Part shown: positions 1-64,000 of the stretch, piece by piece
Position numbering within the stretch: the stretch's first letter is position 1
Layout of the letters: each line of letters begins with the position of its first letter
Assembly (NCBI GenBank): GCA_030447245.1
Contig: JAUJPG010000004.1
Location: 16,843-80,842, forward strand
DNA length: 64,000 nt
Direction of reading: 5' to 3'
DNA from: Chloroflexota bacterium
GTDB lineage: Bacteria; Chloroflexota; UBA6077; JACCZL01
Program-made: the position numbers and the translations under genes
Notes under the pieces: generated by a model
Told to the model about the DNA's origin: nothing
The model's input: only the letters and a program-made list of their open reading frames with translations
Databases searched by the model: none

Positions 1-197
1 GCCATCTGGACGCTTGGCACGCTGGTGCTGTTCGTGCTGTTGGCCGCCGGCAACCCGCGGCCGATCCCGATGGCGCTGGTGGCAATGCTTGTCCCGCTCG
101 CACCTGCCGTCTTGCCGTGGCTGTTCTTCCGCCCGTTGCTGGACCATTTGACCGCGCGGGAGCTTCGGCACGACCGGGACGGTCCGGCCGCCCGGTG

Positions 198-1493
198 ATG
201 AGCGAGCGTAACGACGGCGGAACGAACGCCCTCGATCAGGCGCGGATCTGGGTCAAGGCCGGCGATGGCGGTAACGGCGCGCTCTCCTTCCGACGCGAGA
301 AGTTCGTCCCACGCGGCGGTCCGGACGGCGGCGATGGCGGCCGCGGCGGAAGCGTCTACCTCCGGGCGGACGCATCGATCGGTACGCTGCTCGAGTTCTC
401 CCACAAGCGGCACTTCAAGGCCGCCCGAGGTGGTCACGGTTCCGGAGGCAAGAAACACGGCAAGACCGGCGAGGACCTGCATATCCGGGTGCCGCCGGGC
501 ACGGTCGTCAGCACCGATGACGGCCGCGTAGTCGCCGACCTCCAGCGTCCGGGCGACGAGGTGATGGTTGGTCGTGCCGGCCGCGGGGGGTTGGGCAACG
601 TCCATTTCGCGACCAGCACCAACCAGGCCCCGCGAGTCGCCCAAAAAGGAGAGCCAGGCGAAGAACGCTGGCTGCGGCTGGAGCTCAAGTCGATCGCGGA
701 CGTCGGCCTGGTCGGCCACCCGAACGCCGGCAAGTCGAGCCTGCTAGCAGCGCTCACCGCGGCGACTCCGAAAGTCGGCGACTACCCGTTCACCACGCTG
801 AGCCCCAACCTGGGCGTCGCCGAACGAGAGGACCTGGCCTTCGTCGTGGCCGACATTCCCGGACTGATCGGCGGCGCGCACCTCGGCGTCGGCCTTGGCC
901 ACCAGTTCCTCCGCCACGTCGAGCGCGCTCGCGTCCTGGTCCACGTCGTCGACGCCTCCGCGCCCGATCCCGACGCCGCCTACCGCGAGGTCCGCGACGA
1001 GCTCCAGCTGTACAATCCGGCGCTGGCCGAGAAGCCCGAGCTGATCGCGCTGAACAAAGTGGACTTGCCGGCGGTCCGCGCCCGCGTCGGCGAGATCCTG
1101 GCCTCTATTGCCGTGGCCGGGCCGAACCGCCGCGCCATTGCCGTCTCGGCGCACACGCTGGCCGGCGTGCCGAAGCTCGTCGAGACCATCGTCGAGACCC
1201 TGACAGCGCTGCCACCACGGCCCGAGTCGCTCGCTCAGTCCATCAAGGTGTACCGCCTGCACGAGGCTCCCGACGAGGACGGGTTCGTGATCGACCGAGA
1301 GGGCGCCGATTTCCGTGTGCGCGGCAAGCGCGTCGAGCGCGTGGTCGCAATGACCGACCTGCAAAATCCGGATGCTGTTGAGATGCTTCAACGCACCTTG
1401 AAGAAGCTCGGTGTGTTTCAGGAGCTCGAAAAGGCCGGTATCCAGTCCGGCCACACCGTCCACATTGGCACCGCGGAGCTGGAGTGGGAATAG
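198..1493 (+). CDS. obg: GTPase Obg/CgtA
   Basis: Translation has the Obg fold N-domain motif [11 protein letters not shown]-binding motifs GHPNAGKSS and DIPGLI, NKVD, and a C-terminal extension; ATG at 198 within track ORF 117..1493. Confidence 0.9.
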
Positions 1494-1617
1494 GCAGGGG
1501 TCCCCCCTCACCCGCTCATCCCCTCTGCCACACGCGCAGACCGACGCTTTGCAGAACGAGGGGGAACACCACGGAAGCAGAGCGACGATCCCCCCTGGAG
1601 GTGGTGGGGCGGAAAAC

Positions 1618-2295
1618 ATGGGCGTTGCGCGGAACAGGGGCGCTGCGCAGGATGCGCGGCCCGTGATCGGGGTGTTTGGCGGGACGTTCGACCCGCCGCA
1701 CCTTGGCCACCTCGCCGCCGCTCAAGAAGCGTGCGATGTCGTCGGGCTCGAGCGTGTCCTCTTCGTGCCGACGGGGCGCAACCCGCTGAAGCGCCTCGCG
1801 CCGGTGTCCGCGGCCGAGCACCGTCTAGCCATGACCGCCCTCGCCATCCAGCAGAACTGCCACTTCGCGGTGAGCGATGCCGACCTGGGCAGGGACCGAG
1901 CCTCGTACACCGTCGATCTGCTCGCGCGACTCCGGGCCGAGCTCGAGGTCGTAGAGGAGCTGGCCTTCGTCGTCGGAATGGACGTGCTCCACGAGCTCCA
2001 TCGCTGGCGACATCCGCGTCGCGTCCTCGAGTTGGCGCGGCTCATCGCCATCGCCCGCCCTGGACAGGGAGTGGTCGCGATGGACGAGCTGGAGGCAAGG
2101 CTGCCTGGCGCCGGGGCGCGCGTCACGATCGTCCATACCCCGGGCGTGGCGATCTCCTCGACCGAGCTGCGCGCCCGCTTCGCCGAAGGACGTTCGGTCC
2201 GCTATCTCGTGCCCGACGCGGTGATTGCCTACATCCACAAGCACGGGCTGTATCTCCAGTCTGCGGTTGCGGAACCGGACCCGTCGAGGCCATAG
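1618..2295 (+). CDS. nadD: nicotinate-nucleotide adenylyltransferase
   Basis: GVFGGTFDPPHLGH nucleotidyltransferase motif; ATG at 1618 inside track ORF 1411..2295; follows obg as in the conserved obg-nadD arrangement. Confidence 0.85.
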   Translation: MGVARNRGAAQDARPVIGVFGGTFDPPHLGHLAAAQEACDVVGLERVLFVPTGRNPLKRLAPVSAAEHRLAMTALAIQQNCHFAVSDADLGRDRASYTVDLLARLRAELEVVEELAFVVGMDVLHELHRWRHPRRVLELARLIAIARPGQGVVAMDELEARLPGAGARVTIVHTPGVAISSTELRARFAEGRSVRYLVPDAVIAYIHKHGLYLQSAVAEPDPSRP

Positions 2296-2656
2296 TGTAG
2301 ACGCCGGCTCCATCCAGTGATCCAAGCTCCCGCGATCGGCGTACCCTCTCGACGCGTGCCCAGAAGCAGGTGGTCGTGCATAAGCTCCATCTGAGGGCAT
2401 GCCCAACGACCCCCGACACTGAGCTGCAAGCCCAGGGCATGGTTGGCTGGAGGTCGCCGCGATCGCAAACGTGACGTTCTACGACAGACAAGTATTGCAT
2501 GACGCCAAGCCAGGGCATGAATCTTGCAACGTCGCGGCAACCTAGCTCGAACTCACGCGATGAGTCGATCTCGCCCGAAAAGATCACCGAAGGGGGTGGC
2601 CGCCAGTACAGTCGGAACGCCGTCCGATCTCGGAACCCTTCTTTAGCAGCGAGCGG

Positions 2657-4459
2657 ATGCGCTCAGAAAAGGATGCAGTAGTGAAGCGACCTCTCTCGAT
2701 CGTCGGCACGCTTGCCGTTACCGCCGGACTGCTCGCGGGCACCGTGGTGGCGCCATTCGTCGGAGCCTCCAGCCACCGCGAAGCGCCCCTGATCTCCAAC
2801 GATCCGGCCGCGGACACGACGGACATGTACGTCTTCCGCAGCCCCGACGCGCCCGACACAATTACCGCCATCATGAACGTCTACCCGTTCGGCAAGCCGG
2901 AGCAGGGCCCGAACTTTTACCTGTTCGACCCGAGTGTCCGATATTCGATGCACATTACGAATGACGGCGACGCAAGCGAAGAGGCGCGGCTGGACTTCCA
3001 GTTCCGCACCGAGATCCGAGGGATGTCGTCCGTGTACAACGACGGCCCGATCACCTCGCTCGACGACCCGAACTGGCTGACCCGCCAGTTCTACTCGGTT
3101 GACCTGGTGATGGGCGGCCAGACGACACGGCTCGGCGAGAACTTGCCGGTCCCGCCGGCCAATGTCGGCCCGAAGTCGACCCCGAACTATGAGCAGCTTG
3201 CAAACGCGGCGATCGTCAACATCCCGTCGATCCCCGGCGGCAAGGTCTTCGCCGGCCCCCGCGACGACCCGTTCTTCATCGACATCGGCGCGGCGTTCGA
3301 CCTGTTGAACGTTCGGCGCCCACCCGGCAACCAGGGCGGCGGCGTCGACAACCTGGCCGGGTTCAATGTCCTGTCGATCGCGGTCCAGGTCCCGATCGCG
3401 GCCGTCGGGCGGCCCGAGTGCGACCTCAACGACCCGAGCGACATGGACTGCGTCGTCGGCATGTGGATCACCACCAGCCGCCAGGCCACCCGGGTCCTCC
3501 GTGGTGAGCAAACTCCGGAAAACACCGGTGATTTCGTCCAGGTCGCGCGCCAGAGCGCCGCGCTGGTGAACGAGTTGGTCGTCCCCACTGCGATGAAGGA
3601 CGCCTTCAACGCCTCGAACCCGAATGACGACGCCCGCTTCCTGCCGCTGGTGCAGGACCCGATACCGGCCCAGCTTATCAACGCGGTGTTCGGCATCCCG
3701 GTCCCGCCGGCCCCGCGCGCGGACTTCGTGACGATCTTCCTGACTGGTATTCCGGGGCTGAACCAGCCGCCGGACGTCCAGCCGGCTGAGATCGCCCACC
3801 TCAACGTGGCCATCCCGGTCACGGCGCAGCCGAATCGGTTGGGTCTGCTCGGCAACGACATGCAGGGTTACCCGAACGGCCGCCGTCTCGCAGACGACGT
3901 GACGGACATCTCGCTGCGGGCCTCCGCGGGCGGGACGCCATTCACGCCGGAGTTCAACGGTGCGCCGAACAATCTGCTCGGCGACGGCGTTGACCAGAAT
4001 GACCGGCCGTTCCTCAACACCTTCCCATACCTGGCGACGCCGCATCAGGGGTTTGACCACACCCACGACCGTGGGCAGGGTCAAGCGTCTGGCCCAGCCC
4101 CGGCGTCCAAGCCTACCGCGGCAGCTCCGGCGGGCCCCGCCCCGGCTTCCAAGCCGACAGCCGCCGCGCCACCAGCAGCGGCGGCCCAACCGGCCGCGCC
4201 ACCAGCAGCGGCGGCCCAACCGGCCGCGCAGCCGCGCACCGGCACTTCGGGCGTGGCGGCGAGCGGTGGGATTTATACCGTGCAGCAGGGTGATACGCTG
4301 AGCTCGATTTCTGAAGCCGTGTACGGCACGCCGGACCGCGTCGAAGAAATCCGTTCCGCGAATCCTGAGATCAGCAACCCGGATGTGTTGCAGCCCGGCG
4401 TGGTCTTGACGCTGCCGGCGATGCCGGACAGTAGCGAAGAAGGCGCTCCGAGCGAGTAG
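2657..4459 (+). CDS. secreted DUF4331-like protein with Pro/Ala-rich linker and C-terminal LysM domain
   Basis: N-terminal hydrophobic signal-like segment followed by SSHREAPLI, which I recall as the DUF4331 N-terminal signature; C-terminal YTVQQGDTLSSISEAVYG...LTLP resembles LysM; alternative GTG start at 2681 has an AGGA RBS. Confidence 0.6.
   Translation: MRSEKDAVVKRPLSIVGTLAVTAGLLAGTVVAPFVGASSHREAPLISNDPAADTTDMYVFRSPDAPDTITAIMNVYPFGKPEQGPNFYLFDPSVRYSMHITNDGDASEEARLDFQFRTEIRGMSSVYNDGPITSLDDPNWLTRQFYSVDLVMGGQTTRLGENLPVPPANVGPKSTPNYEQLANAAIVNIPSIPGGKVFAGPRDDPFFIDIGAAFDLLNVRRPPGNQGGGVDNLAGFNVLSIAVQVPIAAVGRPECDLNDPSDMDCVVGMWITTSRQATRVLRGEQTPENTGDFVQVARQSAALVNELVVPTAMKDAFNASNPNDDARFLPLVQDPIPAQLINAVFGIPVPPAPRADFVTIFLTGIPGLNQPPDVQPAEIAHLNVAIPVTAQPNRLGLLGNDMQGYPNGRRLADDVTDISLRASAGGTPFTPEFNGAPNNLLGDGVDQNDRPFLNTFPYLATPHQGFDHTHDRGQGQASGPAPASKPTAAAPAGPAPASKPTAAAPPAAAAQPAAPPAAAAQPAAQPRTGTSGVAASGGIYTVQQGDTLSSISEAVYGTPDRVEEIRSANPEISNPDVLQPGVVLTLPAMPDSSEEGAPSE
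4170..4229. repeat. perfect tandem duplication (about 27-30 bp x2) encoding PPAAAAQPAA in the DUF4331 linker
   Basis: accagcagcggcggcccaaccggccgcg occurs twice in direct tandem. Confidence 0.7.
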
Positions 4460-4547
4460 TCATCCGTTTACACTGTGCGGAGTGGCTCGGGTGGGCGGGT
4501 CGTCGACGGGCGACCCGCTCACCCGATCTTTATGTTGAGGATACCAC

Positions 4548-5780
4548 GTGAGTTTCCGACGTAGACTTGTTGGTCCGATCCTGGAGGGCCGGCGAAGAGT
4601 GCACCTCCGGGTGCAGACCTGCGCGGCTCTGCTAGCGCTGGTTGTCGTCGCGGAAACCGCTCTGCCCACCCTCGCGGCCGGCACCGACTACGACATTGCC
4701 GATGGGCACTACTACGAGCAGGGCACCGGCACCAAGGGCCGCGGATTCGTCGTCGTCGACGATGAGGCGGCGCCACTCTGGGGCGAGCTCCGTCGCCTTG
4801 GCGGCGTCCCTGCAATGGGTTATCCGATTTCGAGCCGATACGCATGCGACGGAGGGGTCTGTCAGGCTTTCCAGTACGCCGTGTTCAAGTGGGGGCCGAC
4901 TGCCAAGAAGGAGGTCGAGCTGCTGCCGGTTTTCGACTGGCTGCACGCCGAAGGACACGACGCCTGGCTCGACGAAGTCTGGGAGGTTCCGCCGATGGAG
5001 CCTGCCGCGGCCGACACGAAGCGGTCAACGACGAACAAGGATCGCGTCGACGACCGCGATCCGGCAGCACTGCTTGAGGAAAATCCGGCGATCAAGTCGG
5101 CATACGCCAAGCTCGGCGGGGCCGCCCCGAGTATCTACGGCCTCCCGCGAGTGTACCGCGCCTCGGAGAAGCAGGCGGTGCTTCGGACTCAGCGCACGGC
5201 GCTAGTCCATTCAGCCAGCGCGCCGGATGGCGTTCGGCGCATTCCGGCCGGCGAAGTGTTCCGGGAGGCCGGCTACGTACCGATCGAGGCACTCGACCCA
5301 GTACGCGGGCCCCGACTCAGCAAGGCGCTGCCGCCAGTGCGGATCAGCATTCCGGATTTAAAGGTCGATGCTGACGTCATTGCCCTCGACATGGGCCCGG
5401 ACGGCGTGCTGCCAACGCCGGACACTGGACGCGTCGTGGCCTGGTACAGCTATGGCGCGCGGCTGGGCGAGCCGGGCAACGCGGTGCTGGCCGGGCACGT
5501 CGATTGGGACCGTGAGCGGGGCGTGTTCTGGGCGCTGCGCGACGCGAAAGCTGGCCAGGTGATTTCCCTGCGTGACGCCAACGGCAAGACGTACGATTAC
5601 AAGGTGCGGTGGGTGGAAGACTTTCCGGTCGATTCGATCGACGGCCTCGAGGCGCTACGACCCCAGCGGAAGGAGGCGCGGCTCACGCTGGTGACCTGCA
5701 GCGGCCGGTTCGACTTCGCGACGCGCTCCTACGAGAGTCGGCGGGTGGTCCGCGCCGCCCTGATCGGCGAGCGTCCGTGA
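4548..5780 (+). CDS. class F sortase-like transpeptidase with extra N-terminal domain
   Basis: Conserved sortase His (LAGHVDW) and catalytic Cys in LTLVTCSG (TLxTC motif), followed by Arg (RRVV); N-terminal signal/TM segment. Confidence 0.7.
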   Translation: MSFRRRLVGPILEGRRRVHLRVQTCAALLALVVVAETALPTLAAGTDYDIADGHYYEQGTGTKGRGFVVVDDEAAPLWGELRRLGGVPAMGYPISSRYACDGGVCQAFQYAVFKWGPTAKKEVELLPVFDWLHAEGHDAWLDEVWEVPPMEPAAADTKRSTTNKDRVDDRDPAALLEENPAIKSAYAKLGGAAPSIYGLPRVYRASEKQAVLRTQRTALVHSASAPDGVRRIPAGEVFREAGYVPIEALDPVRGPRLSKALPPVRISIPDLKVDADVIALDMGPDGVLPTPDTGRVVAWYSYGARLGEPGNAVLAGHVDWDRERGVFWALRDAKAGQVISLRDANGKTYDYKVRWVEDFPVDSIDGLEALRPQRKEARLTLVTCSGRFDFATRSYESRRVVRAALIGERP

Positions 5781-7135
5781 TCGCCCCGACGACGCGGACA
5801 TTGCGGAACCGCCTGATCCTGGCCTTCGTCGGCCTCGGCCTGTTTGGCAGCGCTTTCCTGATCAGTTCGGCGGTCGCACGATCGCTCCAGACGTGGTCGA
5901 CTCCGGAGGCAGCCGCGCCGGCTCGCAACGTTACCGCGGGTGGCGTGTCGGACACGGACCGCTCGATCGGTGCGCTCCAGGAGCGGCTACGTCAGAGACC
6001 CGACGATCAGGTGAGCCAGACCAACCTGGCGTTCCTCTACCTCCAGAAGGCCCGCGAGACCGGAGACCCGGGCTATTACGGCCGAGCGGATGGCTTGCTG
6101 CGGCAGGTAGTCACCCTGGCCCCGACTGACATCGATGCCTTGATCGGTATGGGCAGCCTCGCCCTCGCGCGGCACGACTTCCCAGGCGCGCTCGAGTGGG
6201 GCCAGAAGGCGATCGAGGCCGCTCCAGCCAGGGCAGCCGCGTATGGCGTGGTGGGCGACGCTCAGGTTGAGCTCGGCCGGTATGACGAAGCGGTTGGCAC
6301 TATCCAGCGCATGGTGGATCTTCGACCGGATCAGGCGTCGTACGCCCGCGTGTCGTACCTGCGCGAGCTATATGGGGACCGAGCAGGTGCCATCGACGCG
6401 ATGCAGCTCGCGGTCCAGTCTGGCCGTCCAGGGGCCGAGGGGACGGAATGGTCGCGCGTCCAGCTCGGTCACCTGTATTTCAACGGCGGCGACCTGGATC
6501 GGGCCGAGGCCACCTATCGAGAGGCGTTGGCATACTACCCGAACTATCTGCACGCCCATGGCGGGTTAGCCCGGGTGGCCGCCGCCCGCGGCGACTACGA
6601 GGGAGCGATTCGCCTGTACGGTCAGGCAGCCGACGTCAACCCGGTGCCCGAGCTGGTGATCCAGTTGGCCGACGTGTACAGCGCCGCCGGTCGGGCCGAC
6701 GACGCTGCCCGTCAAGAGGCATTGGTCCGCGTGATCCAACAGCTCTACGCCGCCAATGGCGTCGACACCGACCTCGAGCTGGCCTTGTTCGACGCCGATC
6801 GCGATACGAACGTGGAGCAGGCTGTTGCGCGGCTACGCGAGCAGTGGGCCGTCCGCAAGAGCATCCACGTCGCCGATGCGTATGGCTGGGCGCTGTACAA
6901 GAGCGGCGACTGCGCCCAGGCGGACGTATATGCTCGTGAGGCGCTGCGCCTGGGCACCACGGATGCCTTGATCCTGTTCCACGCGGGCCGGATCGCGGAC
7001 TGTGCCGGTGACGAGCCGCGCGGGCGCGAGCTGCTCACCGAAGCGCTTAGTCGCAACCCGCATTTCTCGATCCGCTACGCGCCCGTCGCGCGCCAGATCC
7101 TCCAGGGCGGGACACAGGCGAAGGCAGGCGGCTGA
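5777..7135 (+). CDS. membrane-anchored tetratricopeptide-repeat protein
   Basis: One N-terminal TM helix (LILAFVGLGLFGSAFLI) then repeated TPR-like Ala/Leu/Tyr/Gly helical pairs; GTG start at 5777 overlaps the sortase stop; track ORF begins 5609. Confidence 0.65.
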   Translation: MIAPTTRTLRNRLILAFVGLGLFGSAFLISSAVARSLQTWSTPEAAAPARNVTAGGVSDTDRSIGALQERLRQRPDDQVSQTNLAFLYLQKARETGDPGYYGRADGLLRQVVTLAPTDIDALIGMGSLALARHDFPGALEWGQKAIEAAPARAAAYGVVGDAQVELGRYDEAVGTIQRMVDLRPDQASYARVSYLRELYGDRAGAIDAMQLAVQSGRPGAEGTEWSRVQLGHLYFNGGDLDRAEATYREALAYYPNYLHAHGGLARVAAARGDYEGAIRLYGQAADVNPVPELVIQLADVYSAAGRADDAARQEALVRVIQQLYAANGVDTDLELALFDADRDTNVEQAVARLREQWAVRKSIHVADAYGWALYKSGDCAQADVYAREALRLGTTDALILFHAGRIADCAGDEPRGRELLTEALSRNPHFSIRYAPVARQILQGGTQAKAGG

Positions 7136-7166
7136 GGTGCGGCGCGTGACGTGGACCGGCCGCTCG

Positions 7167-8858
7167 ATGCTGGCCGGCGCAATCCTGGCCTTGCTGATCG
7201 GCCTCGGCCTGCCTACAGTTGCGCGGTCACACCCGCTCGGCAACTTCACGGTCAACCTGTACAGTCGGATCGAGCCGGCCGGCGACGGCGTGCGGATCGT
7301 CTACGTCCTGGACATGGCCGAGATCCCAGCCTTCCAGGAGATCGGGGTCGTGGATGCCGACCGCGACGGTCAGACGAGCCGCGCCGAAGAGGAGCAGTAC
7401 GCGACCCAGCGAAGCGAGGAGATCCGCCGCAACCTCCGCCTGGAGCTGAACGGCACGCCGGTGCCTCTCGGATTGATTGAGCGCCAGCTCAGCTTCCCAC
7501 CAGGTCAGGGTGGCCTCGCAACGCTTCGGCTGGACGCGGTCTACTTCGCCCGCCTGCCGAGTGGCCCAGGGGCACCAGTGGACCTGACGTCCCGCGACGA
7601 CAATTTCCCCGGGCGGATCGGCTGGCGCGAGATCGTGGCACGGCCGAGCGCGATCGGTACGGAGCTACTGGCTACCAGCGTGCCGGCAACCGACCAGAGC
7701 GACGAGCTTCGGAGCTACCCGGAAGATCTACTGAGCAGCCCGCTCGACGTCCGAAGTGCGCGCATCTCGTTTGTCCCCGGCGCGGCGCCAGCCGCCCCGC
7801 TTGCCGCGATCGGCATTCGGGCCTCCGACCGAACCCAGGACGCGTTCGCGGCGTTGGTCTCCCGCGAAGAGCTCACGCCCGGGCTGATCGTGTTCTACCT
7901 GCTCTCGGCGATGGTGCTTGGCGCGGGTCACGCGCTGTCACCGGGACACGGCAAGACGGTCGTGGCAGCCTATCTGGTCGGATCGCGCGGGACCGCTCGC
8001 CACGCGGTGTTTCTCGGCATCACGGTCACGGCGACCCACACGATCGGGGTCTACGCACTGGGGCTGGTCACGCTGTACTTGTCCCAGTACATCCTGCCGG
8101 AACGGCTCTACCCGATCCTGCAGGTGGTGTCCGGACTGCTCGTCGTCGGCATCGGGATCTGGCTCTTCATCGCTCGGCTGGCCGGTCTGCCGTGGTTCCC
8201 GCGCCAGCATGGCCGGACGGATGATCATGCCCACGGGCACCGGCACGGCGACGATCATGCCCACGGGCACCCACATGGCGACGGTCATGCCCACGGCCAC
8301 GGGCATGACCATATCCAGGACGGCCACGCGGATCGTGGGCACCAACGGATGCCTGTTGCTGCGACCGCACCTGTACCGATCGCCGTGGGCATGACGGCGA
8401 GCGCAAGTCCCGCTCGTGCGCCGAGCGTGCCGCAAGCTATGCCGTCCACTGCGGTAGTCGCCTCCGCCTCGGGGCACGGGGGACCTCTCCATAGCCACGG
8501 AGGCGCGACGCACTCACACCTGCCGCCCGGAGCTGATGGGGAGCCGGTCACCTGGCGGAGCCTACTCGCGCTCGGAGTCTCGGGCGGTCTACTACCCTGC
8601 CCGTCGGCCCTGGTCGTCCTCCTGAGCGCTATTGCCTTGCAGCGGGTCGCGTTCGGCCTACTGCTAATCGTCGCCTTCAGTGTCGGCCTGGCATCCGTCC
8701 TGGTCGGCATCGGGCTGCTGCTGGTCTTCGCCGGGCGGTTCTTCAACCGCCTCAGCGTGGGAGGGGGCCTCGCCGTGCGCCTGGTCCCCGTCCTGAGCGC
8801 CCTGCTCGTGGTGGTCGCCGGGGTCGTGATCACGGCCCAGGCGCTACCCAGCCTGTAG
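7167..8858 (+). CDS. NicO/RcnA-like nickel/cobalt transporter with N-terminal periplasmic domain and His-rich loop
   Basis: ALSPGHGKTVVAAYLVG motif typical of the RcnA/NicO family, multiple TM helices, His-rich loop DDHAHGHRHGDDHAHGHPHGDGHAHGHGHDH; start ATG 7167 (alternative GTG 7137). Confidence 0.7.
   Translation: MLAGAILALLIGLGLPTVARSHPLGNFTVNLYSRIEPAGDGVRIVYVLDMAEIPAFQEIGVVDADRDGQTSRAEEEQYATQRSEEIRRNLRLELNGTPVPLGLIERQLSFPPGQGGLATLRLDAVYFARLPSGPGAPVDLTSRDDNFPGRIGWREIVARPSAIGTELLATSVPATDQSDELRSYPEDLLSSPLDVRSARISFVPGAAPAAPLAAIGIRASDRTQDAFAALVSREELTPGLIVFYLLSAMVLGAGHALSPGHGKTVVAAYLVGSRGTARHAVFLGITVTATHTIGVYALGLVTLYLSQYILPERLYPILQVVSGLLVVGIGIWLFIARLAGLPWFPRQHGRTDDHAHGHRHGDDHAHGHPHGDGHAHGHGHDHIQDGHADRGHQRMPVAATAPVPIAVGMTASASPARAPSVPQAMPSTAVVASASGHGGPLHSHGGATHSHLPPGADGEPVTWRSLLALGVSGGLLPCPSALVVLLSAIALQRVAFGLLLIVAFSVGLASVLVGIGLLLVFAGRFFNRLSVGGGLAVRLVPVLSALLVVVAGVVITAQALPSL
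8216..8310. repeat. about 30-bp tandem repeats encoding the (D/G)DHAHGH His-rich loop
   Basis: gatcatgcccacgggcac-type units repeated three times in the nucleotide sequence. Confidence 0.7.
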
Positions 8859-8862
8859 CGGG

Positions 8863-9777
8863 TCAGGCACCGAGGGCGGGAGCGGTCGGCGTTGGCAGAT
8901 GTCTAAAGAGGATGGCGGCTTCGCGGACGAGCTTGGCAGCCAGGGCGGCGGTGATGCCGGCCGGATCAACTCCGGGAAGAACTTCCATGACGTCCAGGCC
9001 GACCACGTTCATCTGGCGCAGGCTGTACAGGAAATCGAACAGCTCGCGCGACGTTGGACCGCCGGGCTCGGGGACGCCGGTCCCGGGCGCACCCGCCGGA
9101 TCGAGAACGTCAATATCGATGCTCAAGTAGATTGGCCGATTGCGCAGCCAGGCATAGACGTCATCTGTCAAAGCCAGGGCCAGCTCGGGCGACCTCCAGG
9201 CGCACTCTAGCGAGCGTTGCCACTCGGCGCGGGTGCCGGAGCGGACGCCGAGCAAGATCAGGCAGTCATATCCCCACTCGTCGCCAAGGCGGGCGGCCCA
9301 GGTACCGTGGGCCAGACGCCGTCCGTCAAGCTCGTCAGCAAGATCGAGGTGGGCGTCCAGCGAGATGATCGCGGCATCGCGATAGCGTTGCTTCACGGCT
9401 CGAAAGGCGGCGAGGGTACCAGTGTGCTCGCCGCCGATCATGACCGGAACGCCGCGGCGCGCCAGGATCTGCTCGGTTGCCTGCTCGATCTCGGCGAGCG
9501 CCGCCTCGAGATCCAGGCCGGCAAAGTCGAGATCCCCAAGGTCAGCCAGGCCGCTGCCATTGGACTTGAGGTCGAACAAATCAACGTCCTGGATCGGGCT
9601 GTAGCTCTCGATGTTCTGGGAGGCAGCCCGGACGGCCGCGGGCCCGGCGGCCGTACCCGGGGCACCGGAAACGGTGTACTCGAGGGGCGCGCCGAACAGG
9701 AACAGCCGCGCCCCGCCATCGAGGTCGAGCGGGATGCTACCCCAGAAGGGGTCCGAGGTTGGCGGACGGAGCGGCAT
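8863..9777 (-). CDS. speB: agmatinase (arginase family)
   Basis: Arginase-fold motifs GGEHT, SLDAHLD, SIDIDVLDPA; last gene of the polyamine operon. Confidence 0.8.
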   Translation of the reverse strand: MPLRPPTSDPFWGSIPLDLDGGARLFLFGAPLEYTVSGAPGTAAGPAAVRAASQNIESYSPIQDVDLFDLKSNGSGLADLGDLDFAGLDLEAALAEIEQATEQILARRGVPVMIGGEHTGTLAAFRAVKQRYRDAAIISLDAHLDLADELDGRRLAHGTWAARLGDEWGYDCLILLGVRSGTRAEWQRSLECAWRSPELALALTDDVYAWLRNRPIYLSIDIDVLDPAGAPGTGVPEPGGPTSRELFDFLYSLRQMNVVGLDVMEVLPGVDPAGITAALAAKLVREAAILFRHLPTPTAPALGA

Positions 9778-9783
9778 GGCGGC

Positions 9784-10626
9784 TCACCTCGAGACCTGCG
9801 GATAGCCATGGCGGCAGGGCAAAGGCGGCGCGGTGGACCTCGGGGGTGTACGCGCGTAGGCCACCGGGTGCGCGGCGGAGGGAGTGCTCGGATCGGGCCC
9901 GTTCGAGCCGACGGTCCAGCTCCATACAACACCCGGGTAGGACGGGACGGCGCCAAGATACGTCCGGGCGCTCGGGAAAACTCCGGCGATGCGCGCCGCG
10001 GCGTCGCGCAGCTCGCCAGCCATCAGCATGGGCGAGCCGGTCTGGATCGCCAGCATCCCATTCGGCGTCAGCAGCGCACGCGCCAGGCGGAAAAACTCTT
10101 CGGAGATCAGGCCCTCGGCCGGGCCAACTGGATCGGTCGAGTCGACGAGGATGACGTCGAACGGTGGGCGCTGCTCCTCCGCGAGGCCGCGAAGGTAACC
10201 CAGACCCTCGCCGATCACCAGCTCGGCCCGCGGATCGTCGAACGCTTCGCCTGCTAACTCGGGCAACCACTCGCGGCAGGCGCGGACCACGAGCTGGTCG
10301 ATCTCAACCATTACGACGCGCTCGACGTCGTGCATCAGGGCATGGCGGAGGGCGCCGCCGTCACCGCCGCCGATGACGAGGACGTTGCGCGGGCCGGGAT
10401 GGGCCAGAAGCGGGATGTGGACGAGCGGCTCGTGGTAGCAGAATTCGTCGCCGACGGTTGTCTGGAGCGCACCATCCAGGATGAGCGCCCGCCCAAACGG
10501 GACAGTGTCCAAGACCTCGATCTGCTGGAACTCGGAGCGCCCTGACCAGAGCTTCTCACGCAGCTCGAACTGCTGGCGAAAACCCGCCCGGAAGGGCTCA
10601 GCAAAATGCGGCTCAGGCGCGGTCAT
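9784..10626 (-). CDS. speE: spermidine synthase (polyamine aminopropyltransferase)
   Basis: VLVIGGGDGGALRH and VDSTDPVGPAEGL motifs; start at MTAPEP inside track ORF 9784..10665. Confidence 0.85.
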   Translation of the reverse strand: MTAPEPHFAEPFRAGFRQQFELREKLWSGRSEFQQIEVLDTVPFGRALILDGALQTTVGDEFCYHEPLVHIPLLAHPGPRNVLVIGGGDGGALRHALMHDVERVVMVEIDQLVVRACREWLPELAGEAFDDPRAELVIGEGLGYLRGLAEEQRPPFDVILVDSTDPVGPAEGLISEEFFRLARALLTPNGMLAIQTGSPMLMAGELRDAAARIAGVFPSARTYLGAVPSYPGVVWSWTVGSNGPDPSTPSAAHPVAYARTPPRSTAPPLPCRHGYPQVSR

Positions 10627-10777
10627 CTGGTCGCCGCCAGCCCGAGCGTCGGCGATGCCTCTCACGCGAACTCGATCTGGAGCATACGATCCCCCGCTGC
10701 GCCCGGGAAGACCTGCAGTGGACTCACAATGACACGCGCCGGGCGCCGGATGGCACCAGGCGCCGCGGCTCGTCGGC

Positions 10778-11125
10778 TCATACTGCGACGAGCCCGCGGT
10801 TCATCTCCATAATCTGGATGCGTTCCGGCGTGAAGTGCTCCTTGAGGACTGGAACGGCGTCGTCCGGGTTGCGCTCGTCCCCGCAGGTGAAGACGTCGAC
10901 GGCGGCGTAGCCGAGTTCGGGCCAGGTGTGAATGACGACGTGAGATTCCGAGACGATCGCGACGCCGGTTACGCCGATCGGGCTGAACGGGTGAACCTTC
11001 AGGCTCAAGAGCGTCAGATCCAGCGCGTCGACGATATCCAGTAAGGCGCGCTCGACCACCTCGGGGGAGTTCAGGTTGCTGCACTCCCACAGCTCGAGCA
11101 CCAGGTGGCGACCAACGCTCTTCAT
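10778..11125 (-). CDS. speH: S-adenosylmethionine decarboxylase proenzyme, archaeal/SpeH type
   Basis: About 115 aa with GRHLVLELWEC...VVIHTWPELGYAAVDVFTCG, characteristic of the small pyruvoyl AdoMetDC. Confidence 0.8.
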   Translation of the reverse strand: MKSVGRHLVLELWECSNLNSPEVVERALLDIVDALDLTLLSLKVHPFSPIGVTGVAIVSESHVVIHTWPELGYAAVDVFTCGDERNPDDAVPVLKEHFTPERIQIMEMNRGLVAV

Positions 11126-11129
11126 GACC

Positions 11130-11597
11130 CTACCTCCACCAGAGAACGACGGCCGCGACCGCGCAACCGACCCGCTCAACGCGGTGCTCGGCGACGTGGA
11201 CCACGAGCCGCTCCAGCGGCAGACTGCGCCGCGCGAATCCCTCTTCCACCATCCCCCTCACGACCCGCCCCGTCTCCTTCCGAGACGTGCCGTGGTGCTC
11301 GAAGATCATTCCGTGGCTGTGCTTGCCCATGCCGATCCCGACGGACGCGCAGATCATCTCGCCCGCCGCATGGCTCTGGGCGGCGGAGTAGACCGCCGGC
11401 ACGAGCGAACCGGGTCTTATGCTCGGCGGGTCCTGCAAGAAGACGGCACCCTCGGGAACGATGCTGCTCACCTTGATCAGGTTGAGATTGCCGATCCCAG
11501 CGGCGAGGAGGGCGTTGTCGAACGCATTCAGCTCGGTCGTGCCCTCGGCCGACCCGTCAGTGACCCACAGCACGTTCGGCGTCGGCCAGGCGCCCAT
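11130..11597 (-). CDS. pdaD: pyruvoyl-dependent arginine decarboxylase
   Basis: VTDGSAEGTTELNAFDNALLAAGIGNLNLIKVSSIVP matches the PdaD signature around the self-cleavage site; alternative GTG start at 11681. Confidence 0.8.
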   Translation of the reverse strand: MGAWPTPNVLWVTDGSAEGTTELNAFDNALLAAGIGNLNLIKVSSIVPEGAVFLQDPPSIRPGSLVPAVYSAAQSHAAGEMICASVGIGMGKHSHGMIFEHHGTSRKETGRVVRGMVEEGFARRSLPLERLVVHVAEHRVERVGCAVAAVVLWWR

Positions 11598-11844
11598 CAC
11601 GCCGTGCCCCCACGCCCGCGGCTTCGAGCCGCTCCGAGAAGCTCGCGCATGCCTGCCATCCTTCTGCCTGTCCTCACCCACCTTCTCTGCGACGCTTGCG
11701 CCACCTGCGTCCCGGCGCTGCGCCCGAATTCAGACCACGAAAAAGCACCACCCCAAGGCGGCCCCATTCGGACACCGCGTCCGAACAGCTCGGTGGTCAG
11801 CCGGCCCCAGCCAATGGTGCTGGTTATGTCACGCGCCCGCGCCA

Positions 11845-11900
11845 TACTGCCGCGGGGCAACCAGAAGTATAACAAGTGGCGTGCCACACGCCCACTATCG
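11845..11900 (-). promoter_or_regulatory. candidate promoter/leader region of the pdaD operon (AT-rich patch in the long intergenic region)
   Basis: TTGTTATACTTCTGG on the minus strand is an unusually AT-rich stretch in an otherwise GC-rich 350-nt gap between trmI and pdaD. Confidence 0.2.
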
Positions 11901-11946
11901 GACGCGGCATCCAGCAGGCGTAGCGAACCCGCCTGGCCTCTGCGCT

Positions 11947-12810
11947 TCAGGGAAGAGGGCGAGCAGGCAGCTCGCCCTCCAACTCGGCCGTGCGGTCCGC
12001 GGCATCGAGCCGCTCGGTGGGCCCTGACCGGACAGCCAACCGTCGCGCGAACGTCAGGAAGCCAGTGTGGCCGACCATCTGGTGGGCGGGACGAACGGCC
12101 ATGCCTTTAACGTGCCAGGGCCGATAGAGAACTTCGAGCGTCTCGATCATGCCGAATCCGCCGGCCGCTTCGAGCGCGGCGACGGTCTGCTGAACCTGGA
12201 TGATCGAAGGGTTGTAGCAGGCGGCAATCCCGCCCATCCGGAGCGCTGAGAGAGCATGCGGGACGACCCGCCACGGCTCCGCCAGGTCGAGGACAATGCG
12301 GTCGAAATCGCCATCTTGAATGCCGTCGTAGATGTCACATTCGCGGATGAGGAGGTTGGCCGGTGGTTCGCCCCAGTTGCGGATGTTCTCCAGGGCCGGC
12401 GCGATGAAGTCACGACGCGACTCGTACACGACGACCTGGCCTGTTGGGCCGACGGCGCGCAGCAGCGCCAGGGTGAGCGCTCCGGAGCCCAGGCCGGACT
12501 CCAGGACGGTCGCGCCAGGGTACATGTCGGCCCAGACCAGGATGATGCCGACGTCCTTGGGGTACACGATGGCGGTCGAGCGCGGCATCTCGAGGGCATA
12601 GTCCGCGAGGCGCGGGCGGATCGCGGTGAACACGGCACCGGTCTGGGTGCGCAGACTGATGCCCTCCTCGGCACCGATCAGGCGGTCATGTTCGAGGAAG
12701 CCCTTGTGCGAATGGAAGCGCTCGCCGGGCCGCAGCCGGACCACACGGCGATTGCCGGCGCGGTCCAGCAAGAGAATGGTGTCACCCTCCGAGAACGGCC
12801 GCGCTGCCAC
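11947..12810 (-). CDS. trmI: tRNA (adenine-N1)-methyltransferase
   Basis: Class I SAM-binding motif VLESGLGSGALTLAL and Gcd14/TrmI-like N- and C-terminal regions. Confidence 0.75.
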   Translation of the reverse strand: MAARPFSEGDTILLLDRAGNRRVVRLRPGERFHSHKGFLEHDRLIGAEEGISLRTQTGAVFTAIRPRLADYALEMPRSTAIVYPKDVGIILVWADMYPGATVLESGLGSGALTLALLRAVGPTGQVVVYESRRDFIAPALENIRNWGEPPANLLIRECDIYDGIQDGDFDRIVLDLAEPWRVVPHALSALRMGGIAACYNPSIIQVQQTVAALEAAGGFGMIETLEVLYRPWHVKGMAVRPAHQMVGHTGFLTFARRLAVRSGPTERLDAADRTAELEGELPARPLP

Positions 12811-12946
12811 GGCGGGAGCGTACCACTCGCCTCGTAGACCGAGCCAAGCGTGTCATGACGCGGCACTTCAAGACCGAGCTCGAACCAGGGCGCTGATATA
12901 CTTGGACGCGGAAAGACGCGGGTGTTCCCGCGACGAGGACATCGGC

Positions 12947-14269
12947 ATGGGCAAGTTCCACATCTGGACGATTGGGTGCCAGATGAACACGTCGGATGCG
13001 CGGCGGCTCAGTCAGGAGCTCGAGGGCTACGGCTTCGAGGAAACTGATGCGCGCGGCTCGGCCGACTTGCTGGTCCTGTACTCGTGCATGGTACGCCAGC
13101 ACGCGGAGGACAAAGTGCGGACGCAGCTCGGCGAGCTGCGCAAGCTGAAGCAGGAGAAGCCGTCGACGCGTATCGCCGTGGCCGGCTGCGTTGGCGACGT
13201 CGACGAGTGGCAACAGAAGTACCCATTCGTCGACTTCTTCCTGGAACCCGGTCGGGACCTGACCGTCCGCGCGCGGCTGGCCGACCTGATCGAGCTGGAC
13301 CAGTACTACCGCGTCGAGCCGGCCGACGCTGCTCGGGCACCACGAGTCTCCGAGGGCATCACGATTCACCAGGGCTGCAACCGCAACTGCACCTTCTGCA
13401 TCGTGCCGTCGACGCGCGGCCGAGAGCGCTCGCGGGAGCCCGAGGACATCCTCGCCGAAGTCCGCGCGCTGGTTGGGCGCGGAACGCGCGAGGTGGTCTT
13501 GCTGAGTCAGATCGTCGAGCGGTACGGACGTGACCTCCGGCCGCGCGTCACGCTCGCCGAGCTGTTGGCACGCCTGAACGAGGAGGTGGAAGGCCTCGAA
13601 CGGGTACGCTTCTTGACATCCTATCCGGGCGACTTCCACAAAGATCTCATCGAAGCCGTCGCAACGCTGCCGAAGGTCTGCGAGTGGATCAACCTGCCGC
13701 TTCAATCGGGTGACGACGAAGTGCTGCGGCAGATGCACCGCGGCTATAGCGTCGGCTTTTACAAGGACCTGGTGGCCAGGATTCGCGAGCGGATGCCGAG
13801 CATCGGCATGGCGACCGACATCATCGTCGGCTTTCCGGGCGAGACCGAGGCCCAGTTTGACAACACGCTGAAGGCGCTGGCCGAGATCCGCTTCGACGTC
13901 GTCCACGTGGCGGCCTACTCGCCGCGGCCCGGCACACCCGCGGCAGGATCATCCGATCAACTGCCGCTGGACGAGAAGAAGCGGCGGCTCCGCGCGATCG
14001 AGGCCCTCCAGAAGGAGGTGGCCGCGTCCAGGAACGCGCCGCTGCTCGGTGAGACCGTCGAGGTGCTGATCGAAGGCGAGGCGAAAGGCAAGTGGTACGG
14101 CCGCACCCGGACCAACAAGCTCGTCCACATCGCCTCGGACGAGCCGCTCGCAGGCCGCCTGGTGGACGCGCGGATCACCCAGACCGGCCCATGGTCCCTC
14201 CAGGGTGAGTTGTTGTCGCCAGCCTCGGCCGAGCATGCCGACGGGGTAATGGCCGCGGCGGCTGTCTAG
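12947..14269 (+). CDS. miaB: tRNA methylthiotransferase (radical SAM)
   Basis: N-terminal MTTase domain IWTIGCQMN, radical SAM CNRNCTFC motif, C-terminal TRAM-like region; ATG at about 12947 within track ORF 12626..14269. Confidence 0.85.
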   Translation: MGKFHIWTIGCQMNTSDARRLSQELEGYGFEETDARGSADLLVLYSCMVRQHAEDKVRTQLGELRKLKQEKPSTRIAVAGCVGDVDEWQQKYPFVDFFLEPGRDLTVRARLADLIELDQYYRVEPADAARAPRVSEGITIHQGCNRNCTFCIVPSTRGRERSREPEDILAEVRALVGRGTREVVLLSQIVERYGRDLRPRVTLAELLARLNEEVEGLERVRFLTSYPGDFHKDLIEAVATLPKVCEWINLPLQSGDDEVLRQMHRGYSVGFYKDLVARIRERMPSIGMATDIIVGFPGETEAQFDNTLKALAEIRFDVVHVAAYSPRPGTPAAGSSDQLPLDEKKRRLRAIEALQKEVAASRNAPLLGETVEVLIEGEAKGKWYGRTRTNKLVHIASDEPLAGRLVDARITQTGPWSLQGELLSPASAEHADGVMAAAAV

Positions 14270-14308
14270 GGCCGAGGAGCCTTGGTCGGTACGAGGCACG
14301 CCTGACCC

Positions 14309-15094
14309 TTACGAAGTTGTGCGGCGCAGCTTGGCCAGCAGCACCCGCCCGAGCAGCGGGCCCCCAGCGCGTGAAAGCAGCCGATCGGCGCGAGGGGCGA
14401 CGGACAGACTGACCAACGGACCAAGAGGCGGCCACGCACCGATGTAGCCGACCGCTTCCACTGACAGGCCGGCCGGCGCGAAGTGCGCGGCGATGCCGCG
14501 CCGACCGAAATGGTACTGGGCCTGGTCTGGGTCACGGAAGCGGCGGTACCACCGGAGCGTGGTCAGCGGGGCGCCCAGCCAATGGTACAGGCTGGGGTTG
14601 GCGAAGTCGACGACCGCCACGCCAGCTGGACGGAGCACGCGGGCCAACTCGCGCTCGACACCGTCATACGAGCCTGCGCTGGCGTAGCCGAAGCTCACGA
14701 CCGCGTCGAACGTCTGGTCGGCGAACGGAAGCTCGTAGACACTGGCGCGGACGAGGCGAGGGGAACGCTCCACCGCCAGTCCGCGGAAGCCCGCCGAGCG
14801 GAGGCGCACGCGAAATCTCGCGAGGGCGATGCCCGAAAGGTCGAGGGCCACCATGGCCAGGCGGGAGTCGGCGGCAAGCGCCAAGCTGAGCTCCCCATCG
14901 CCGCAGCCGAGGTCGAGGACGCGTAGCACGCCAACCGGGGGGAGACGAGCGAGGTCGGGGGCGAGGAGGGCGAGTGCAGTCTCGGCAGTGCGCCGAACTG
15001 TGAGCGCCCGCCCACGGGCAGCCGAGGGAACATCCCAGAACCGGTCCCACCAGCCGGCCGACTTGCGCGCTGGCGGGGCTGTCGGCGTCGTCAT
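14309..15094 (-). CDS. class I SAM-dependent methyltransferase
   Basis: [12 protein letters not shown] glycine-rich SAM-binding motif; 4-bp overlap with dtd suggests co-transcription. Confidence 0.7.
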
Positions 15095-15540
15095 GGCCAG
15101 CCGTCAGTGGTCAGCACTATCGTGACCGGTCCGTGGTTGGTGAGCTCGACGTCCATCATGGCTCCGAAACGCCCGGTCCCGACGGTCAGCCCCCGCTCGC
15201 GGAGTAGCTCGGCCACCCGTTCGACGAGTGGCTCGGCGAGGTCCGGCGGCGCAGCGCCGGAGAAGCCCGGTCGGCGCCCACGCGAAACGTCCGCGTACAG
15301 AGTGAACTGAGAGACAAGTAGCACGTCAGCCCCGACATCGACGGCCGACAGGTTCATCTTCCCCGCTTCGTCCTCGAAGACGCGAAGCAAGGCGATCTTG
15401 TCGACGAGTCGGTCAGCGGCCGCCTCATCGTCGCGCGGGCCGATCCCTAGCAGAATGAGCCAGCCCAAGCCGATCGCGCTGACGACTTCCCCACCCACCG
15501 TGACCCGAGCTCGACTGACCCGTTGGCAGACCGCCCTCAT
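15091..15540 (-). CDS. dtd: D-aminoacyl-tRNA deacylase
   Basis: [15 protein letters not shown]...SQFTLYAD...NHGPVT Dtd signature, 149 aa. Confidence 0.85.
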
Positions 15541-15812
15541 GACTACCCTGCCCAGTCCATTGGCTCGAACTGATTGGACATGATGCTCACGATGGACTCG
15601 CCCCAGGAAATCTACTTGAAGATGTCACCTCCCGGTCAGAAGTCGTGGCCCGTGGAGGAGTGGCACTTGCGAGGGCCCCTCGGCCAGCGGGCGGCGTTGA
15701 ACAGGTGCTCAACCACCGAGGCCCATGCACGGCCATGCCGCGATCCACGTCGCTTTCGCGGCCACCTGGACATCTTGGGCGGGCTCCACCGACCAGGTAC
15801 GCTGGAACTTGA

Positions 15813-17612
15813 TCATCCGCTACGCCACTGACGCTCGATCTGCTCGTCGGCGGCGCGCCGCGGCCCGCGCGTGGCGAGCGCGATCTCGTCCAGCGGGAAC
15901 TTCGGCGAGCGGTTCGCATAAAGCAGGCCGTTGGTTTCCTGATACGTGTCGGCGAACTGGGTGTAGCAGAACCCCGCCAGCAGCGGCAGCGAGCGCACCG
16001 CCTCCAGCAGCCGGCGATACCGCTCGGCCAGCGCTTCGGCGCTATCGCTCGCCGAGTATCCCCACGTCGCGTCGGGAGCGTTGGAGAACGCGATGCCGCC
16101 GAACTCTGTCAGCATGATTGGCTGGCCCGCGTGCGGGTGACCCTCGAGCGTCAGCAACCGGCCGCCCAGCCGCTCGCGGGTGAACAAGGGGGGCATGGCC
16201 TCGCCCGTCTCATAGCGGCGCGCGATCCGCTCCGGGTCCTCGTCGTAGTCGTGGATACCGATGATGTCGGTGGCGACGCTCTCCCAACCGTCGTTGCCGA
16301 TCACCGGACGATGGGGGTCCAGCGTCTTCGTCAGGTGGTACAACGCCTGGACGTAGTGGCGCTGAGCCGCGATGGCCGGCAGGTCGGGAACGCCCCAGGA
16401 CTCGTTGAAGGTGACCCACGCCACGATGCAGGGATGGCTTCGGTCTCGGGCGATCACCTCCATCCACTCGCGGGTCACGCGCTCGACCGAGCGCGTGGTG
16501 AAGCGGTAGGCGCTCGGCAGCTCCTCCCAGACCAGCAGCCCGAGCGTGTCGGCCCAGTAGAGGTAGCGCGGATCCTCGATCTTCTGGTGCTTGCGGGCCC
16601 CGTTGAACCCCATCGCCTTGGCCAGCTCCACGTCCCGCCGCAGGGCCGCGTCATCCGGCGGGGTCAGGCCACTCTCCAGCCAGTAGCCCTGGTCCAGTAC
16701 CAGGCGCAGTGGGTAGGCCCGCCCGTTGAGCAGGAACCGATCGCCCTGAACCCCGACCGATCGCAGGGCTGTGTAGCTCTTGACGGCGTCGATCAGCGTG
16801 CCGTGCTCGTCGCGCAGCTCGAGCCGGGCCCGGATCAGGGTCGGGCAGGACGGGCTCCAGAGCAGGTCTGAGCGATAGTCGTCGATGCCAGGATCGGATA
16901 GCGCGATCCGCCGGTGGACCTCGCCGGCGACCACGGCGTAGGTGTCATCGACGAGCAGCCGACCCCGGAGGCGCAACGTGACGTTCAACCGCAGTTCATC
17001 GCGACGCGCGCCGTCGAGGAGCACCTCCAGGCCGATCTCCCAGCGCTCGAGGTTGGGAGTCCAGCTCAGGGTCCCGATTCGGGTCGCGGACACGCGCTCC
17101 AGCCAGACGGTCTGCCAGATCCCGGTCGTCCGCGGGTACCACATCGAGTGCGGCTCCGGCAGCCAGTCCTGCTTGCCGCGAGGCTTGGCGAGGTCCTGCG
17201 AGTCGTCCTCGGCGCGCACGACGACTGTCTGTGGCCCGGGGCCCAGCAGGTCGGTCACGTCGGCCTCGAAGGGGGTGTAGCCGCCCTCGTGCCGCGCGGC
17301 AACCACGCCGTTGACCCACACGGTCGCGGCGTAGTCGACCGCGCCGAAGTGCAGGATCAGTCGCTCCCCGCGCTCAAGCACGGGCGCGTCGAAGCTGCGC
17401 CTATACCAGCACGCTCGGTAGAGCCCCGTGTCCCGGATCCCGCTCGCGGGGGCCTCTGGGGAGAACGGCACCACAATCGTCGCATTCCAGGCGACCTTGT
17501 CGGGGGTAGCCCAGCGGGCGTCACCGTCGAGCGCGAACTCCCACTGTCCATTCAGCGAGACCCACTCGGCGCGTTCGAGCTGCGGGCGAGGGTAGGCGGT
17601 CTCCAGGGTCAT
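15813..17612 (-). CDS. glycoside hydrolase family 2 (beta-galactosidase/glucuronidase-like)
   Basis: GH2 sugar-binding, immunoglobulin-like and TIM-barrel regions (VWVNG, NEPS-like, WSIGNE-like segments); start at MTLETAYP inside track ORF 15813..17690. Confidence 0.75.
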   Translation of the reverse strand: MTLETAYPRPQLERAEWVSLNGQWEFALDGDARWATPDKVAWNATIVVPFSPEAPASGIRDTGLYRACWYRRSFDAPVLERGERLILHFGAVDYAATVWVNGVVAARHEGGYTPFEADVTDLLGPGPQTVVVRAEDDSQDLAKPRGKQDWLPEPHSMWYPRTTGIWQTVWLERVSATRIGTLSWTPNLERWEIGLEVLLDGARRDELRLNVTLRLRGRLLVDDTYAVVAGEVHRRIALSDPGIDDYRSDLLWSPSCPTLIRARLELRDEHGTLIDAVKSYTALRSVGVQGDRFLLNGRAYPLRLVLDQGYWLESGLTPPDDAALRRDVELAKAMGFNGARKHQKIEDPRYLYWADTLGLLVWEELPSAYRFTTRSVERVTREWMEVIARDRSHPCIVAWVTFNESWGVPDLPAIAAQRHYVQALYHLTKTLDPHRPVIGNDGWESVATDIIGIHDYDEDPERIARRYETGEAMPPLFTRERLGGRLLTLEGHPHAGQPIMLTEFGGIAFSNAPDATWGYSASDSAEALAERYRRLLEAVRSLPLLAGFCYTQFADTYQETNGLLYANRSPKFPLDEIALATRGPRRAADEQIERQWRSG

Positions 17613-18186
17613 ACGAGCGTCCTTCACGTTGAAGAGCTGCACGGCGGAAGCCGCGACTTTCACCATCGCCACCCGCCTGCGGGGCACCATTGTCCGCGGC
17701 GGGGTGGCGCTCTTACAAGGTCAACGAGCGTCGTGGAGTCCGGATCTGCACCCCAGCGGCAAGGCCGGCGAAGGGCCGAAAACCCGCCCGCGACCGACCC
17801 CGTGGTCATCGACGAAGCGAACATGCTCGAAGTCCTGAACTCCAACCAGCTCACCAGCCCTATCCAACCTGGCTCGCACCTGCTGAAGGTGGGCGACCCG
17901 GACTAGCTCTCGCGCGTTGGCACCGGTAAACTCCTGGCCGACCTGCTCCGAATATGAGCGCATCCCCGTCAAGCGCCTGGAACACAGCTTCCAGCGGAGT
18001 GATGGGTGCGGCATCGCCCAGAGTGCCCGATAGATCAGCGCCGGCGAGTTGCCGCGCGTCGGCGAAGACGTCCGCGACTGTCTCCTTGCTGTCGGCCCAC
18101 GAGCCAGCCTCGGGCTCGTCATCCTCGGGGGCCGACACCAAACCGTGACGCTCCAGCCCACGTTGATTCCTCAGATAGTCGCCTTG

Positions 18187-18231
18187 GACGGATACACGGG
18201 CACGGCCCACGCGCTGGCGGACGGCGCGCAT
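18187..18231 (-). pseudogene. short dtd-like N-terminal remnant
   Basis: MRAVRQRVGRARVSV at the start of track ORF 17860..18231 nearly matches the Dtd N-terminus [15 protein letters not shown]; similarity is lost after about 15 residues. Confidence 0.3.
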
Positions 18232-18344
18232 CGGTAGGCGGCCGGTCCGAGCACGTCCGAGGATCTCCCGTCCGCCGAGTCATGCCGCCAGGCACCGCCC
18301 ACCGCGCCCTCAGCGTCAACACGTCGACGGCGCGAACCTGGATG

Positions 18345-18413
18345 CGTTCTAGACACAACAGAGCGGCGATACTGCTCCGATGGGCCGACCAGGACGCGGT
18401 CGCGAGCCGATAG
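18345..18413. repeat. about 70-bp repeat, copy 1 (second copy at 24471..24546)
   Basis: cgttctagacacaacagagcggcg...ggccgaccaggacgcggtcgcgagccgatag versus cgttctagccacaaaagtgccgcggcg...gaccgaccaggacgtggtggcc; both encode ...LRW(A/T)DQD(A/V)VAS. Confidence 0.5.
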
Positions 18414-19468
18414 CATGGGACCGCTACGCCGCTCCCACGACCGGGCGGGTGGCGAACGGCCGTGGAGGGTTGACCGTGAAGAAGCGTGTCGCCGGTCCGC
18501 TCGAAGCCATCACCGCGCACCAAGCCGCACTCCCGCAGGGAGGAGATATGGCCTACGGCGTCGCCTTCCTCTGCGCGGTGATGGCGGTGCGGGATGCCTG
18601 GCTGCGTCACGGTGCGCGGGTGGCCGTTGAGGACCTGGTCGGGCGTGCCCTGCGTGACGGAATGCGCCGCGCGACCGACGGGTCTACCTGGCGGCGTGCG
18701 CCCCGCGAAGCTCAGCCACGGCGGCCGTGGCCCCGTCTCGATCGAGAGGATCGGGACAGGGGACAGGGCGGCCGCCCAGGATGTCGCCGTCGATGCCCCG
18801 GGCGAGAACGCCCCGTCGCGGATGCATGAAGCAGGAGCCGTTCGACGGGCCGAAGACGGCGATGCCGCCTTGCGGGCCGTCGTCAGCGAGGTTGCCGAGC
18901 CGTGTGCGCGTCAGCGCCTCGCACGCGCTTCCCTAAAAGTTGTCGTTGTCGTCATCGTTGTCGTTGTCGCCCCCGTTGTCGCCGTGGTCCTCATTGTCGC
19001 CGTGGTTGTCGTTGTCACCGCCACCACCGCCGCCATTGCCAACTCCTCGGCGCCTCGTACGCACCGATGTCGCAGATCGCCATCGCGTTGCCGTCGCCGT
19101 CGATCGGCCGGGAGACGGCGCGCTGGTGGACCGACTCGAAGATGACCGGGTCGCAGGCGTCGATCGCCACGCTGCCGGCAGCAGCGCGTGGGTCTGGGTC
19201 AGCCCGCCGTTGCTCGCGAGCGGGCCGAGCTTCGGGTCGCCACTCGACACGTCGCCGGTCGCGCTCAGACCGCAGGACGCGTCGGTCGAGAGGTTGTGGC
19301 CGCCCTACTGGTAGCCCGAGATGGCCTCGATGAAGCAGTCGGTCGGGATGCCGCGCCATGCCGTTGGCGAAGATGGTGTTGCGGGGCACCGAGGTGCCCT
19401 GGAGAGCCGCGAGGTTGCCGCCGCGCGTGTCCTCGACGTGGCGGCCAGGGTGGCGTTAGAGAGCACTA

Positions 19469-19482
19469 GTGGGTCAGTTCTC
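19469..19482. repeat. left terminal inverted repeat of the IS630-family element
   Basis: gtgggtcagttctc preceded by TA. Confidence 0.6.
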
Positions 19483-19558
19483 GCGAGGGTTGCCAAACGG
19501 GTGTGTGCCTGGCATGCTCTGGCGTCCGTTCGGTCGAGCGAGCGGACGGAGGTCAGCC

Positions 19559-20572
<1,014 letters not shown>

Positions 20573-20887
20573 TGCCCTTGTACACGCGCTAGGCGGCTCC
20601 TGGCCGAACATGGCCGAGTCCGTCCAGGCGCATCCTCGTCCGGGCGCGCCCTGGATGGCCACCACCCCGAAACTGCCCAGCAGGTCATGGACCGCTGGCC
20701 GCCACCGTCCGGGGGCTGGAACGCGGCCCCAACCCCGTTCGTCTGGGGCGGCCACCGTCGGCAGCGCCGCTGGCGGGCCCGCCGCCGGCGGCCGCTCGCG
20801 TCGAGCCGCACGGCCTCGGCGGCTCCGCGGCACTCACCCGTCGCCCACTCCCTCGTCGCCGCTCAACGTATGAACGGCTCTGCGCAT

Positions 20888-20902
20888 GAGAACTGACCCA
20901 CC
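20888..20902. repeat. right terminal inverted repeat of the IS630-family element
   Basis: gagaactgacccacc followed by TA; reverse complement matches the left TIR. Confidence 0.6.
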
Positions 20903-22049
20903 TAGCGTGCGCCATTGCCCTCGTGGAGGACGCCGTGGCCATACCCGCCCCCAATCCTGCTGCTGAAGACCGCGCGGTTGGTGCTGACCGTCACGTTGGT
21001 GAGCGTGGCGACGCCGTCGGCGACGTTGAGGATCCCGCCGCCGTTCCGGGGCCTGGTTGTTGGCGAGCGTGGCGCGATACAGGGCGAGGTTGCCGAGGTT
21101 CTCGATGCCCCCGCCGCTCCCGACGTTGGTGAGCGCCTCGTTGTCCCTGACGGTGACGTCGCTCAGCGACGCGAGGGCTCCACCCGCGGTTCGTCATCCC
21201 GCCGCCCCAGGCGCCGTCGATGACGACGCGGTTGCCTGAGGACGACGTTCGACAGGTTGACCGTTCCGTGGCTGTGGATGCCCGCCGTGGGCGTAGCCGA
21301 CGAAGCCGAAGCCGGGCCTTGCCATTCGTGACCGTCGCCTCCCTGATCTCGAGGGTCGCGCCCGTATTGACGTCGAAGACGCGGTCGCCGGGTCACGTCG
21401 CCGTTCCCGTCGATGATCGTCTGGGTCCAGCGGCCCCCTCGATGCTGGATGCTGGAGCCGGCGATGACGTCGAGGTCGCCCTTCGCGGCGTTGTTGTCGA
21501 CATCGGCCCGCCGCCGTCGGCGCCGCCGATCCCGAGCAGGTACGTCCCGGCTGGCAGGATGATGACGTCCCGGGCCCGCCAAGGCGTTGGCCTCGATGAT
21601 CGCGCCCCGCAGCGAGCAGTTGCCGGGGACATAGAGCAGGTTGTCAGTGGTGGTCGTCACGGTGAAATCGACCGCGTGGGCGGCCCGGGTCGACGTTGCC
21701 GTCCCGCCGATCGTCAGGGTAACGATGATCGCCAGCGCGGCGGATGTACCTCGCTCGCCTATCTCAGCCTCCCATCCGGTCGCTCGCGCTGCGCGAGCCT
21801 ACCTGTTCGGGATCACCTAGGTGAACATCGGCCTGATGTCTGAGATCTAGACGTGCAGGCGACGTGGTTCTCGTTCATCTCCTCTCCGTCGACGACCGCG
21901 ACCAGCCGCGTGGCCGCCAGCCGACTCCATCGGATACCCTCGTCATGCAACCCCCTTCACGAGCTGAACGACGGCGCCCGCCGCGATTCGGCGCGCACGG
22001 CTCACCAACCTGCGACCAGTCTACCGCGTCATGCCCCCCGGCCCCCATG

Positions 22050-22087
22050 GAAGTACGGGGTTTCCGGGGTTTCAGTACGGGCTTTTC
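22050..22087 (-). repeat. GTAC-containing motif, copy 1 (reverse orientation)
   Basis: aagtacggggtttccggggtttcagtacgggctttt is the reverse complement of the AAAGCCCGTACT / AAACCCCGTACT units seen at 44.8 and 48.9 kb. Confidence 0.7.
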
Positions 22088-22290
22088 GCCCTACTGGATC
22101 GTGGACTGGTGCCAGCAGCACGTCGAGGTGTACCGCTGCGGGGAGGCCCCACAGGGAGGGTCAGCCCCGTGGTAGTCACCGGGCGGGGGGGTGCCGCTCG
22201 TGGCAACGCTCGCGGGCGAGGAGGTGCTGACGACGCCGCTCCTGCCCCATTTCGCCTGCCCCTGCCGAGCCTCTGGGCGCCATCGTCCCG
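22085..22290 (+). pseudogene. Uma2-family endonuclease C-terminal remnant (copy A)
   Basis: YWIVDWCQQHVEVYR and LAGEEVLTTPLLPHFACP match the Uma2 C-terminal consensus; N-terminal two thirds absent. Confidence 0.45.
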
Positions 22291-23339
22291 ACCGCGAGCC
22301 GATCGCCCCCAGGGCTCGACGTCCGCCATGGTCGGGCCGCGGTCGTCGATGGGGAGCGCCCCGCGAGGGCCCGGGCCTCGCTCGACGGCCGCGCGCGGTC
22401 GTCCCCGCCGCCGTCAGCGGAGGCGCAGCCGCTCCACGCCCTGGGCCGGTGGCCGCGTAGAGGTACCGCCCGTCGATCCTCAGCGCCAGGTCGGAGATCA
22501 GGCTCAGGTCCTGGTGCCCCAAGTCGGTCCAGGTGGCCCCGCCGTCGAGGCTGGCCTTCACCCCGCTGCCGATCGGGGTCTCGCCTACACCGCCGCCGCG
22601 CTCGTAGCCGTTGAGGCCGACGTCCCGCTGGCAGGGTGTACGCCAGGTCACCATCTGGACGTTTGGTTCGGCCCCGTCCGCTCGGCTCTGCGAACGCCAG
22701 ATCTCGGTCCAGCTTGACCGTCGGTCGCTACAGGGACGAGCCCCCGCCCTGACCGCGACTGCGCGTCGACCGCGGTGGCTCTGCTCGGCCACGGCAGCAT
22801 CGGGACCCACGTCGCCGCGTCGTCGCGCGGCACCGAGGTCCCGACCTTGGCGGTCGTGTGATCGCTCGGGTCGACCGCCACGCCGACCGCACCCAGCGAC
22901 TGCCGGGGATCAGGCCGCGGTCGCTCAGGCTGACCGCGATCGCGCTGAAGCTCTGCTGCTCCGGCCACGGCAGCATCGGGACCCACGTCACCGCGTCGTC
23001 GCGCGACACCGAGGTCCCGACGTACAGCGTCGTGTGATCGCTCGGGTCGACCGCCACGCCAACCCCACCCCAGCGACGGCCGGGGAATCCGGGCGGGAGG
23101 GCGACCGACGCCCAGGTCACGCCGCCGTCGTCGCTGCGGGACAGCCCGCTCGCCGTCTTCGCGAAGAAGGCACCGCTGGCGGGCGTGAAGAGCTCGGAGG
23201 CGCTCTCGCCGAGCCCGGTCGGCTCCCAGTCCCACGCGGGCGCCTCCTGCGCCCCCAGGCCGCCACCCGTCCCGAGCGTCGCCAGCACTGCCACCAGCGC
23301 GACCGCCCGGCGTGCCATTCCCCAGCCGAGGCCCATCAT
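22100..23339 (-). pseudogene. BNR-repeat (beta-propeller, sialidase/Ycf48-like) secreted protein, frameshifted
   Basis: Signal peptide MMGLGWGMARRAVALVAVLATLG, BNR motifs SRSDDGGVTWAS, SVSRDDAVTWVPM, SLDGGATWTDL spread across three overlapping minus-strand frames. Confidence 0.5.
22781..23085. repeat. about 120-bp imperfect direct repeat inside the BNR pseudogene
   Basis: ctgctcggccacggcagcatcgggacccacgtcgccgcgtcgtcgcgcg... recurs about 170 bp downstream with a few substitutions. Confidence 0.6.
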
Positions 23340-23449
23340 GCCTGTCCCTCCCGGTTTCCGTGGTGCGCACCCCGTCGATCGCGCTTCGGCGCGCACGGGT
23401 CGCCGATCCATGACCACTCTACCGCGTCGGCCTCCCCCCGGTCCCCCGT

Positions 23450-23479
23450 GGAAGTACGGGGTTTCAGTACGGGCTTTTC
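23450..23479 (-). repeat. GTAC-containing motif, copy 2 (reverse orientation)
   Basis: gaagtacggggtttcagtacgggcttttcc. Confidence 0.7.
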
Positions 23480-23482
23480 CCC

Positions 23483-23813
23483 GTGGTTGCCAGCGGCGGG
23501 TACCTGCGTACCGCGCCCAAGCTGGTGGTCGGGGTGCTCTCACCGGGGCGGTGCACGAGCGGCGCGACCGAGAGGAGCAGCTCGCGCTCTGCGGGCGGCA
23601 GGGGGTCCGGGAGCACTGGATCGTGGACTGGCGCCAGCAGCGTCTCGACGTCTATCACCGTGGGCAAGCCCGTCGGGAGGGGCCCGTGGTCGTCACCGCG
23701 CCGAGGCAAGTATGCCGCACGTCGCGACGCTCACCGGCGAGGAGGTGCTGACGACGCCCCTGCTGCCCGAGTTCGCCTGCCCCCTGCCGAGCCTCTGGGC
23801 GCCGTCGTCCTGA
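23483..23813 (+). pseudogene. Uma2-family endonuclease C-terminal remnant (copy B), frameshifted
   Basis: PKLVVGVLSPG, EHWIVDWRQQRLDVYHRG and LTGEEVLTTPLLPEFACPLPSLWA lie in three different frames. Confidence 0.55.
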
Positions 23814-23936
23814 CCGCGGATCCATCGCGCGCTTACCCTTGCTCGGCGGCGGCGCAGGTCACCGCCAGCGCGGCCCTCGCGAGCCGCGTCAGGCTCGTCT
23901 CGGCCTCCGATCGCACAGCGCGCACGGTCCCGTCTG

Positions 23937-24482
23937 TCAGCGGTCCGCGATGACGTAGGTGAACGCCAGCGTGTTGTCAGAGATCTGCGACATGCAGGCG
24001 GCAATGTCGTCGTTCCTGTCCTCGTTTGGGCCGACCAGGATCAGCCCGTGCGCCTCGTCATCGGGGTTGTGGATCATCGGGGGCACCCAGTCGAGGATCT
24101 GGTTGAAGAAGCCGCTCCGGTTCTGGTCCCGCGCGTCGTCCTAGGGGATCGCGTAGGCGGGGTTACCCCTATCCCAGTCGACCGTCGGACGCCTGAGCCG
24201 GAGCCAGCAGGAAATCTGGAACTCGCCGGCGTGAGAGGCCCGCCCGCCGTTCGGTGCTTGCTCGTGGTACAGCACCTCGCGGTAGCGGAGCACCGCCTCG
24301 ACCGGCGGCAGGCTATGGCCGTGCAGGGCGCTGAAGTCGAACTTGAAGGCCAGCTGCCGGTACTCGTGCCAGGTGCAGCCGCTGAAGAAGCCGACCGTCG
24401 ACGGCCTCGCTTGCTGCAACGTCACCCAGCATGACCCGGCGACCGGAGGTCCCCCCGTCATGCTGGGAATCGTTCTAGCCAC
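23937..24482 (-). pseudogene. secreted Cys-containing family-A protein, 5'-truncated copy with internal stop
   Basis: LAFKFDFSALHG...CWLRLRRPTVDW then, after a TAG and a frame change, FNQILDWVPPMIHNPDDEAHGLILVGPNEDRNDDIAACMSQISDNTLAFTYVIADR; closely matches the C-terminal half of 44934..45977. Confidence 0.6.
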
Positions 24483-24546
24483 AAAAGTGCCGCGGCGCTG
24501 ATGCGCTGGACCGACCAGGACGTGGTGGCCTCACCAGGTACAATGT
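24471..24546. repeat. about 70-bp repeat, copy 2 (see 18345..18413)
   Basis: Shared cgttctag...ccgaccaggacg.ggt.gc core. Confidence 0.5.
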
Positions 24547-24642
24547 AGGGGGTCGGGTGCGCGCCTGATCAGCGCCCGTTCAAGCCCGGCGACCACAGAC
24601 GCCGGGGCGCGTCCCTCTTCTGCCTCGCTGTGGCGATGTACG

Positions 24643-25170
24643 ATGCCACTCTCGCGAAATGAGGCCCAACTGCTGGCGAGGGCCGCAAAGGCCGCGGCTG
24701 ATGCGAAACGGCTGGTCGATCCAGCCCTTTCCGTCGCACTCGCCGCTCTCAAGCGGGACAAGGATCTCGGCGGGCAAGCAGCTAGGGTCAGGAACAGGAA
24801 GCGGAACGAGGATGCCTTGGGTGACGTGGGTGTCCTCGCCGAAGCGTTGGCGGAGGGGGGTCCCGTATCGAGCGCCGCCCGGTCCGCTGAGGCTCCGTCG
24901 CCTCCGGAAGCAACTGCCGACGACGGCCCCCGCCGCGATCGCAAGCCGCGCACTGTCGGTTCAGAAGCCAAGAAGCGGGTCCGCCAGCGAGACTTCAGCA
25001 GCCAACTCTTCAGACGCAGGCCGATCGAAGTGATGGACTCGATCCTCGACCTGGGCAAACGCTTGACAAAGTGCGGGGTAGCCGCGGCGATGGGCATACA
25101 CAGAGGGACCCTTGGCTTGTACCTGAGCGACGAGCAGATCGACTGGGATCAGGCGAAGCTCGACGCGTAG
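24643..25170 (+). CDS. hypothetical Ala-rich protein with possible C-terminal helix-turn-helix
   Basis: Open frame with lower GC3 than neighbours; C-terminal ILDLGKRLTKCGVAAAMGIHRGTLGLYL is HTH-like; no family recognised. Confidence 0.35.
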   Translation: MPLSRNEAQLLARAAKAAADAKRLVDPALSVALAALKRDKDLGGQAARVRNRKRNEDALGDVGVLAEALAEGGPVSSAARSAEAPSPPEATADDGPRRDRKPRTVGSEAKKRVRQRDFSSQLFRRRPIEVMDSILDLGKRLTKCGVAAAMGIHRGTLGLYLSDEQIDWDQAKLDA

Positions 25171-25276
25171 GAGAGAAGGGCAAGGCGCCGGGCCCTCGAG
25201 CGGCAGAGACAATCTGAGCGGCGATCCTAACAATCGTCGATCATCGATGGAATCCAGCAAGTTCCGACGTTCTTGA

Positions 25277-25313
25277 GGGGCATCCTGGTCTTGAAGGGAG
25301 ACCAGGATGCCCC
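25277..25313 (+). promoter_or_regulatory. perfect 14-bp inverted repeat with 9-nt loop that encloses the RBS and start codon of the RHH gene
   Basis: ggggcatcctggtc-ttgaaggga-gaccaggatgcccc; GGGAG lies in the loop and ATG 25307 in the 3' arm. Confidence 0.6.
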
Positions 25314-25522
25314 GATTCCTTCTTGAGGTCTCGGACCCCGCCTTTGAACGCCTGACCAAAGAGGCCGGGCGGTATCGGCGGTCGCTCAAGGACCAAGCGG
25401 CGTGGCTCCTCGGGGGCGTGCTGCTGGCCGCCGACGCGCCAGCGCGGGAGCTCGAGAAGATTGGCGCGTCGGCGGGTGTGAGTGCAGCTGACCAGCTAGG
25501 GGCTGGTTATGCCGCGGGGTGA
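25307..25522 (+). CDS. small ribbon-helix-helix-like DNA-binding protein (candidate antitoxin)
   Basis: 71 aa; PRFLLEVSDPAFERLTKEAGRYRRSLKDQAAWLL is consistent with a beta-strand plus two helices as in Arc/CopG/ParD proteins. Confidence 0.45.
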   Translation: MPRFLLEVSDPAFERLTKEAGRYRRSLKDQAAWLLGGVLLAADAPARELEKIGASAGVSAADQLGAGYAAG

Positions 25523-25681
25523 GCATCCACTGCCGCTCACGGTGCGGCGTGAGCTCCTCACGGAACTTTACCGTGTGCTTCTATGCCCCCCGGTCGAGGA
25601 GCAGGATGCGGTAAAGCCGCGTCACCGGGTGGACGACGCGGACCGCACAATTGTGATCCTGGACAGCGGGGCGAGCGAGTA
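25508..25681 (+). CDS. short overlapping ORF downstream of the RHH gene (possible toxin remnant)
   Basis: ATG at about 25508 overlaps the RHH stop; 57 codons, MPRGEHPLPLTVRRELLTELYRVLL...; not in the ORF track because under 60 aa. Confidence 0.2.
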
Positions 25682-26179
25682 GCCGTGTCGAACATCATCG
25701 CTATCCGACGTCCGCTCCACTCCCAGCCCGAAGTCGGTCAGGTCGTGCAGTTTCTCCGCTGTCGGTGCGAACGGCACGTCGTCGTGCTGGAGGGGGCGAG
25801 CGGCTCGATTTGACGACGTGGCGCCACAAGGTCTGGCGAGCGGGCGATCCCTCCCGCGACCGGTACCTGATCTAGATGGGCCCGCCACCCGCATCAGATG
25901 ACGTTGTGGCTAGAACCTCGACGGCGTGGACTCACAGCGCTGGATGTGCACCCATCAGATGCCTCCTCCACGGGGCAAGGGCGTCGGGGGTCTCGGCCGG
26001 GGTTGGCCAGCGCGCTCGCGCCCGCGGCCCACGGGCAAGCCGGGTCAGAGCCTCGGTTCTGTCCTGCCTTCAACCGCTCCAACCGCTGCTCGGCGGGCAG
26101 CGTGGTCCTGCTGCTCCCGCCACCGGCAGGCTATCGTCCCAGCGTCCGCAACGATCTCCGGCGGACGAAAGGAGCCGAC

Positions 26180-26557
26180 ATGGAATCGAAATCCGCCGCG
26201 CTCAACACGCCGCCAGGACAAGACGTCCCGGCGCGCTTTCCGCTGGCTGAGGCACGCACGGCGCCGCCTCAGGCTGGCCGCCGGTCGGCGCTGCTGCTGG
26301 AGCACGGGAGCCTGGAGCTACGCTACTATGCGCCGCGCGGCACCGACCCGCAGACACCGCACACCCGTGACGAGGTCTACGTCGTCGCCTCTGGCCGAGG
26401 CTGGTTCGTGCGCGCGGAAGAGCGCGTTGCGTTCGAGTGCGGCGACGCGCTGTTCGTGGCGGCCGGCGTGGAGCACCGGTTCGAAGACTTCAGCGACGAC
26501 TTCGCAACCTGGGTCATGTTCTACGGTCCAGAAGGTGGCGAGCGGCCGGCGACGTGA
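26180..26557 (+). CDS. cupin-domain protein
   Basis: HTRDEVYVVASGRGWF ... GDALFVAAGVEHRFEDF has the two-motif cupin pattern; start at MESKS inside track ORF 25898..26557. Confidence 0.65.
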   Translation: MESKSAALNTPPGQDVPARFPLAEARTAPPQAGRRSALLLEHGSLELRYYAPRGTDPQTPHTRDEVYVVASGRGWFVRAEERVAFECGDALFVAAGVEHRFEDFSDDFATWVMFYGPEGGERPAT

Positions 26558-26614
26558 CCAGTTAGCGAGGGCGTCCAGCATGGAGTCGCCGATCAAGCAG
26601 GAGTAGTGCTCGGC

Positions 26615-27064
26615 TTAGTCGGCCTTGGCCCCAGCGGCGCTTTCGGTTCTGGCCGGCGCGGGAGTTCCGCTGCCGGCATTGGACCCACCCTCGGATCTGG
26701 ACCCGCCCCCAGATTTGGACCCATTCTCCGACTTGGACCCGCCTTCGGGCTTGGCACCCGCTTCCGACTTGGCGCCCGGTTCCGACTTGGCGCTGGCGTC
26801 GGACTTGACGCCTGACTCTTTGCTCGCGGGAGCTTCCGATGCAGCGCCGTCCGCCTTGTCCGACTCCGGCTCTTTGGCCGCACTGGTGCCACGATAGTCC
26901 GTGTTGTAGAAGCCGCTGCCCTTGAACACGATGCCGGCCGGGTGGATCAATCTGCGGAGCGCACCGCCGCACGACTCACAGGTAGTGAGTGGGTCATCGC
27001 TGAAGCTCTGCCGCTTCTCGGCGACGTTGCTGCACGATTGACACTCATATGTATAGATCGGCAC
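26615..27064 (-). CDS. FmdB-family zinc-ribbon protein with Ser/Lys/Glu/Gly-rich low-complexity tail
   Basis: PIYTYECQSC...CESCGG CxxC-x-CxxC zinc ribbon starting at a GTG (about 27064); tail SKSEAGAKPEGGSKSENGSKSGGGSRSEGG. Confidence 0.7.
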   Translation of the reverse strand: MPIYTYECQSCSNVAEKRQSFSDDPLTTCESCGGALRRLIHPAGIVFKGSGFYNTDYRGTSAAKEPESDKADGAASEAPASKESGVKSDASAKSEPGAKSEAGAKPEGGSKSENGSKSGGGSRSEGGSNAGSGTPAPARTESAAGAKAD

Positions 27065-27275
27065 GCCCGGCCCTCCGCCCCACGACCACACAAAAGCGAC
27101 CAGCTCGCGAGCTGATCGCTCGTAGATTCTAAATTGAAGTATACCAGAAGTGGCGGATGAAGCCCGGATGCGCCACGGCCCGCGGGCCAGCGGCGAGCGT
27201 GTCGGCCGGGGTGGCAACCAAGGTACCATCGGCCCGAGCACTCGGTTCGGGCCGGTCGATCGAGAGAGGTGCAGC

Positions 27276-28202
27276 ATGCGCGTGGCGGTCTTTGGGGCCG
27301 GCGGGACCGGCGGCTACTTCGGCGGGCTGTTGGCCAAAGCAGGCGAGGACGTCAGTTTCATCGCGCGCGGCGAGCACTTGAGGGCGATCCTGGCCGAGGG
27401 ACTGACCGTTCGCTCGAAGATGGTGGGCGATTTCACGGTCCGAGCCAACGCGACAGACAACCCGGCCGAGATCGGGCCAGTCGACCTGGTTCTGTTCTGC
27501 GTGAAGACGTACGACAACGACGCTGCCGAGCGCCTCCGCCCGCTGGTCGGCCCGGAGACGATGGTGCTATCAGTTCAGAACGGGATCGACCACGCCGAGC
27601 GGCTGGCACGCGTCCTCGGTGAGGGGCACGTCGTCGGCTGCACGGTCGGCGTCTCGGCCATCGTGGCGGCGCCCGGCGTGATCGAGCACCGAGCGATTCG
27701 CGGGCTCATCCGATTCGGCGAGCTACCCCGGGGGACGAGCCAGCGGACGGCCCAGCTCAAGGAGCTTTTCGAGCGGGCGGAGATCGTCGCCGACGAGCGT
27801 CCGGACATTCAGGTCGCGATCTGGGAGAAGTTTGTCATGATCTGCGCGGTGAGCGGCGTGACGGCGCTTACCCGACTGCCGCTCGGGCCGATCCTGGCCT
27901 GCGCTGAGACGGCCGAGCTATTCCGCGGGACGATGGAGGAGGTCGAGGCGGTCGGCCACGCCTCCGGCGTCGCGCTGGCCGCGGGCACCGCCCAGCGGAC
28001 GTTCGACGGGATGTCCCGCTCAGACCCCAGGACACGCGGCTCAATGGCCCACGATCTCGAGACCGGGCGTCGGCTGGAGGTAGAAACCCTGAACGGGACC
28101 GTCGTTCGTCTGGGCAGCGAGCGTGGCATACCGACCCCCTGCAACTTTGCGATCTACGCCGCCCTGAAGCCGTACGCCGATGGCCCTCCGGAGCTACCAT
28201 GA
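27276..28202 (+). CDS. panE: 2-dehydropantoate 2-reductase
   Basis: MRVAVFGAGGTGGYFGG Rossmann motif and ApbA/PanE-like C-terminal domain; start inside track ORF 27150..28202. Confidence 0.75.
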   Translation: MRVAVFGAGGTGGYFGGLLAKAGEDVSFIARGEHLRAILAEGLTVRSKMVGDFTVRANATDNPAEIGPVDLVLFCVKTYDNDAAERLRPLVGPETMVLSVQNGIDHAERLARVLGEGHVVGCTVGVSAIVAAPGVIEHRAIRGLIRFGELPRGTSQRTAQLKELFERAEIVADERPDIQVAIWEKFVMICAVSGVTALTRLPLGPILACAETAELFRGTMEEVEAVGHASGVALAAGTAQRTFDGMSRSDPRTRGSMAHDLETGRRLEVETLNGTVVRLGSERGIPTPCNFAIYAALKPYADGPPELP

Positions 28203-29035
28203 CGACGCGCCTTGACGTCCAGGCAGTCACCGGCAATGCGATGGTGGACGAGGCCCTCCGCCGGCTGCGAACCGAAGGCGACGCGTTCTGCGCACACCTG
28301 GCGTCCCTTTCCCTCGTCGACTGGGATCGGCCCACCAACTGTCCCGGGTGGACCATCCGCCTGCTGGTGGCTCATGTTGTGCGCGGCGGCGAGTCGTTCT
28401 TGCGGAGCCTGGAGCGGGGCCTGGCGGGGAACCTGGAGCCGGCGCTGACGCCGGAGCAGAAGACGGCGCGAATGCACGAGATCGCGGCGCATCCGCCGGC
28501 CAAGATCCTCGCCGAGCTGCGAACAATCAACGATCGCTTCGAGCGAGCATTCGGCGCGCTTCGGCCGGACCAGCTCGGCACGCTCGGCGAGCACCCATTC
28601 GGTCCGCGCTCGGCGCGCTGGTTCGCCCAACAGCGCCTCGCCGAGGTCGCCTTCCACCGCTGGGACCTCGCGGCCTCGCTCGGCGCCCGTGCTGAGCTGG
28701 ATTCGGCAACCGCGGGTTTCTTGTTGCCCATGCTGGTCGAGGAGAACCTCCCGGTCATGATGGGCCATGACTGGCCGCGCGCCCGCGCGAGCTTCCACTT
28801 CGGAATCGCCGGGAGCGACCGCTCCTGGACGGCGGCGGCCTCGCCAGGCAGGCTCGCGATTACGCGCGGCTCAACCGCCCCCGCGGACGTGCAGGTCGAT
28901 GGTGACGCGGCGGCGCTGGCGCTTCTGGTGTATGGGCGGCGTACGCTCGCGGAGCTGCGCGCGGAGGGACGCGTATCGGTGAAAGGCGATCGTGCAGCAG
29001 TCGAGCGGTTTAGCGAGGTGTTCCACGGGCCGTAG
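28199..29035 (+). CDS. maleylpyruvate-isomerase-like (TIGR03083/DinB_2 family) protein
   Basis: N-terminal DinB/MDMPI-like helix bundle (TNCPGWTIRLLVAHV) and C-terminal SCP2-like region; 4-bp overlap with panE. Confidence 0.55.
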   Translation: MTTRLDVQAVTGNAMVDEALRRLRTEGDAFCAHLASLSLVDWDRPTNCPGWTIRLLVAHVVRGGESFLRSLERGLAGNLEPALTPEQKTARMHEIAAHPPAKILAELRTINDRFERAFGALRPDQLGTLGEHPFGPRSARWFAQQRLAEVAFHRWDLAASLGARAELDSATAGFLLPMLVEENLPVMMGHDWPRARASFHFGIAGSDRSWTAAASPGRLAITRGSTAPADVQVDGDAAALALLVYGRRTLAELRAEGRVSVKGDRAAVERFSEVFHGP

Positions 29036-29112
29036 CGGGACGGGCGGGCACGGTAGCCAGTCGTCGCCCGAACAGTACGGCGAGGGGCCAGAGCGCCCAG
29101 GAGGAGGAACTG

Positions 29113-30282
29113 ATGAAAGTCCGGACCGCGGCGGATAAGGCGCTGGAGCGTGCAGTCGATGCAGGCGACGTACCCGGCGTCGTCGCTCTGGCAGCCGACG
29201 AGACCGGCATCATCTATGAGGGCGCGTTCGGCACGCGTGAGGTGGCCAAGAGTCAGCCCATGACCCTCGACACCGTGTTCTGGATCGCGTCGATGACCAA
29301 GGCGGTGACGTCCGTCGCGGCCATGCAGCTCGTCGAGCGAGGGGAGCTGGAGCTCGACGAGCCGTTGGGCGAGCGTATGCCGGGGCTGGCGTCGCACCAG
29401 GTGCTCGAGGGCTTTGACGCCGCGGGCACGCCACGCCTTCGTCCGGCGAAGCGGCCGATCACCCTCCGCCACCTCCTGACGCACACGGCGGGCTTCACCT
29501 ACGACATCTGGAATGCCGACATGGGCCGCTTTATGGCGCAGCGGGGGATTCCCGGCATTATCGAGTGCAAGGACGTCACGCTCAGCACGCCGCTGGTGTT
29601 CGATCCAGGCGATCGCTGGGACTACGGGATCAACATCGACTGGGTGGGTAAGACTGTCGAGAAGGTCAGCGGCCAATCGCTCGAAGAGTACTTCCGCGAG
29701 CACATCTTCGCCCCGCTTGGCATGGCCGACAGCGGCTTCGTGCTCTCGCCTTCGCAGCGAGAACGCCTGGCCAGCATGCACGCCCGCAATCCGGATGGCT
29801 CGTTGACGGCGATCCCGTTCGAGATCCCGCAGCAGCCCGAGTTCTTCATGGGCGGCGGCGGCCTCTACTCCGTCGGGCGCGACTACCTGACCTTCCTCCA
29901 GATGCTGCTGCACGAAGGCCGGTTCAAGGGCGTCCAGGTGCTGCGGCCGGAGACCGTCGCCGAGATGGGTAAGAACCAGATCGGCGATCTCACGGTCAGC
30001 GGCCTCAAGACGGCCATCCCGGCGAGCTCGAACGACGCCGAGTTCTTCCCCGGGATGCACAAGACCTGGGGTTTGGGCTACATGATCACCACCGACAACG
30101 CGCCAACCGGGCGGAGCAGCGGCAGCCTCGCGTGGGCCGGGCTGGCCAACACCTACTTCTGGCTTGACCAGACCAAGCGTCTCACTGGCCTGATCCTGAC
30201 GCAGATCCTTCCATTCGCGGATGCCAAAGCCCTCCGCCTCTTCGAGCAGTTCGAAACGGCGATCTACGAGCGCGGCGCGTAA
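29113..30282 (+). CDS. serine hydrolase, beta-lactamase/esterase family
   Basis: S-x-x-K active-site motif IASMTKAVTS, YGINIDW and WAGLANTYFW regions typical of class C beta-lactamase-like esterases. Confidence 0.75.
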   Translation: MKVRTAADKALERAVDAGDVPGVVALAADETGIIYEGAFGTREVAKSQPMTLDTVFWIASMTKAVTSVAAMQLVERGELELDEPLGERMPGLASHQVLEGFDAAGTPRLRPAKRPITLRHLLTHTAGFTYDIWNADMGRFMAQRGIPGIIECKDVTLSTPLVFDPGDRWDYGINIDWVGKTVEKVSGQSLEEYFREHIFAPLGMADSGFVLSPSQRERLASMHARNPDGSLTAIPFEIPQQPEFFMGGGGLYSVGRDYLTFLQMLLHEGRFKGVQVLRPETVAEMGKNQIGDLTVSGLKTAIPASSNDAEFFPGMHKTWGLGYMITTDNAPTGRSSGSLAWAGLANTYFWLDQTKRLTGLILTQILPFADAKALRLFEQFETAIYERGA

Positions 30283-30445
30283 GTATGGGCGAGCCCAGCT
30301 TTGTCGCGGCGCTTCTGGCGAGCCACCGCTCCGTTGACTTCTGAGCGCGGCAATCAGCCGCCACGTCGCGAGACAGCATAGTCCCGCGGCGCCTGGCGGC
30401 TGAGGTGGCGCTTCCGTTCACACAGCCGGGTCGTCGAGTCGCAAA

Positions 30446-30826
30446 CTACTCGACAGCCGCGATGGCTTCGATCTCGACAAGGGTGCCGGGAGCAAACTGG
30501 GCGCCGCCGATGCATGTCCGGCCGGGCGGATCGTTCGGGAAGTACTCGGTATACACCTCGTTGACGGCGGGGCGGTCCTCGATGTTGGTGAGGTAGATGT
30601 TGACCTTGATCACCGAGTTGAGCGAGGAGCCGCCCGCTTCCAAAACGGCCTTGACGTTCTCGAGCGTGCGGCGCGCCTGCGCCGTCACGTCGCCCTCAAT
30701 CTTCCCGGTCGCCGGGTCCTGACCCACCTGGCCGGCTGTCCAGACAAGGTCGCCGACACGCACGCCGGGGCTGAGAATAGGACTCGGCCGCACGCCAGCC
30801 GGTCGGACGATCTCGCGCTTCGCCAT
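30446..30826 (-). CDS. ridA: RidA family reactive-intermediate deaminase
   Basis: 126 aa, VWTAGQVG ... RTCIGGAQFAPGTLVEIEAIA matches YjgF/RidA. Confidence 0.85.
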   Translation of the reverse strand: MAKREIVRPAGVRPSPILSPGVRVGDLVWTAGQVGQDPATGKIEGDVTAQARRTLENVKAVLEAGGSSLNSVIKVNIYLTNIEDRPAVNEVYTEYFPNDPPGRTCIGGAQFAPGTLVEIEAIAAVE

Positions 30827-31043
30827 TGCTGCCTCCCCGCCGGGGCTAAAGGCCCGCCTGATCGGCGTGCTCGCGATGTGCCCGGCGCTCGGCCATTAGA
30901 GCAGCCGCGCGGCGGTTGGTCAAGAGCACGGGCCCGTCCAAATAGCTGACGGCCCCCGCCCTGGGACGCCGCGCTATCCTTGGTGGGTCCATCTCAGCGG
31001 GTGGACCGACCCAGACGTGCCTGTGGCGCGAGCGAGGACGACG

Positions 31044-31817
31044 ATGACCTACGAGTTCCTACACGTGCACGTCAAGGATCGGGTCGGCTGGCTGGAGTAT
31101 CATCGGCCGCCGGTCAACGCGATCAATTGGGAAATGCTGCGCGAGATCCCGCGCGCGTTCGACGCTCTGCTGGAAGACCAGACGGTCCGGGTCATCGCCT
31201 TCGCGAGCGCGCTGGAACGGTACTTCACGACCGGTGCCGACATCCGGGTGATGCAGGCGATGACCCCGGACGACATGCGCGCCTGGGTGACGGTCGCCCA
31301 CCGTCTCGTGCGGGCGATGCGTGGGTCGCCCAAACCGCTGCTCGCGGCGATCGGCGGGACGGCCGTCGGCGGCGGGCTCGAGATCGTCACACACTGCGAC
31401 GTGCGGTTCGTCGCCGCAGACGCGCGACTGGGCCAGCCGGAGATCAACATCGCGTTTATCCCGCCGATCGGCGCGACGCAGGCGTATGCGCGGCTGCTCG
31501 GCCGCCCTCGGGCGCTGCGCTTCCTGTACGAGGGCGGTCTGGTCTCGGCGTCGGAAGCGCACGCGCTTGGCTTCGTCGACATCGTGGTCCCGCCGGAAGA
31601 GCTGCGGAACGAGGTGCAGACGTACGCGGCGATGCTGGCCGCCAAGCCGGCCGCGGCGCTGGCCGCGATCAGGCGCTGCGTCACCCAGGGTATCGAGGTT
31701 CCCTTCGAGAACGGGCTCGACATCGAGCTCGAGGTGGCGGTCGACCTGGCCGCCTCTCCGGATTTCGCTGAGGGTCTGAGCGCATTTCTGGAGAAGCGCC
31801 CGCCCAGATGGGCGTAG
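31044..31817 (+). CDS. enoyl-CoA hydratase/isomerase family protein
   Basis: Crotonase fold motifs AFASALERYFTTGADI and GGTAVGGGLEIVTHCD. Confidence 0.8.
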   Translation: MTYEFLHVHVKDRVGWLEYHRPPVNAINWEMLREIPRAFDALLEDQTVRVIAFASALERYFTTGADIRVMQAMTPDDMRAWVTVAHRLVRAMRGSPKPLLAAIGGTAVGGGLEIVTHCDVRFVAADARLGQPEINIAFIPPIGATQAYARLLGRPRALRFLYEGGLVSASEAHALGFVDIVVPPEELRNEVQTYAAMLAAKPAAALAAIRRCVTQGIEVPFENGLDIELEVAVDLAASPDFAEGLSAFLEKRPPRWA

Positions 31818-31859
31818 ATGGCATGTGGCCGTATCCGTGCGCTGATCTCGGGGGGGTGG

Positions 31860-34469
31860 CTAGTCGCTCCAGCGGATGAGGCCGAGACGGGCAGGGGTGG
31901 AGCCGTCGAGAGACTGGGCAGGATGGCGGGGGGTAACGCGGACGGCGTAGCCGTGGCGACCGCTACGCTCGCCGGGGACGCCCCGGCCCCCGAAAACCCA
32001 GCAGCCTGGCTTGAGCTCGAGGTCCGGCTCGAGCTCGACCAGCGTCGGCCCTGTCAGCATTCCCTGCCCATCGATCGGCCCAAGCGCCAACTGGACGAGG
32101 ACCTCGGACGGGCCTAAGGAGCCCAGGTGCACCTCGGTCTGGAGGTCGAAGTGCCCGCCGGAGTCGAGCGTATCCGGGATGCCACGGACGGAGCCAATGC
32201 GCACGGCCGGCCACTGCTCGACGACCCGGGCCGACCAGGCGGCTAACTCGCGAGCGGGGTCCAGGCCGTTCGACGCCAGTCGGCGTACTTCGGCGGTGGA
32301 GGGCTCATAGAATCGGGCGGCATACTCTTCGACCATCCGATCGGTGTTGAAGATCGGCGGCAGCGCGCTCATCGACGCCCGCATGCGCGAGACCCAACCC
32401 TGGGGCACGCCGGCCGCGTCGCGCTCGTAGAACAACGGGACGATCTCCCGCTCGAGCAGGTCATACAGTGACTGGGCCTCGACCTCGTCCTGGCTCTCGG
32501 CAGCTTCATAGAAGCGGCGATCGCCGATCGCCCAGCCGAGGCCCGGCCGGTACGCCTCGTCCCACCAGCCGTCGAGCGTTGCGACATGGAGCCCGCCGTT
32601 GGCGACGGCCTTCATGCCACTGGTCCCACTGGCCTCGAGCGGACGGCGCGGGGTGTTGAGCCAGACGTCCACGCCCTGGACCATCCAGCGCGCCACGCCG
32701 ATGTCGTAATCCTCGAGCATCACGATCTTGCCACGGAGCTCCTCGCTCCGCGCCAGCTCCACGAGCCGCCGGATCAGCTCCTTGCCGCCGTTGTCAGCCG
32801 GGTGGGACTTCCCCGCGTAGATGAACTGGACCGGGCGACCGGCGGCCGTGATCAGGCGGATCAGCCGGGCCGGATCGCGCAGCATGAGCGTGGCGCGCTT
32901 GTATTCGGCAAAACGACGGGCGAAGCCGATCGTCAGCGCGTGGGGATCGAGCGCCTCGACAGCCCGGCCGACCTCGCCCGGTCCGGCGCCTTGACGGGTC
33001 AGCTGCGTGTTCAGCCGCGCGCGGACGTAGTGGACCAGATCGGCGCGCAGCCGTTCGTGTCGCGCCCAGAGATCGCGGTCCGAGATCGTCTCCACGGCGC
33101 GAGGTCGATTGCCGGCCCGGAGTCCCAGCCGCCCCGGGGGTCTGTCACCGTTGGCGCCATCATCGTCCGAGGCATCATCAGTTTGGGCAGCGCCAGGGCG
33201 CTGGAGCTCGGCCATCTCGGGCGCCAGCCATGAGGGGAGGTGGATACCGTTGGTGACGCTGTCGATCGGGACCTCGCCCTCCGCCAGGCCTGGCCAGACC
33301 CTCCCCCAGATTCGGCGCGACACGCCACCGTGAAGCTTGCTGACGCCATTACTGTGACCCGCCAGCCGCAGCGAGAGCACGGTCAGTGAGAACGGCTCGT
33401 GCTCGTCGCGCGGGTCTAGCCGCCCGAGCGTCATGAACTCGGTCCGGGAGAGCCCGAGCTCACGAGAGTAGCCGCCCAGATAATGGTCGATCATGCCGGC
33501 GTCGAAGGCATCGTGACCGGCCGGCACCGGGGTGTGTGTCGTGAAGACCAAACCGGCCGACGCGGCGCAACGACCCTCGGCGAAGCTCAGCTTGTGCTCC
33601 TGCATGAACTGGCGGATGCGTTCCAGGGCCAGGAAGGCCGAGTGCCCCTCATTGAGGTGACAGACTTCAGGCCGCAGGCTGAGCGCATCGAGCGCGCGCA
33701 GGCCGCCGATCCCAAGCAGCAGCTCCTGACGAATCCGCATGTCGCGGTCACCGCCGTACAACTGATCGGTGATCGATCGGTCCTGCTCGGCATTCGATTC
33801 GACGTCGCTGTCGAGCAAGTACAGCGCGGTCCGTCCGACCTGGACGTGCCAGACCCGCGCGGCGAGGTCACGACCCGGAAACTGGAGGTGGACCATCACC
33901 TGGTTGCCCGAGGCGTCCAGGGCCGGCCGGACCGGAAGCTGGGCCGGGTCGTTGTCGTGATGGGCCTCTTCCTGCCAGCCGTCCAGGCGGAGCCGCTGCA
34001 GGAAGTAGCCACGGCGATAGAACAGGCCGACTCCAGTCAGGTTGAGGCCCAGATCGCTGGCCGACTTGAGATGGTCGCCGGCCAGCACGCCCAGCCCGCC
34101 GGAGTAGATCGGCAGGCACTCGGACAGGCCGAACTCGGCGCAGAAGTAGGCGACGCGTGGGCGCTCGGCCCCATCGGCCCCGTCACCATCCAGATAGGCT
34201 GCCAGTTCGGCGGCGGCGCCGGCCAACTCGCGCCGGTAGCCCTGGTCGCGTGCCATCTCGTCGAGCCGGGCCTGGTCGATCGTCCGAAGCAGCAGGATGG
34301 GGTTGTGGTTGGTGGCGGCCCAGCGAGCGGGGTCCAGGCGGCGGAACAGGTCGGCGGCCTGGGGGTCCCAGCTCCAGCGCAGGTTATAGGCAAGGTCGAC
34401 CAGCGGCGCCAGCGCGGGTGGAACCTTCGAGACAACGGTGAAGATGCGAGATGGTCGGATGATCGTCAC
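31860..34469 (-). CDS. glgP: alpha-glucan phosphorylase
   Basis: 869 aa; HLNEGHSAF and pyridoxal-phosphate region typical of GT35 maltodextrin/glycogen phosphorylases. Confidence 0.85.
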   Translation of the reverse strand: MTIIRPSRIFTVVSKVPPALAPLVDLAYNLRWSWDPQAADLFRRLDPARWAATNHNPILLLRTIDQARLDEMARDQGYRRELAGAAAELAAYLDGDGADGAERPRVAYFCAEFGLSECLPIYSGGLGVLAGDHLKSASDLGLNLTGVGLFYRRGYFLQRLRLDGWQEEAHHDNDPAQLPVRPALDASGNQVMVHLQFPGRDLAARVWHVQVGRTALYLLDSDVESNAEQDRSITDQLYGGDRDMRIRQELLLGIGGLRALDALSLRPEVCHLNEGHSAFLALERIRQFMQEHKLSFAEGRCAASAGLVFTTHTPVPAGHDAFDAGMIDHYLGGYSRELGLSRTEFMTLGRLDPRDEHEPFSLTVLSLRLAGHSNGVSKLHGGVSRRIWGRVWPGLAEGEVPIDSVTNGIHLPSWLAPEMAELQRPGAAQTDDASDDDGANGDRPPGRLGLRAGNRPRAVETISDRDLWARHERLRADLVHYVRARLNTQLTRQGAGPGEVGRAVEALDPHALTIGFARRFAEYKRATLMLRDPARLIRLITAAGRPVQFIYAGKSHPADNGGKELIRRLVELARSEELRGKIVMLEDYDIGVARWMVQGVDVWLNTPRRPLEASGTSGMKAVANGGLHVATLDGWWDEAYRPGLGWAIGDRRFYEAAESQDEVEAQSLYDLLEREIVPLFYERDAAGVPQGWVSRMRASMSALPPIFNTDRMVEEYAARFYEPSTAEVRRLASNGLDPARELAAWSARVVEQWPAVRIGSVRGIPDTLDSGGHFDLQTEVHLGSLGPSEVLVQLALGPIDGQGMLTGPTLVELEPDLELKPGCWVFGGRGVPGERSGRHGYAVRVTPRHPAQSLDGSTPARLGLIRWSD

Positions 34470-34662
34470 CTACAACAACTAGCAATCGGCGGCGGGCGGC
34501 CAGTATAGCGCGCCGAGGCTTCCGAGGATGGGTCAGGGGCGCGTTTGGTATACTTGGAGGCGTACCCTGGACGCCATGACGGCGCGGCGCCGCGAGCCGC
34601 GCCGTTCTTTTGTCCGCGGCCCAGCGCACTGGCGTGTGGCGGGCCGCGTCCGCTGGAGCCAC

Positions 34663-36552
34663 ATGCTGACCGAGAACGCCCTGACCGCTGCTCCACCAAA
34701 CGGGATTGGGCTACGGACCGATCTCCGCAACATCGCGATCATCGCTCACGTCGACCATGGCAAGACGACGCTGGTCGACGGGATGTTGAAGCAGTCGAAC
34801 ATCTTCCGCGCCAACCAGGACGTCGGCGAGCTGATCCTTGACTCGAACGCGCTCGAGCGTGAGAAGGGGATCACGATCCTATCGAAGAGCACCGCGATCC
34901 GCTTCCGCGGAGTGACGATCAACATCATCGACACGCCGGGTCACGCCGACTTCTCCGGCGAGGTGGAGCGGGTCCTCAACATGGCCGACGGCTGCCTGCT
35001 GCTGGTGGACGCGGTTGATGGGCCGATGCCGCAGACCCGGTTCGTTCTACGCAAGGCGCTCGAGCTGAACCTCCGACCGCTGGTGGTGATCAACAAGATC
35101 GACCGCCCGAATGCACGACCCGCCGCGGTGTTGGACATGGTCCAGGACCTGTTCCTGGAGCTGGCGACCCACGAGGAGCAGCTTGAGTTCGAGGTCATCT
35201 ACACGAATGCTCGCGAGGGTCAGGCAAGCAGCGATCCGAGCCGGCCAGGAACGTCGCTCGTCAGCCTGTTCGAGGCGATCGTCGAGCACATTCCGCCACC
35301 GCGCGCGGACCTGGACGGACCGTTTCAGATGCTGGTTACGAGCATCGATTACGACGACTACCGCGGGCGTAGCGGGATCGGGCGGATCCAGCGCGGGCGG
35401 ATCGGGGCAGGGGACGCGCTGGTCGTCCTGGGTCGGGATGGAGCAGCCACACCTCAGCGGGGGAGTTTGATCTTTCGCTTCGAGGGGCTCCGCCGGGTGC
35501 CGGCTGATGACGCCCGCTCCGGCGACATCGTGGCGATCGCCGGGTTGGAGGGCGTCCAGATCGGCGACACGGTTGCCGCGGCGGACGCGCCCGAGGCACT
35601 GCCCCGGCTCGAAGTCGAGGAGCCCACCGTCCAGATGACGTTCGGCGTCAATACGTCCCCGTTCGCCGGCCGCGACGGCAAGCACGTGACGAGCCGTCAG
35701 CTTCGATCGCGGCTCTGGCGCGAGTTGGAGACGAACGTGGCGCTGCGCGTCGAGGAAACCGACACAGCCGACGTCTTCCTGGTCAGCGGGCGCGGCGAGC
35801 TCCACCTGTCGATCCTGGTCGAGACGATGCGTCGTGAGGGATACGAGTTTGAAGTCTCACGGCCTCAGGCGATCACTCGGGTAGTGGACGGGCACGTGCA
35901 GGAGCCCGTCGAGCAACTGGTCATCGACACCGACGAGGCGTCCATCGGGGCACTGACGGAGCAACTGGCCAAGAGGCTCGCTCAGCTCACGAACTTGCAG
36001 AATGATGGGTCCGGGCGAGTCCGGCTGGAGTACACGATCCCAACGCGCGGCCTGATTGGCTTCCGCAACGCGTTTCTGACGATCACGCGCGGCGAGGGCC
36101 AGATGGCGAGCTTGCTGCTCGGGTTCGAGCCGTGGCGCGGGGCGCTCGCCGCCGATCGCAACGGCGCGCTGGTTGCGTCGGAAGGGGGCAGCGCGGTCAC
36201 CTTCGGGCTGGCGAATGCCCAGGGCCGCGGCCAGACCTTCATCGAGGCGGGGACCGAGGTGTACGAGGGGATGGTGGTCGGCATCAATAGCCGCGAGGAC
36301 GACCTGACGGTCAACATCTGCAAGGAGAAGCAGAAGACCAACATCCGCTCGTCGACGTCTGACATCGCGGTGCGGTTGACGCCACCAGTCAAGCTGAGTC
36401 TGGAGGAGGCGCTCGACTTCCTGGCAGCCGACGAGCTGCTCGAAGTGACCCCCAGGGCGTATCGCCTCCGCAAGCGCCTGCTCAGTGCCGACGATCGGGC
36501 CAAGGTCCGCAAGCGCGCAGCCTGGGGCGACCAGCGGCCCGCCAAGGGGTAG
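34663..36552 (+). CDS. typA: translational GTPase TypA/BipA
   Basis: [30 protein letters not shown]-motifs and EF-G-like domains; start at MLTENAL inside track ORF 34528..36552. Confidence 0.9.
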
Positions 36553-36662
36553 GACCGTCTCGGGCTGGTCGTCAGAGGCAAGGCGCCTGTTCATCGGCGC
36601 GCACACCGCGCGTCCCGAGCGGCCAGACATGGCGACCGGTCCTGCTCCCGGAGTGATCCCCC

Positions 36663-37535
36663 ATGCCTGAGTGTCCCGCGGGCGACTGGCGAGAGTTCGA
36701 CCTGGCGCCAGGTGAGCGGGCGGCCTACGAGGTCACGCGGGTCCTCTATCGCGGCAAGACTCGGTTCCAGGAGGTCGAGATCGTCGAGACACGGGCGTAC
36801 GGACTCGCCTTGTTCCTGGACGGGTCGCCGCAGTCGGCGGTCGTTGACGAGTTCGTCTACCACGAAGCGCTAGTCCACCCTGCCCTCATCGCTCATCCGA
36901 ACCCGCGGCGCGTCCTGATTGCCGGCGGCGGTGAGGGGGCCACGCTGCGCGAGGTGCTGCGCCACCCGAGCGTCGAGCGCGCGACGATGGTCGACATCGA
37001 CGGCGAGCTGGTCGAGCTGGCCCGCCGCTATCTGGAACCGATGCACGGCGGGGCATTCGATGACCCACGCGCGGACGTGGTCATCGGCGACGCCCTGGCC
37101 TTCCTGCGCGAGCGCGAGGCGCGCTACGACGCGATCGTGGTCGACCTGGTGGATCCGAGCGACGAGGGGCCGGCCGTCGAACTGTACGGCGAAGAGTTCT
37201 ACCGCCGGGCGCGATCTCGGCTTGACGATGGCGGCGTCCTGGCGACCCAGGCGTATAGCTTCGCGCTCCACAACCTGAACTGGTTCACCAGGATCGTCCA
37301 GACACTTGGACTGGTGTTCCCGGTCGTGCGGCCCTATCGGGCCGAGATCCCGTTCTTCAAGGACAGCTGGGGCTTCTGCGTCGCCTCGGCCCTGCGCGAC
37401 CCGACGGCGCTCGGCCCGCTGATGGTAGATATGGCGTTGACCCAACGCGGCCTGGAAGAGCTCAGCTTCTACGACGGCGACACCCACGCCGCGATGTTCG
37501 CCATCCCAAAGTACGCTCGCGCTCGTATGGGTTGA
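36663..37535 (+). CDS. polyamine aminopropyltransferase paralogue (spermidine synthase-like)
   Basis: SpeE fold with VLIAGGGEGATLREVL (GGGEGA in place of the GGGDGG seen in the operon copy) and IVVDLVDPSDEGP. Confidence 0.75.
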   Translation: MPECPAGDWREFDLAPGERAAYEVTRVLYRGKTRFQEVEIVETRAYGLALFLDGSPQSAVVDEFVYHEALVHPALIAHPNPRRVLIAGGGEGATLREVLRHPSVERATMVDIDGELVELARRYLEPMHGGAFDDPRADVVIGDALAFLREREARYDAIVVDLVDPSDEGPAVELYGEEFYRRARSRLDDGGVLATQAYSFALHNLNWFTRIVQTLGLVFPVVRPYRAEIPFFKDSWGFCVASALRDPTALGPLMVDMALTQRGLEELSFYDGDTHAAMFAIPKYARARMG

Positions 37536-37572
37536 CCCTACCGCACCGTGATTCGGAGCTTTCGCACGTCTG

Positions 37573-37597
37573 CCCCGCCGTGGTGCGCACGGCGGGG
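37573..37597 (+). terminator. stem-loop immediately downstream of the speE paralogue
   Basis: ccccgccgtg-gtgcg-cacggcgggg, 10-bp perfect stem; no clear U-tract. Confidence 0.3.
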
Positions 37598-37891
37598 GTC
37601 CGCCAGAACTCTGGGCGACCCATCTGCCGAGCTCGGTTGCCGGAGCGGGGCAGTACGATCAAGTGGTTGTCGCGAGACGCGTTAGACTGCCACGCCTGGG
37701 AGGAGATCGAGCATCTCGGCATCAGCCCCAATCTACAGTAGGATCATGCGTTCGTGGCCCTCAGCATGGTCCTGTACGCCACGCGCCAGCCTGAATCCAA
37801 GAGCACGACCGCGCCGAAGAAGGTGTCGGGGCTCAGGATGCCGCGTACCTCGCGGTCGCGTGCATGGAGCGCCTGAGCCGAAATAGGGGAT

Positions 37892-40402
37892 GTGGATACG
37901 CCCAACAGAGCACCCGCATGGAGCATTGGCCTGGTGATACGCGTGGTGCGTGGTGTTGCCCTGGTAGTTGGCGTCACCGCCTGGGTCGCGTACCTCGGGC
38001 GGCTGCTCCTCCGCGCGCTGCACATGCTTCAGTTGGAGGGGTATCAATCCGCGCGGTTTCTGCACTGGTCGACGAAGAAGGCGGAGCGCTGGGCGCGGAG
38101 TGACCGCGCCGCGCTCGCGGTGGTCGCGGGGGCGATCGGCCTCGCGGGGCGGTCCGCGCCTGGTGGCCGGCCGGCATTCGCCGCCGCGGTCTGGGCCGTG
38201 ATCGGGGCATGGCTGCTGCGAGGGGCGACGTTTGGAGCGGCCAAGAAGCCGCTGGTGCTGACCCCGCGGGCCAGGCGCCTACTGGCCGGCGAGGCGTTCA
38301 TAGCAAGCGTGGCGGCGATCGGGCCGGCCGCGTGGCTTGCGATCCGCGGGCGGCCAGACGCGGGGGCAGGCCTGTGCGTCGGGATCTCCGCGGCCAGCCT
38401 GTTGGTGCCGACAATCGCGGCAGGCGCGAACGTGCTGCTCTGGCCGATCGAAGAGGGGTTCCGGCGCTACTACCTGCGCGATGCGAAACGGCGCCTGCGG
38501 GCGTGCGGACCGACGGTGATCGGCGTCGCGGGCTCGTACGGCAAGACAAGCACCAAGGAGTTCATCGCCGCGATCCTGGGGCGGCAGCGACGGGTGCTCA
38601 AGGCGCCCGGGTCCTACAACACGCCGATGGGGCTATGTCGGGTGATCCGCGAGCACCTAGAGCCGGGCCACGAGCTGTTCGTCGCGGAGCTGGGCGACTG
38701 GGTACCTGGTGACATCCGCTTTCTTTGCGAACTTGTCGACCCGAAGATCGGGGTGCTGACGACGATCGGACCAGAGCACCTCGAGCGATTTAGAACCCTC
38801 GACCGGGTGGTCCAATCCAAGGCCGAGCTGATCGACGCGCTGCCGCCGGACGGGGTCGCCGTCGTCAACCAGGACGACTCGCTGGTCCGTGGGCTCGGCG
38901 AGCGGGCCTCGGCGCGTGGGCTGCGGGTCGTCCGCTACGGCCTGGGCGACGACGCCGACGTCCAGGCCCGCGACGTGCAGACGACGCGTGACGGTCTCCG
39001 GTTCGTGGTGGACGCGCAAGGCCACGGGGTCGCCGAGCTACGGGTCGGTGTCCTCGGACGGCACAACGTGTCCAACCTCCTGGCGGCGGCGGCAGTGGCG
39101 CTCCAACTGGGGATGTCGCTGGAAGACATCGCGGAGGCGGCGTCGACAATCGAGCCGGTCGAGCACCGCTTGCAGCCGATTCGTGGGACTGGTGGAGTGC
39201 TGGTGATCGACGACGCTTTCAATGCCAACCCTCGCGGAGCCGCCGAGGCGCTCGACGTCCTGGCCGAGCTGGGGACCGGCCCTGATGGCGGACGACGCAT
39301 CCTGGTGACGCCGGGGATGATCGAGCTAGCCGAGCGGGAGTGGGACGAGAACAAGGCGTTCGGGCGCAAGGCGGGCGAGGTCTGCGACGTCGTAATTCTG
39401 GTTGGTCCGAAGCGGGCCAGGCCGATCCTCGCGGGCCTCCGCGTGGCAGGCTTTCCGGCGGACCAGACCCACGTCGTACGCAACCTGGCCGAAGCCACGG
39501 AGCGCCTGCAAGGGCTGGTTCGATCAGGCGACGCGGTGCTGTTCGAGAACGACTTGCCGGACACCTACGACGAGAACGGGACGACCGACAGCCTGGCTAT
39601 GCCGCCAACCGAAACTGTCGAGGGCGAACGCCCCACCGGTTCGGTCATCGTGGACGGCCTACGGGTCACCTACCGCGAGGAGGGCGCGGAGACCGGGCGA
39701 ACACCGGTCGTCGTGCTGCACGGATGGGGAGCCAGCAGCGGGGCCGTCGTTTCGATCCAGCGATGCCTCGGAGGCGAGCGGCGGACGGTCGCGCCGGACC
39801 TGCCGGGCTTCGGCGCGAGCGACCTGCCGCCAGAGATCTGGGGCACGGCCGACTACGCCGCGGCCGTGCGCGCATTTCTGCGGGAGGTGAAGATCGAGCG
39901 GGCCAGCTTCGTCGGCCACTCGCGCGGCGGCGGGATCGCGATCTTTCTGGCGGCGACCGCGCCCGAGCTGGTGGACAAGCTGGTGCTCGTCGACAGCGTT
40001 GGCATTCGGGCGCACCGCGGTCCTGGCTATCGCGCTCGCGTGCTGGCATTCAAGGCCGCGCGGCGGGTGGTCGCCAGTCGGTGGACGCGGAGGATCCAGC
40101 CGCTTCAGGAATGGTTCGAACGGCGGTTCGGGTCGGCGGACTACCGCCAGGCGGGCGCGATGCGCGGAACCCTGGTCCGCCTTGTCAACGAAGATCTGCG
40201 GGTGCTGCTGCCGCGAATTCAGGCGCCGACGTTGCTGATCTGGGGCGACCAGGACGAGGACACGCCGATCTCGGACGGCAGACAGATGGAGGAGCAGATC
40301 CCGGATGCAGGACTGGTCGTGTTCCCGGGCGCCGGGCACTTTTCGTACGCGGACGACCCCGGCCGATTCTGCCGCGTCGTCGACCACTTCCTCAAGAACT
40401 GA
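37892..40402 (+). CDS. Mur ligase family protein (MurF-like) with N-terminal membrane segment and C-terminal alpha/beta-hydrolase domain
   Basis: VIGVAGSYGKTSTKE P-loop, GPEHLERF, HNVSNLLAAAAVA, IDDAFNANP Mur-ligase motifs; then a continuous frame into VVVLHGWGAS...FVGHSRGGGIAIFLA...GAGHFS (GxSxG nucleophile elbow and His); N-terminal 200 aa hydrophobic. Confidence 0.65.
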   Translation: MDTPNRAPAWSIGLVIRVVRGVALVVGVTAWVAYLGRLLLRALHMLQLEGYQSARFLHWSTKKAERWARSDRAALAVVAGAIGLAGRSAPGGRPAFAAAVWAVIGAWLLRGATFGAAKKPLVLTPRARRLLAGEAFIASVAAIGPAAWLAIRGRPDAGAGLCVGISAASLLVPTIAAGANVLLWPIEEGFRRYYLRDAKRRLRACGPTVIGVAGSYGKTSTKEFIAAILGRQRRVLKAPGSYNTPMGLCRVIREHLEPGHELFVAELGDWVPGDIRFLCELVDPKIGVLTTIGPEHLERFRTLDRVVQSKAELIDALPPDGVAVVNQDDSLVRGLGERASARGLRVVRYGLGDDADVQARDVQTTRDGLRFVVDAQGHGVAELRVGVLGRHNVSNLLAAAAVALQLGMSLEDIAEAASTIEPVEHRLQPIRGTGGVLVIDDAFNANPRGAAEALDVLAELGTGPDGGRRILVTPGMIELAEREWDENKAFGRKAGEVCDVVILVGPKRARPILAGLRVAGFPADQTHVVRNLAEATERLQGLVRSGDAVLFENDLPDTYDENGTTDSLAMPPTETVEGERPTGSVIVDGLRVTYREEGAETGRTPVVVLHGWGASSGAVVSIQRCLGGERRTVAPDLPGFGASDLPPEIWGTADYAAAVRAFLREVKIERASFVGHSRGGGIAIFLAATAPELVDKLVLVDSVGIRAHRGPGYRARVLAFKAARRVVASRWTRRIQPLQEWFERRFGSADYRQAGAMRGTLVRLVNEDLRVLLPRIQAPTLLIWGDQDEDTPISDGRQMEEQIPDAGLVVFPGAGHFSYADDPGRFCRVVDHFLKN

Positions 40403-40535
40403 TGGACGACACCAGACGCCGCGTGTCTGAAGAGCAGGACCGGCTGCGTTTCATTTCCGGTGTCTGCGCGGCGGCGCTTGCCATGCACCCGTACAATGCC
40501 GCGCGAACCAAGGCGGACATAGCTCTGAGGGTGGA

Positions 40536-41768
40536 ATGACTGATCTAAGGCGCAAGCGGCGCGTGGCCGTGCTGTTCGGGAGTCGCTCGGTCGAGCACGA
40601 GGTCTCGATCATCTCGGCGATTCAGGCGATGGACGCCATGGACCCGCGCCGCTACGAGCCGCTGCCGATCTTCATCACCAGGCATGGGCGCTGGGTGACG
40701 GGGCCGGACTTGCGGAGGATCGAAGCGTACCAGGACCTGCCAGCGCTGCTCCGACGCTGCCGACCGGTCTACCTGCGGCCGGAGCCGTACGAAGCTCGGC
40801 TGTTCATGGAAGAGTCCGGTCTCATCGGCGGGCGGCGGACACGCAGCACGATCCTGGACGCGGTGTTTCCGATCATCCACGGAACGTTCGGCGAGGACGG
40901 CACGATCCAGGGCCTCCTGGAGCTCGCAGACGTGCCGTACGTCGGCGCCGGGGTGGTCGGCTCGGCGGTCGGCATGGACAAGATCATCATGAAGGCGGCG
41001 TTCCGGGCGGCCGGGCTGCCAACGGTCGAGTACCACTGGTTCACTCGACCGCGCTGGGAGCGCAGCCGTGAGGACGTGCTCGCGGAGGTCGAAGCCAGGC
41101 TGCGCTACCCGCTCTTCGTCAAGCCCGCGAACCTCGGGTCGAGCGTCGGAATCACCAAGGCGCAGAACCGCGACGACCTGGCCGACGCGATCGACGTGGC
41201 CGCCCACTACGACCGCCGCCTGCTGGTCGAAGAAAGCTTCGAGGGGGCGACCGAGATCAATTGCGCGGTGCTCGGCAACGGCGACCCTATTCCCTCGGTC
41301 TGCGAGCAGCCAGTCAGGTGGACCGACATCCTCAGCTACGAAGACAAGTACCTGCGGAGCGCCAACGGCAAAGGCAAGCGCCAGCGGGTCGGCGCCAAGG
41401 GCGCGGGTGACGGCGATGGCGGAATGGCCGGGGCAGATCGCCGCATTCCAGCCCCGATCTCGGACGATCTGACAGCCGCCGTCCAACGCCTGGCGGTCGA
41501 GTCCTTCGTTGCCATCGACGCTGCCGGCCTGGCGCGTGTCGACTTCCTCGTTGACGAGGAGAGCGGGCGAATCTGCGTCAACGAGATCAATACGCTGCCT
41601 GGATCGCTGTCGTTCTACCTGTGGGACCCGAGCGGTATCCCGTTCCCAACGTTGATCGATCGCCTGCTGGAGCTGGCGTTCGAGCGGCATCACGAGCGCC
41701 GGCAGACGACGTTCACCTACGACAGCACCCTCCTCCAGCAGATGGCCAGCGGCTCGAAGCAATCGTAG
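40536..41768 (+). CDS. ddl: D-alanine--D-alanine ligase
   Basis: VAVLFGSRSVEHEVSIISA, HGTFGEDGTIQGLLE and ATP-grasp C-terminal EINTLPG motifs. Confidence 0.85.
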   Translation: MTDLRRKRRVAVLFGSRSVEHEVSIISAIQAMDAMDPRRYEPLPIFITRHGRWVTGPDLRRIEAYQDLPALLRRCRPVYLRPEPYEARLFMEESGLIGGRRTRSTILDAVFPIIHGTFGEDGTIQGLLELADVPYVGAGVVGSAVGMDKIIMKAAFRAAGLPTVEYHWFTRPRWERSREDVLAEVEARLRYPLFVKPANLGSSVGITKAQNRDDLADAIDVAAHYDRRLLVEESFEGATEINCAVLGNGDPIPSVCEQPVRWTDILSYEDKYLRSANGKGKRQRVGAKGAGDGDGGMAGADRRIPAPISDDLTAAVQRLAVESFVAIDAAGLARVDFLVDEESGRICVNEINTLPGSLSFYLWDPSGIPFPTLIDRLLELAFERHHERRQTTFTYDSTLLQQMASGSKQS

Positions 41769-41772
41769 GCCC

Positions 41773-41798
41773 CCGAGCGGCGTGGGCGACCCGCTCGG
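41773..41798 (+). terminator. stem-loop immediately after the ddl stop codon
   Basis: ccgagcgg-cgtgggcga-cccgctcgg, 8-bp stem; no U-tract. Confidence 0.3.
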
Positions 41799-42205
41799 AT
41801 GTGATGGGACCGTGACCACAGGGTTCTCCCCGCGGCCGCTCGGCAGATGTACACTGCCGCCGTCAGACGCGGCCGAGCCGAATGGTGAGGCCGGGTGACA
41901 GCGGCAGGCCGTTCCTTCGCGAGTCGCCGCTGGTTTTCCGCAGTTGGGGCGGCGGCCAACGCCCCGTTCGTGGTCTGGCCGGGCAGCCCGGGAGGCGCAA
42001 GCTTCTCGGGCTGTTTTCTTGTCCGCCGCCCGGGGCGCTGGCGAGGCTCGGATTGGGACATCCCTCCTGTGACCCCGTACATTTACCGGGTCAGAGCAGA
42101 CAGCGTGGTATAGAGTAGTCTCACGGCAACCGGCCACTGCCGGAGGCGTCCCGCACCCTGCGCAGGGTGCCCCCGGGGCGAGTGGCTGGTGGGGCACAGC
42201 GCCAG

Positions 42206-44542
42206 ATGGGCTCGAACCGACGACGGGACAATCTCCCCGACTTCCAATCGGCCTTCGTTGGTCGCGGGCGGCACCTTGTCGAGGTCGCGCGGCTGCTTCG
42301 GACCGAGCGGCTGGTGACCTTGACCGGGCCGCCCGGTGTGGGCAAGACACGGCTGGCGCTCCGCGTCGCGAGCACGATGAGAAGCCGGTACGCCGACGGC
42401 GTCTGGCTCGTCGAGCTGGCGGCGATCGCCGAACCGGCAATGGTGGCGCACCGAGTAGCGAGGACGCTCGCCGTACTTCCCCGGCCAGGTCGGGCCCTAC
42501 TCGACGAGCTGGCGGCGCTGCTCCAGGATCGGCGCGCTTTGCTGGTGCTCGACAACTGCGAGCATGTCCTGGACGCCTGCGCGAGACTTGCCGATCGCCT
42601 GCTGCGTGCCTGCCCTGAGCTGGCGATCCTGACGACGAGCCGCCAGTCGCTCGGGCTCGCCGGTGAGTGGGCGTGGCTGGTGCCGCCACTGTCGGCGCCA
42701 CCAGTTGGCGGGCTCGGCAACGGCGCGCCGCTGGGCGAGCGCGACGCGATCGAGCGGTATGAGGCCTTCGAGCTCTTCGTAGAGCGCGCCCGGAGAGCCT
42801 CCCCGAGCTTCGCGCTGGACCAAGGCACCGCCGCGGCGGCGGCCCAGATCTGCTGCCGCCTGGATGGACTGCCGCTCGCCATCGAGCTGGCGGCGGCTCG
42901 CACGAGCAACCTGAAGGTCGAGGAGATCGCGGCCCTGCTCGACGACCGCTTCACTCTGCTGACGGCCAGTCCGGACGCAACGCCGACCGGCCAACGGTCG
43001 CTTCGAGCGACCCTGGACTGGAGCCACGATCTGCTGTCAGAGGCGGAGCAGGTCCTGTTCCGACGGCTGGCCGTGTTCGTCGGCGGCTGGACGCTGGAGG
43101 CGGCCGAAGCGGTGTGCGCGATCGACGGCGGATTACCCTCGATCGTCGATCTGATTTCGGGCCTGGTGGACCAGTCGCTGGTGGTGGCAGATGAGCGGGG
43201 TGGCGAATTCCGGTATCGGCTACTGGAGACGCTTCGCGAGTACGGACTGGAGCGGCTGCGCGCGGCGGGCGAAGAGGAGGGCCTGCGCGACGCGCACCTC
43301 GACTGGCTGCTGCGCTTCACCGAGGATGCCGAGCCCGCGCTGCGTGGGGCACAGCAGGCCGACTGGCTGGACCGGCTCGAAGTCGAGCACGACAACCTGC
43401 GGGCGGGACTCGGCTGGTGTCTCGGGCGCGGCTCGGCAGAGTCGGGACTGCGCCTGTGCTGGGCGGTCTGGCGCTTCTGGCTGACCCGCAACCATCCCGC
43501 CGAGGGGCTGGCGTGTCTGGCGCGGGTGCTCGGCCTGGAACGGGCAAAGGCGGAGCCCGCGTTGCACTTCGCTGGACTGTTTGCCGCCGGCCGGCTTGCC
43601 TACGTGGCAGGCGATCCAGAGACCGCGCGTCGGTCGCTCGAGGAGGCGCTCGCGATCGCAAGGGAGCTGGACCACCGAGAGGATATCGCCGGCGCCCTGA
43701 CTCAGCTCGGGCATCTCGCACGCGAGCGGGGCGATTACGCCACCGCGCGACGGCTGTACGAGGAGAGCCTCTGCCTTCGGCAGGAGGCCGGTGATCGGCG
43801 ACTGATCGCGATCTCGCTCGGCAGCCTCGGGCGGGCGGCCTACGGCCAGGGCAACCTGGCCGAGGCGCGGCAGCTAGCCGAAGGGAGCATCCACCTGAGT
43901 CGCACGGCTGGCGACCCGCGCGACCTTGGGACGTTGCTCGTGTTCCTCGGCGACGTTGCCAGTGAGCAAGGCGACCGCGACGCGGCGCGGGCATACTACG
44001 CCGAGGCGTCGGCCATCATCGAGCAGCTCCGAGATCGCCAGCTCCTGGCACAGCTCCTCGAAGGTTTCGCGGCGCTCGCGGCCGACGAGGATCGAGGACA
44101 GCGGGCACTGCGCCTGGCCGGCGCGGCGGCCGGCCTGCGCGAGTCGATCGGTGTCTTGCTCCAGCGTACCGAGCGTCATCGGCTGGAGCGCCGGATCGAT
44201 CCACTCCGCCGAACACTCGGGACGGACCGCTTCATGGCCCTCTGGGCCGAGGGCCGGGCCATGCCGATCGCGGACGCCATCGGCTACGCACTCGACGTGG
44301 ATCAGGTGCCCGATGCCGCGGCGGCCGTCCGGGCCGCCGCGGCCGAGCTGGGCCTGACGCCAAGCGAGCAGCGGATCACGCTGTTGCTCGGGCAAGGATT
44401 CAGCAACCGTCACATCGCCGCGACGCTGGAGGTCTCCGAGCGGACGGTTGAGTGGCACGTGGGCAATCTCCTGGACAAGCTGGGGCTAGCGTCGCGGGTC
44501 CAGGTGGCCGTGTGGGTCGTCGAGCACGGATTGGCGGGCTGA
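42206..44542 (+). CDS. STAND-type ATPase / LuxR-family transcriptional regulator
   Basis: Walker A LTGPPGVGKTRLAL, long TPR-like helical middle region, C-terminal LuxR HTH (LTPSEQRITLLLGQGFSNRHIAATLEVSERTVEWHVGNLLDKLG). Confidence 0.75.
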   Translation: MGSNRRRDNLPDFQSAFVGRGRHLVEVARLLRTERLVTLTGPPGVGKTRLALRVASTMRSRYADGVWLVELAAIAEPAMVAHRVARTLAVLPRPGRALLDELAALLQDRRALLVLDNCEHVLDACARLADRLLRACPELAILTTSRQSLGLAGEWAWLVPPLSAPPVGGLGNGAPLGERDAIERYEAFELFVERARRASPSFALDQGTAAAAAQICCRLDGLPLAIELAAARTSNLKVEEIAALLDDRFTLLTASPDATPTGQRSLRATLDWSHDLLSEAEQVLFRRLAVFVGGWTLEAAEAVCAIDGGLPSIVDLISGLVDQSLVVADERGGEFRYRLLETLREYGLERLRAAGEEEGLRDAHLDWLLRFTEDAEPALRGAQQADWLDRLEVEHDNLRAGLGWCLGRGSAESGLRLCWAVWRFWLTRNHPAEGLACLARVLGLERAKAEPALHFAGLFAAGRLAYVAGDPETARRSLEEALAIARELDHREDIAGALTQLGHLARERGDYATARRLYEESLCLRQEAGDRRLIAISLGSLGRAAYGQGNLAEARQLAEGSIHLSRTAGDPRDLGTLLVFLGDVASEQGDRDAARAYYAEASAIIEQLRDRQLLAQLLEGFAALAADEDRGQRALRLAGAAAGLRESIGVLLQRTERHRLERRIDPLRRTLGTDRFMALWAEGRAMPIADAIGYALDVDQVPDAAAAVRAAAAELGLTPSEQRITLLLGQGFSNRHIAATLEVSERTVEWHVGNLLDKLGLASRVQVAVWVVEHGLAG

Positions 44543-44798
44543 ACGCCAGCAAACGCGACTCGACGGCTCCAATGCGCCGACTATAGACGGACCGCCGTTC
44601 GGCGACGCACCGTGCGAGAGTCCGTACCCCTACCGGCGGCCGGCGTACCTCGGGTCGTGGCGTGGCGACGCGCCCCCGCGCGCAGTGTGCCCTCCGAGGA
44701 CAGCACCCTCCAGCTGTGCTCGACCGACGCCCGGCACAGAGGACGACGCCAGATTCGAGCCTCCGATTGCCGACCGAAGGTTGCACGCCGCGTAGCGA

Positions 44799-44843
44799 AC
44801 AGTACGGAGAACCCCGTACTTAAACCCCGTACTAGTACGGGGG
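44799..44843 (+). repeat. GTAC-containing motif, copy 3, ending in perfect 18-bp palindrome CCCCGTACTAGTACGGGG
   Basis: acagtacggagaaccccgtacttaaaccccgtactagtacgggg, about 90 bp upstream of 44934. Confidence 0.7.
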
Positions 44844-44933
44844 CGTCAATGGCAGCACAGGCCGTAGAGTGGTGTCAGGACGGTGTGCCATCAAGTCGGA
44901 GCGGAAGCTCCCGCGCAATGAGGAGGATTTCTC

Positions 44934-45977
44934 GTGAAGCCTACAGGACTCGCTCGAATCGCCCTGACGGCAACGGTCGCGCTCGGCGCCATCTGGAGTG
45001 CGGGCGGCGACGGCGGGCCGAGCACATCGTTCGCCTCGCTCGAGGCGGCGTCGCACCCCGAGGCGGCGCGGCAGGTTGCGACGCCGACGGTACCCGGCCT
45101 ACCTGAGAGCGCTCCGCTGCGCGTCGTCGACACGTTCGACGCCGTCGACAAGGGCGGGCGGGTCGCGCCCGGGCCCCAGGCCATCCCGCCCAACAGGGGT
45201 GACGAGCTCGTCGTGCCGGTCGAGCCCGACGACAACACGGGGTTCACCGACCGGATCAAGCATGACCCGAGCGACCGCATCGAGGACCTGGTCACGACCA
45301 CCGGCCTGTCGGTCATCCCCGAGGCGCTCCGGCCGGGCACGCACCCCTTCCCTGACGAGCCGCCCTTCACGCCGGTCGGGCCGATGGCGAACCCGCACGT
45401 GTGGGGGATGCGCTGGGTAAGCGAGGAACTCGAGGACCGCAGGGGCTATAACGACCCATGCAGGGAAAGCAACTCGACCGACCCGGTGCGCCCGAACTCG
45501 GTCGGCTTTCGCAACGTCAACAAGGTCGACGACCTCTGCAGCCTTAACCCGTTTTACCAGCTGGCTTTCAAGTTCGACTTCAGCACGCTGCGCCAGGCCA
45601 GCTTCCTTCCGATCAGCGCCGCGCTCAAGTTCCACGAAACCGTCTATGAAGAGCGCGATTCAAACGGCAACTATGTTCCCTTCGTCGGATTCCAGAACAC
45701 TTGCTCGCTCCGGCTCGGACGGCCGAATGGGCCCTGGAACGCCCCGCACGTAGGGTACCGAGGGCTCCCGTACACCGACCCACGGGAACAGAACCGGATC
45801 GGCGAGTTCAACGACATTCTGGACTGGGTGGTCACGATGGTTCGGAATCCCGCGGAGGAGGCTAAGGGGCTGATCCTCATCGGCAAGAGCGAGGACCGGA
45901 ACCCCGACAACGCCGCCTGCATGTCCCAGATCTCGAACATCGAGCTCGTGTTCACCTACGTGATCGCGGACCGTTGA
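44934..45977 (+). CDS. secreted Cys-containing hypothetical protein, family A (intact copy)
   Basis: Signal peptide MKPTGLARIALTATVALGAIWSA; conserved LAFKFDFS, CSLRLGRP, ILDWV, GLILIGKSEDRNPDNAACMSQISNIELVFTYVIADR shared with three other copies in the window. Confidence 0.6.
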   Translation: MKPTGLARIALTATVALGAIWSAGGDGGPSTSFASLEAASHPEAARQVATPTVPGLPESAPLRVVDTFDAVDKGGRVAPGPQAIPPNRGDELVVPVEPDDNTGFTDRIKHDPSDRIEDLVTTTGLSVIPEALRPGTHPFPDEPPFTPVGPMANPHVWGMRWVSEELEDRRGYNDPCRESNSTDPVRPNSVGFRNVNKVDDLCSLNPFYQLAFKFDFSTLRQASFLPISAALKFHETVYEERDSNGNYVPFVGFQNTCSLRLGRPNGPWNAPHVGYRGLPYTDPREQNRIGEFNDILDWVVTMVRNPAEEAKGLILIGKSEDRNPDNAACMSQISNIELVFTYVIADR

Positions 45978-46014
45978 GCGCTAGCACCGTGAAGACCGTA
46001 CATCGGAGTTCGAA

Positions 46015-47376
46015 ATGCGACTGACCACGCTCACCCGGGCCGCGCTTGCGGCGACGATCGTCCTCACGCTCGGCGGGCCGGCTCGTCCGGCACGGGCGGA
46101 CGAGTTCACCGTGACGCGCACCGACGACACCACCACCTGCACCCCCGGCGACTGCTCGCTGCGCGGGGCGATCATCGCCGCCAACACCTCGGCCGGACCG
46201 GACGTGATCTTGCTGCCGGCCGGCCTCTACATCCTGACGATCGGCGGCGCGGACGGCGGCGTCCTGGCCGCCAACGACGCCCAGAAAGGGGACCTCGACA
46301 TCGTCAATGGCTCCAGCATCACCATCGTCGGGGATGGCCCCGATACGACGATCATCGACGGCAATGGCGACATGACCCTCGATCGCGTCTTCGACATCGG
46401 CGCGGGCGGCAGGCTCCAGCTCGGGGGCGCGACGATCATGAACGGCCGCGCCGGAGTCGGCTTCCAGAGCCATGCCCACGGCGCCGGCATCCACAACCAC
46501 GGCTCGCTGATCCTGCAGAACGTCGTCATCAGCGACAACCGCGTCATGCTGACCGGCTGGGGCGGGGGCGGCATCACCAACGCGGACGCGCCCCAGAAGG
46601 CCTCGGCGTCGCTGAACAACGTCACCATCAGGGACAACGAGGCTCTCGAAGACACGGGCGGTGGCGCCATCGAGAACCTGAGCTTCCTGCAGCTCGAGAA
46701 CAGCACGCTGGCCAACAATCGAGCGCGCAATGGCGGCGGGATCGAGAACAAGGGAGTCAACGCCCTGGCCGGCCTGACCAACGTGACGATCAGCGATAAC
46801 CGCGCGGTCTCCAACGGGACCCCGACCACCGGCTTCGGCGGCGGTATCTCCAACCGAGACGGCGCGACCCTCTCCATGACCCACGTGACGCTGGCCGGCA
46901 ACAGCGCGGACACCCGCGGGGGTAACCTGGCGGCGCTGGACAAGGGCAAGTCCGTGACGCCCATCAACACGATCTTCGCCGACGGCAGCCCTGCCGATTG
47001 CTTCATCGAGGCGACCGGCGGCTACGTCTCCAACGGCACCAATCTCGCGACCGACGCCAACTGCAACCTGGCCGGCGCGGGCGACCGGCCGGGCGGCCAG
47101 GTGCAGCTCGGACCGTTGGCGGACAACGGCGGCCTGACCCCGACCCGCGCGCTGCTGCCGGCATTCCCTGACCACGGCAACGAAGCGATCGACGCCTGCA
47201 ACCCGGCGTCGTCGACGGACGCCGACCAGCGCGGCGAGCCCCGTCCCAGGGACGGCGACGGCGACGGCACGGCGATCTGTGACATGGGCGCCTACGAGAT
47301 GCAGCGCGCCGAACGCGGGCATGACAACGACAACGAGAACCACGACAACGACAACCATGACAACGACAACGACTAG
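46015..47376 (+). CDS. CSLREA-domain right-handed beta-helix surface protein (choice-of-anchor-type C-terminal region) with Asp/Asn-rich tail
   Basis: Signal peptide, CSLRGAIIAAN motif, repeated N.T....N beta-helix rungs, C-terminal DNGGLTPTRALLP...AIDACNP...DGDGDGTAICDMGAYE, tail HDNDNENHDNDNHDNDND. Confidence 0.7.
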   Translation: MRLTTLTRAALAATIVLTLGGPARPARADEFTVTRTDDTTTCTPGDCSLRGAIIAANTSAGPDVILLPAGLYILTIGGADGGVLAANDAQKGDLDIVNGSSITIVGDGPDTTIIDGNGDMTLDRVFDIGAGGRLQLGGATIMNGRAGVGFQSHAHGAGIHNHGSLILQNVVISDNRVMLTGWGGGGITNADAPQKASASLNNVTIRDNEALEDTGGGAIENLSFLQLENSTLANNRARNGGGIENKGVNALAGLTNVTISDNRAVSNGTPTTGFGGGISNRDGATLSMTHVTLAGNSADTRGGNLAALDKGKSVTPINTIFADGSPADCFIEATGGYVSNGTNLATDANCNLAGAGDRPGGQVQLGPLADNGGLTPTRALLPAFPDHGNEAIDACNPASSTDADQRGEPRPRDGDGDGTAICDMGAYEMQRAERGHDNDNENHDNDNHDNDND

Positions 47377-47423
47377 AGACCTCCTGCCGAGCGTCGGCCG
47401 GGGTAAGCGGGAGGCACACGCTG

Positions 47424-48197
47424 ATGGAGACCGAACATTCGATTGTGGCGCCAGGGCATGGGCGCGACCGATCGCGGTGGCTGCGCTGGACGGCGCTGCT
47501 GGGCCTGGTGGTCGCGCTGACCAGTCTGCCGGGCGTCGGCCTGGCGGATGACGACGAGAACAAGAAGAAGGACAAGCAGACCGCGAGCCTGCGAGAGTCC
47601 AGCCAACAGCAGACGATCGGACCAATCGACGACGCCGATCGGATCAGGATCCCTGACCTGACCGAGAAGCCGGGCCTGCCGCCGGACACGGTCGCCACCC
47701 CGGTCGACAACTTTGACGATCGGGTCAGGATCCCTGACCTGACCGAGAAGTCAGGTCTGCCGCCGGACACGGTCGCCACACCGATCGACCACGACCGGGT
47801 CGAGCAGATCGGCCAGCTGGTCGGCGAGAACACCTGGACGGACCGGGCCCCGATGCCCACCTCGCGCTTCGGGCTTGGGCTGGCGGCGGCGCAAAACGGG
47901 AAGCTCTACGCCGTCGGCGGCTACAACAACGGCGGCGCGCAGGCCACGGTCGAGGAGTACGACCCGGACCTCAACACCTGGAGGGCTCGGGTCCCGCTGC
48001 CCACCCCGCGCTCCGGGCTCGGGCTGGCGGTGGCGTCCAACGGCAGGCTCTACGCCGTCGGCGGCAACAACGGCAGCGCCTTTCTGGCCACGGTCGAGGA
48101 GTACGACCCGGCCACCAACACCTGGACGGCCCGGGCCCCACTGCCCACCGCGCGCTACGCGCTCGGGCTGGCGGCGGCGCAACCCTGCAAGCTCTAG
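47424..48197 (+). CDS. Kelch-repeat protein, truncated by an in-frame stop
   Basis: Signal/TM segment, two 27-aa tandem repeats RIPDLTEK.GLPPDTVATP, then Kelch blades (GKLYAVGG...EEYDP.TNTW); TAG at 48195 replaces the Tyr of the next LYAVGG. Confidence 0.6.
   Translation: METEHSIVAPGHGRDRSRWLRWTALLGLVVALTSLPGVGLADDDENKKKDKQTASLRESSQQQTIGPIDDADRIRIPDLTEKPGLPPDTVATPVDNFDDRVRIPDLTEKSGLPPDTVATPIDHDRVEQIGQLVGENTWTDRAPMPTSRFGLGLAAAQNGKLYAVGGYNNGGAQATVEEYDPDLNTWRARVPLPTPRSGLGLAVASNGRLYAVGGNNGSAFLATVEEYDPATNTWTARAPLPTARYALGLAAAQPCKL
47640..47795. repeat. near-identical tandem repeat (2 x about 78 bp) inside the Kelch gene
   Basis: cggatcaggatccctgacctgaccgagaag... repeated with a few substitutions. 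Confidence 0.7.
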
Positions 48198-48410
48198 GCC
48201 GTCGGCGGCGACATCGGCGGCGCGCAGGCCACGGTCGAGGAGTACGACCCGGCCACCAACACCTGGACGGCCCGGGCCCCGCTGCCCACCCCCCGCTCCA
48301 GCCTCGGGCTGGCGGCGGCGCCCAACGGCAAGCTGTACGCCGTCGGCCATCGGCGGCGCGCAGGCCACCATCGAGTACGACCCGAACGCCGACACCCTGG
48401 ACCGCTGAAC
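48198..48410 (+). pseudogene. degenerate continuation of the Kelch repeats after the premature stop
   Basis: AVGGDIGGAQATVEEYDPATNTWTARAPLPTPRSSLGLAAAPNGKLYAVG then frame loss. Confidence 0.5.
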
Positions 48411-48529
48411 GCCCGCGCCGCTCGCTGCTGTTCAATCGAGCCCGCCTCGCCCATGACCCAGACCTGGCCAAGCAGCAGGGCGCCGTCCCACCCTGGTCGT
48501 TCCCGCTGTACGCAGGATGAGCGAGCACG

Positions 48530-48875
48530 GTGCGCTCGTCAGCGATCTCGACCATGACCCAGACCCGGACCTTCCGCTCACGGGCGATGATCCGTTACCC
48601 GACCGGCAACGGGGCCGTCAGGATCAGGACTGTCGGCGACGGCGAGCTGACCCAGAATGGGTTCGGCTCGCCAGCGAAGTCGACAGGAGGGCAAGCCGCG
48701 CAACGCGGTGCCCGACTCTCGCACTCGGTGCCCGCCTTCCGCGTCAACCGGATGATCCGCTACTGATGCCAACAATGGCGTCCTGCTGCGCGGCTCCGAC
48801 GAGACGCTTTGGACCCAGGACAGCGCGTGCGTCTCCAACATCAGGCTCTCGTTCACCTACGAGATCTCCGATTAG
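48530..48875 (+). pseudogene. family-A C-terminal remnant
   Basis: Ends ...DSACVSNIRLSFTYEISD, matching the AACMSQISNIELVFTYVIAD C-terminus; upstream part degenerate with internal duplications. Confidence 0.5.
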
Positions 48876-48912
48876 CAGCCCTCGGAGACGCGTCTCGGCG
48901 CGTCCAACGGCG

Positions 48913-48947
48913 AAAACCCCGTACTAAAAGCCCGTACTAGTACGGGG
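48913..48947 (+). repeat. GTAC-containing motif, copy 4, ending in palindrome CCCGTACTAGTACGGG
   Basis: aaaaccccgtactaaaagcccgtactagtacgggg, between the family-A remnant and the CARDB-like gene. Confidence 0.7.
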
Positions 48948-49048
48948 ACGCCGGAGCGCGGTGCCGTATCGTGGTCCCAGGGCACCGCGGGTGCGCGCCG
49001 AACGGGTGCGCGGTCGCCTCGCACCGCGGTTCGGGGGAGGATCTGAGG

Positions 49049-49480
49049 ATGACGCGATCTCCGTGGCAGCGGCGGCTGCTCTCGGCGCTGCTGGCCGCCA
49101 GCGTCGTGGCAGCGGGACTGCCCGGCGAGAGCTGGGCGCAGGCCCGACCGGACCTGGAGCTAACCTACGGCGGCTTATTGCCCGACAAGCTCCGACTCGT
49201 CAAGTTCACGGTCAAGAACGTCGGCACTGCGCCCTCGTCAGCGACCAATAAGGTCGGGGTGATTACCTCCGAGCCCGAGCCGACGCCGTCGTTCCAAGGG
49301 CTCGACCTGCCGCCCCTCAAGCCGGGAGAGAGCAAGGACGTGTTCTACACCCTTGCCGCCGACTGCAACGGGCACGTCGTCCAGGCGCTGGTCAACGACC
49401 CGCTTGACCTGAACACAGCGAACAACGCTGTCGAGGACAAGCAGGGTCTGCTCGGGCGCACCGGTCGCCACGTCGCCTGA
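49049..49480 (+). CDS. small secreted CARDB-like (Ig-fold) protein
   Basis: Signal peptide MTRSPWQRRLLSALLAASVVAAGLPGESWA after a GGGGGAGGA RBS; LVKFTVKNVGTAPS...ANNAVED resembles a CARDB domain. Confidence 0.5.
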   Translation: MTRSPWQRRLLSALLAASVVAAGLPGESWAQARPDLELTYGGLLPDKLRLVKFTVKNVGTAPSSATNKVGVITSEPEPTPSFQGLDLPPLKPGESKDVFYTLAADCNGHVVQALVNDPLDLNTANNAVEDKQGLLGRTGRHVA

Positions 49481-49510
49481 AGACCCGTTTACGGTCGAAG
49501 ACTACGCCAC

Positions 49511-50203
49511 GTGCGCCACCTGCAACGTGCCGGGCGGAGTTTCGACCCGGGCCTGCACACGCTGTCCCTCCGCCGGGCGGCCTTCAAGACGCTGAGACGC
49601 CACAGGGTCGAGGGCGATTGCTACATCGGGCACGAAATCGTCGACGAGGCGCAGAACCCGCCCTTTCCACTCATGGGCGGCACCGGAATATCAGTTCTGA
49701 GAGCCCCGATCTTAACTCGTGACTGTCAGACTAATGGTGTCTGGCACGCGGCGTTCAGGTTCAACCTGTCCGAAATCCGGGGGCGGTGGGCGGCCGGGCG
49801 GTTGTCCGTGCTCACCATGGAGCTGACATTCGAAGAGACTCCGTACCTCTCGTCCCTCGACGGCATCACTGGCAAGAGGGAGTTCATGATTAACCTCTGG
49901 CGTCCGCCCACCTTCGACTTTAGTCAGCACGCGCCGACCGAGACCTGCTGGCCGCGGCTGGCCCGTCCGACGGTCGACTGGAGCCGCACGGGCATCGTGG
50001 TCCCGAACGACGTCCTCCTTGAGGCGGGACAGATCGGCACCTTCCCGCTGCTGCATCAGATCGGCGATATGCTGCGCTACCCGGAGAACGACGGGCTCGG
50101 ATTCCTGATCCTCGGCCACAACGAGGAGATGCACTTCAACGACGCGGAGTGCGTCTCGAAGATCGACAACGTCACACTCAACGTGACCTACCACGTCCAC
50201 TAA
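49511..50203 (+). CDS. family-A paralogue (divergent, no obvious signal peptide in the called frame)
   Basis: AFRFNLSEIRG, ETCWPRLARPTVDWSRTG, GFLILGHNEEMHFNDAECVSKIDNVTLNVTYHVH align with the other family-A copies; may be fused to or frameshifted from the upstream CARDB ORF. Confidence 0.55.
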   Translation: MRHLQRAGRSFDPGLHTLSLRRAAFKTLRRHRVEGDCYIGHEIVDEAQNPPFPLMGGTGISVLRAPILTRDCQTNGVWHAAFRFNLSEIRGRWAAGRLSVLTMELTFEETPYLSSLDGITGKREFMINLWRPPTFDFSQHAPTETCWPRLARPTVDWSRTGIVVPNDVLLEAGQIGTFPLLHQIGDMLRYPENDGLGFLILGHNEEMHFNDAECVSKIDNVTLNVTYHVH

Positions 50204-50291
50204 CGCTGAAGCGCGCGAGGCCAGCCGGCAGGACAATCGGCCAGGGCGCCGAGCACGACAGCGTCGCCGCGCACGCACCTGGGGCAGGGAG

Positions 50292-51797
50292 ATGATGATG
50301 CAGGCATCCGAGGTGGAGTCACGGCCGTGGGCGACGGTGCCGGGGCCGCTCGACCGGGCGAGCTTCTTCGAGGAGCAGGCCCGGCATCGGCGGTCGACCT
50401 GGCGGCTGACGGCGCTCTGCCTGGCGGCGGTGGTGCTGATGGGGCTGGTGGTGAGCGTCGTCGTGACGCCGCTGCTGATGGCGCAGATCGGCATCACCCT
50501 CGCGGTGCTCGGAATCGTGCTGCCGGTCCCAGACGTTCTGAAGGCCATTCCGAACGGGTACGCCGATCTGATCGCCCCGATGATGCATCAGGATCAGCGT
50601 CCGGCGACCTTCGGACAGATCGTCGTCGGCTGGGCCTTGTTGCTCGGACCGGGCGTGGCGGTGATGCTCCTGATCTCGTTCTGGCTGTGGTCGCTCTTCC
50701 TGCGGGCCGGGGTTGGCGGCGCGCTGCTCGCGCTGGGGGCACGTGCGCCGCGGCCCGATGACCTCGAGGAGCAACAGCTCGTCAACGTCGTCGCCGAGAT
50801 GGCCATCGCGGCCGGGCTGCCGCCTCCCCAGGTCGTGCTGCTCGACTCGGACGTGCCGAACGTGGCGGTCATTGGCTCGGGGCCGGACGACGCGACCGTG
50901 GTCGTCTCGCGGCGACTGCTGGATGAGTTCGACCGGGACCAGACCCAGGCGGCGCTCGGCCACCTGATTGGCTCGATCGGCAATGGCGACCTACGCATCG
51001 CCTTTGCGATCGTGTCGGTGTACCAGACCTTTGGCCTGCTGATGACGCTGCTCGACGCGCCGTTCACTGGAGCCGCTCGCTCCACGATCGGCCGCACGCT
51101 GCGTTTCGCCCTGCGTCGACCGGACCGCGACGCGGCCGGCGAGGCCGAGCGGGTGACGGCGCTCTTCTCCCAGACGTTCACGTCGGCACGGCTCGACGAG
51201 ATCGGCAAGTTCCTGGAGCCCGATCCAGACACCTGGCTGGGTCGGCTCGACCAGCGCACCGTCATCTTCCGCGGGATTCGGATCGCCGTCTTGATGCCGC
51301 TGCTGTTTGCGAACCTGTTCAGCAAGATCGTCTTGCTGGTGTTGATGCCCCTTCTGGTTGGCCCGTTGATCGCGCTGGTCTGGCGATCACGCCGCTACCT
51401 GGCGGATTCCACGGCCGTCCAGCTCACCCGCAATCCCGACGGGATGGCCGCCGCGCTGGTCGAGCTGCTCCAAAAGGGCGGGCTGCCGCCCGGCAGCAAG
51501 TGGTCGGCCCACCTGTTCGTCGTGGGCACTGAGGTCGCCCGAGAACAGGCCCAGCGTACGCTGGCGGCGAAGCTGCGAGGGATCGGGGAGGCCAATGCCG
51601 GCAGACCGCTCTCTGAGCGCCTCACCGCGGGCGTCAGGATGGCCGGCGAGGCGATGCGCGGGGCGAATGAGGCCGAGGCGGCAGACGCGGGCACCTTTGC
51701 CGAAGAGAACTCGATTCTGCTGAACTTCCACCCGCCCCTGCGCAAGCGGCTCGAGCGGCTGCGACTCCAGGGCGCGACCATCAATCTGCACGCGTAA
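50292..51797 (+). CDS. M48/HtpX-like membrane protein lacking the HExxH zinc site
   Basis: TM helices; PNVAVIGSGPDDATVVVSRRLL aligns with HtpX NAFATG...VAVSTGLL, but the active-site position reads ALGHLIGSIGNGDL where HtpX has AHEISHIANGDM. Confidence 0.6.
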   Translation: MMMQASEVESRPWATVPGPLDRASFFEEQARHRRSTWRLTALCLAAVVLMGLVVSVVVTPLLMAQIGITLAVLGIVLPVPDVLKAIPNGYADLIAPMMHQDQRPATFGQIVVGWALLLGPGVAVMLLISFWLWSLFLRAGVGGALLALGARAPRPDDLEEQQLVNVVAEMAIAAGLPPPQVVLLDSDVPNVAVIGSGPDDATVVVSRRLLDEFDRDQTQAALGHLIGSIGNGDLRIAFAIVSVYQTFGLLMTLLDAPFTGAARSTIGRTLRFALRRPDRDAAGEAERVTALFSQTFTSARLDEIGKFLEPDPDTWLGRLDQRTVIFRGIRIAVLMPLLFANLFSKIVLLVLMPLLVGPLIALVWRSRRYLADSTAVQLTRNPDGMAAALVELLQKGGLPPGSKWSAHLFVVGTEVAREQAQRTLAAKLRGIGEANAGRPLSERLTAGVRMAGEAMRGANEAEAADAGTFAEENSILLNFHPPLRKRLERLRLQGATINLHA

Positions 51798-51811
51798 GGA
51801 GGGACCGACCG

Positions 51812-52369
51812 ATGGAGCTGTTGATCGTCCTGGCGGTGGTGGCGTTGCTGGCGTTCTACCTGGTGAGCGTCTACAACGGCCTGATCGGCAAGCGGAACCG
51901 GGTCAGGAACGCCTGGTCACAGATCGACGTGCAGCTGAAGCGTCGGCACGACCTGATCCCCAACCTCATCAACGCCGTCAAGGGCTATCTGGCTCACGAG
52001 CGGGGAGTGCTGGAGAGCGTCACTCGCGCCCGCGCGGAGGCGATCGCGGCCGGCAATGACGTCCCCGCGCGAGCGGCGGCAGAAGGCGAGCTGACCCGGA
52101 CGGTACGCTCGTTGTTCGCGGTGGCCGAAGCCTATCCGGATCTGAAGGGGAACCAGAACATGCTGGCCCTGCAGGAGGAGCTGAGCTCGACCGAGAACAG
52201 GGTCGCCTTCTCGCGCCAGCACTACAACGATTCGGTGATGGCGTACAACACCGCCCGTGAGACGCTTCCGGCCAGCCTCTTCGCCCCGGCGCTCGGCTTC
52301 GGTGCGGAGCCCCTGTTCACGCTCGAGGACCCAGTCGCCGAGCGCGGCGTGCCACAGGTGCAGTTCTAG
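51812..52369 (+). CDS. lemA: LemA family protein
   Basis: N-terminal TM helix and VYNGLIGKRNRVRNAWSQIDVQLKRRHDLIPNL signature. Confidence 0.85.
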   Translation: MELLIVLAVVALLAFYLVSVYNGLIGKRNRVRNAWSQIDVQLKRRHDLIPNLINAVKGYLAHERGVLESVTRARAEAIAAGNDVPARAAAEGELTRTVRSLFAVAEAYPDLKGNQNMLALQEELSSTENRVAFSRQHYNDSVMAYNTARETLPASLFAPALGFGAEPLFTLEDPVAERGVPQVQF

Positions 52370-52477
52370 CCCGCCGACTTCGCTTGGCGAGGCGGTGAGG
52401 GAGTTCGTTGCGCACGCCACACCCCCGCCGATCGCGCTGCTCCAGTGGGCAACCGGCGTCTGGGGGCCGGACAACGA

Positions 52478-52525
52478 GCGGGGGACTTGAAGCCCCCGAC
52501 GGGGAGGGGGCATGTGCCCCCTCCC
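52478..52525. terminator. two adjacent GC-rich hairpins between convergent lemA and the coxL-like gene
   Basis: cgggggacttgaagcccccg and the 24-bp palindrome ggggagggggca|tgccccctcccc. Confidence 0.35.
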
Positions 52526-52559
52526 CGAACCGGCGAGACCACGTGGCCTTTGGATCCGA

Positions 52560-54908
52560 TTATGCCTGGCCGTTCGAGCCACTGGCAGCGCGGATAGCCT
52601 TCCAGACCCGCACGGACGTGGCGGGCATGTCGAAGTCCTGGATCCCGAGCGGGAGCAGTGCGTCGACGACAGCGCTCCGGAGAGTCGGGGTGCTGCCGAT
52701 CGTGCCGGCCTCGCCGACACCCTTGACGCCGAGCGGGTTGCGGTCGGTCGTCGTCACCGTCCGATCAAGCTCGAACATCGGCATCATGTGCGCGGTTGGC
52801 ACGGAGTAGTCGTTGAGCGTCCCGCTGACCAGCTGGCCGCTCTCGTCGTAGACGACCTCTTCGCACAGCGCCTGCGCGACACCCTGAACGATGCCGCCGT
52901 GACGTTGGCCGTCGAGCAGCAGCGGGTTGATCACATTACCAACGTCGTCGACGGCGATGAAGCGGCGGAGCGTGACGCGCCCGGTGTCCGGGTCGATATC
53001 GACAACCGCGACGTGGACGCCGAACGGGAAGACCGAATCGTCCGGCTTGAAAAAGCGGGTGGATTCCAGGCCCGGCTCGTCGCCGGTCGGGACGTTGCCG
53101 CCGTAGGCCGCGGCAGCGATCTCGCCGAGGGTGACCGCCTTGCCGGCGGCGCCGCGGACGGCGAAGGTGCCGTTGCTCCGCTCGACGTCATCCGGCGCGG
53201 CCTCGAGCAGGTGGGCCGCGATCCGCACGGCCTTGTCCCTGACCTGGTCGACGGCCATCACCATCGCCCCGCCGCCGACCGCCGCGCTGCGACTCCCGAA
53301 CGTCCCGATGCCGCTCTGGGTCATGGCGGTGTCGCCGTGGAGGACGACGATGTCGTCGATGCCGACGCCGAGGCTGTCGGCGACGATCTGGGCCATCGAC
53401 GTCTCGGTTCCCTGGCCGTGTGGCGACGTGCCGGTGTGGACCATCACCTTACCGGACGGCTCGACGCGGACCGTGGCGCTCTCCCAGGGACCGAAGCCGC
53501 AAATCTCGACGTAGGCAGCCAGCCCGATGCCCATCAGCTTGCCCTGCGCACGGGCCGTCTGCTGCTCCTCGCGGAGCTGCCGGTAGCCCGAAACTTCGAG
53601 CGCCTTGTCGAGCGCCTTGACGTACTCGCCGGTGTCGTAGTTGGCGCCCAGGCCATTGGAGTAGGGGAACTTCTCGGGTGGAATGAAGTTGATTCGACGA
53701 ATCTCGGCCGGGTCTTTGCCGAGCTCGTGGCCGATCTTGTCCATCAGGCATTCGAGGAGGTAGGTCGCCTCGGGGCGGCCGGCTCCGCGGTAGGCGCCGA
53801 CGGGCGTCTTGTTGGTCAGCACGCCCTTGAGCGTGAAGTGGATGTTGGGGATGTCGTATGGGCCGGGCATCATCATCCCGGTCAGCATCCCCATTAGGGG
53901 CGAGAGGTACTGGTAGTAGCCCCCGATGTCGCAAATAGCGTCGACGTGGATCGCCGTGACGCGGCCGTCGCCGGTGATCGCGGCCTCGACAATGTCAACC
54001 TGCCCGCGGCCCTGCATCGCGGCCTGGAAATTCTCGGAGCGCGTCTCAGACCACTTGACGGGACGGGAAAGGCGCATCGCGGCGATCGCGGCAAGGGTCT
54101 CCTCAGGCGAGACGTCGACCTTGTTGCCAAAGCCGCCGCCGACCTCCGGGGCGATGACGCGTACCTTGTTCTCCGGCACGCCGAGCAGGACGGCAAGCTT
54201 CGTCTTCAGGCCATGCGGGATCTGGGTGGACGACCACATCGTCAGCTCGCCGGAGTCACCCGGGCGGCCCGGCCGCCAGTCGGTGACGCAGCCGCGGGTC
54301 TCCATGGCGACGGCGAAGACGCGCTGATTGACGACCCGCAGCTTGACGACCCGCTCGGCGTTGGCGAACGCGGCGTCCGGATCGCCGACCTTACGGTCCT
54401 GGGTGTGACCGAGGTTCGTCCCGAACTCTTCGTACAGCAGCGGCGCCCCTGGAGCAAGGCCCGCCTCCGGGTCGACCACCGCCGCGGGCAGCGGCTCGTA
54501 GTCGACCTCCACCAGGGCGGCCGCGTCACGGGCGGCATAGCGCGTCTCGGCGATGACGGCCGCGACCGGGTCGCCGACGTAGCGGACCTTGTCGGTCGCG
54601 AGCGGCCCGCGCTCCATATTCTTGACGTCGCTGAATGGATCGAAGGCGAACTCATACGGAAGCGGACCGGTGGTGGAGCCTTCGAGGTCCTTGGCTGTGA
54701 GGACGGCCAGGACTCCGGGCACCCCGAGCGCGGCGGCTGTGTCGATGCCGTTGACGCGAGCATGGCCGTGCGGGCTCCTGACGAAGATCAGGTGGGCCAG
54801 GCCCGGGAGCTGGAGGTCGTCAACGTAGGTGGACGACCCGGTGATCAGGCGCGGGTCCTCGCGCCGCTTGATTGGTTGACCGAGCATCTTGGGTGTTGCG
54901 ACTGTCAT
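52560..54908 (-). CDS. molybdopterin-dependent oxidoreductase large subunit (xanthine dehydrogenase/CoxL family, AYRGAGR type)
   Basis: 782 aa; GQPIKRREDPRLITG N-terminus, VGAYRGAGRPEATYL active-site loop, MoCo-binding C-terminal domains. Confidence 0.8.
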   Translation of the reverse strand: MTVATPKMLGQPIKRREDPRLITGSSTYVDDLQLPGLAHLIFVRSPHGHARVNGIDTAAALGVPGVLAVLTAKDLEGSTTGPLPYEFAFDPFSDVKNMERGPLATDKVRYVGDPVAAVIAETRYAARDAAALVEVDYEPLPAAVVDPEAGLAPGAPLLYEEFGTNLGHTQDRKVGDPDAAFANAERVVKLRVVNQRVFAVAMETRGCVTDWRPGRPGDSGELTMWSSTQIPHGLKTKLAVLLGVPENKVRVIAPEVGGGFGNKVDVSPEETLAAIAAMRLSRPVKWSETRSENFQAAMQGRGQVDIVEAAITGDGRVTAIHVDAICDIGGYYQYLSPLMGMLTGMMMPGPYDIPNIHFTLKGVLTNKTPVGAYRGAGRPEATYLLECLMDKIGHELGKDPAEIRRINFIPPEKFPYSNGLGANYDTGEYVKALDKALEVSGYRQLREEQQTARAQGKLMGIGLAAYVEICGFGPWESATVRVEPSGKVMVHTGTSPHGQGTETSMAQIVADSLGVGIDDIVVLHGDTAMTQSGIGTFGSRSAAVGGGAMVMAVDQVRDKAVRIAAHLLEAAPDDVERSNGTFAVRGAAGKAVTLGEIAAAAYGGNVPTGDEPGLESTRFFKPDDSVFPFGVHVAVVDIDPDTGRVTLRRFIAVDDVGNVINPLLLDGQRHGGIVQGVAQALCEEVVYDESGQLVSGTLNDYSVPTAHMMPMFELDRTVTTTDRNPLGVKGVGEAGTIGSTPTLRSAVVDALLPLGIQDFDMPATSVRVWKAIRAASGSNGQA

Positions 54909-55121
54909 GGGGTCCCCCTCCGGGCGTCTGTGACGCGCTGTCGCAGCATCCTAGCGCGTTGCGCCGTGGGGCTCAAGTCCAGCACGGCGCGCCGACGGCG
55001 CTACGGGGATTCGCGGCAGGTTTTCCTTCAGGTCGGCCGTCTTCTGGCTGTCACGCGCCAGTGTGGGCTGGTATCCTGCTGGCGCCGCGACGGGGCGGCA
55101 GTCTGTCGAGGAGTGACAAGC

Positions 55122-56216
55122 GTGAAAGCAGCGGTACTCAATGACTACGGGCAGCCCCTGAGCATCGAGGAGGTGCGGATCGACTCGCCAAGGGCGGGCG
55201 AGGTGAAGGTGCGGATCGGCGCCACCGGCGTCTGCCACAGTGACTACCACCTGATCAAGGGCGAGTGGAAGTACGGTCTGCCGATGATCCTGGGTCACGA
55301 GGCGGCCGGGGTTGTCGAGGAGGTGGGCGCGGGCGTCACCAGCGTCCAGCCGGGTGATCACGCGATCCTGTCGTTCCGGCCCGCGTGCGGGATCTGTCGG
55401 CTGTGCACGCTGGGTCGCTCGGTGATGTGCGAAGGGTATACCGGCAACCGCTTCATGATGCATGACGGCACCGCGCGGGTCCACCGAAACGGCGAGGACC
55501 TGCTGGTAATGGCGCGGATGGGCTCCTTCGCCGAGTACGTGGTGATGGCCGCCGAGCAGGTAATCCCGGTTCGCAAGGATGTCTCGATGGAGGTGCTCGC
55601 CTTGATCGGCTGCGCCGTGACGACCGGTGTCGGCGCGGTGATCAACGCGGCGAAGGTGGAGCCGGGCAGCTCGGTCGCCGTGATCGGCTGCGGTGGGGTC
55701 GGGCTGAACGTGATCCAGGGGGCCGGGCTGGTCAGCGCCGGACGGGTCATCGCCGTCGACCTGCTGGACAACAAGCTCGAGTACGCACGCCAGTTCGGCG
55801 CCACGGACACCGTGAATGGGTCCAGCGGCGACGCGGTCGACCAGGTTCGCGAGCTGACCGGCGGCGGGGTCGACTATGCATTCGAGGTGATCGGCAACGG
55901 CAAGACGGTCGAGCAGGCGATCCAGATGACCCGGGCGGGGGGGACGGCCTGCATCGTCGGGATGGCGCCGCAGAACACATCGTCGAGCTTCGACCCGCTC
56001 ATCTTTGTGATGAAGGAGACCAAGCTGATCGGGACATGGTACGGGTCGGCGCGACCGCGGATCGACTTCCCGCGGCTTGTCGAGCTGACCATGGCGGGCA
56101 AGCTGAAGGTCGAGGAGCTCATCTCGCGGCGCTACAGCCTGGACGAGATCAACGACGGCTTCGACCGCCTCGGTCGTGGCGAGGTCGCACGCGGAGTAAT
56201 CACCTTCCCAACCTGA
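55122..56216 (+). CDS. zinc-dependent alcohol dehydrogenase (MDR family)
   Basis: GVCHSDYH, GHEAAGVVEEVG, structural-zinc Cys cluster CGICRLCTLGRSVMCE, VIGCGGVG NAD motif; GTG start at about 55122. Confidence 0.8.
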   Translation: MKAAVLNDYGQPLSIEEVRIDSPRAGEVKVRIGATGVCHSDYHLIKGEWKYGLPMILGHEAAGVVEEVGAGVTSVQPGDHAILSFRPACGICRLCTLGRSVMCEGYTGNRFMMHDGTARVHRNGEDLLVMARMGSFAEYVVMAAEQVIPVRKDVSMEVLALIGCAVTTGVGAVINAAKVEPGSSVAVIGCGGVGLNVIQGAGLVSAGRVIAVDLLDNKLEYARQFGATDTVNGSSGDAVDQVRELTGGGVDYAFEVIGNGKTVEQAIQMTRAGGTACIVGMAPQNTSSSFDPLIFVMKETKLIGTWYGSARPRIDFPRLVELTMAGKLKVEELISRRYSLDEINDGFDRLGRGEVARGVITFPT

Positions 56217-56277
56217 GCCAAGATGCGCGACGGCCACCTTCCCGCCACGGCAAGGCGGCCGTCGCGCTCGGCGATCG

Positions 56278-56745
56278 ATGACTTCCGCGAGGGAGTGGCT
56301 GGCGAGACGGCGCGAGGAGAGAACTGTGCGGATCGACACGAGCACCGACTTCGGCGCGCGGGTGGCGCGGCGGCTGCGGGAGGACCAGATCGGCTGGCTG
56401 ACGACGGTGAGGCCAGACGGCATGCCGCAGCCGGTGCCGCTCTGGTTCCTGTGGGATGGCGAGACGTTCCTGATTTACAGCCATCCGAACGCGCAGAAGA
56501 TGCGGAACATCAAGACCAACCCGAAGGTGTCGCTGAACCTCGATGGCGATGGCCGCGGTGGCGACATCGTCGTGCTGACCGGGGAGGCGCGGGCAATCTC
56601 GGATGCGCCGCCCGCCGATCAAGTCGCCGAGTACCTCGAGAAGTATCGGGAAGGCATCAGACGGATCAACATGACGCCAGAGCAAATGGCGCAGATGTAC
56701 TCGGCCGCGATCTGCATGACGCCGGTCAAGCTGACCGGGCATTGA
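56278..56745 (+). CDS. PPOX-class (pyridoxamine 5'-phosphate oxidase-like) probable F420-dependent enzyme
   Basis: IGWLTTVRPDGMPQPVPLWFLWDGETFLIYSHPNAQKMRNIKTNPKVSL split-barrel pattern. Confidence 0.6.
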   Translation: MTSAREWLARRREERTVRIDTSTDFGARVARRLREDQIGWLTTVRPDGMPQPVPLWFLWDGETFLIYSHPNAQKMRNIKTNPKVSLNLDGDGRGGDIVVLTGEARAISDAPPADQVAEYLEKYREGIRRINMTPEQMAQMYSAAICMTPVKLTGH

Positions 56746-56831
56746 GGCGCGGCCGCCCTCTTCCTGGCATCCGATATGACCGGGTACAACGCCGGGCATA
56801 CCTGCGTGCGTGACGCTGGTGGGATGTCGAG

Positions 56832-57539
56832 GTGAACCTCTCAGTGCGACCCGAGCTGATCGTGACCGACTTTGCCGGGACGACCATGCGTGAGGAAGGC
56901 GCCGTGCCGCGGGCGTACCGGCAGGCGCTGATTGAACACGGGATTCCGTTCTCCGAGGACGACCTGGCGACCCGGCGCGGGGCCAGCAAGCGGGCAGTGT
57001 TCCACGAGCTGGCGGCGCGCGACGATCCGGCTTGCGAGCGGCCCGACCGTGGCGATCGCGCCCTAGCGAGCTTCGAGTCCGCCTTGCGCCGCGAGTACGA
57101 AACCGGCAACGTGCGCGAGGTGGATGGCGCCGAGGCGGCGCTTCGGCGGCTGCGGCGGGCCGGCTGTAAGCTGGCGCTCAGCAGCGGCTTCGACCGTGGA
57201 CTGGTTGACCTCCTAGTGGACCGACTCGGCTGGGGTGAGCTGTTCGACCTGGTCCTCGCCAGCGGCGACGTGCCGACCGGGCGGCCGGCGCCGTACCTGA
57301 TCTATCGCGCCATGGCGGAGCTCGGCGTCCACGACGTCGCCCGCGTGGCGGTCGTCGGCGACACGCCTCTCGATCTCCAGGCCGGAACGAACGCGCGGGC
57401 TGGGTGGGTCATTGGTGTCCTCAGCGGCGCCCACGCCATCGAGACGCTCGGCCTAACGTCCCACACGCACCTGCTCCCCAGCGTCGCCGCCCTGCCCGCG
57501 CTGTTCCGCCTCGCGTCCGAATCCCACCTCGGCCCGTGA
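56832..57539 (+). CDS. HAD-superfamily hydrolase
   Basis: Motif I VTDFAGTT (DxxGT), motif II LALSSG, motif IV VVGDTPLD. Confidence 0.75.
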   Translation: MNLSVRPELIVTDFAGTTMREEGAVPRAYRQALIEHGIPFSEDDLATRRGASKRAVFHELAARDDPACERPDRGDRALASFESALRREYETGNVREVDGAEAALRRLRRAGCKLALSSGFDRGLVDLLVDRLGWGELFDLVLASGDVPTGRPAPYLIYRAMAELGVHDVARVAVVGDTPLDLQAGTNARAGWVIGVLSGAHAIETLGLTSHTHLLPSVAALPALFRLASESHLGP

Positions 57540-57853
57540 ACGGGCGCCGCGAACCTGCCTGGACGATGATCCTGCAGGCGCCTCGTAGCTACGCACTCCC
57601 GAGCAGAATACGGGTATAATCGACCCGAGTCGCGAGCGCGGCTGCCTGGTGCTCGGCCGACGTTGACCAATCCACCAGCCTCTGCCTGGTGGATTTTTCT
57701 TGGCCTCGGATGCGGACGATCCCGAGGCGTTGGCCGGCCGAGTGTCAAAAGAATGTGGCGCGTGAAGAATTACGTCGCGCGCTCGACCGGCGACATACAG
57801 CCCGTTCGGGGCCCCACTAACGCGGGGCCGACCAAGATGAGGAGCGACGGACA

Positions 57854-59488
57854 ATGCTGCGCGTACATGAGATCACCAAAGGATACGGGGGCACGCAGGT
57901 CCTCGACGGTGTCACGTTTGAGATCAGCGACCGCGACAAGGTGGCGCTGGTCGGGGTCAACGGCGCCGGCAAATCGACGCTGCTCAAGATCATCGGCGGA
58001 ATCCTGCCGGCCGACGGCGGGCTGATCAAGACCCAGCCAGGGACCGAAGTCTCCTACCTGCCGCAAGACGCCGGCGTGCGCGGCGGCAAGACGCTCTGGC
58101 AGGAGCTGCTCTCGGCGTTCCCCGAGCTCCAGGAGGCGCAGGCCGAGCTCCAGGCGGTCGAGGCCGAGCTGGCGACGTCCTGGGAGGATGCCGGCCGGCT
58201 CGACACGCTCGTCGCGCGCCAGGGCGAGTTACTGGACAACTTCGAACGGCTCGGCGGGTACCGCGTCGAGGCTGAGGTGGCAAAGGTGCTGGCCGGCCTG
58301 GGTTTCGCCTCGGACGACCGCGACAAGCCGTGCGAGGCGTTCTCGGGCGGTTGGCAGATGCGGATTGCACTGGCCAAACTGCTGGTGCGTAAGCCGGGCC
58401 TGCTCCTGCTCGACGAGCCGACGAACCACCTGGACCTGGCCGCGACCGAGTGGCTCGAGGACTACCTGGTCGAATATCCGGGCATGATCGTGGTCGTCTC
58501 GCACGATCGCTACTTCCTGGACAAGGTAGTTTCACGGACGATCGAGGTCGAAGAGGGCAAGGCGAGGGACTATCGGGGCAACTACAGCTACTACCTGACC
58601 GAGCGCGAGCGGCGCCGCAAGGACGCCGTGAATGCCTACGAACGCCAGCAGAAGTGGATCAAGAAGCAGCAGGCATTCATCAATGCCTTCCGCGCCAACG
58701 CCGCGCGCGCTGCCGTGGTCAAGAGCCGCCAGCGGGCGCTGGACAAGCTGGAGCGCATCGCACCGCCACGCGCAAGCGACCCGAAGATCACGGTGCGCTT
58801 CGCCGCTGGCAAACCTGGCCCGGAGCGAGTCCTGGATCTCAACGGGATTGCCAAGGCGTTCGACGGGCGGGCGGTCCTCAACGACCTTTCGCTGATGGTC
58901 AACCGCGGCGATCGCATCGCGCTGGTCGGGCCGAACGGGGCTGGCAAGTCCACATTGCTGAAGGTCATCGCTGGGGTCGAGGAGCCGGACGCCGGGACGG
59001 TGGAGCTGCATTCGAACGTCAGCGTCGGCTACTACGCCCAGGACCAATCGCAGACGCTGGACGAGTCACGGACCGTCGTCGAGGAGATGCTGGCCCACGC
59101 TCCCGATGGCTGGGGCGAGGAGTCGGTCCGCGGACTGCTAGCGCGGTTCCTGTTCCGCCAGGATGACGTGTACAAGTCGATCGGAGCGCTCTCCGGCGGC
59201 GAGAAGAGCCGATTGAGCCTGGCCAAGTTGATCATGCGTCCGCGTCAGCTGCTGCTGCTGGACGAGCCAACCAACCACCTGGACGTACCATCCAAGGACG
59301 AGCTCGAGTCGGCGCTGGACAACTATCCGGGCGCGGTGATCTTCGCGTCACACGACCGCTTCCTCCTGGACCGAGTGGCCACGAAAGTGGCCGAGCTGCA
59401 CGACGGAAAATTGGACGTCCACCTGGGCGGCTGGAGCCGCTTCCGCGAGGTCCAGGCCGAGCGCGAGGAAGCGGAGGCCGTCGCGTAG
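57854..59488 (+). CDS. ABC-F family ATPase (two ABC domains, no TM domain)
   Basis: Two Walker A sites (GVNGAGKST, GPNGAGKST), two signature motifs (FSGGWQMR, LSGGEKSR), inter-domain linker. Confidence 0.85.
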   Translation: MLRVHEITKGYGGTQVLDGVTFEISDRDKVALVGVNGAGKSTLLKIIGGILPADGGLIKTQPGTEVSYLPQDAGVRGGKTLWQELLSAFPELQEAQAELQAVEAELATSWEDAGRLDTLVARQGELLDNFERLGGYRVEAEVAKVLAGLGFASDDRDKPCEAFSGGWQMRIALAKLLVRKPGLLLLDEPTNHLDLAATEWLEDYLVEYPGMIVVVSHDRYFLDKVVSRTIEVEEGKARDYRGNYSYYLTERERRRKDAVNAYERQQKWIKKQQAFINAFRANAARAAVVKSRQRALDKLERIAPPRASDPKITVRFAAGKPGPERVLDLNGIAKAFDGRAVLNDLSLMVNRGDRIALVGPNGAGKSTLLKVIAGVEEPDAGTVELHSNVSVGYYAQDQSQTLDESRTVVEEMLAHAPDGWGEESVRGLLARFLFRQDDVYKSIGALSGGEKSRLSLAKLIMRPRQLLLLDEPTNHLDVPSKDELESALDNYPGAVIFASHDRFLLDRVATKVAELHDGKLDVHLGGWSRFREVQAEREEAEAVA

Positions 59489-59739
59489 CCGCGGTGCCGG
59501 GTTGTCCCGCCGACGGTCGCGCCGCCGCGGTTACCCGATCCACAAAGTCTCGATCAGCGATCGTCCCGCTCGGGAGACCAGGGCAAGAAGTCCGACGCCC
59601 GTGACGGCCTGGTCGCCATCTGGAGCTTGCTCCGTTACCGCGTGGTACGTTGATCTGTCTAGCCCCGACGCTCTGACCGCTGCGTCCAATACTCGCGGTC
59701 CATCTTGACAGCGACTCGCGATCCACCTACCCTCTGGCA

Positions 59740-61806
59740 ATGAACGGCGCATCCCTCTCGGACGCCGCCCCCAGCCTTCGCTTTGGCATCGACGTCGGAG
59801 GGACCTTCACCGACGTCGTCGCGTACGACGAACGGGCGGGCACCCTCGTATCGCTCAAGGTGCCGACCACCCCCGAGGACCAGTCGGCCGGCGTCATGGC
59901 CGGGATTGACGTCCTCCTGGGGGACGGTACGATTGGCGCTGTCGTGCACGGGACGACGGCCGTCACCAACGCCCTGCTCGAAGGGCGAGGGGCGTCGGTC
60001 GCGTTGGTCACCACCCGCGGCTTCCGCGACGTCCTGGAGATTGCGCGGCTGGCCCGGGAGGCCGGCTTGTATGAGCTAGTCCGGCCGGGCCGGCCCGATC
60101 CACCGGTGCCACGCCACCGCCGCCTGGAAGTGGCGGAGCGGCTACGCCACGACGGCTCGGTCCTGGACACGCTGACCGAGGACGAGTGTCGGCGGGTCGC
60201 GGCGCGGGTCGGCGAGCTTGACGTCGAAGCCGCGGCCGTCTGCCTGCTCCACAGCTACGCCAACCCTGAGCACGAGCGGGCCCTCAAGGCGGCGTTGGCC
60301 GACGCGGCCCCGCACGTCTGCGTCTCCTCCGAGATCAACGCAGAGTTCCGCGAGTACGAGCGGACCAGCACGACCGTTCTGAATGCGTCCGTCATGCCGA
60401 TCGCGGCTCGCTACATGGCGCGGCTCGCTCGAGCGCTCGGCCTACGCGCGGCCGAGGCCCCGCTCCACATCGTCCAATCCAGCGGCGGGATGATGTCGGC
60501 GGCGACGGCCGCTGAGCAGCCGCTGCGGATGGTCATGTCGGGCCCGGCCGCCGGAGTCGCCGCCGCCCAGTACCTTCTCCGGCACCTCGACGTCCCAAGT
60601 GCCGTAACGTTCGACATGGGCGGGACCAGCACCGACGTCTGCCTGATCTCTCACGGCGTGTTGAGTACCGTCCGCGAGCGCAAGCTGAACGGCTGGCCGG
60701 TCCGGGTACCGTCGGTCGCGGTTGAGAGCATCGGCGCCGGTGGCGGCTCGTTGGCGTGGCTGGATGCCACCGGGGCGCTCCGCGTTGGCCCGCGTAGCGC
60801 CGGCGCGCACCCTGGCCCGGCAGCCTACGGCCTGGGCGGCACAGAGCCAACGGTCACCGACGCCAACGTGGCCCTCGGCTTGATCCGTGATGGTCTGGTG
60901 TTCGGGCGTGGCGCCATCAGCGTCGATCGGGCCCTCGCCGAGCAGGCGATCGGACAGATCGCCGAACCGCTCGGCTTGGGACTCGTCCAAACTGCCCGCG
61001 GGATCGTCGAAGTCGCGAACGCGAACATGCTGCGCGCCATCAGGCTGGTCTCGGTTCAGCGAGGCGTCGATCCGCGCGATCTGACGCTCGTCGCCTACGG
61101 CGGCGCCGGCCCGCTCCACGCGACCCGGCTGGCCCAGGCGATGGGCATGCCGCGCGTGCTGATCCCAGCCTACTCCAGCGCGTTTTCGGCACTCGGCTGC
61201 CTCGTGTCCGAGCTGCGTTACGATGTGGTCCGCACATTCCGCCGCCAGCTCGCCGCCATCGACCAGGATGAGCTCGGCGCGCAGTTCGAGGAGCTCGAAA
61301 CGTCGGCCCGCGCGCCGCTCGAGCGCGAGGGACACGGCCGCGAGCAGATTGTCACCCGCCGTAGTCTGGACCTCCGCTACGCCGGCCAGAACTACGAGCT
61401 GGAGGTGCCGCTCGACGGCGGCGCGGCCGGGCTCGCGTACGCCGAGATCCGCCGCCGCTTCTACGACCAGCACCGCGCGCTGTACACCTACGCCACTGAC
61501 GAGGCGGTCGAGTGCGTGACGCTCAGGGTGGCCGCGCTGGTCCCGAGCACCCTCCTTCGACTCCCGCGACGCACCCCGACCGGTTCGGAGCGGCTGGCTG
61601 AAGACCACCCATGCACGCTGCCTGGCCTGGGAAGCGGCGTCGGCGAGGCGCGAGTGACCGTCTATAACCGTTCGGGCCTTGGCGTCGACGACCCTATCTC
61701 CGGGCCAGCCCTCATCGAGGACGAGCAATCAACGACCGTCATCCTCGCCGGGCAGACTGCTCGGTCCGACGCGCTCGGAAACCTCTTCGTGGACGTGCCG
61801 ACGTGA
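59740..61806 (+). CDS. hyuA: hydantoinase/oxoprolinase family, A subunit
   Basis: FGIDVGGTFTDVV N-terminus and hydantoinase A core. Confidence 0.8.
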   Translation: MNGASLSDAAPSLRFGIDVGGTFTDVVAYDERAGTLVSLKVPTTPEDQSAGVMAGIDVLLGDGTIGAVVHGTTAVTNALLEGRGASVALVTTRGFRDVLEIARLAREAGLYELVRPGRPDPPVPRHRRLEVAERLRHDGSVLDTLTEDECRRVAARVGELDVEAAAVCLLHSYANPEHERALKAALADAAPHVCVSSEINAEFREYERTSTTVLNASVMPIAARYMARLARALGLRAAEAPLHIVQSSGGMMSAATAAEQPLRMVMSGPAAGVAAAQYLLRHLDVPSAVTFDMGGTSTDVCLISHGVLSTVRERKLNGWPVRVPSVAVESIGAGGGSLAWLDATGALRVGPRSAGAHPGPAAYGLGGTEPTVTDANVALGLIRDGLVFGRGAISVDRALAEQAIGQIAEPLGLGLVQTARGIVEVANANMLRAIRLVSVQRGVDPRDLTLVAYGGAGPLHATRLAQAMGMPRVLIPAYSSAFSALGCLVSELRYDVVRTFRRQLAAIDQDELGAQFEELETSARAPLEREGHGREQIVTRRSLDLRYAGQNYELEVPLDGGAAGLAYAEIRRRFYDQHRALYTYATDEAVECVTLRVAALVPSTLLRLPRRTPTGSERLAEDHPCTLPGLGSGVGEARVTVYNRSGLGVDDPISGPALIEDEQSTTVILAGQTARSDALGNLFVDVPT

Positions 61807-63431
61807 CCGCCATAGACGCGGTCACGCTGGAGGTAGTCCGCAACGCGATCTTCTCGGTGGCCGAGGAGATGCGGGTCATCGTCATGCGCTCTGCGCGGTC
61901 GCCACTGCTCAAGGAGGCCGGCGACCTGTCGTGTGTGCTAACCGACGCGCGGGGCCGGCTGATCGCCCAGGGTAATCTGGACAACCCGATCCACCTGGGC
62001 GTCATGTGCTTCACGGTCAAGGAATTCTTGAAGCGCTTCCCGCCCGAGACACTGCGCGACGGTGACGTCTTCTACACCAACGCACCGACCGTCGGGGGCA
62101 ACCACCTGCCAGACGTCAAGGCGATCAAGCCAATCTTCTGGGAAGGCGAGCTCGTCGCGTTCTCAGTCAACCTGAGCCACTGGCCCGATGTCGGTGGCGC
62201 GCTGCCGGGCAGTTACGTCCCATGGGCGACCGACTTGACCCAGGAGGGGCTGCACATCACGCCGGTCCGCCTGTTCGATGCCGACGGGCCGGTCCGTGAG
62301 ACGCTCGACCTCATTCTGGCCAACGTCCGCGGCCGCGTCGAGCGCGAAGGCGACATCCACGCCCAACGCGCCGCTGCCGAGGTCGCCGCGCGGCGGCTCC
62401 ACGAAATCTTCGCACAGTTCGGCACGCCGACCGTCCTGTCCTGCTTCGAACGAATGATGAACGAGTCGGGCCAGCTCATGCGAGCCGCGCTGACGGAGGT
62501 GCCGGACGGCGTCTACGTCGGTGAAGACTGGATGGACGACGACGGCATCGTCGACCAGCCGATCCGGATCAGGGTCCGGGTCACGATTGCTGGTGACACA
62601 GCGACCTTCGACTTCGACGCAACGGATCCGCAGGCCCGCGGTCCGATCAACACGACGTACTTCATCGCTTGCTCGTCGGTCTACTACGTTTGCAAGGCGC
62701 TGCTCGGTCCCGACATCCCAGCCAATGACGGCCTGTACCGTGCGCTGACCGTCAACGTCCCCGAGGGGACCCTGCTCAACCCGGCGCCACACGCACCGAT
62801 CGTTGGCGGCAACCACGAAACCTCGCAGCGCGTCGCCGACGCCTTGTTCGTCGCCTTCGCCCAGGCGATCCCCGAGCGGGTCCAGGCCGGCGGGATTACC
62901 ACCTCGGGACTGGCCGTCGTGACCGGGCGCTGGCCGAACGGGACGCCGTTCACGCTGTATGAGGTCCATGGCGGAGGCGAAGGCGGCAGCCTGCATCGAG
63001 ACGGGCTGTCCGCGCTCCGGGTGCACATGGCAAACACGATGAACACCCCGGTCGAGGTGATCGAGCACGAGTATCCGCTGTTCGTTGAGGAGAGCGCCTT
63101 GCGTGACGGCAGCGCGGGCGCCGGCCGCCAGCGCGGTGGCCTCGGAATCCGACGCCTCTACCGAATCGCCAACGCCGAGGCCCGTCTAACCACGATGATC
63201 GAGCGCTGCATCGTCCCGCCGTACGGCCTGCTTGGCGGCGCGCCCGGTGAGCCGAGTCGCGTAAGCCTCGACCGGGATGGTGAGCAGCGAACGATCAAGG
63301 GCAAGGAGAGCGTGGTCCTCCAACACGGAGACCTCGTCACGGTCGAAACCGCCGGCGGTGGCGGGTATGGGCCGCCTGTCGAGCGCTCGGCCGAGCTGGC
63401 CCAGAGGGACCTGCGCGAAGGTTACGGGTGA
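61803..63431 (+). CDS. hyuB: hydantoinase/oxoprolinase family, B subunit
   Basis: DAVTLEVVRNAIFSVAEEMRVIVMRSARSPLLKEAGDLSCVL and GGNH motifs; 4-bp overlap with hyuA. Confidence 0.8.
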   Translation: MTAIDAVTLEVVRNAIFSVAEEMRVIVMRSARSPLLKEAGDLSCVLTDARGRLIAQGNLDNPIHLGVMCFTVKEFLKRFPPETLRDGDVFYTNAPTVGGNHLPDVKAIKPIFWEGELVAFSVNLSHWPDVGGALPGSYVPWATDLTQEGLHITPVRLFDADGPVRETLDLILANVRGRVEREGDIHAQRAAAEVAARRLHEIFAQFGTPTVLSCFERMMNESGQLMRAALTEVPDGVYVGEDWMDDDGIVDQPIRIRVRVTIAGDTATFDFDATDPQARGPINTTYFIACSSVYYVCKALLGPDIPANDGLYRALTVNVPEGTLLNPAPHAPIVGGNHETSQRVADALFVAFAQAIPERVQAGGITTSGLAVVTGRWPNGTPFTLYEVHGGGEGGSLHRDGLSALRVHMANTMNTPVEVIEHEYPLFVEESALRDGSAGAGRQRGGLGIRRLYRIANAEARLTTMIERCIVPPYGLLGGAPGEPSRVSLDRDGEQRTIKGKESVVLQHGDLVTVETAGGGGYGPPVERSAELAQRDLREGYG

Positions 63432-63468
63432 CAACTGCATCGGTCGCCCGGGCGAGGCGATCGGGTCG

Positions 63469-64000
63469 ATGGAGTGGGCCGTGACTGACTTCCTGACCGA
63501 GCGCGAGCAGCAGGAATCTCCCGCCCTGGAGACGAGCTCCGGGCGTCCCAAGCTCCAGGGGAAGGTCGCCATAGTGACCGGTGGCGCCAAGGGGATGGGC
63601 GGCACCATCTGTGAGCTATTCGCACGCGAGGGCGCGAGCCTCATGCTGGCCGCCCGCGACCGCGCCGCGCTGGACTCCGAGATCGACCGCGTCCGCGGCA
63701 TCGTACCCTCCGTCCGCGCATCCACCACGCCCGTGGACGTGACCGACGAGACGTCAGTCCAACGCATGGTCCGCAAAGCCCTCGACGACTACGGTCGGGT
63801 CGACATCCTGGTCAATGCGGCCGGGACCACTGGCCCGATCGAGACGCCGGCCCACGAGGTGTCTGCCGAGGCTTGGGACGAAACGCTCGACGTCAATGCC
63901 AAGGGTACGTTCCTGTGCTGCAAGGCCATCCTGCCGCACATGATCGCGCACCGCGATGGCAAAATCGTGAACATCGGCGGCACCTCCGGCCTGCGCGGCT
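63469..64000 (+). CDS. short-chain dehydrogenase/reductase (SDR), 3'-truncated by window end
   Basis: KVAIVTGGAKGMG cofactor motif, NAAG motif; no stop before window end. Confidence 0.7.
   Translation, partial: MEWAVTDFLTEREQQESPALETSSGRPKLQGKVAIVTGGAKGMGGTICELFAREGASLMLAARDRAALDSEIDRVRGIVPSVRASTTPVDVTDETSVQRMVRKALDDYGRVDILVNAAGTTGPIETPAHEVSAEAWDETLDVNAKGTFLCCKAILPHMIAHRDGKIVNIGGTSGLRG

Follow-up and report, generated by a model that had tools for sequence, protein, structure and literature searches.

Paralogous composites of a putative promoter and a Uma2 relic in a decaying island of secreted-protein genes

The window, the whole 64,000-nucleotide stretch of DNA that we analyzed, contains two similar segments in which a conspicuous GTAC motif lies directly beside a piece of a Uma2-family gene. 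A preliminary description had read them as a duplicated pair of truncated Uma2 remnants, each preceded by the motif. This presents a puzzle: what was duplicated, and does the motif belong to Uma2 or to something else?

Segments A and B and their Uma2 content

Pairwise alignment places segment A at 21982-22306 and segment B at 23380-23828, with similarity far beyond chance. Self-blastn of the window, the kind of self-comparison that had been called for, recovered the duplication as two matches: 22093-22296 against 23615-23818 (209 bp, 80% identity, E 3e-45) and 21982-22090 against 23380-23482 (112 bp, 76% identity, E 6e-16). MAFFT and the repeat families D4-D7 were concordant. The collinear similarity begins at 21982/23380 and ends at 22306/23828, ~15 bp beyond the stop codon of the Uma2 piece in B (TGA 23811-23813), as in a segmental duplication. 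The proposed paralogy of A and B, which a failure to align beyond chance would have contradicted, is thus borne out by these alignments. The segments as first outlined are real, although the left edge of A had been drawn slightly too generously, at 21960 rather than 21982.

The deletion reported in A corresponds to 132 bp of B (23483-23614). Several further indels of 1-5 bp separate the two copies, and A contains a 9-bp tandem duplication (CGGGGTTTC) at 22056-22073, within the motif. The Uma2 pieces are as follows.

22093..22306, plus strand: Uma2 remnant A (tblastn, E about 1e-13; blastn against B; sub-threshold in Pfam)
23483..23813, plus strand: Uma2 remnant B (Pfam PF05685 match; tblastn with 188-aa homologues)

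The stitched translation of B matches PF05685 with an E of 2.8e-11 and 43.6 bits, above the gathering score of 27, and covers profile positions 91-159 of 172. A alone reached 14.3 bits, under the cut-off, but 188-aa Uma2 queries aligned to it in tblastn over residues ~132-180 (E about 1e-13). Remnant B represents residues ~90-188 of a 188-aa Uma2 protein, distributed over three reading frames with at least 2 frameshifts; the tblastn pieces found in different frames with the query P0006 and its relatives lie at 23483-23551, 23554-23661, and 23697-23807. Its nearest intact homologues are 188 aa long and 59% identical. Remnant A spans residues ~132-188, and its frame is broken by a 1-nt deletion near the end and by other indels. 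Neither copy forms an uninterrupted open reading frame with a start codon or a complete domain of ~170-190 aa, and tblastn found no Uma2 N-terminal half anywhere in the window. The catalytic core reads PKLVVGVLSP in B (PELVVEVLSP in P0006; consensus P(D/E)LVVEVLSP), so that the conserved acidic core P(D/E)LVVEVxSP of the PD-(D/E)XK fold is lost there, and the region is deleted in A. With no start, no N-terminal half, frameshifts in both, and mutated core residues in B, both Uma2 pieces are dead relics without function, and on their truncation and decay the preliminary description was right.

Were they already dead when they were duplicated? Substitutions between A and B fall on the three codon positions as 6/5/13, a third-position excess (Fisher p = 0.019) drawn from a small sample of 24 substitutions, to which compositional bias at GC-rich third positions could contribute. 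The excess hints that both copies may have been coding for some time after they separated, in which case the block would more plausibly have been truncated twice, independently, than duplicated in a truncated state. A full-length Uma2 gene and a divergent promoter would then have been duplicated, both copies would have functioned for a while, and each would have lost its 5' part independently (B to codon ~90, A to ~132), with selection on the promoter keeping the deletions from running into the boxes. The same history would suit the different Uma2 codons at which the junctions fall in A and B, the coincidence of the protein's most conserved stretch, its C-terminal one, with the best-conserved DNA between the copies (87-88% versus 75%), and the presence at a related locus, L027, of a Uma2 gene that retains its N-terminus and lies about 150 bp from a box promoter, in divergent orientation. 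We nevertheless consider it rather unlikely: it requires two deletions ending at the same nucleotide and is less parsimonious than a single truncation followed by a further deletion in A, although both scenarios predict nearly the same present-day sequence.

The GTAC boxes as a putative promoter of opposite-strand genes

The half-site AGTACGGGSTTTY occurs 8 times in the window, at four places, against an expectation of 0.09. At these places the general layout is a directly repeated pair of 13-bp boxes (nAAAsCCCGTACT) with a third, inverted box, followed by a TAGAGT-like -10 element, a ribosome-binding site, and a gene encoding a signal peptide. A fifth site has a single palindrome.

21982..22092, minus strand: putative promoter/leader block A (sequence; five-promoter alignment); boxes 22074-22087 and 22052-22064, degenerate inverted box, -10-like TAGACT at 22018-22023
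23380..23482, minus strand: putative promoter/leader block B (sequence; five-promoter alignment), heading a minus-strand BNR-like gene; boxes 23466-23479 and 23453-23465, degenerate inverted box 23441-23452, -10-like TAGAGT at 23416-23421
44807..44870, plus strand: site C, the best-preserved copy of the motif, heading gene C; boxes 44807-44820 and 44821-44833
48912..48972, plus strand: site D, heading a CARDB-domain gene; boxes 48912-48925 and 48926-48938
42071..42116, plus strand: site E, a single imperfect palindrome upstream of a LAL regulator gene

Block B includes part of the 5' leader (GTGCGCGCCGAA). In block A the 9-bp duplication has pushed the boxes apart, and downstream lies an ATG (21944-21946) preceded by a GGGGG ribosome-binding site. 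Site C carries a perfect palindrome, CCCCGTACT meeting AGTACGGGG, which extends to 44843 and is followed after 31 nt by TAGAGT at 44865-44870; gene C itself (44934-45977) encodes a signal peptide, and its product exists as a predicted NCBI protein. The palindrome of site D extends to 48947, with TATCGT at 48967-48972 after 28 nt, and the CARDB-domain gene (PF07705) starts at 49049. At site E, GACCCCGTACA meets TTTACCGGGTC and TAGAGT follows after 29 nt, at 42111-42116. The palindromes are perfect at C and D, which head the better-preserved genes, and the third box is degenerate at A and B, which head pseudogenes. Neither C nor D heads a fully intact operon: an apparent frameshift affects the Kelch gene after 48197, and an in-frame TGA ends the CARDB reading frame.

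The geometry is the same at all five sites. The box center lies 28-31 nt upstream of a TAnnnT hexamer, which is followed by GGT or AGT, a leader of 44-70 nt, a ribosome-binding site, and a start codon; by our own arithmetic, the chance of a TAnnnT in that 4-nt window is about 0.013 per site. A promoter scan found no sigma-70 -35/-10 pair at the boxes, and no canonical -35 is present. The box thus occupies a fixed position over the -35 region where the -35 hexamer is absent, as an operator would, taking the transcription start to lie just downstream of the TAnnnT hexamer. Its distance to the -10-like hexamer varies by 3 bp, a wider margin than expected of a strict class II activator.

The motif does adjoin each Uma2 remnant physically, as first described, but it is not a Uma2 upstream element. 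Where the motif ends, Uma2 homology starts at once in both A and B, leaving no room for a promoter or start codon between them. Because the -10-like element, the ribosome-binding site, and the start codon all lie on the other side, toward the minus-strand genes, the shared block would be a divergent promoter; and because the same motif and leader head non-Uma2 genes at 44.8 kb and 48.9 kb, it is not specific to Uma2. No boxes were present near the intact Uma2 homologues at loci L025 and L026. Most likely, the GTAC block is the control region and promoter of the genes on the opposite strand.

We also looked for other signals and for wider occurrence of the motif. An intrinsic terminator was rejected: only site D was flagged, on the strand antisense to the local genes, and the hairpin is degenerate in A and B. 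Rfam covariance models gave no match at gathering score in the whole window. Scanning a genome collection, which does not include the source genome, for AGTACGGGSTTTNAGTACGGG returned 4 unrelated matches, about the number expected by chance. The metagenome scan for AASCCCGTACTNNNNSCCCGTACT returned 20 loci in about 9 families, most of them 13-bp minisatellites or unrelated sequences (Agathobacter, L018, L022, L023); only L024 looks related.

A candidate regulator for the boxes

One gene in the window is a natural candidate to act on these sites.

42167..44542, plus strand: LAL (MalT-like STAND) regulator (Pfam: AAA/NB-ARC, TPR_MalT, and GerE, the LuxR helix-turn-helix)

Among the window ORFs scanned, no other was found to encode a DNA-binding regulator. 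The gene immediately precedes site C and is itself preceded by a palindromic box. The association recurs elsewhere. L027 is syntenic with the window (GlgP-BipA-SpeE-Mur-Ddl-LAL) and contains a LAL orthologue, right after which comes the layout of boxes, 31 nt, and -10, with the variant box TCCGGTAC; the variants there differ by 1-2 bases, with a 14-bp period at one site, and their homology was partly judged by eye. In L028, a LAL paralogue is followed by GAAAAACCCCGTACC, by GCGGCCCCGTGCT meeting AGCACGGGG, and after 30 nt by TACGGT, and then by homologues of the window genes C and D (E 5e-47). The distance from the box center to TAnnnT at the L027 and L028 sites is 30-31 nt. In L024, a box lies 760 bp after a LAL C-terminus. 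Across four regulator-site pairs, the recognition helix and the box vary together: SERTVEWHV.N is paired with the CCCCGTAC box and SPRTAEWRVGR with the TCCGGTAC box. LAL paralogues in unrelated contexts (L030-L032) had no boxes. Two observations concern Uma2 at such loci: at L026 a LAL gene adjoins Uma2, yet without the motif, and at L027 a different, likewise decayed Uma2 lies divergent to a box-type promoter.

A GerE-domain regulator is thus found near the boxes and conserved with them in L027, L028, and L024, and the LAL protein most likely binds the boxes through its LuxR-type DNA-binding domain. We also considered whether they are regulatory but bound by another factor, either an unlinked regulator or an alternative sigma factor, with the LAL gene a mere neighbor. 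This lineage has a very large number of LAL genes (7997 matches with E below 1e-30, and many paralogues in one relative), so that adjacency to boxes can arise by chance. We find this explanation doubtful, since regulator and box are neighbors at four loci, drawn from at least three sources, the box changes together with the recognition helix, and the ORFs scanned in the window include no rival DNA-binding regulator. LuxR/GerE-type dimers, moreover, use palindromic boxes of 18-22 bp centered near -42, such as the lux box and the DosR box.

A broader proposal, which we offer tentatively and as a single whole, is the following. The GTAC boxes may be the operator of a previously undescribed LAL regulon in an uncultured, probably Chloroflexota lineage, controlling a lineage-restricted family of secreted proteins (CARDB, beta-helix, and Kelch) with a common, unannotated domain at the C-terminus (...ACMSQIS.I.L.FTY.IADR). 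Between paralogous regulators, the operator would have co-evolved with the recognition helix, and the promoter/leader block would have served as portable homology that shuffled and duplicated adjacent DNA, dragging dead Uma2 pieces along.

The decaying island and comparison with known systems

Both segments lie in a 6-kb region, 18.4-24.5 kb, in which every gene is broken. By sequence comparison, it is a paralogous counterpart of the cluster at 44.9-50 kb, rearranged and decaying where that cluster is better preserved.

19054..21946, minus strand: gene string headed by block A (blastn, tblastn, three-way alignment)
22417..23339, minus strand: BNR/Asp-box-like secreted-protein pseudogene headed by block B (ORFs in three frames)
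23858..24407, minus strand: pseudogene X, abutting the 3' end of Uma2 B (tblastn, blastn, alignment)

In the string headed by block A, the start codon is followed by the 3'-terminal ~40 codons of a C/D-family gene (about 21905-21790) and then by a beta-helix pseudogene. The latter has lost its own start codon (ATG to ATA), and a degenerate IS630-like element (about 19455-20960) interrupts it. By blastn, 20964-21868 matches 46813-45907 at 70% identity and 19054-19451 matches 47298-46888. The BNR-like pseudogene retains a signal peptide and SxDxGxTW motifs, and carries frameshifts and a 176-bp internal tandem duplication (22786-22894 and 22962-23070; repeat family D2, 91% identity). Pseudogene X represents a C-like C-terminal domain, with 50% identity to residues 186-347 of C and an in-frame TAG (24141-24143); at the DNA level, 23858-24138 matches 46055-45776 at 74% (blastn). 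After the C-like part comes an 80-bp remnant of a beta-helix gene start (ATG to ACG). Before stitching, no ORF of the IS630 relic, the beta-helix fragment, or the BNR gene was recognized by Pfam; the stitched transposase matched HTH_28/29/32 only, and the stitched BNR translation gave a weak BNR match (E 0.0013) under the cut-off.

Duplication followed by decay, the history first suggested, is supported, but it was not a simple two-copy event: a second module, comprising the C-like 3' end and the beta-helix start, is also duplicated (about 21790-21905 and 23858-24023), in a different relative order. A single tandem-duplication history could not be reconstructed; the interval that separates Uma2 A from the BNR stop (22307-22416) has no blastn similarity to the beta-helix-start remnant abutting Uma2 B.

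The precision with which Uma2 abuts the block in both copies, and the IS630 relic nearby, could also suggest that the block represents a mobile-element end, either transposase-binding subterminal repeats or a mobile promoter cassette, that landed in or deleted into Uma2 genes. Tn7- and Mu-type ends do have a similar appearance, with multiple short repeats in both orientations close to a sharp boundary. We regard this reading as very unlikely, because neither a terminal inverted repeat partner within the 64 kb nor a target-site duplication was found, and the inner end of the block is not an inverted copy of its outer end. A and B face right and C and D left, with their insides pointing apart, so that they do not pair into elements within the 64 kb, and no transposase is associated with C, D, or E. 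Segment B had no blastn match in plasmid and phage collections. The spacing to the -10-like hexamer and the gene starts is fixed, and the position after LAL is kept in the syntenic L027. Finally, a metagenome-assembly artefact (collapsed or chimeric paralogues, indel errors), to which a region so rich in paralogous repeats might be prone, is highly improbable, given that the remainder of the window is occupied by long intact ORFs of 600-870 aa, that the defects go beyond homopolymer indels (ATG to ATA or ACG, TAC to TAG, the 132-bp deletion, the 176-bp duplication, the IS insertion), and that the copies, 20-30% diverged, are too distant for an assembler to collapse.

The explanation that we consider likely as a whole is that A and B are paralogous composites, each joining the promoter and leader of a minus-strand secreted-protein gene to a divergent Uma2 3' relic, in a decaying island and with boxes most likely bound by LAL. 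The first part of each copy would comprise the promoter and 5' leader, the GTAC motif acting as an activator or operator site centered about 41-44 bp upstream of the putative transcription start. The second would be the 3' end of a divergent gene of the Uma2 PD-(D/E)XK nuclease family whose 5' half was lost. Deletions that removed Uma2 sequence may have gone no further than the outer box edge because selection would have acted against losses reaching into a promoter still in use, which we offer as a suggestion only. Given the decayed Uma2 divergent to a box-type promoter at L027, Uma2 and the promoter may also be associated other than by accident. The LAL regulator would switch on a small regulon of secreted proteins.

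By themselves the Uma2 remnants matter little, being decayed copies of a highly expanded and possibly selfish family of small nucleases. More useful is that the GTAC motif should be read as a putative divergent promoter/operator rather than a Uma2-associated element, and that 18.4-24.5 kb should be annotated as pseudogenes. The candidate regulator-operator pair has natural specificity variants in a poorly studied lineage and could define a LAL regulon by sequence alone.

The Uma2 pieces clearly derive from the Uma2 / DUF820 / TT1808 family (PF05685, COG4636) of predicted PD-(D/E)XK endonucleases, but unlike its members they are not genes: the N-terminal half and start are absent, the frames are broken, and core acidic residues are replaced in B. 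The family includes large paralogous expansions, such as 15 copies in Thermus thermophilus (PMC1274311), and in some lineages has mobile, poorly conserved contexts (PMC3424549). Given such expansion and mobility, stray fragments are to be expected.

The putative operator has closer parallels. Like LuxR/GerE-type operators, the window sites present a palindrome of 18-22 bp about 41-44 bp upstream of the presumed start, here with extra direct half-sites upstream; they have no -35 hexamer, as in activator-dependent promoters, and a neighboring gene encodes a MalT-like STAND regulator containing a GerE domain. The lux box is centered at -42.5, the DosR box is a 20-bp palindrome, and MalT boxes form direct and inverted repeats upstream of promoters without a -35. 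To our knowledge, the box nAAAsCCCGTACT and its 13-bp period match no known operator. The island as a whole resembles decaying paralogous clusters and segmental duplications in bacterial chromosomes, with diverged collinear blocks, an IS insertion, frameshifts, and lost starts. Unlike in simple tandem duplications, its modules are permuted, and we speculate that the promoter block itself served as portable homology for recombination.

The duplicated segments and their Uma2 remnants

Two paired segments, A (21982-22306) and B (23380-23828), each carry a Uma2 remnant and a candidate minus-strand promoter block. Self-comparison of the window aligned 22093-22296 with 23615-23818 (80% identity over 209 bp, E 3e-45) and 21982-22090 with 23380-23482 (76% over 112 bp, E 6e-16). 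MAFFT and a repeat finder gave the same relationship, and the similar stretch extends from 21982/23380 to 22306/23828. Within these limits, 132 bp of B (23483-23614) are missing from A, the motif of A contains a 9-bp tandem duplication (CGGGGTTTC), and the copies differ by several further indels of 1-5 bp each. The preliminary description was thus right that the two segments are related and that A carries a deletion relative to B.

Uma2 (DUF820) is a predicted PD-(D/E)XK nuclease family (PMC3424549) with large paralogous expansions (PMC1274311). The stitched translation of B matched the Pfam Uma2 profile (PF05685) with E 2.8e-11, exceeding the curated cut-off, over profile positions 91-159 of 172; its nearest intact relatives are 188-aa Uma2 proteins of at most 59% identity. 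When eight intact 188-aa relatives were used as tblastn queries, B comprised residues ~90-187, split among three reading frames, A comprised residues ~132-180, and no N-terminal Uma2 piece was found in the whole 64 kb. The core of B reads PKLVVGVLSP in place of the conserved P(D/E)LVVEVLSP. A start codon is absent from both copies because Uma2 homology starts a few bases from the motif. Judged by the partial domain, broken frames, altered core of B and missing start codon, A and B are both pseudogene fragments, truncated as had been proposed. The remnants are ordinary genomic debris.

In the simplest reading, one truncated Uma2-promoter block would have been duplicated, and A would then have lost a further 132 bp. 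In the Uma2 frames, A/B substitutions are distributed 6/5/13 over codon positions 1/2/3 (Fisher p = 0.019), and the best-conserved A/B DNA coincides with the most conserved stretch of the Uma2 protein. Both points hint that the two copies were coding for a while after separation and were then truncated independently, with deletions that ended at the boxes of the motif because the promoter was under selection.

The pseudogene island and its paralogous cluster

Protein- and DNA-level self-comparisons showed the 18.4-24.5 kb region to be a scrambled paralogue of the 44.9-50 kb cluster, whose order is gene C (a secreted-protein gene, 44934-45977), a beta-helix gene, a Kelch gene and a CARDB gene. 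Starting at 24.4 kb and descending along the minus strand, this island contains:

1. X (23940-24407, -), a C-like gene that lacks its 5' part and is interrupted by an in-frame TAG
2. beta-helix gene-start remnant, 80 bp, ATG changed to ACG
3. Uma2 B, antisense
4. promoter B
5. frameshifted BNR-like gene carrying a 176-bp internal duplication
6. Uma2 A, antisense
7. promoter A
8. start codon and the final ~40 codons of a C/D-family gene
9. beta-helix pseudogene, ATG changed to ATA, interrupted by a decayed IS630-like element

A second duplicated module, consisting of a C-like 3' end and a beta-helix start, is present at 21805-21884 and 23943-24023. The two copies place it differently with respect to the Uma2/promoter module, so more than one tandem duplication is needed to explain the history. 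Of the proposed duplication followed by decay, the paralogy of A and B and the decay of both hold, but a single tandem event does not account for them. Sequencing error as the source of the defects is disfavoured by the long, uninterrupted ORFs in other parts of the window.

The entire island is flanked by a ~60-bp direct repeat (18345-18403 and 24471-24529, 78% identity), possibly delimiting a segment that was duplicated or inserted. The tandem duplication in the BNR-like gene (22786-22894 and 22962-23070, 91% identity) shifts its frame, since 176 is not a multiple of three. The IS630-like transposase relic (~19455-20960) is heavily frameshifted; its stitched translation matches HTH_28/29/32, and DDE_3-like motifs were recognised by eye alone.

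One family of secreted proteins without a Pfam match is characterised by a common C-terminal domain that ends in ...AC(M/L/V)SQIS.I.L.FTY.IADR-stop. Its members are encoded in the window (44934-45977; 24407-23940, -; 49481-50203; ~48500-48875) and in L028, a locus of GCA_973843005.1 (3558-4697; 4780-5748; 5765-6991). A search of 5.8 billion proteins gave just one other homologue of protein C, but several relatives are encoded in L028. The CARDB ORF (49049-49480) and a C-type-domain ORF (49481-50203) share a frame with a lone TGA between them, and their L028 homologues are single fused ORFs; the TGA reflects either a fresh pseudogene or a stop that is read through. The Kelch-repeat gene (47361-48485) contains four 144-bp tandem repeats (47771-48347) and 81-bp Pro/Thr-rich repeats (47636-47792), and has an apparent frame break past 48197, after which Kelch homology resumes in a different frame.

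The GTAC motif as a candidate promoter

The half-site AGTACGGGSTTTY occurs eight times in the window, against 0.09 expected, arranged as four pairs:

Paired motif sites: coordinates, strand, gene served
A: 22052-22087, +, beta-helix gene string
B: 23453-23479, +, BNR-like gene
C: 44807-44833, -, gene C (44934-45977)
D: 48912-48938, -, CARDB-domain gene (start 49049)

Read in reverse orientation, all four sites have an identical order of elements: two direct 13-bp boxes (nAAAsCCCGTACT); an inverted box, degenerate in A and B, which in C and D completes a perfect palindrome, CCCCGTACT/AGTACGGGG; a 28-31-nt spacer; a -10-like hexamer (TAGAGT, TAGACT or TATCGT) and GGTC; then a 57-70-nt leader, a GGAGG-type ribosome-binding site, a start codon and a signal peptide. 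A fifth site, E, has one palindrome (42071-42092), 29 nt and TAGAGT, upstream of the regulator gene at 42167. A promoter scan found no sigma-70 -35/-10 pair at any of the five sites, which fits activator-dependent promoters.

From the element order and the genes served, the motif adjoins the Uma2 remnants yet points away from them. Its description as preceding Uma2 therefore stands as adjacency at A and B but not as orientation, and two of the four pairs have no Uma2 nearby. On sequence grounds, the best interpretation of the motif is an operator-promoter region for the adjacent secreted-protein genes. The degenerate third box of promoters A and B, and the broken box spacing in A, are consistent with dead cargo.

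Linkage of the motif to intact Uma2 genes was rejected, as it is absent at two loci with intact homologues (L025 and L026). A transposon or MITE end was likewise rejected: no inverted partner was found in the 64 kb, the orientations are incompatible with it, the promoter geometry is fixed, and the position is syntenic in L027, a second GCA_973843005.1 locus. A terminator would lie on the wrong strand, there was no Rfam match to a known RNA, and searches for a plasmid or phage origin found no matches.

L027 also contains a decayed Uma2 of another subtype (17815-18300; 91 aa, internal deletion), divergent to a promoter with the box layout of the window (AACCAGTACT twice, 30 nt, TAGACT). Uma2 beside such promoters may thus be a common, recurrent neighbourhood, or a coincidence in a Uma2-rich lineage. 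At L026 (1009-4550), the gene of a 985-aa LAL regulator comes 18 bp after that of an intact 188-aa Uma2 homologue, and GTAC boxes are absent.

The leaders of A, B and D (21982-22000, 23380-23400, 49000-49020) have GTGCGCGCCGAA in common, ~35-45 nt past the inferred start; it is missing from those of C and E, and may be a leader element. 13-bp minisatellites with a CCCGTACT core (2 to ~10 copies) occur in unrelated contigs, namely Agathobacter-type gut contigs (L002, L005 and others) and L018, L022 and L023. A flanking 14-mer of the gut contigs, GTCCGGCGGGTACA, is found in one orientation or the other depending on the contig, pointing to an invertible segment.

The LAL regulator as a candidate box binder

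Directly upstream of site C lies the ORF of a MalT-like STAND regulator, LAL (42167-44542; AAA/NB-ARC, TPR_MalT and GerE domains); the scanned window ORFs yielded no further DNA-binding regulator. LAL homologues are very numerous, the best being just 48-53% identical and from Chloroflexi-type MAGs. L027 is syntenic with the window (GlgP-BipA-SpeE-Mur ligase-Ddl-LAL), and right behind its LAL gene are two direct boxes of the variant TCCGGTAC, an inverted box, 31 nt and TACACT. In L028, a LAL paralogue is followed by GAAAAACCCCGTACC and GCGGCCCCGTGCT/AGCACGGGG, 30 nt, TACGGT and a cluster homologous to window genes C and D (C 41% identity, E 5e-47). In L024, a metagenome contig, the box sits 760 bp past the LAL C-terminus.

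The recognition helix pairs with the box: SERTVEWHV.N with CCCCGTAC in the window and L028, SERTVEWHAAN likewise with CCCCGTAC in L024, and SPRTAEWRVGR with TCCGGTAC in L027. LAL paralogue loci in unrelated contexts had no boxes. Adjacency in related loci, helix/box pairing and the boxless unrelated paralogues together make binding of the boxes by LAL the best hypothesis, and the secreted-protein genes are probably controlled by this adjacent regulator. The palindromes of LuxR-type activators are typically centred near -42.

Follow-up and report, generated by a model that had tools for sequence, protein, structure and literature searches.

A perfect palindrome in Chloroflexota DNA spans the translation start of a small gene whose product resembles RHH proteins, and a second small open reading frame (ORF) overlaps the end of that gene. 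This arrangement raises two questions: whether the palindrome works as DNA, as a site from which the RHH-like protein would control its own operon, or as RNA, as a stem-loop that would fold over the start of the message; and whether the two small genes form an antitoxin-toxin pair. All of these ideas had been put forward in a first-pass annotation. Here, we analyze the locus within a stretch of 64,000 nucleotides, hereafter called the window (source DNA of ~68% GC), together with the loci of seven relatives (L016, L017, L018, L019, L021, L022 and L023), all of them found on short metagenomic contigs.

A perfect palindrome over a translation start

The palindrome was initially described as a perfect hairpin of 14 bp. 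Its arms are in fact 15 nt long and complementary throughout (25277–25313, GGGGCATCCTGGTCTTGAAGGGAGACCAGGATGCCCC), and in the RNA form an extra U-G pair extends the stem to 16 bp and leaves a 5-nt loop, GAAGG (Table 1). Within the stem lie the greater part of the SD, the ATG and codon 2; it is closed by codon 2 together with the first nucleotide of codon 3 of the 71-codon ORF. The start codon thus lies in the 3' arm, as first described, while the placement of GGGAG in the loop holds for one part of the motif only: GG is in the loop, GAG is paired in the 3' arm, and the SD straddles the junction between the two. The hairpin folds at −34.5 kcal/mol (z = −6.8), a value that 0/200 shuffled sequences equal, and at −51.5 kcal/mol (z = −3.4) in its wider sequence context.

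Table 1. Positions of the features discussed in the text, numbered from the first nucleotide of the window.
Feature	Position	Strand	Remarks
Upstream 175-aa gene	24643–25170	+	First gene of the module; C-terminal helix-turn-helix-like motif (...VAAAMGIHRGTLGLYLSDEQIDWDQAKLDA)
Weak 10-bp-phased repeats	25250–25279	+	GAATCCAGCA / AGTTCCGACG / TTCTTGAGGG; read from the sequence, degenerate
Inverted repeat	Arms 25277–25291 and 25299–25313	+	15 nt, 100% complementary, 7 nt between (repeat finder)
Stem-loop as RNA	5' arm 25277–25292; loop 25293–25297; 3' arm 25298–25313	+	Loop GAAGG
SD	25296–25300	+	GGGAG
71-codon ORF	25307–25522	+	Residues 1–42 (25307–25432), RHH-like domain; ~43–71, variable tail
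ATG of the 71-codon ORF	25307–25309	+	Inside the 3' arm
U-rich tract	25314–25325	+	GAUUCCUUCUUG; directly 3' of the stem; covers RHH codons 3–6
Second perfect inverted repeat	25428–25475	+	14-nt arms, 20-nt loop; within the tail-coding part of the RHH gene
57-aa ORF	25509–25682	+	Third gene of the module; overlaps the RHH stop by 14 nt

A repeat of this length is rare in the window, where a census found only four perfect inverted repeats (arms ≥12 nt, loops 3–25 nt), the two longest of which (15 and 14 nt) both belong to the RHH locus. The repeat is well beyond chance, since first-order Markov simulations produced on average 0.2 repeats per window with arms of 12 nt or more and none with arms of 14 nt or more. 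The 14-nt repeat inside the RHH gene has no conserved counterpart at the matching position of the homologous loci. The hairpin is also a single-copy element: its arm sequence does not occur elsewhere in the window with fewer than two mismatches, and a covariance model of the hairpin, which scores the window copy at 58 bits on the + strand, recovered no second copy there (runner-up 12 bits, E = 6.7). Two near-matches to the 3' arm, at 24806 and 25599, can be put down to the common codons GAG-GAT-GCC. When metagenomes were scanned for the palindrome as a DNA pattern, four unrelated sites came up, one of them an assembly fold-back, and an Rfam search of window positions 23000–28000 and the seven related loci gave no match at E up to 1.

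The palindrome belongs to a genuine gene, judging by the homologues of the 71-codon ORF, in all of which translation begins at the same Met (M-[PRH]-R-[FL]) and the first ~45 residues are conserved. An exhaustive HMMER scan of 1.84 billion representatives identified seven relatives of 60–69 aa, which match residues 1–42/54 with 45–60% identity (E = 8e-7 to 4e-4) and define the family motif M.RF.[IV]EVS..AF..L...A...RR.[LV]K[DE]QAAWLLE; three long repetitive proteins, matched through many short stretches, were left out of the homologue set. The C-terminal tails of the homologues are unrelated, and the RHH proteins encoded at loci with the hairpin are only 38–48% identical overall. Each relative is a singleton, unnamed or listed as a ‘hypothetical protein’, and the family amounts to eight singletons among about 15 billion proteins. 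The proposed frames have the codon-position GC pattern of coding DNA (high, low, high), with a GC3 of 0.74–0.76 that falls below the 0.79–0.92 of the surrounding genes. Minus-strand ORFs at 24961–25389 and 25241–25396 were rejected, the conserved genes being those of the plus strand.

Wider searches added little to this set. Pfam, NCBIfam, PHROGs and PADLOC gave no match to the 71-, 57- and upstream 175-aa ORFs; a word-indexed search of 5.8 billion proteins with the same three sequences retrieved self matches only; and exact look-ups returned no contig for the 71- and 57-aa proteins and one for the 175-aa protein (1.4 kb, identical to the window). No match came from viral contigs, scanned with the 71- and 175-aa proteins and with the family alignment, or from a metagenome scan with the 71-aa protein.

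The fold of the 71-aa protein was approached by modeling. An AF2 model built on the eight-sequence alignment has an extended stretch at residues 1–9, two helices at residues 10–22 and 27–41, and a tail with pLDDT below 50; on this model, the tail (residues ~43–71) is probably disordered. From the single sequence, AF2 returned one long helix, which is uninformative. The top Foldseek matches to the model in the PDB are all RHH proteins (AmrZ, Arc, CopG, the MatP RHH domain, MazE6 and AtaR), with an rmsd of ~1.6 Å over 38–44 residues and probabilities of 0.85–0.97 (AmrZ 0.97); their E-values of 0.4–2 are weak, as expected for a domain of only 40 residues. At the sequence level, Pfam RHH_5 matches four of the seven homologues, residues 1–39 aligning to profile positions 1–39 of 43, with E-values of 0.007–0.02 and scores of 15–17 bits that lie below the 26-bit cut-off, and no significant match came from searching PDB sequences with a profile. 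Sub-threshold ANTAR matches were treated as helical-composition noise, and a Phd/YefM match at E = 0.18 was likewise set aside as noise. An RHH fold is the best reading of the model, with good structural support and sub-threshold sequence evidence, and to this extent the initial call of a small RHH gene is borne out. The protein is probably a CopG/Arc-like DNA-binding repressor. It shares the β-α-α layout within ~45 residues with CopG (RepA) of pMV158, Arc, Mnt, omega and AmrZ; it differs from CopG-type repressors in that no Pfam RHH family is reached at threshold.

Conservation of the hairpin and its U-rich tail

The evidence for conservation comes from 7–8 loci, all on short metagenomic contigs. 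Seven of the eight distinct loci have a hairpin in the same register, which encloses the SD and the ATG, with folding energies of −24 to −37 kcal/mol and z of −3.8 to −9.9. In this register the SD sits at the junction between loop and 3' arm, and the ATG 4 nt from the base of the stem. The exception is L022, which lacks the motif, is not found by the covariance model, and has its SD paired in a weaker, different hairpin. In the alignment of the seven sequences, an 18-pair structure has 90.2% of its cells paired, compared with 79% in column shuffles (0/500 reach 90.2%) and 35–52% when the partner is slid by 1–3 columns. Compensatory double changes were found at seven pairs (12 cells) and extend into the coding sequence: a codon 2 of CCC (Pro) goes with GGGG in the 5' arm, CGG or CGC (Arg) with GCCG or GGCG, respectively, and CAC (His) with GGTG. 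From these comparisons, the hairpin is a selected feature. The suggestion that, as RNA, it would occlude translation initiation gains weight accordingly with the pairing itself: both SD and AUG are paired, and this pairing is maintained through compensatory changes in seven of the eight loci.

Other properties of the hairpin are free to vary. The spacing of the arms, measured from the CAT of the 5' arm to the ATG, ranges from 26 to 31 nt across the loci, the loops measure 4–10 nt, and three loci have internal 1×1 or 2×2 mismatches in the middle of the stem. The inner stem TGGTC/GACCA is conserved in five of the seven loci, more than pairing alone requires. The non-Watson-Crick cells comprise nine G-U and five A-C, a ratio that does not significantly favor the sense RNA strand.

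The conserved element does not end with the stem. In 8/8 loci the 12 nt that follow contain 5–8 T (U in the RNA), and in the window the codons of this U-rich tract are T-ending ones, rare for such a GC content. Across the family, T occupies 47% of the third positions of codons 3–6, compared with 15% of those elsewhere in the genes (p = 4e-5), and a same-amino-acid comparison across all module genes gives 47% versus 13% (p = 3.7e-6). The bias is specific for T, as A is not enriched. The U-rich run also encodes the conserved hydrophobic β-strand, so that the protein sequence dictates some of the U content.

How the hairpin may act

On balance, we lean towards the reading that the palindrome is a cis stem-loop that acts mainly as RNA, combining a translation block with a terminator-like stop. 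In a transcript that includes the 5' arm, a helix of −25 to −37 kcal/mol would lock up the AUG, codon 2 and the greater part of the SD, and the 30S subunit could not bind. The same helix, followed by the U-rich run, would form an intrinsic terminator or attenuator for read-through from the upstream helix-turn-helix (HTH) gene. This would insulate the RHH gene, together with the ORFs whose translation is coupled to it, from such read-through and keep their expression very low or conditional. Candidates for release are partial read-through, a transcription start site inside the structure, or a factor acting in trans. In IS10 and IS50, the start site lies within the structure, and read-through transcripts are subject to fold-back inhibition.

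Four observations favor RNA. The arm spacing varies by 5 nt, which a loop tolerates and a fixed protein-DNA geometry does not; the structure is locked to the SD and the ATG although 25–100 nt of spacer are free upstream, and the co-evolution of codon 2 with the 5' arm that this imposes would make sense if the hairpin served to bury the initiation region; the T-specific synonymous bias comes directly after the stem; and a terminator scan flags the hairpin on the + strand in the window and in L023. One counterpoint concerns transcription: if it started inside the hairpin, the structure would never form on the native mRNA.

The main alternative is a DNA operator, on which a dimer of RHH dimers would repress its own operon and the overlap with SD and ATG would be incidental or serve as a roadblock. 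Small RHH repressors such as Arc, Mnt and CopG commonly autoregulate through palindromes or pseudopalindromes, and the RHH-like fold suggested by AF2 and Foldseek would suit such a role. The covariation preserves the symmetry of a DNA palindrome equally well, and the over-conservation of TGGTC/GACCA could mean a protein site; both observations run counter to an RNA reading and speak for an operator, while the ratio of G-U to A-C cells does not discriminate between the two. Against this stands the geometry of the element. A change in arm spacing of 5 bp is about half a helical turn and would rotate the half-sites relative to each other, three loci have mismatches in mid-stem, and a continuous perfect arm of 15–16 bp is far longer than known RHH half-sites. 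The element also covers the SD and the ATG and not a recognizable promoter: a scan for σ70-type promoters found none, and a −10-like CAnnnT in the 5' arm was given little weight, being forced by its pairing to the ATG and lacking a consistent −35 partner. Finally, the T-specific synonymous bias that follows the GC-rich stem has no role in an operator and fits the need of an intrinsic terminator. Of the ‘ideal operator’ of the first-pass annotation, the palindrome itself is upheld, being conserved with covariation, and an operator is possible; with a spacing that varies by 5 bp, it is the less likely function, and we regard it as rather unlikely.

A different site may serve the RHH protein equally well. 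Just upstream of the hairpin, the window has weak 10-bp-phased repeats, which the repeat tool did not detect in this copy; at the equivalent place in L016, L021 and L023, the same tool found clear 10-bp-spaced direct repeats, three or four per locus (A[AC][GT]TTCCCGCA in L016, AACTTCGGCA in L021, CCCGACA-type in L023). These repeats are a candidate protein-binding site, operator or iteron, and as the operator of the RHH protein they are as likely as the palindrome, a further point against the latter.

It is also conceivable that the hairpin is a plain intrinsic terminator of the upstream HTH gene, overlapping the RHH start as a result of the compactness of the module and without any translational role. 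Its location would be suitable, 24–106 nt past the stop codon of the upstream same-strand gene (106 nt in the window; 24–47 nt in L018, L019, L021 and L023), and the U-rich tail is present in all loci. In a terminator scan of the + strand, the hairpin was flagged in the window and in L023 (GC...CACCGC-UUUUUUAUU); under the strict scan, L016, L018, L019 and L021 were not flagged, owing to bulges, larger loops or poorer tails. Intrinsic termination at the hairpin is plausible from these sequences, and would not be uniform among the loci. Termination alone fits poorly with the invariant register of SD and ATG, which is maintained at the cost of co-evolution between codon 2 and the 5' arm despite the 25–100 nt of free spacer. 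Furthermore, a strong stop so early in the coding sequence, among the first codons, would deprive the RHH gene of its transcript if it were not leaky or bypassed, and any read-through transcript would be translationally blocked anyway. We thus hold a terminator with no other function to be improbable.

A role of the hairpin as a DNA structure of a mobile element, either an oriT inverted repeat on which an RHH accessory protein of the relaxosome would act or an ssi site of the neighboring primase, was weighed as well. RHH accessory proteins adjoin oriT inverted repeats, and plasmid primases recognize ssi hairpins; in keeping with these precedents, direct repeats adjoin the hairpin, and a primase is encoded downstream in L016 and L022. 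No relaxase was seen in any locus, no primase remnant is present in the window, and both the SD/ATG register and the U bias would be left unexplained. Such a role appears highly improbable.

The preferred RNA-level reading has its closest counterpart in the left end of IS200, where a terminator acts against impinging transcription and a stem-loop in the 5'-UTR sequesters the SD of tnpA (PMC4513863). Both systems would shield a gene from outside transcription and silence it translationally through a cis hairpin that pairs the SD. Here, in contrast to IS200, both functions appear to be combined in a single hairpin, which buries the AUG and codon 2 together with the SD; the U-tract lies within codons 3–6, and the protected gene encodes an RHH regulator instead of a transposase, with no antisense RNA known. 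The expression platforms of riboswitches and attenuators share the GC-rich hairpin, the U residues behind it and the SD in the 3' arm; they differ from this locus, where the sequence upstream of the hairpin yielded neither an aptamer nor a leader peptide nor any conserved alternative (anti-terminator) pairing, and Rfam gave no match.

A more ambitious and speculative proposal, which we consider improbable as a whole, is that mobile elements of soil bacteria, belonging to a class not yet described, use the hairpin as a compact switch with two functions. It would be a terminator with the SD and start codon in its 3' arm and the U-tract in codons 3–6, opened conditionally, so that antitermination and translational unlocking of the RHH/small-ORF/primase operon are coupled. 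Opening could be brought about, for example, by the HTH or RHH protein bound to the adjacent 10-bp repeats or to the RNA.

The gene module and its implications

The genes around the hairpin occur in a constant order: HTH gene, hairpin and RHH gene, then the small ORF that overlaps the latter, followed in some relatives by a primase. The upstream HTH genes can be aligned across six loci and end in the helix-turn-helix-like motif ..VA..MG.hR.TL..YL....I.W..; in a tblastn comparison, the 261-aa protein of L021 is 46% identical over 52 aa to window positions 25009–25164 (E = 3e-6). At the other end of the RHH gene, the overlapping 57-codon ORF of the first-pass annotation was confirmed and its arrangement proved general: a small ORF overlaps the RHH stop by 4–20 nt in 6/6 loci with enough sequence. 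These ORFs encode 57–157 aa and have in common only an N-terminal motif of ~25 residues (P..[VL].R..l..L.r.LL.PP), the window ORF and that of L017 being 43% identical over 28 aa (BLASTP, pairwise E = 1e-6). By these alignments, the position of the downstream ORF is conserved, its sequence only weakly so. In L016 the downstream protein matches a PHROG primase (E = 7e-18), and in L022, where all three genes overlap by 4 nt, it has a CHC2 primase-type zinc finger at a sub-threshold E of 8e-4; a primase is absent from L021, and neither a primase nor a Rep remnant was found anywhere in the 64-kb window.

This context bears on the proposal of a type II toxin-antitoxin system, in which the 71-aa RHH protein would be the antitoxin and the 57-aa product a new toxin, the pair being autoregulated at the palindrome. 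The gene order, the 14-nt overlap and the conserved position of the downstream ORF all fit, and an RHH N-terminal domain with a disordered C-terminal tail is found in many antitoxins; the likeness extends to the operons of ParD, RelB, CcdA, FitA and AtaR, which combine an RHH protein of this type with an overlapping ORF and a palindrome near the start. The differences weigh more. As the first-pass annotation itself had remarked, the 57-codon ORF matches no recognized toxin family, and the searches of Pfam, NCBIfam, PHROGs and PADLOC found no toxin or defence family for it or its relatives; these relatives vary almost three-fold in length and share only the short N-terminal helix motif. The pair is always preceded by a homologous HTH gene, and in L016 and L022 the operon is extended by a primase gene, which makes a module of three or four genes and not a two-gene cassette, and its palindrome covers the translation start, not a promoter. 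The extreme rarity of the family is also unlike that of toxin-antitoxin families. The antitoxin-toxin claim did not hold up in this comparison, and we judge it very unlikely. With an HTH gene in front and a primase behind in two relatives, the genes are better described as a regulatory or replication module.

The nearest parallel for such a module is pMV158, where copG precedes repB, just as the RHH gene precedes a replication gene in two relatives. In these, the gene that follows codes for a primase instead of an HUH Rep, and the window lacks it; to our knowledge, copG has not been described as having a 16-bp hairpin across its start codon. A small RHH gene immediately upstream of a replication gene was seen in L016 and L022 only, and plasmid copy control of the CopG type is not supported for the window, where the next gene encodes a cupin and no primase or Rep remnant is left. 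From its gene content, the module looks like the control/replication region of a mobile element. The window copy lies within 17.7–27.1 kb, ~10 kb of atypical, partly degraded DNA without genes of typical codon usage; given the duplicated Uma2-like fragments in this stretch, the copy may be a remnant. A scan of a genome collection anchored on the neighboring ketopantoate-reductase-like gene gave a best match of 60% identity.

What is new here is the tiny RHH family and its covarying leader or terminator-like hairpin, while the component mechanisms are all of known kinds; the value of the finding is moderate, as the kinds of parts are all known already. It adds a small protein family that is annotated in no database, linked to a covarying cis-regulatory hairpin outside Rfam, and a conserved HTH/RHH/small-ORF module, sometimes with a primase, of putative, undescribed mobile elements. 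For annotation, it means that a toxin-antitoxin pair should not be the default label for an RHH gene that is overlapped by a small ORF and accompanied by a palindrome. The hairpin itself is a probable case of coding sequence, in codon 2 and at the synonymous sites of codons 3–6, shaped by RNA structure.

Repeats and secondary structure at the RHH gene

The sequence TCTTGA[AG]GG is present three times near the conserved hairpin that encloses the SD and ATG of the 71-aa RHH gene: ahead of the hairpin, at the junction of its 5' arm and loop, and in RHH codons 5-8. The last two copies are accounted for by the SD and the L-E-V codons; the first is not. Just 5' of the hairpin in three metagenomic contigs carrying RHH homologues (L016, L021 and L023) are direct repeats spaced by exactly 10 bp, with units that vary by locus (TTCCCGCA, TTCGGCA, CCCGACA), which are candidate operator or iteron sites. 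The metagenome scan with the palindrome as DNA pattern retrieved contig FTEN01000059.1, which contains a long perfect palindrome. It was rejected as a related site, being an assembly fold-back artefact retrieved only because the arm sequence occurs within the fold-back.

Where the RHH gene encodes its tail there is another perfect inverted repeat, second in length among those of the 64-kb window; it showed no conservation when compared across RHH homologue loci. Downstream is an 8-bp hairpin whose loop, together with the adjoining bases, holds an SD-like G-rich run. Because this hairpin stops one base short of the ATG of the 57-aa ORF, the start of this second gene, too, may be structured, going by the minimum-free-energy fold.

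Repeats and ORFs in and around the RHH locus (window coordinates unless a contig is named)
Feature	Position	Description
[quoted passage not shown]
10-bp-spaced direct repeats	L016 61-91; L021 1348-1387; L023 103-139	3 or 4 units
Palindrome, FTEN01000059.1	about 4700-5140	centre near 4918
Perfect inverted repeat	25428-25475	14-nt arms CCGCCGACGCGCCA / TGGCGCGTCGGCGG; 20-nt loop
8-bp hairpin	25490-25508	GACCAGCU-AGG-GGCUGGUU; 3' end one base ahead of the 57-aa ORF ATG
GTTGTC-type tandem repeats	18925-19022	degenerate; period 6/18
Segmental duplication	21982-22306; 23380-23828	~450 bp; offset about 1.4-1.5 kb
64-nt direct repeat	18340-18403; 24466-24529	77% identity; separation 6.1 kb
49- and 113-aa ORFs	23937-24482 (-)	same frame, stop between; divergent from the HTH gene

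The atypical surrounding stretch

Between 17700 and 27150 (~10 kb), no ORF shows the distribution of GC over codon positions that characterises the remaining window, and the long ORFs gave no Pfam match except one Uma2 fragment. Uma2-like endonuclease fragments are carried by a segmental duplication with blocks of 75-96% identity. The sequence at 19.4-20.9 kb looks, by eye, like a frameshifted IS630-type transposase, of which Pfam gave no confirmation; degenerate tandem repeats also occur in this stretch. The second copy of a 64-nt direct repeat lies within the divergent intergenic region, just 5' of the 175-aa HTH gene. The two minus-strand ORFs that diverge from this gene have a very high GC3 (0.87-0.94), gave no match in a family search, and may represent a single interrupted gene.

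ANTAR matches in RHH homologues

In four RHH homologues (P0005, P0007, P0008 and P0011), residues 10-34 match the ANTAR RNA-binding domain below threshold (E = 0.007-0.04), and these matches co-occur with RHH_5 matches in the same proteins. The ANTAR matches are probably noise from helical composition; this weak signal is recorded in view of the terminator-like hairpin nearby.

Follow-up and report, generated by a model that had tools for sequence, protein, structure and literature searches.

MurF, which is essential and serves as a drug target, has been described as a soluble protein with three domains, of which the N-terminal one comprises about 80 residues in the canonical structures (4QF5, 4CVK, 1GG4 and 3ZL8). 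The natural chimeras reported for the Mur ligases are MurE-MurF, MurC-Ddl, MurC-MurB, MurG-MurC and MurD-FtsW (PMC10214165). In these chimeras, as in the fusion described here, a Mur ligase is joined to the product of a neighbouring gene, and fused and split forms coexist. To our knowledge, the only covalent link between polyamines and peptidoglycan is that of the Negativicutes. In these diderm Firmicutes (Selenomonas, Veillonella), cadaverine or putrescine is attached to the alpha-carboxylate of D-Glu, and the polyaminated peptidoglycan is read by the SLH domains of OmpM (PMC10628300).

Among the aminopropyltransferases, SpeE of Thermus thermophilus has been shown experimentally to produce thermospermine, in large excess over spermine, and N1-aminopropylagmatine, agmatine being aminopropylated too (PMC11107197). 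Thermospermine synthases are marked by Glu in motif 2 and Asp in motif 3 (Glu109 and Asp129 in the Medicago enzyme) (Li et al., 2024; PMC11107197). In the latter study, roughly 40 enzymes were assayed, none from Chloroflexota; the motif-2 Glu went with primary thermospermine-synthase activity in most cases, and one member of each bacterial aminopropyltransferase pair tested made spermine or thermospermine. Furthermore, spermidine/N1-aminopropylagmatine synthases are scattered through the thermospermine-synthase clade, the motifs are no strict guide to the product, and genomes with one aminopropyltransferase per clade, e.g., Thermodesulfovibrio yellowstonii, have already been described (Li et al., 2024; PMC11107197).

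In the window, i.e., the whole stretch of 64,000 nucleotides of Chloroflexota DNA that was analysed, an ORF check confirmed that positions 36663-41768 hold three forward-strand genes, which encode a second aminopropyltransferase (SpeE2), a fusion of a Mur ligase with an alpha/beta hydrolase, and Ddl (Table 1), the neighbourhood from which the original prediction had started. The Pfam matches of all three are family-level, with E-values far under chance. It had been suggested that these genes might form a polyamine-linked envelope module or, alternatively, might simply be adjacent. The comparisons reported below make it probable that two functionally unrelated units are neighbours here, namely speE2 and a fused hydrolase/MurF/ddl cassette, and that their adjacency is a local gene order of a narrow Chloroflexota lineage, with no polyamine-envelope module involved.

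Table 1. Features of the aminopropyltransferase and cell-wall genes in the window
Feature	Position	Strand	Evidence or remark
Polyamine operon pdaD-speD-speE1-speB	8863-11681	-	four NCBIfam models above cut-off
speB (agmatinase)	8863-9777	-	polyamine operon
speE1 (GGGDGG)	9784-10665	-	NF002010, 278 bits
speD (SAM decarboxylase)	10778-11179	-	polyamine operon
pdaD (pyruvoyl-ArgDC)	11130-11681	-	polyamine operon
glgP	31860-34469	-	synteny anchor
typA/bipA	34528-36552	+	synteny anchor
speE2	36663-37535	+	290 aa; PF01564 E 1.4e-47, PF17284 E 1e-11; stand-alone aminopropyltransferase
GGGEGA, motif 2, Glu91 (residues 88-93)	36924-36941	+	motif search, alignment
speE2/Mur-ligase spacer	37536-37891		356 nt
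Mur-ligase/hydrolase fusion	37892-40402	+	836 aa; Mur_ligase_M 4e-42, Mur_ligase_C 3e-14, Abhydrolase_1 2e-29, single frame
Membrane N-domain of MurF-like protein (residues ~1-205)	37892-38506	+	hydropathy, alignments, AF2
MurF-type ATP-dependent ligase core	38507-39574	+	Mur_ligase_M and Mur_ligase_C; P-loop GSYGKTSTKE; DDAFNANP
Alpha/beta-hydrolase domain (residues about 579-836)	39626-40402	+	C-terminal part of the 836-aa protein
ddl	40536-41768	+	410 aa; Dala_Dala_lig_N and _C; DdlA-type D-alanine--D-alanine ligase
Ddl omega-loop insertion, ~24 residues, Gly/Lys-rich	41358-41429	+	alignment gap vs 3R5F

The first aminopropyltransferase, SpeE1, belongs to an operon whose four products all score above the respective cut-offs (TIGR00286, TIGR03330, NF002010 and TIGR01230) and which would be the source of dcSAM and spermidine. 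Its top PDB matches are the spermidine synthases of Thermotoga (1INL), Bacillus (1IY9) and E. coli (3O4F), and its gene contains the window's sole GGGDGG motif (10354-10371, reverse strand). SpeE2 exceeds the curated cut-offs of PF01564 (162 bits against 22.9), PF17284 (44.9 against 22.1) and NF002010 (268.7 against 260) and possesses both the Spermine_synth catalytic domain and the N-terminal tetramerisation domain, i.e., is an aminopropyltransferase; as originally noticed, it has GGGEGA where the operon copy has GGGDGG. Overall, SpeE2 combines GGGEGA with VDID and DLxDP plus an insertion, whereas SpeE1 shows GGGDGG, VEID and DSTDPVGPA, so that the combination of motif-2 Glu and motif-3 Asp is found in SpeE2 (Glu91, Asp111), and SpeE1 has Asp and Glu in the same places. 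Further clade markers include VHPA (residues 71-74) and the segment DLVDPSDEGPA with Asp161 and Asp164, which has a one-residue insertion compared with spermidine synthases in the alignment. GGGEGA and DLVDP (residues 161-165) align with the same motifs in eight solved enzymes, and their positions are invariant among 18 homologues.

The suggestion that the GGGEGA copy represents a different substrate class is upheld by the published Glu marker, by this set of motifs, by structure ranking and by phylogeny. The closest solved relatives of SpeE2 are the Thermus enzyme (1UIR/3ANX, E 2e-69), Pyrobaculum SpeE (7XIF) and the Medicago thermospermine synthase (6BQ2), with 237 bits to 1UIR/3ANX vs 183-185 for the spermidine synthases of Bacillus and Thermotoga; the ranking for SpeE1 is reciprocal (190 bits to 1INL vs 150 to 1UIR). 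A neighbour-joining tree built on 216 columns and anchored on eight PDB sequences separates the classical spermidine synthases (Ec, Bs, Tm, Ph and Se) with SpeE1 from a Thermus/Pyrobaculum/plant group (Tt, Pc and MtTSPS) with SpeE2 and its homologues in 100/100 bootstraps. Thus, judged by its sequence, SpeE2 is a typical representative of the known clade of thermospermine synthases and Thermus-type triamine/agmatine aminopropyltransferases, which includes plant ACL5/TSPS and bacterial thermospermine synthases with the motif-2 Glu and motif-3 Asp. The likeness to Thermus SpeE extends over residues 15-283 and comprises GGGEGATLREV, VDIDGELVE, DLTDP with the insertion and LY[TG], although SpeE2 is 24 residues shorter, its product is a prediction, and Thermus relies on a single aminopropyltransferase for everything, whereas SpeE2 comes in addition to the enzyme of a classical spermidine-synthase operon. 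The latter arrangement is the one-per-clade pattern known, e.g., from Thermodesulfovibrio yellowstonii (PMC11107197).

The 836-aa fusion protein contains MurF-type central and C-terminal domains, which resemble MurF more than any other Mur ligase by both sequence and fold. In place of the N-domain of canonical MurF, there is a membrane domain of roughly 200 residues with five helices predicted from hydropathy and AF2 (residues 12-48, 70-85, 93-111, 125-151 and 157-205; pLDDT of the block mostly 82-98 from residue 11). In agreement with this replacement, the fusion protein scores 230.6 bits against TIGR01143, under the cut-off of 288.6, and only profile positions 65-403 are covered, whereas PF01225, the canonical N-domain, is not matched by Pfam. 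The membrane domain is found only at N-termini, in proteins or fragments of roughly 520-565 aa, and its conserved cytosolic motifs in the alignments are LHxLQLEGY, KKPLVLTxRAxRL and ANxLLxPxE; the structure search reported no solved structure matching it. The fusion is not a frameshift or assembly artefact because an identical NCBI protein (P0001; 822 aa, beginning 14 codons further downstream) and some 26 homologues with 53-71% identity share the same architecture.

The hydrolase is connected to the ligase core by a disordered linker (residues 562-578). It scores above the Abhydrolase cut-off and has a nucleophile elbow and a candidate catalytic triad, namely Ser in GHSRGG, Asp in WGDQDED and His in GAGHF, i.e., is a member of the alpha/beta-hydrolase family. 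Its structure matches are generic esterases and lipases that give no specific clue to the substrate; none can be inferred because PhaZ (8YNV, an intracellular PHB depolymerase), ABHD6 and PlaF (6I8W) are no nearer to it than many other family members. We know of no case in which any of these three is the partner of a Mur ligase. In canonical MurF, there is no such constant partner, which is fused to the variant here. Unlike the partners in the previously described chimeras, it is a serine hydrolase and not an enzyme of peptidoglycan synthesis, a type absent from the five in that survey (PMC10214165).

Ddl exceeds the cut-offs of NF002528 (348 bits against 262) and TIGR01205 (278 against 245.65), with Xanthomonas DdlA (3R5F, 3.5e-71) as the top PDB match. 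The omega loop retains Lys-Tyr, which we take to be the signature of D-Ala-D-Ala ligases, and the insertion follows directly after it (EDKYLR-SANGKGKRQRVGAKGAGDGDGGMA-GADRRIPAP). The same kind of insert, with a conserved GM...R.IPA, is present in the cassette-linked Ddls of other loci. A D-Ala-D-Lac or D-Ala-D-Ser ligase was considered and rejected because the scores of the van-type NCBIfam models fall far short of their cut-offs and because Lys-Tyr is kept.

In metagenomic loci with enough room, the hydrolase adjoins the MurF variant in 59 of 64 cases, a count to be read with the reservation that the loci were ranked with the full 836-aa query, which favours those carrying the hydrolase; this bias is lessened, not removed, by look-ups that started from the hydrolase (3/3) and by three separately chosen MurF homologues (3/3). 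All three hydrolase-first look-ups (Solirubrobacterales, a 4.3-Mb genome and a MAG labelled Alicyclobacillus) showed the hydrolase, a Mur ligase of 530-547 aa lacking PF01225, and ddl. The ddl gene lies directly downstream of the MurF variant in 46 of 63 metagenomic loci, as it does here, and fused and split forms of MurF and hydrolase coexist among the relatives. Hence the 836-aa protein and Ddl would constitute a fused, lineage-specific form of a conserved cassette of hydrolase, membrane-anchored MurF and DdlA-type Ddl that is found in several phyla. In one cassette locus (L170), a second, short ddl of the DdlB type is located right behind the cassette ddl. Literature searches on membrane-anchored MurF, MurF-hydrolase chimeras and peculiarities of the Chloroflexi dcw cluster returned nothing relevant, and the trio appears to be widespread and undescribed. 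Apart from the ddl neighbour, the genomic role of murF is indicated by the occupation of the murF slot in dcw clusters: the cassette lies between murE and mraY in two loci (L085, L150), comes after PBP-murE in L095 and precedes mraY in L171. In these four loci, where dcw genes could be observed (for L095 on the upstream side), no further murF was found from murE to mraY.

With regard to SpeE2, we propose that it is a putatively active, stand-alone enzyme that would use dcSAM supplied by the speD gene 26 kb upstream and most likely add an aminopropyl group to the spermidine made by the operon, yielding thermospermine or related long polyamines. Thermospermine itself is only the most likely option because the clade is mixed and its motifs do not define the product. 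For the same reason, and because the Thermus enzyme performs both reactions (PMC11107197), SpeE2 might instead be a second spermidine or N1-aminopropylagmatine synthase, redundant with SpeE1 or conditionally replacing it, rather than a tetraamine synthase. Among 77 more distant loci of the GGGEGA type, taken from GTDB species representatives (43-53% identity), speD is directly upstream of the speE2-type gene in 74 of the 75 that have room on that side, and in Dehalococcoidia and Nitrospirota this order is that of a primary spermidine-pathway enzyme. Such redundancy appears rather unlikely in this genome, given the complete pdaD-speD-speE1-speB operon, the formation of spermine or thermospermine by one member of each pair tested, and the activity that goes with the motif-2 Glu in most cases (PMC11107197). 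With SpeE1 and SpeE2, the pairing of spermidine-type and thermospermine-type aminopropyltransferases, recognised only recently in bacteria, gains an example from Chloroflexota, which is useful albeit expected, and long-chain polyamines are predicted for this uncultured lineage. For the cassette, the analogous alternative is a specialised second pathway (e.g., for another stem-peptide terminus, for recycling or for resistance) alongside a canonical MurF encoded elsewhere. It would fit the location of most cassette loci, including this one, outside any dcw cluster, the unusual Ddl insert, the extra ddl in L170 and the sub-threshold TIGR01143 score. However, in some Terrabacteria such as Bacillus subtilis, it is normal for ddl and murF to be paired away from the dcw cluster, Lys-Tyr is kept in the omega loop, and the cassette takes the murF position, with no other murF between murE and mraY, where the dcw cluster is visible, which makes this scenario quite unlikely. 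We therefore favour a housekeeping role, based on the dcw-cluster position in other organisms: Ddl would make D-Ala-D-Ala, and the membrane-tethered MurF would add it to the MurNAc-tripeptide precursor as the normal last cytoplasmic step, with the esterase-like partner probably in some accessory role. The loss of the nucleotide-binding MurF N-domain, the gain of the five-helix domain, the translationally coupled or fused hydrolase and the Ddl insert also prompt the bolder idea, which we consider conceivable but doubtful, that this is an undescribed multi-phylum variant of that step carried out at the membrane, either channelling the product to MraY or using lipid-linked tripeptide, while the hydrolase contributes an editing or accessory reaction and SpeE2 is unconnected. 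Should it hold, a membrane MurF without the N-domain, together with the hydrolase and the modified Ddl, would give a new picture of precursor hand-over from cytoplasm to membrane in Chloroflexota and some other Terrabacteria, and a role for an unannotated hydrolase family.

The polyamine-linked envelope module, in which a polyamine made by SpeE2 would be attached to, or trimmed from, a peptidoglycan precursor by the neighbouring ligase and hydrolase, draws on the same-strand arrangement of the genes, on a MurF variant that lacks the canonical N-domain, and on the precedent of the Negativicutes (PMC10628300). That precedent concerns diamines, and nothing at this locus or in its relatives ties an aminopropyltransferase to it. 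A MurF-like gene or ddl was found within 10 kb of the SpeE2-type gene in 0 of the 77 remoter loci, and a SpeE2-like gene in one of the 80 metagenomic loci collected for the MurF relative, 6.5 kb away. Adjacency occurs only in a few Chloroflexota MAGs whose SpeE2 has at least 65% identity, and even there it is broken by inserted genes, by the 6.5-kb separation or by location on separate contigs: in L001, which lacks ddl, speE2 and the Mur ligase have two genes between them, one of which is on the opposite strand, and MAG STL-CHL41 carries glgP-bipA-speE2 on contig 1 (L006) and the MurF-hydrolase fusion with ddl on contig 2 (L002). Thus, mere adjacency, the simpler of the two options initially offered, accounts for the neighbourhood; a lack of conserved linkage had been named beforehand as refuting the module, and this is what the synteny comparison found. 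Considering also that the constant partners of the ligase are ddl and the hydrolase, not speE, that SpeE2-type genes pair with speD, and that the ligase occupies the murF slot of dcw clusters, the module is largely refuted by synteny and we regard it as highly improbable; a tempting false lead is thereby removed, as the genomes do not support a module of polyamine and cell-wall genes at this locus.

Within the window, 356 nt separate speE2 from the ligase gene, which also speaks against the module. An Rfam scan of the whole window gave no family at gathering score and thus no riboswitch or RNA element in this spacer, a promoter/terminator scan of 34000-42500 gave no sigma-70-like site and nothing close to the spacer, and a GC hairpin after speE2 (~37574-37598) folds no better than shuffled sequence (z = -1.2). 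Among the relatives, this distance varies between -10 nt and more than 1.1 kb. In the close relatives L004, L005 and L050, the speE2 and MurF genes share a strand and nearly abut (-10 to +50 nt), so that their co-transcription is plausible and a lineage-specific functional tie may exist. The genes that keep with speE2 in L001, L004, L005, L006 and L050, even without the Mur ligase, are glgP and typA/bipA.

Three genes on one strand of the window, the GC content of which is high (about 68%), encode an aminopropyltransferase (SpeE2), a protein that combines Mur_ligase_M, Mur_ligase_C and Abhydrolase_1 domains in a single frame (the fusion), and a D-Ala-D-Ala ligase. The window corresponds to part of a 178-kb contig of a Chloroflexota MAG at NCBI, with P0001 and P0121 as identical proteins, and among the named relatives the nearest bear the label Chloroflexota. 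The ORFs and domain matches agree with the original prediction and, given that all three genes as well as the motifs GGGEGA of SpeE2 and GGGDGG of the operon copy (SpeE1) were located as stated, the observation is confirmed in every detail. SpeE1 is the third gene of a compact operon that also encodes a pyruvoyl-dependent arginine decarboxylase, a SAM decarboxylase (SpeD) and an agmatinase homologue, all four proteins scoring over their NCBIfam cut-offs; the operon fits a spermidine route via putrescine as well as one via N1-aminopropylagmatine.

Features of the window discussed in the text (window coordinates)
Feature	Position	Strand	Remark
Envelope-related gene series	2657-8858	+	
Polyamine operon	8863-11681	-	
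SpeE1	9784-10665	-	
GGGDGG coding site	10354-10371	-	within SpeE1; sole one in the window
Class-C beta-lactamase/DD-peptidase-fold protein	29113-30282	+	PF00144, 2e-61; 6 kb upstream of speE2
glgP		-	upstream of the three genes
typA/bipA		+	upstream of the three genes
Three-gene interval	36663-41768	+	
SpeE2	36663-37535	+	290 aa
GGGEGA coding site	36924-36941	+	within SpeE2
Cassette	37892-41768	+	also at loci L085, L086, L088, L090-L169, L170, L171, L172
Fusion	37892-40402	+	836 aa
D-Ala-D-Ala ligase (Ddl)	40536-41768	+	410 aa
Omega-loop insert of Ddl	41358-41429	+	Gly/Lys-rich; residues about 275-298
STAND-ATPase/TPR/LuxR regulator	42167-44542		downstream of the three genes
Two sizeable ORFs, followed by a Kelch-repeat protein	44934-47376, 47424-48197	+	ORFs of 347 and 453 aa; GC3 0.87-0.92

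The top solved-structure match of SpeE2 is the triamine/agmatine aminopropyltransferase of Thermus thermophilus (3ANX/1UIR; E 2e-69, 237 bits), the other nearest relatives being the Pyrobaculum calidifontis enzyme (7XIF) and the Medicago thermospermine synthase (6BQ2), whereas classical spermidine synthases score ~50 bits below the Thermus match. For SpeE1 the ranking is reversed, with the enzymes of Thermotoga (1INL), Bacillus (1IY9) and E. coli (3O4F) on top and 1UIR 40 bits lower. Both window proteins were aligned using MAFFT with seven homologues from metagenomes and eight enzymes of solved structure (216 columns after trimming). In the neighbour-joining tree of this small reference set, all 100 bootstraps place SpeE1 in a GGGDG group and SpeE2 in a separate GGGEG group; the paralogue does not fall with the ordinary spermidine synthases. 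Clade-specific motifs concur with this split: apart from motif 2, the first motif is VHPA in SpeE2 and VHIP in SpeE1, motif 3 is VDID and VEID, respectively, and the substrate-amine site reads DLVDPSDEGPA, with one extra residue, in SpeE2 and DSTDPVGPA in SpeE1. The structure ranking, tree and motifs place SpeE2 in the thermospermine/agmatine-type branch, a part of the original interpretation that stands, and the pattern to which it belongs is already known. Because all residues invariant across 18 homologues are kept, SpeE2 is probably active.

Assays on about forty aminopropyltransferases of this type (Li et al., 2024; PMC11107197) associate primary thermospermine-synthase activity with the motif-2 Glu in most cases; the enzyme of Thermus yields thermospermine in large excess over spermine and uses agmatine as a further aminopropyl acceptor (PMC11107197). 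In the bacterial pairs assayed, one member of each produces spermine or thermospermine, and Thermodesulfovibrio yellowstonii is among the genomes whose two members belong to separate clades (PMC11107197). Since the genome already encodes every step to spermidine, SpeE2 most likely serves to extend this product to thermospermine or related long polyamines, for which it would use dcSAM from the operon SpeD. A real alternative is a redundant spermidine/N1-aminopropylagmatine synthase; such enzymes are interspersed in the thermospermine-synthase clade, which the family tree sets apart from the spermidine/spermine-synthase clade (PMC11107197).

The linkage of speE2 to cell-wall genes, from which a polyamine-linked envelope modification module had been suggested, was tested from both the SpeE2 and the MurF side. 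An alignment-based scan with one genome per GTDB species yielded 80 loci with flanks of up to 10 kb, which were searched by tblastn with the window proteins. Only three of these are close relatives (62-73% identity), and the arrangement glgP-(bipA)-speE2 is common to these and two loci from an exact-protein look-up. A MurF-like gene directly follows speE2, at -10 to +50 nt, in L004, L005 and L050, and the two may be co-transcribed in these three MAGs where they abut. The gap varies widely: it is 356 nt in the window and more than 1.1 kb in L001, where two genes, one antitoxin-like and the other for a lipoprotein on the opposite strand, lie in between and ddl is absent. The MAG STL-CHL41 has glgP-bipA-speE2 on contig 1 (L006) and the MurF-hydrolase fusion with ddl on contig 2 (L002). 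The other 77 SpeE2-type genes are more distant (43-53% identity) and come from Dehalococcoidia, Nitrospirota, Methylomirabilota and further groups; neither a MurF-like gene nor ddl lies within 10 kb of them, and speD is immediately upstream in 74 of the 75 loci with room on that side. From the MurF side (ligase core 41-68% identical), a SpeE2-like gene was found in one of 80 metagenomic loci (L090), 6.5 kb away. Taken together, the speE2 neighbourhoods and the variable gap limit the adjacency to one shallow lineage, outside of which conserved linkage is lacking, and it is conserved no better than the adjacency of speE2 to glgP and bipA; the module is therefore not supported. Covalent polyamine-peptidoglycan links do exist in Negativicutes, with cadaverine or putrescine on D-Glu (PMC10628300), but nothing in this locus connects to that system. 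The speD-adjacent GGGEGA-type genes come from GTDB representatives (L007-L084), in which a member of this clade may be the primary enzyme of the spermidine pathway.

The ligase core of the fusion (residues about 206-561) is MurF-like by sequence; it matches MurF structures with E 3.5e-38 to 6e-28, versus about 1e-14 to 1e-15 for MurC and MurE, and contains the P-loop GSYGKTSTKE and the motif DDAFNANP. TIGR01143 scores 230.6 (cut-off 288.6) and covers profile positions 65-403 only; PF01225 has no match in the protein. The fusion is without the soluble N-terminal domain, one defining feature of MurF, in place of which are ~205 residues with five predicted membrane helices and positively charged loops between them, whose motifs LHxLQLEGY, KKPLVLTxRAxRL and ANxLLxPxE are kept across the family. 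In a HMMER full-library search, this domain alone matched nothing but the N-terminal ends of proteins of roughly 520-565 aa or of gene fragments, and is therefore specific to this MurF subfamily.

Fusion to the hydrolase is limited to close relatives (P0002-P0027); outside these, the same three functions are encoded by separate genes in a fixed order. In a metagenomic scan ranked by the whole 836-aa query, which favours hydrolase-bearing loci, a hydrolase orthologue adjoins MurF in 59 of 64 loci with room, in 58 of them as a gene of its own, the end of which coincides with the start of the membrane MurF (4-nt overlap in L085), and ddl is the next gene after MurF in 46 of 63 loci and no more than 3 kb away in 52. 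Because of this bias, a second search was begun from the hydrolase domain alone. Its homologues (~50% identity) on a Solirubrobacterales contig, in a 4.3-Mb genome and in an Alicyclobacillus-labelled MAG are all followed by a 530-547-aa Mur ligase without PF01225 and then ddl; the N-terminal domain of the ligase is hydrophobic in all three, with the membrane-domain motifs clear in the first and degenerate in the other two. At L085 and L150, the cassette takes the murF place within a dcw cluster, flanked by murE and mraY; it is preceded by PBP-murE in L095 and followed by mraY in L171, and is spread over many metagenomic loci with at least three phylum labels. On the simplest reading, these organisms use the membrane-tethered MurF as their housekeeping enzyme, alongside a Ddl that co-evolves with it and an esterase-like accessory protein. 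We found no description of a membrane MurF or MurF-hydrolase chimera in the searchable literature, outside of which are many subscription-journal papers, and none of the five types in a survey of Mur chimeras from 2023 includes a hydrolase. Provisionally, the cassette is apparently undescribed, and the locus deserves attention for its MurF rather than for a polyamine link.

The Ddls linked to the cassette are of DdlA type (best match Xanthomonas DdlA, 3.5e-71). All the same, they differ in the omega-loop, where the Lys-Tyr is kept and a Gly/Lys-rich insert, variable in length, includes a conserved GM...R.IPA; in the window protein the insert directly follows the Lys-Tyr. From KY to IPA, the median distance is 18 and the maximum 35 (33 in the window), compared with about 11-12 read off the E. 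coli and Xanthomonas sequences. On the Solirubrobacterales contig (L170, 7513-9730), the insert-bearing cassette ddl (398 aa) has immediately behind it a second ddl, a short one of DdlB type (322 aa, without insert).

Elsewhere in the window, the PF00144 protein has, as far as seen, no tie to the cassette in relatives. The two ORFs downstream of the STAND-ATPase/TPR/LuxR regulator have no Pfam match, and a Kelch-repeat protein comes next. The envelope-related series includes a DUF4331 protein with a C-terminal LysM domain, a sortase-domain protein, a long putative TPR-like ORF and a 618-aa NicO-like membrane protein, the long His/Asp-rich stretch of which (HGHRHGDDHAHGHPHGDGHAHGHGHDH) is suggestive of metal handling.

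Follow-up and report, generated by a model that had tools for sequence, protein, structure and literature searches.

A predicted membrane-bound MurF-clade ligase fused to an alpha/beta-hydrolase in Chloroflexota, and its probable place in peptidoglycan precursor synthesis

A single open reading frame within the 64,000-nucleotide Chloroflexota stretch analysed here (the window) probably encodes a membrane-tethered, D-Ala-D-Ala-adding ligase of the MurF clade that is genuinely fused to an obligate cytoplasmic hydrolase partner of the same pathway. Textbooks describe MurF as a soluble and essential enzyme, and it serves as an antibiotic target. In the window protein, the soluble UDP-binding N-terminal domain appears to have been swapped for a five-helix membrane domain, and a flexible linker would connect the ligase to a serine alpha/beta-hydrolase that is catalytically competent as judged by its motifs. 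Judging by the comparisons reported here, the gene belongs, in fused form, to a large family of MurF variants that has gone undescribed and is denoted TM-MurF in the following. An earlier sequence-only reading had proposed a membrane N-terminus, a MurF core and an in-frame alpha/beta-hydrolase. This architecture is borne out by the Pfam domains Mur_ligase_M (residues 212-403, E 4e-42), Mur_ligase_C (425-551, 3e-14) and Abhydrolase_1 (605-823, 2e-29), by five hydrophobic helices and by a frame that contains no stop at the ligase/hydrolase junction. The coordinates of all features are compiled in Table 1.

Table 1. Features of the fused gene and of the adjacent ddl gene (nucleotide positions in the window; residues counted from GTG 37892).
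Feature	Residues	Position	Strand	Remarks
Whole fused ORF	836 aa	37892..40402	+	from GTG 37892, stop codon included; P0001 100% identical
N-terminal membrane domain	1-205	37892..38506	+	five TM helices (predicted); replaces MurF domain 1
LQLEGY motif	46-51	38027..38044	+	cytoplasmic face; Q47 and Y51 invariant
Basic cytoplasmic loop KKPLVLTPRARRL	118-130	38243..38281	+	K119, T124, R126 and R129 at least 90% conserved
WP[IV]EE motif		38441..38455	+	cytoplasmic end of TM5; P185 and E187 at least 90% conserved
MurF-type central (ATP-binding) and C-terminal domains	206-562	38507..39577	+	
P-loop GSYGKTSTK		38531-38557	+	in MurF-type central domain
Interdomain linker	563-578	39578..39625	+	disordered, pLDDT about 40 (AF2)
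EstV-like alpha/beta-hydrolase	579-836	39626..40399	+	HGWG oxyanion motif 610-613
Catalytic Ser677	677	39920-39922	+	
Catalytic Asp788	788	40253-40255	+	
Catalytic His816	816	40337-40339	+	
D-alanine--D-alanine ligase	410 aa	40536..41768	+	third conserved module member; NF002528 348 bits vs cutoff 262

The polypeptide probably starts at GTG 37934 (codon 15) and would then comprise 822 residues, since the database model P0001 (822 aa) begins there, a GGAG stands 10 nt upstream and most homologues in the alignment begin at codon 15 as well. Rfam as well as promoter and terminator scans around the fused gene gave nothing significant.

Besides the P-loop, the ligase core contains the motifs AELGD, GPEHLERF, VNQDD, GRHN, DDAFNANP and TPGMIELAE and ends in the family-specific motif FENDLPDTY. 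All conserved central and C-terminal Mur-ligase motifs are present, in agreement with the earlier statement that they are intact. Among 112 aligned sequences, conservation is complete or reaches at least 90% at G214-K222, E266, H296, N326, R390-N392, D440, D441, N444, N446 and P447, a set that takes in the P-loop, the Mg/ATP motifs and the DDxxNxNP motif. In a phmmer search of the PDB the core matches MurF with E values of 1e-28 to 1e-38 and MurC, MurD and MurE with 1e-15 or weaker, and the ten best Foldseek hits are all MurF enzymes (29% identity over 370 columns). Sequence and predicted fold thus place the ligase in the MurF clade. A membrane-anchored Mur-fold ligase of another pathway, of the poly-gamma-glutamate synthase (FPGS/CapB, PgsB) type or the cyanophycin synthetase type, was considered and rejected, as MurF comes first by a wide margin in the NCBIfam and PDB rankings; in relatives, CphA scores no more than about 50 bits, and these rankings do not include CapB. 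The score of the fused protein on TIGR01143 is 230.6 bits and lies below the cutoff of 288.6, as do the 236-262 bits of its unfused TM-MurF relatives. Because of this low score, and because the UDP-binding domain of canonical MurF is missing, the acceptor substrate could differ from that of the canonical enzyme.

Canonical MurF (EC 6.3.2.10; 4QF5 from A. baumannii, 4CVK from P. aeruginosa, 1GG4 from E. coli) and the window protein are alike in their central and C-terminal domains, which share about 29% identity (Foldseek E 5e-26) and all conserved Mur-ligase motifs. They are also alike in having ddl as a neighbour and, for the relatives of the window protein, in taking the place of murF between murE and mraY. 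Significant differences are the loss of the soluble PF01225 domain in favor of the five-helix membrane domain, the P-loop GSYGKTSTK and the C-terminal FENDLPDxY, both specific to TM-MurF, the C-terminal hydrolase of the window protein and the sub-cutoff TIGR01143 score. Other Mur-ligase fusions, namely MurE-MurF (8F5D), MurC-Ddl and MurF-alanine racemase (NF008897), likewise unite consecutive or cooperating precursor steps in one polypeptide. These are soluble and combine biosynthetic partners of known function, whereas the window protein is an integral membrane protein with a hydrolase as partner.

The replacement of the canonical N-domain, also proposed by the sequence-only reading, is supported by several searches. 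Residues 1-205 have no Pfam match even at E<=10, PF01225 (the N-terminal UDP-MurNAc-binding domain) has no Pfam match in the fused protein, and the TIGR01143 model aligns only from its position 65 onward; a hidden canonical MurF N-domain was rejected on this basis. The TM-MurF N-domain is covered by no Pfam or NCBIfam model, and searches of Pfam and the PDB yielded no relatives of it. In a phmmer search against 1.84 billion representatives it occurs N-terminal to MurF cores only, apart from fragments, and other architectures containing it were rejected accordingly. The predicted topology places the N-terminus outside and the C-terminus inside, with every conserved motif on the cytoplasmic side. 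The basic loop KKPLVLTPRARRL is a candidate contact for pyrophosphate or substrate, and the conserved basic cytoplasmic loops may now bind the substrate in place of the lost domain 1. Given the N-out/C-in topology, only the permuted gene order, TM-MurF followed by the hydrolase, can give rise to a fusion.

The junction, which the sequence-only reading had placed at 39590-39610, lies within the 16-residue low-confidence linker (nt 39578-39625), and the hydrolase domain following it is confidently folded in the AF2 model. All three hydrolase motifs quoted earlier were found again (HGWG 610-613, GHSRGG 675-680 and GAGHF 813-817). HGWG and the triad residues S677, D788 and H816 are retained in 77/77 of the hydrolases encoded next to TM-MurF genes (module hydrolases), whose lid is characterized by the invariant residues S748, D750, Y751 and R758. 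The best curated family for the stand-alone module hydrolases is EstV (NF058580), on which they score 120-145 bits and the window domain 93.8 bits, against an equivalog cutoff of 300; several other alpha/beta-hydrolase families score about as well as EstV for the window domain. The closest relatives of the hydrolase are generic short-chain esterases and lipases. With EstV from H. pylori (HP0739) the window hydrolase has the alpha/beta fold and the Ser-Asp-His triad in common, while the module hydrolases remain far below the equivalog cutoff and the window hydrolase is covalently joined to a ligase. Among solved structures, the hydrolase domain finds its best match, with a sequence E value of 5e-22, in the membrane-anchored phospholipase A1 PlaF (6I8W; P. 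aeruginosa PA2949). The two share the alpha/beta-hydrolase fold and a location at the cytoplasmic membrane; their identity is low (26%), and PlaF differs in possessing its own N-terminal TM helix and having no Mur-ligase link. This resemblance may be one of fold level only.

TM-MurF was found in at least 591 species loci, and gene neighbours were inspected in the best 80-85 of them (+/-10 kb flanks). An orthologous hydrolase of ~255 residues is encoded directly upstream of a ~540-residue TM-MurF in 73 of the best 80 species loci, from at least five phyla. The upstream hydrolases share 42-65% identity with the window domain, compared with 29% for an unrelated paralogue, and form one orthologous group marked by its family-specific invariant lid residues. 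Adjacency of the two genes occurs in three different gene orders in addition to the fused form. Ddl, presumed to supply the dipeptide, adjoins TM-MurF in 64/85 loci and lies downstream in nearly all. In one locus (L001) and in Poribacteria the order is murE-hyd-TMmurF-ddl-mraY-murD-ftsW-murG-murC. In Poribacteria the module thus stands where complete dcw clusters have murF, and clusters of this type contain no second murF between murE and mraY. The Chloroflexota locus L079 has mraY directly after TM-MurF, and in Tissierellales the module is found among housekeeping genes (glycolysis genes, rnr, smpB). Also among the carriers are Muribaculaceae and Clostridia that are abundant in the gut. In Bacillaceae the module is sporadic (L019, L029, L043); since these bacteria normally have a canonical ddl-murF pair, it may be a paralogue there. 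The clade of the window protein has its fused gene outside the dcw cluster, and no dcw genes are present elsewhere in the window. As to whether a separate canonical murF exists, a point raised by the sequence-only reading for the whole genome, the answer is negative as far as the window reaches: a six-frame search of its 64 kb returned no second copy of a Mur ligase or of the hydrolase. The flanks of related loci agree, with a canonical MurF-level match in 0/85. In C. jejuni the hydrolase gene Cj0796c lies between ddl and murF, an attempt to delete it failed, and the abundance of its product tracks that of MurF (PMC5530802); this ddl-Cj0796c-murF arrangement resembles the module in gene linkage.

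The sequence-only reading had also considered that an error removed a stop codon and that TM-MurF and the hydrolase are in reality separate genes. Close relatives do have separate genes. In L085 and L086, TM-MurF is followed, after a real stop codon and a spacer of only 21-63 bp, by the hydrolase and ddl, within the same glgP-speE synteny as in the window. The linker of the window protein still contains the ancestral start of the hydrolase (Met570, 39599-39601), and two of the related database entries (P0036 and P0048) resemble frameshifted copies of the fused protein, hence errors do happen in this gene region. However, the same uninterrupted fusion was recovered in at least 27 divergent protein clusters with 53-71% identity, from independent assemblies in four data sources (NCBI, ENA, JGI, Logan), and their linkers vary in length and sequence, yet all are in frame. 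The NCBI entry P0001 is moreover 100% identical to the window protein across 822 aa, and GC and codon composition run continuously over the junction. An artefact is therefore hardly credible, and on this evidence the fusion is genuine. In a single clade of Chloroflexota, two adjoining genes would have become one when the stop codon and the short spacer separating them were lost; in most other lineages these genes belong to a conserved, operon-like module of hydrolase, TM-MurF and ddl. The homologue of the window linker in L086 is the N-terminus of its separate hydrolase, and this retention of the ancestral N-terminus supports a fusion of formerly separate genes. The fused protein is Rosetta-stone evidence for physical cooperation between ligase and hydrolase. 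In databases the fused proteins carry the label 'alpha/beta fold hydrolase' only.

Even a genuine fusion could involve a generic lipolytic esterase (family V, EstV-like) which has no role in the cell wall and is merely hitch-hiking in the operon. Such a reading draws on the generic esterases among the best hydrolase matches and on H. pylori EstV, which according to the summary in PMC3741291 was characterised only as a short-chain carboxylesterase. Coincidence is nevertheless quite improbable in view of an adjacency that is kept in at least five phyla, in three different gene orders and also in fused form, of a single orthologous group with its own invariant lid residues, and of C. jejuni, where the hydrolase is tied to MurF abundance and to possible essentiality (PMC5530802). 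Rather unlikely, though deserving more weight, is that TM-MurF is a paralogue, a second ligase that joins D-Ala-D-Ala, or a different amine, to a lipid-linked acceptor, with a canonical murF elsewhere in the genome. The acceptor could be undecaprenyl-PP-MurNAc-tripeptide (lipid I/II minus the terminal dipeptide), the membrane domain would bind polyprenyl-pyrophosphate instead of UDP, and the hydrolase would ready or recycle the lipid-linked substrate, for example by trimming tetrapeptide to tripeptide. The exact replacement of the UDP-binding domain by a polytopic membrane domain with invariant basic residues at the cytoplasmic interface is consistent with this, as are the TIGR01143 score under the murF cutoff, the sporadic module in Bacillaceae and the membrane phospholipase PlaF as the closest solved relative of the hydrolase by sequence. 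Against it stand the module of Poribacteria-type dcw clusters, positioned exactly between murE and mraY with no other murF there, the flanks lacking a canonical MurF-level match in all 85 loci, and the embedding among housekeeping genes in Tissierellales.

In the favored reading, a membrane-tethered MurF-clade ligase with its hydrolase partner, the D-Ala-D-Ala-adding step of peptidoglycan precursor synthesis would take place at the cytoplasmic face of the membrane. The dipeptide would come from the neighbouring Ddl and the product would be passed on to MraY, with the hydrolase as an obligate cytoplasmic partner on the same pathway. Functional coupling of ligation and hydrolysis on a peptidoglycan precursor is supported indirectly, because different phyla retain the hydrolase-TM-MurF-ddl module and C. 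jejuni is reported to have the same linkage. The hydrolase probably takes part, so far unrecognised, in the synthesis of cell-wall precursors. Our best guess for its chemistry, weakly held, is an esterase or peptidase activity by which a precursor is edited or trimmed at the membrane surface. A more far-reaching generalization, which we consider doubtful, is that in many phyla the last cytoplasmic precursor step is carried out by an integral-membrane MurF needing a dedicated serine hydrolase for a so far undescribed, possibly essential step, in which the precursor would be edited or trimmed. Such a MurF may act on lipid-linked intermediates or hand its product off directly to them.

Literature searches gave no relevant description of a membrane MurF, fused or unfused, in keeping with the earlier impression that the architecture is undescribed; one search was dominated by papers on muscle MuRF, and a paper on pseudomurein and Mur-ligase phylogeny does not mention a membrane form of MurF. 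The family of at least 591 species loci is unannotated and would present MurF as an integral membrane protein without the nucleotide-binding domain, almost always encoded beside one particular alpha/beta-hydrolase and Ddl. The names given to the fused proteins, which account for the hydrolase alone, flag a systematic annotation problem. Two testable questions are opened, namely whether D-Ala-D-Ala addition occurs at the membrane in the carrier organisms and which job the conserved, possibly essential EstV/Cj0796c-type hydrolase has in precursor synthesis. If true, the generalization to many phyla would extend a pathway considered complete by one more enzyme and would account for the uncharacterised, apparently essential Campylobacter hydrolase and the related one of Helicobacter. 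Should the ddl-hydrolase-murF link in C. jejuni hold, a pathogen would be concerned as well.

The fused gene is a single uninterrupted reading frame encoding a membrane domain, a MurF core, a linker and an alpha/beta-hydrolase, and no in-frame stop codon occurs near the junction in the window sequence. The sequence-only reading had described it as a MurF-like ligase with a hydrophobic segment in place of the canonical N-domain, which proved accurate: Pfam recognizes the domains, the quoted motifs are present and five hydrophobic stretches lie within residues 1–205 (numbering from GTG 37892). Even at E≤10, Pfam matches nothing in these residues, and the NCBIfam murF model TIGR01143, which scores 230.6 bits against a cutoff of 288.6, aligns from its position 65, in agreement with the absence of an ordinary MurF N-domain. 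The true start is likely GTG 37934 (822 aa), since the 822-aa database model P0001 starts there, GGAG sits 10 nt upstream and the alignment places the beginning of most homologues at this position.

Features of the fused gene and its product (nucleotides in window coordinates, residues in the 836-aa frame)
Feature	Position	Strand	Remark
Fused ORF	37892–40402	+	836 aa from GTG start
N-domain helices	aa 12–48, 70–88, 93–111, 125–151, 157–205
Mur_ligase_M	aa 212–403		Pfam, 4e-42
Mur_ligase_C	aa 425–551		Pfam
Abhydrolase_1	aa 605–823		Pfam, 2e-29
HGWG	aa 610–613
GHSRGG	aa 675–680
GAGHF	aa 813–817

For the ligase part, sequence and fold searches of the PDB both rank MurF first: phmmer matches MurF at 1e-28 to 1e-38 and MurC, MurD and MurE at 1e-15 or weaker, and the best Foldseek match is A. 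baumannii MurF (5e-26, 29% identity). The P-loop GSYGKTSTK, E266, H296, N326, D328, R390-H391-N392, D440-D441-x-x-N-x-N-P and a TPGMxEL motif show no or almost no variation across 112 sequences; the C-terminal signature FENDLPDxY is peculiar to this family of MurF-type ligases with a membrane domain (TM-MurF). Two family members, P0056 and P0115, carry Ala where K310 (SKAEL) aligns (RAEFEL and LAESEL); we take this position to be the carbamylated lysine of MurD/E/F, which the neighbouring Glu could presumably replace, as in MurC. The family is covered by no Pfam or NCBIfam model, and in database annotation its unfused members are called 'MurF' and its fused members only 'alpha/beta fold hydrolase'.

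The full-length AlphaFold model is confident (pLDDT 91.5), with a disordered linker (563–578), and the N-domain modelled alone is very confident (pLDDT 94.2, pTM 0.86). Its five transmembrane helices are predicted to lead from an external N-terminus to a cytoplasmic C-terminus, because the Lys and Arg counts obey the positive-inside rule, with means over 100 sequences of 5.6 in loop 36–69, 3.4 in loop 112–124 and 5.4 in the segment after TM5, and of 0.9 at the N-terminus, 0.5 in loop 89–92 and 1.3 in loop 152–156. Since every conserved N-domain motif (LHxLQLEGY..R..W, AKKPLVxTxRAxRL and P-x-E) faces the cytoplasm in this topology, the basic cytoplasmic loops probably substitute for domain 1 and bind the diphosphate end of the substrate. 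A cytoplasmic hydrolase could by the same topology be fused at the C-terminus only, which would explain why the permuted gene order is seen fused and the common order, hydrolase then TM-MurF, is not.

A sequencing error removing a stop codon had also been considered, and a sequencing or assembly artefact is now very unlikely: in a search of 5.8 billion proteins the three-part architecture recurs in at least 27 clusters (800–905 aa, 53–71% identity) from NCBI, ENA, JGI and Logan assemblies, and their linkers vary in sequence and length, every one in frame. Those carrying a taxon name are Chloroflexota. We hold the architecture and the fusion to be real with high confidence. The closest unfused relatives, L085 (70% identity) and L086 (65%), show the intermediate state, in which TM-MurF with its own stop is followed by a spacer of 63 or 21 bp, respectively, a separate hydrolase gene of 270–279 aa and ddl; L085 and the window also share upstream glgP and speE. 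As the window linker (...SLAMPPTETVEGE...) is homologous to the L086 hydrolase N-terminus (MPAELPPAETVRE...), the fusion must have originated when the stop and spacer were lost; the ancestral hydrolase start, Met570, is kept in frame. Distances over the ligase region give a tree, without support values, that mixes fused and unfused forms, which suggests that fusion or fission occurred more than once.

The ATG of Met570 (window 39599–39601) lies inside the linker, with no obvious Shine-Dalgarno sequence ahead of it; translation might also initiate internally here and yield the hydrolase separately. In L085 (7768–7825) the spacer contains a perfect 17-bp inverted repeat (GGCGAAGCATTCGCGCA ... 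TGCGCGAATGCTTCGCC) whose 3' arm includes the GTG start codon of the hydrolase, and which could be a hairpin controlling its translation.

Scanning a single genome for each GTDB species yielded at least 591 TM-MurF loci, the best 80 of which belong to Poribacteria, Bacillota (Sedimentibacter, Peptoniphilus, Sporosalibacterium, many Clostridia and a few Bacillaceae), Bacteroidota (including Muribaculaceae), Chloroflexota, Acidobacteriota and others. An alpha/beta-hydrolase of ~255 aa lies immediately upstream of a TM-MurF of ~530–550 aa in 73 of these 80, and in many of the 73 the longest ORFs overlap or are separated by a few bases. Judged by their 42–65% identity to the window domain (29% for an unrelated alpha/beta-hydrolase of L002), the module hydrolases are its orthologues. 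By clustering of flanking ORFs, 64 of 85 loci have a Ddl of ~390–410 aa next to the ligase, in nearly all of them on its strand and downstream. The hydrolase, TM-MurF and Ddl genes therefore form a three-gene module, of which the window holds a permuted, fused form.

The module Ddl (window 40536–41768, aa ~276–310; L001–L079) belongs to a subfamily in which a variable insertion rich in Gly and Lys lies between the conserved DKY and GM..R.IPA motifs; in the window it reads 'SANGKGKRQRVGAKGAGDGDGGMAGADRR'. In an acidobacterial locus (L045:8942–10765) the upstream hydrolase is a 607-aa longest-possible ORF with its domain at 357–602, either a long N-terminal extension or an over-called start. A Clostridiaceae MAG carries a cyanophycin-synthetase-like gene (ATP-grasp and Mur ligase domains; L013:2–2185) 8 kb upstream of the module.

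The hydrolase is almost certainly active, because Ser677 (H-S-x-G-G), Asp788, His816, the HGWG oxyanion motif and the family-specific lid residues S748, D750, Y751 and R758 are kept in 77 of 77 module hydrolases. The nearest curated family is the EstV lipase (H. pylori HP0739), with a score far below the cutoff; the H. pylori gene order is, we assume, ddlA-estV-murF (HP0738–0740). PlaF, PHB depolymerase and assorted esterases are the nearest solved structures. For EstV, the only activity on record is that of a short-chain carboxylesterase (PMC3741291). In C. jejuni the alpha/beta-hydrolase Cj0796c neighbours ddl (Cj0798c) and murF (Cj0795c); its deletion failed, its abundance tracks MurF and its role was called not established (PMC5530802). 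Our literature searches turned up no account of a membrane MurF, nor of the module beyond this remark.

A complete dcw cluster, mraW-ftsL-ftsI-murE-(hydrolase)-(TM-MurF)-ddl-mraY-murD-ftsW-murG-murC-ftsQ-ftsA, surrounds the module in L001 (a 5.8-Mb contig) and in ten loci from Poribacteria, where the module thus fills the exact position of murF. In L079 (Chloroflexota) mraY follows TM-MurF immediately; no dcw cluster was found around the gene in the window's own clade. In Tissierellales the module sits amid housekeeping genes (glycolytic operon, H+-PPase, rnr, smpB), in L017, L032 and L041 between H+-pyrophosphatase and rnr-smpB, downstream of a gap-pgk-tpi-pgm-eno operon. The equivalent place in B. 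subtilis is presumably secG-est(yvaK)-rnr-smpB, and by analogy the esterase adjoining rnr may be related to the module hydrolase.

Elsewhere in the window, a 600-aa DUF4331 protein with a C-terminal LysM domain and, next after it, a 410-aa sortase-domain protein (2657–5780) may form a cell-surface protein/sortase pair, and three long ORFs of 347, 453 and 461 aa (44934–47376 and 52512–53897) without Pfam match at 1e-5 may be spurious or novel at a window GC of 68%.

A MurF-like function of the ligase is probable. The main rival, a paralogue acting on lipid-linked tripeptide intermediates with a canonical murF elsewhere, is considerably less so; the locus flanks (±10 kb) contain no second MurF-level match at any locus, and none of the six frames of the 64-kb window encodes another Mur ligase. 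That the hydrolase is a coincidental neighbour is improbable. It may edit or trim precursors or act on lipid-linked species, any specific chemistry being assigned with low confidence. In the reading we favour, TM-MurF would work at the cytoplasmic membrane face beside MraY, where the adjacent Ddl would supply it, the membrane-tethered enzyme would add D-Ala-D-Ala and the serine hydrolase would be its obligate partner.
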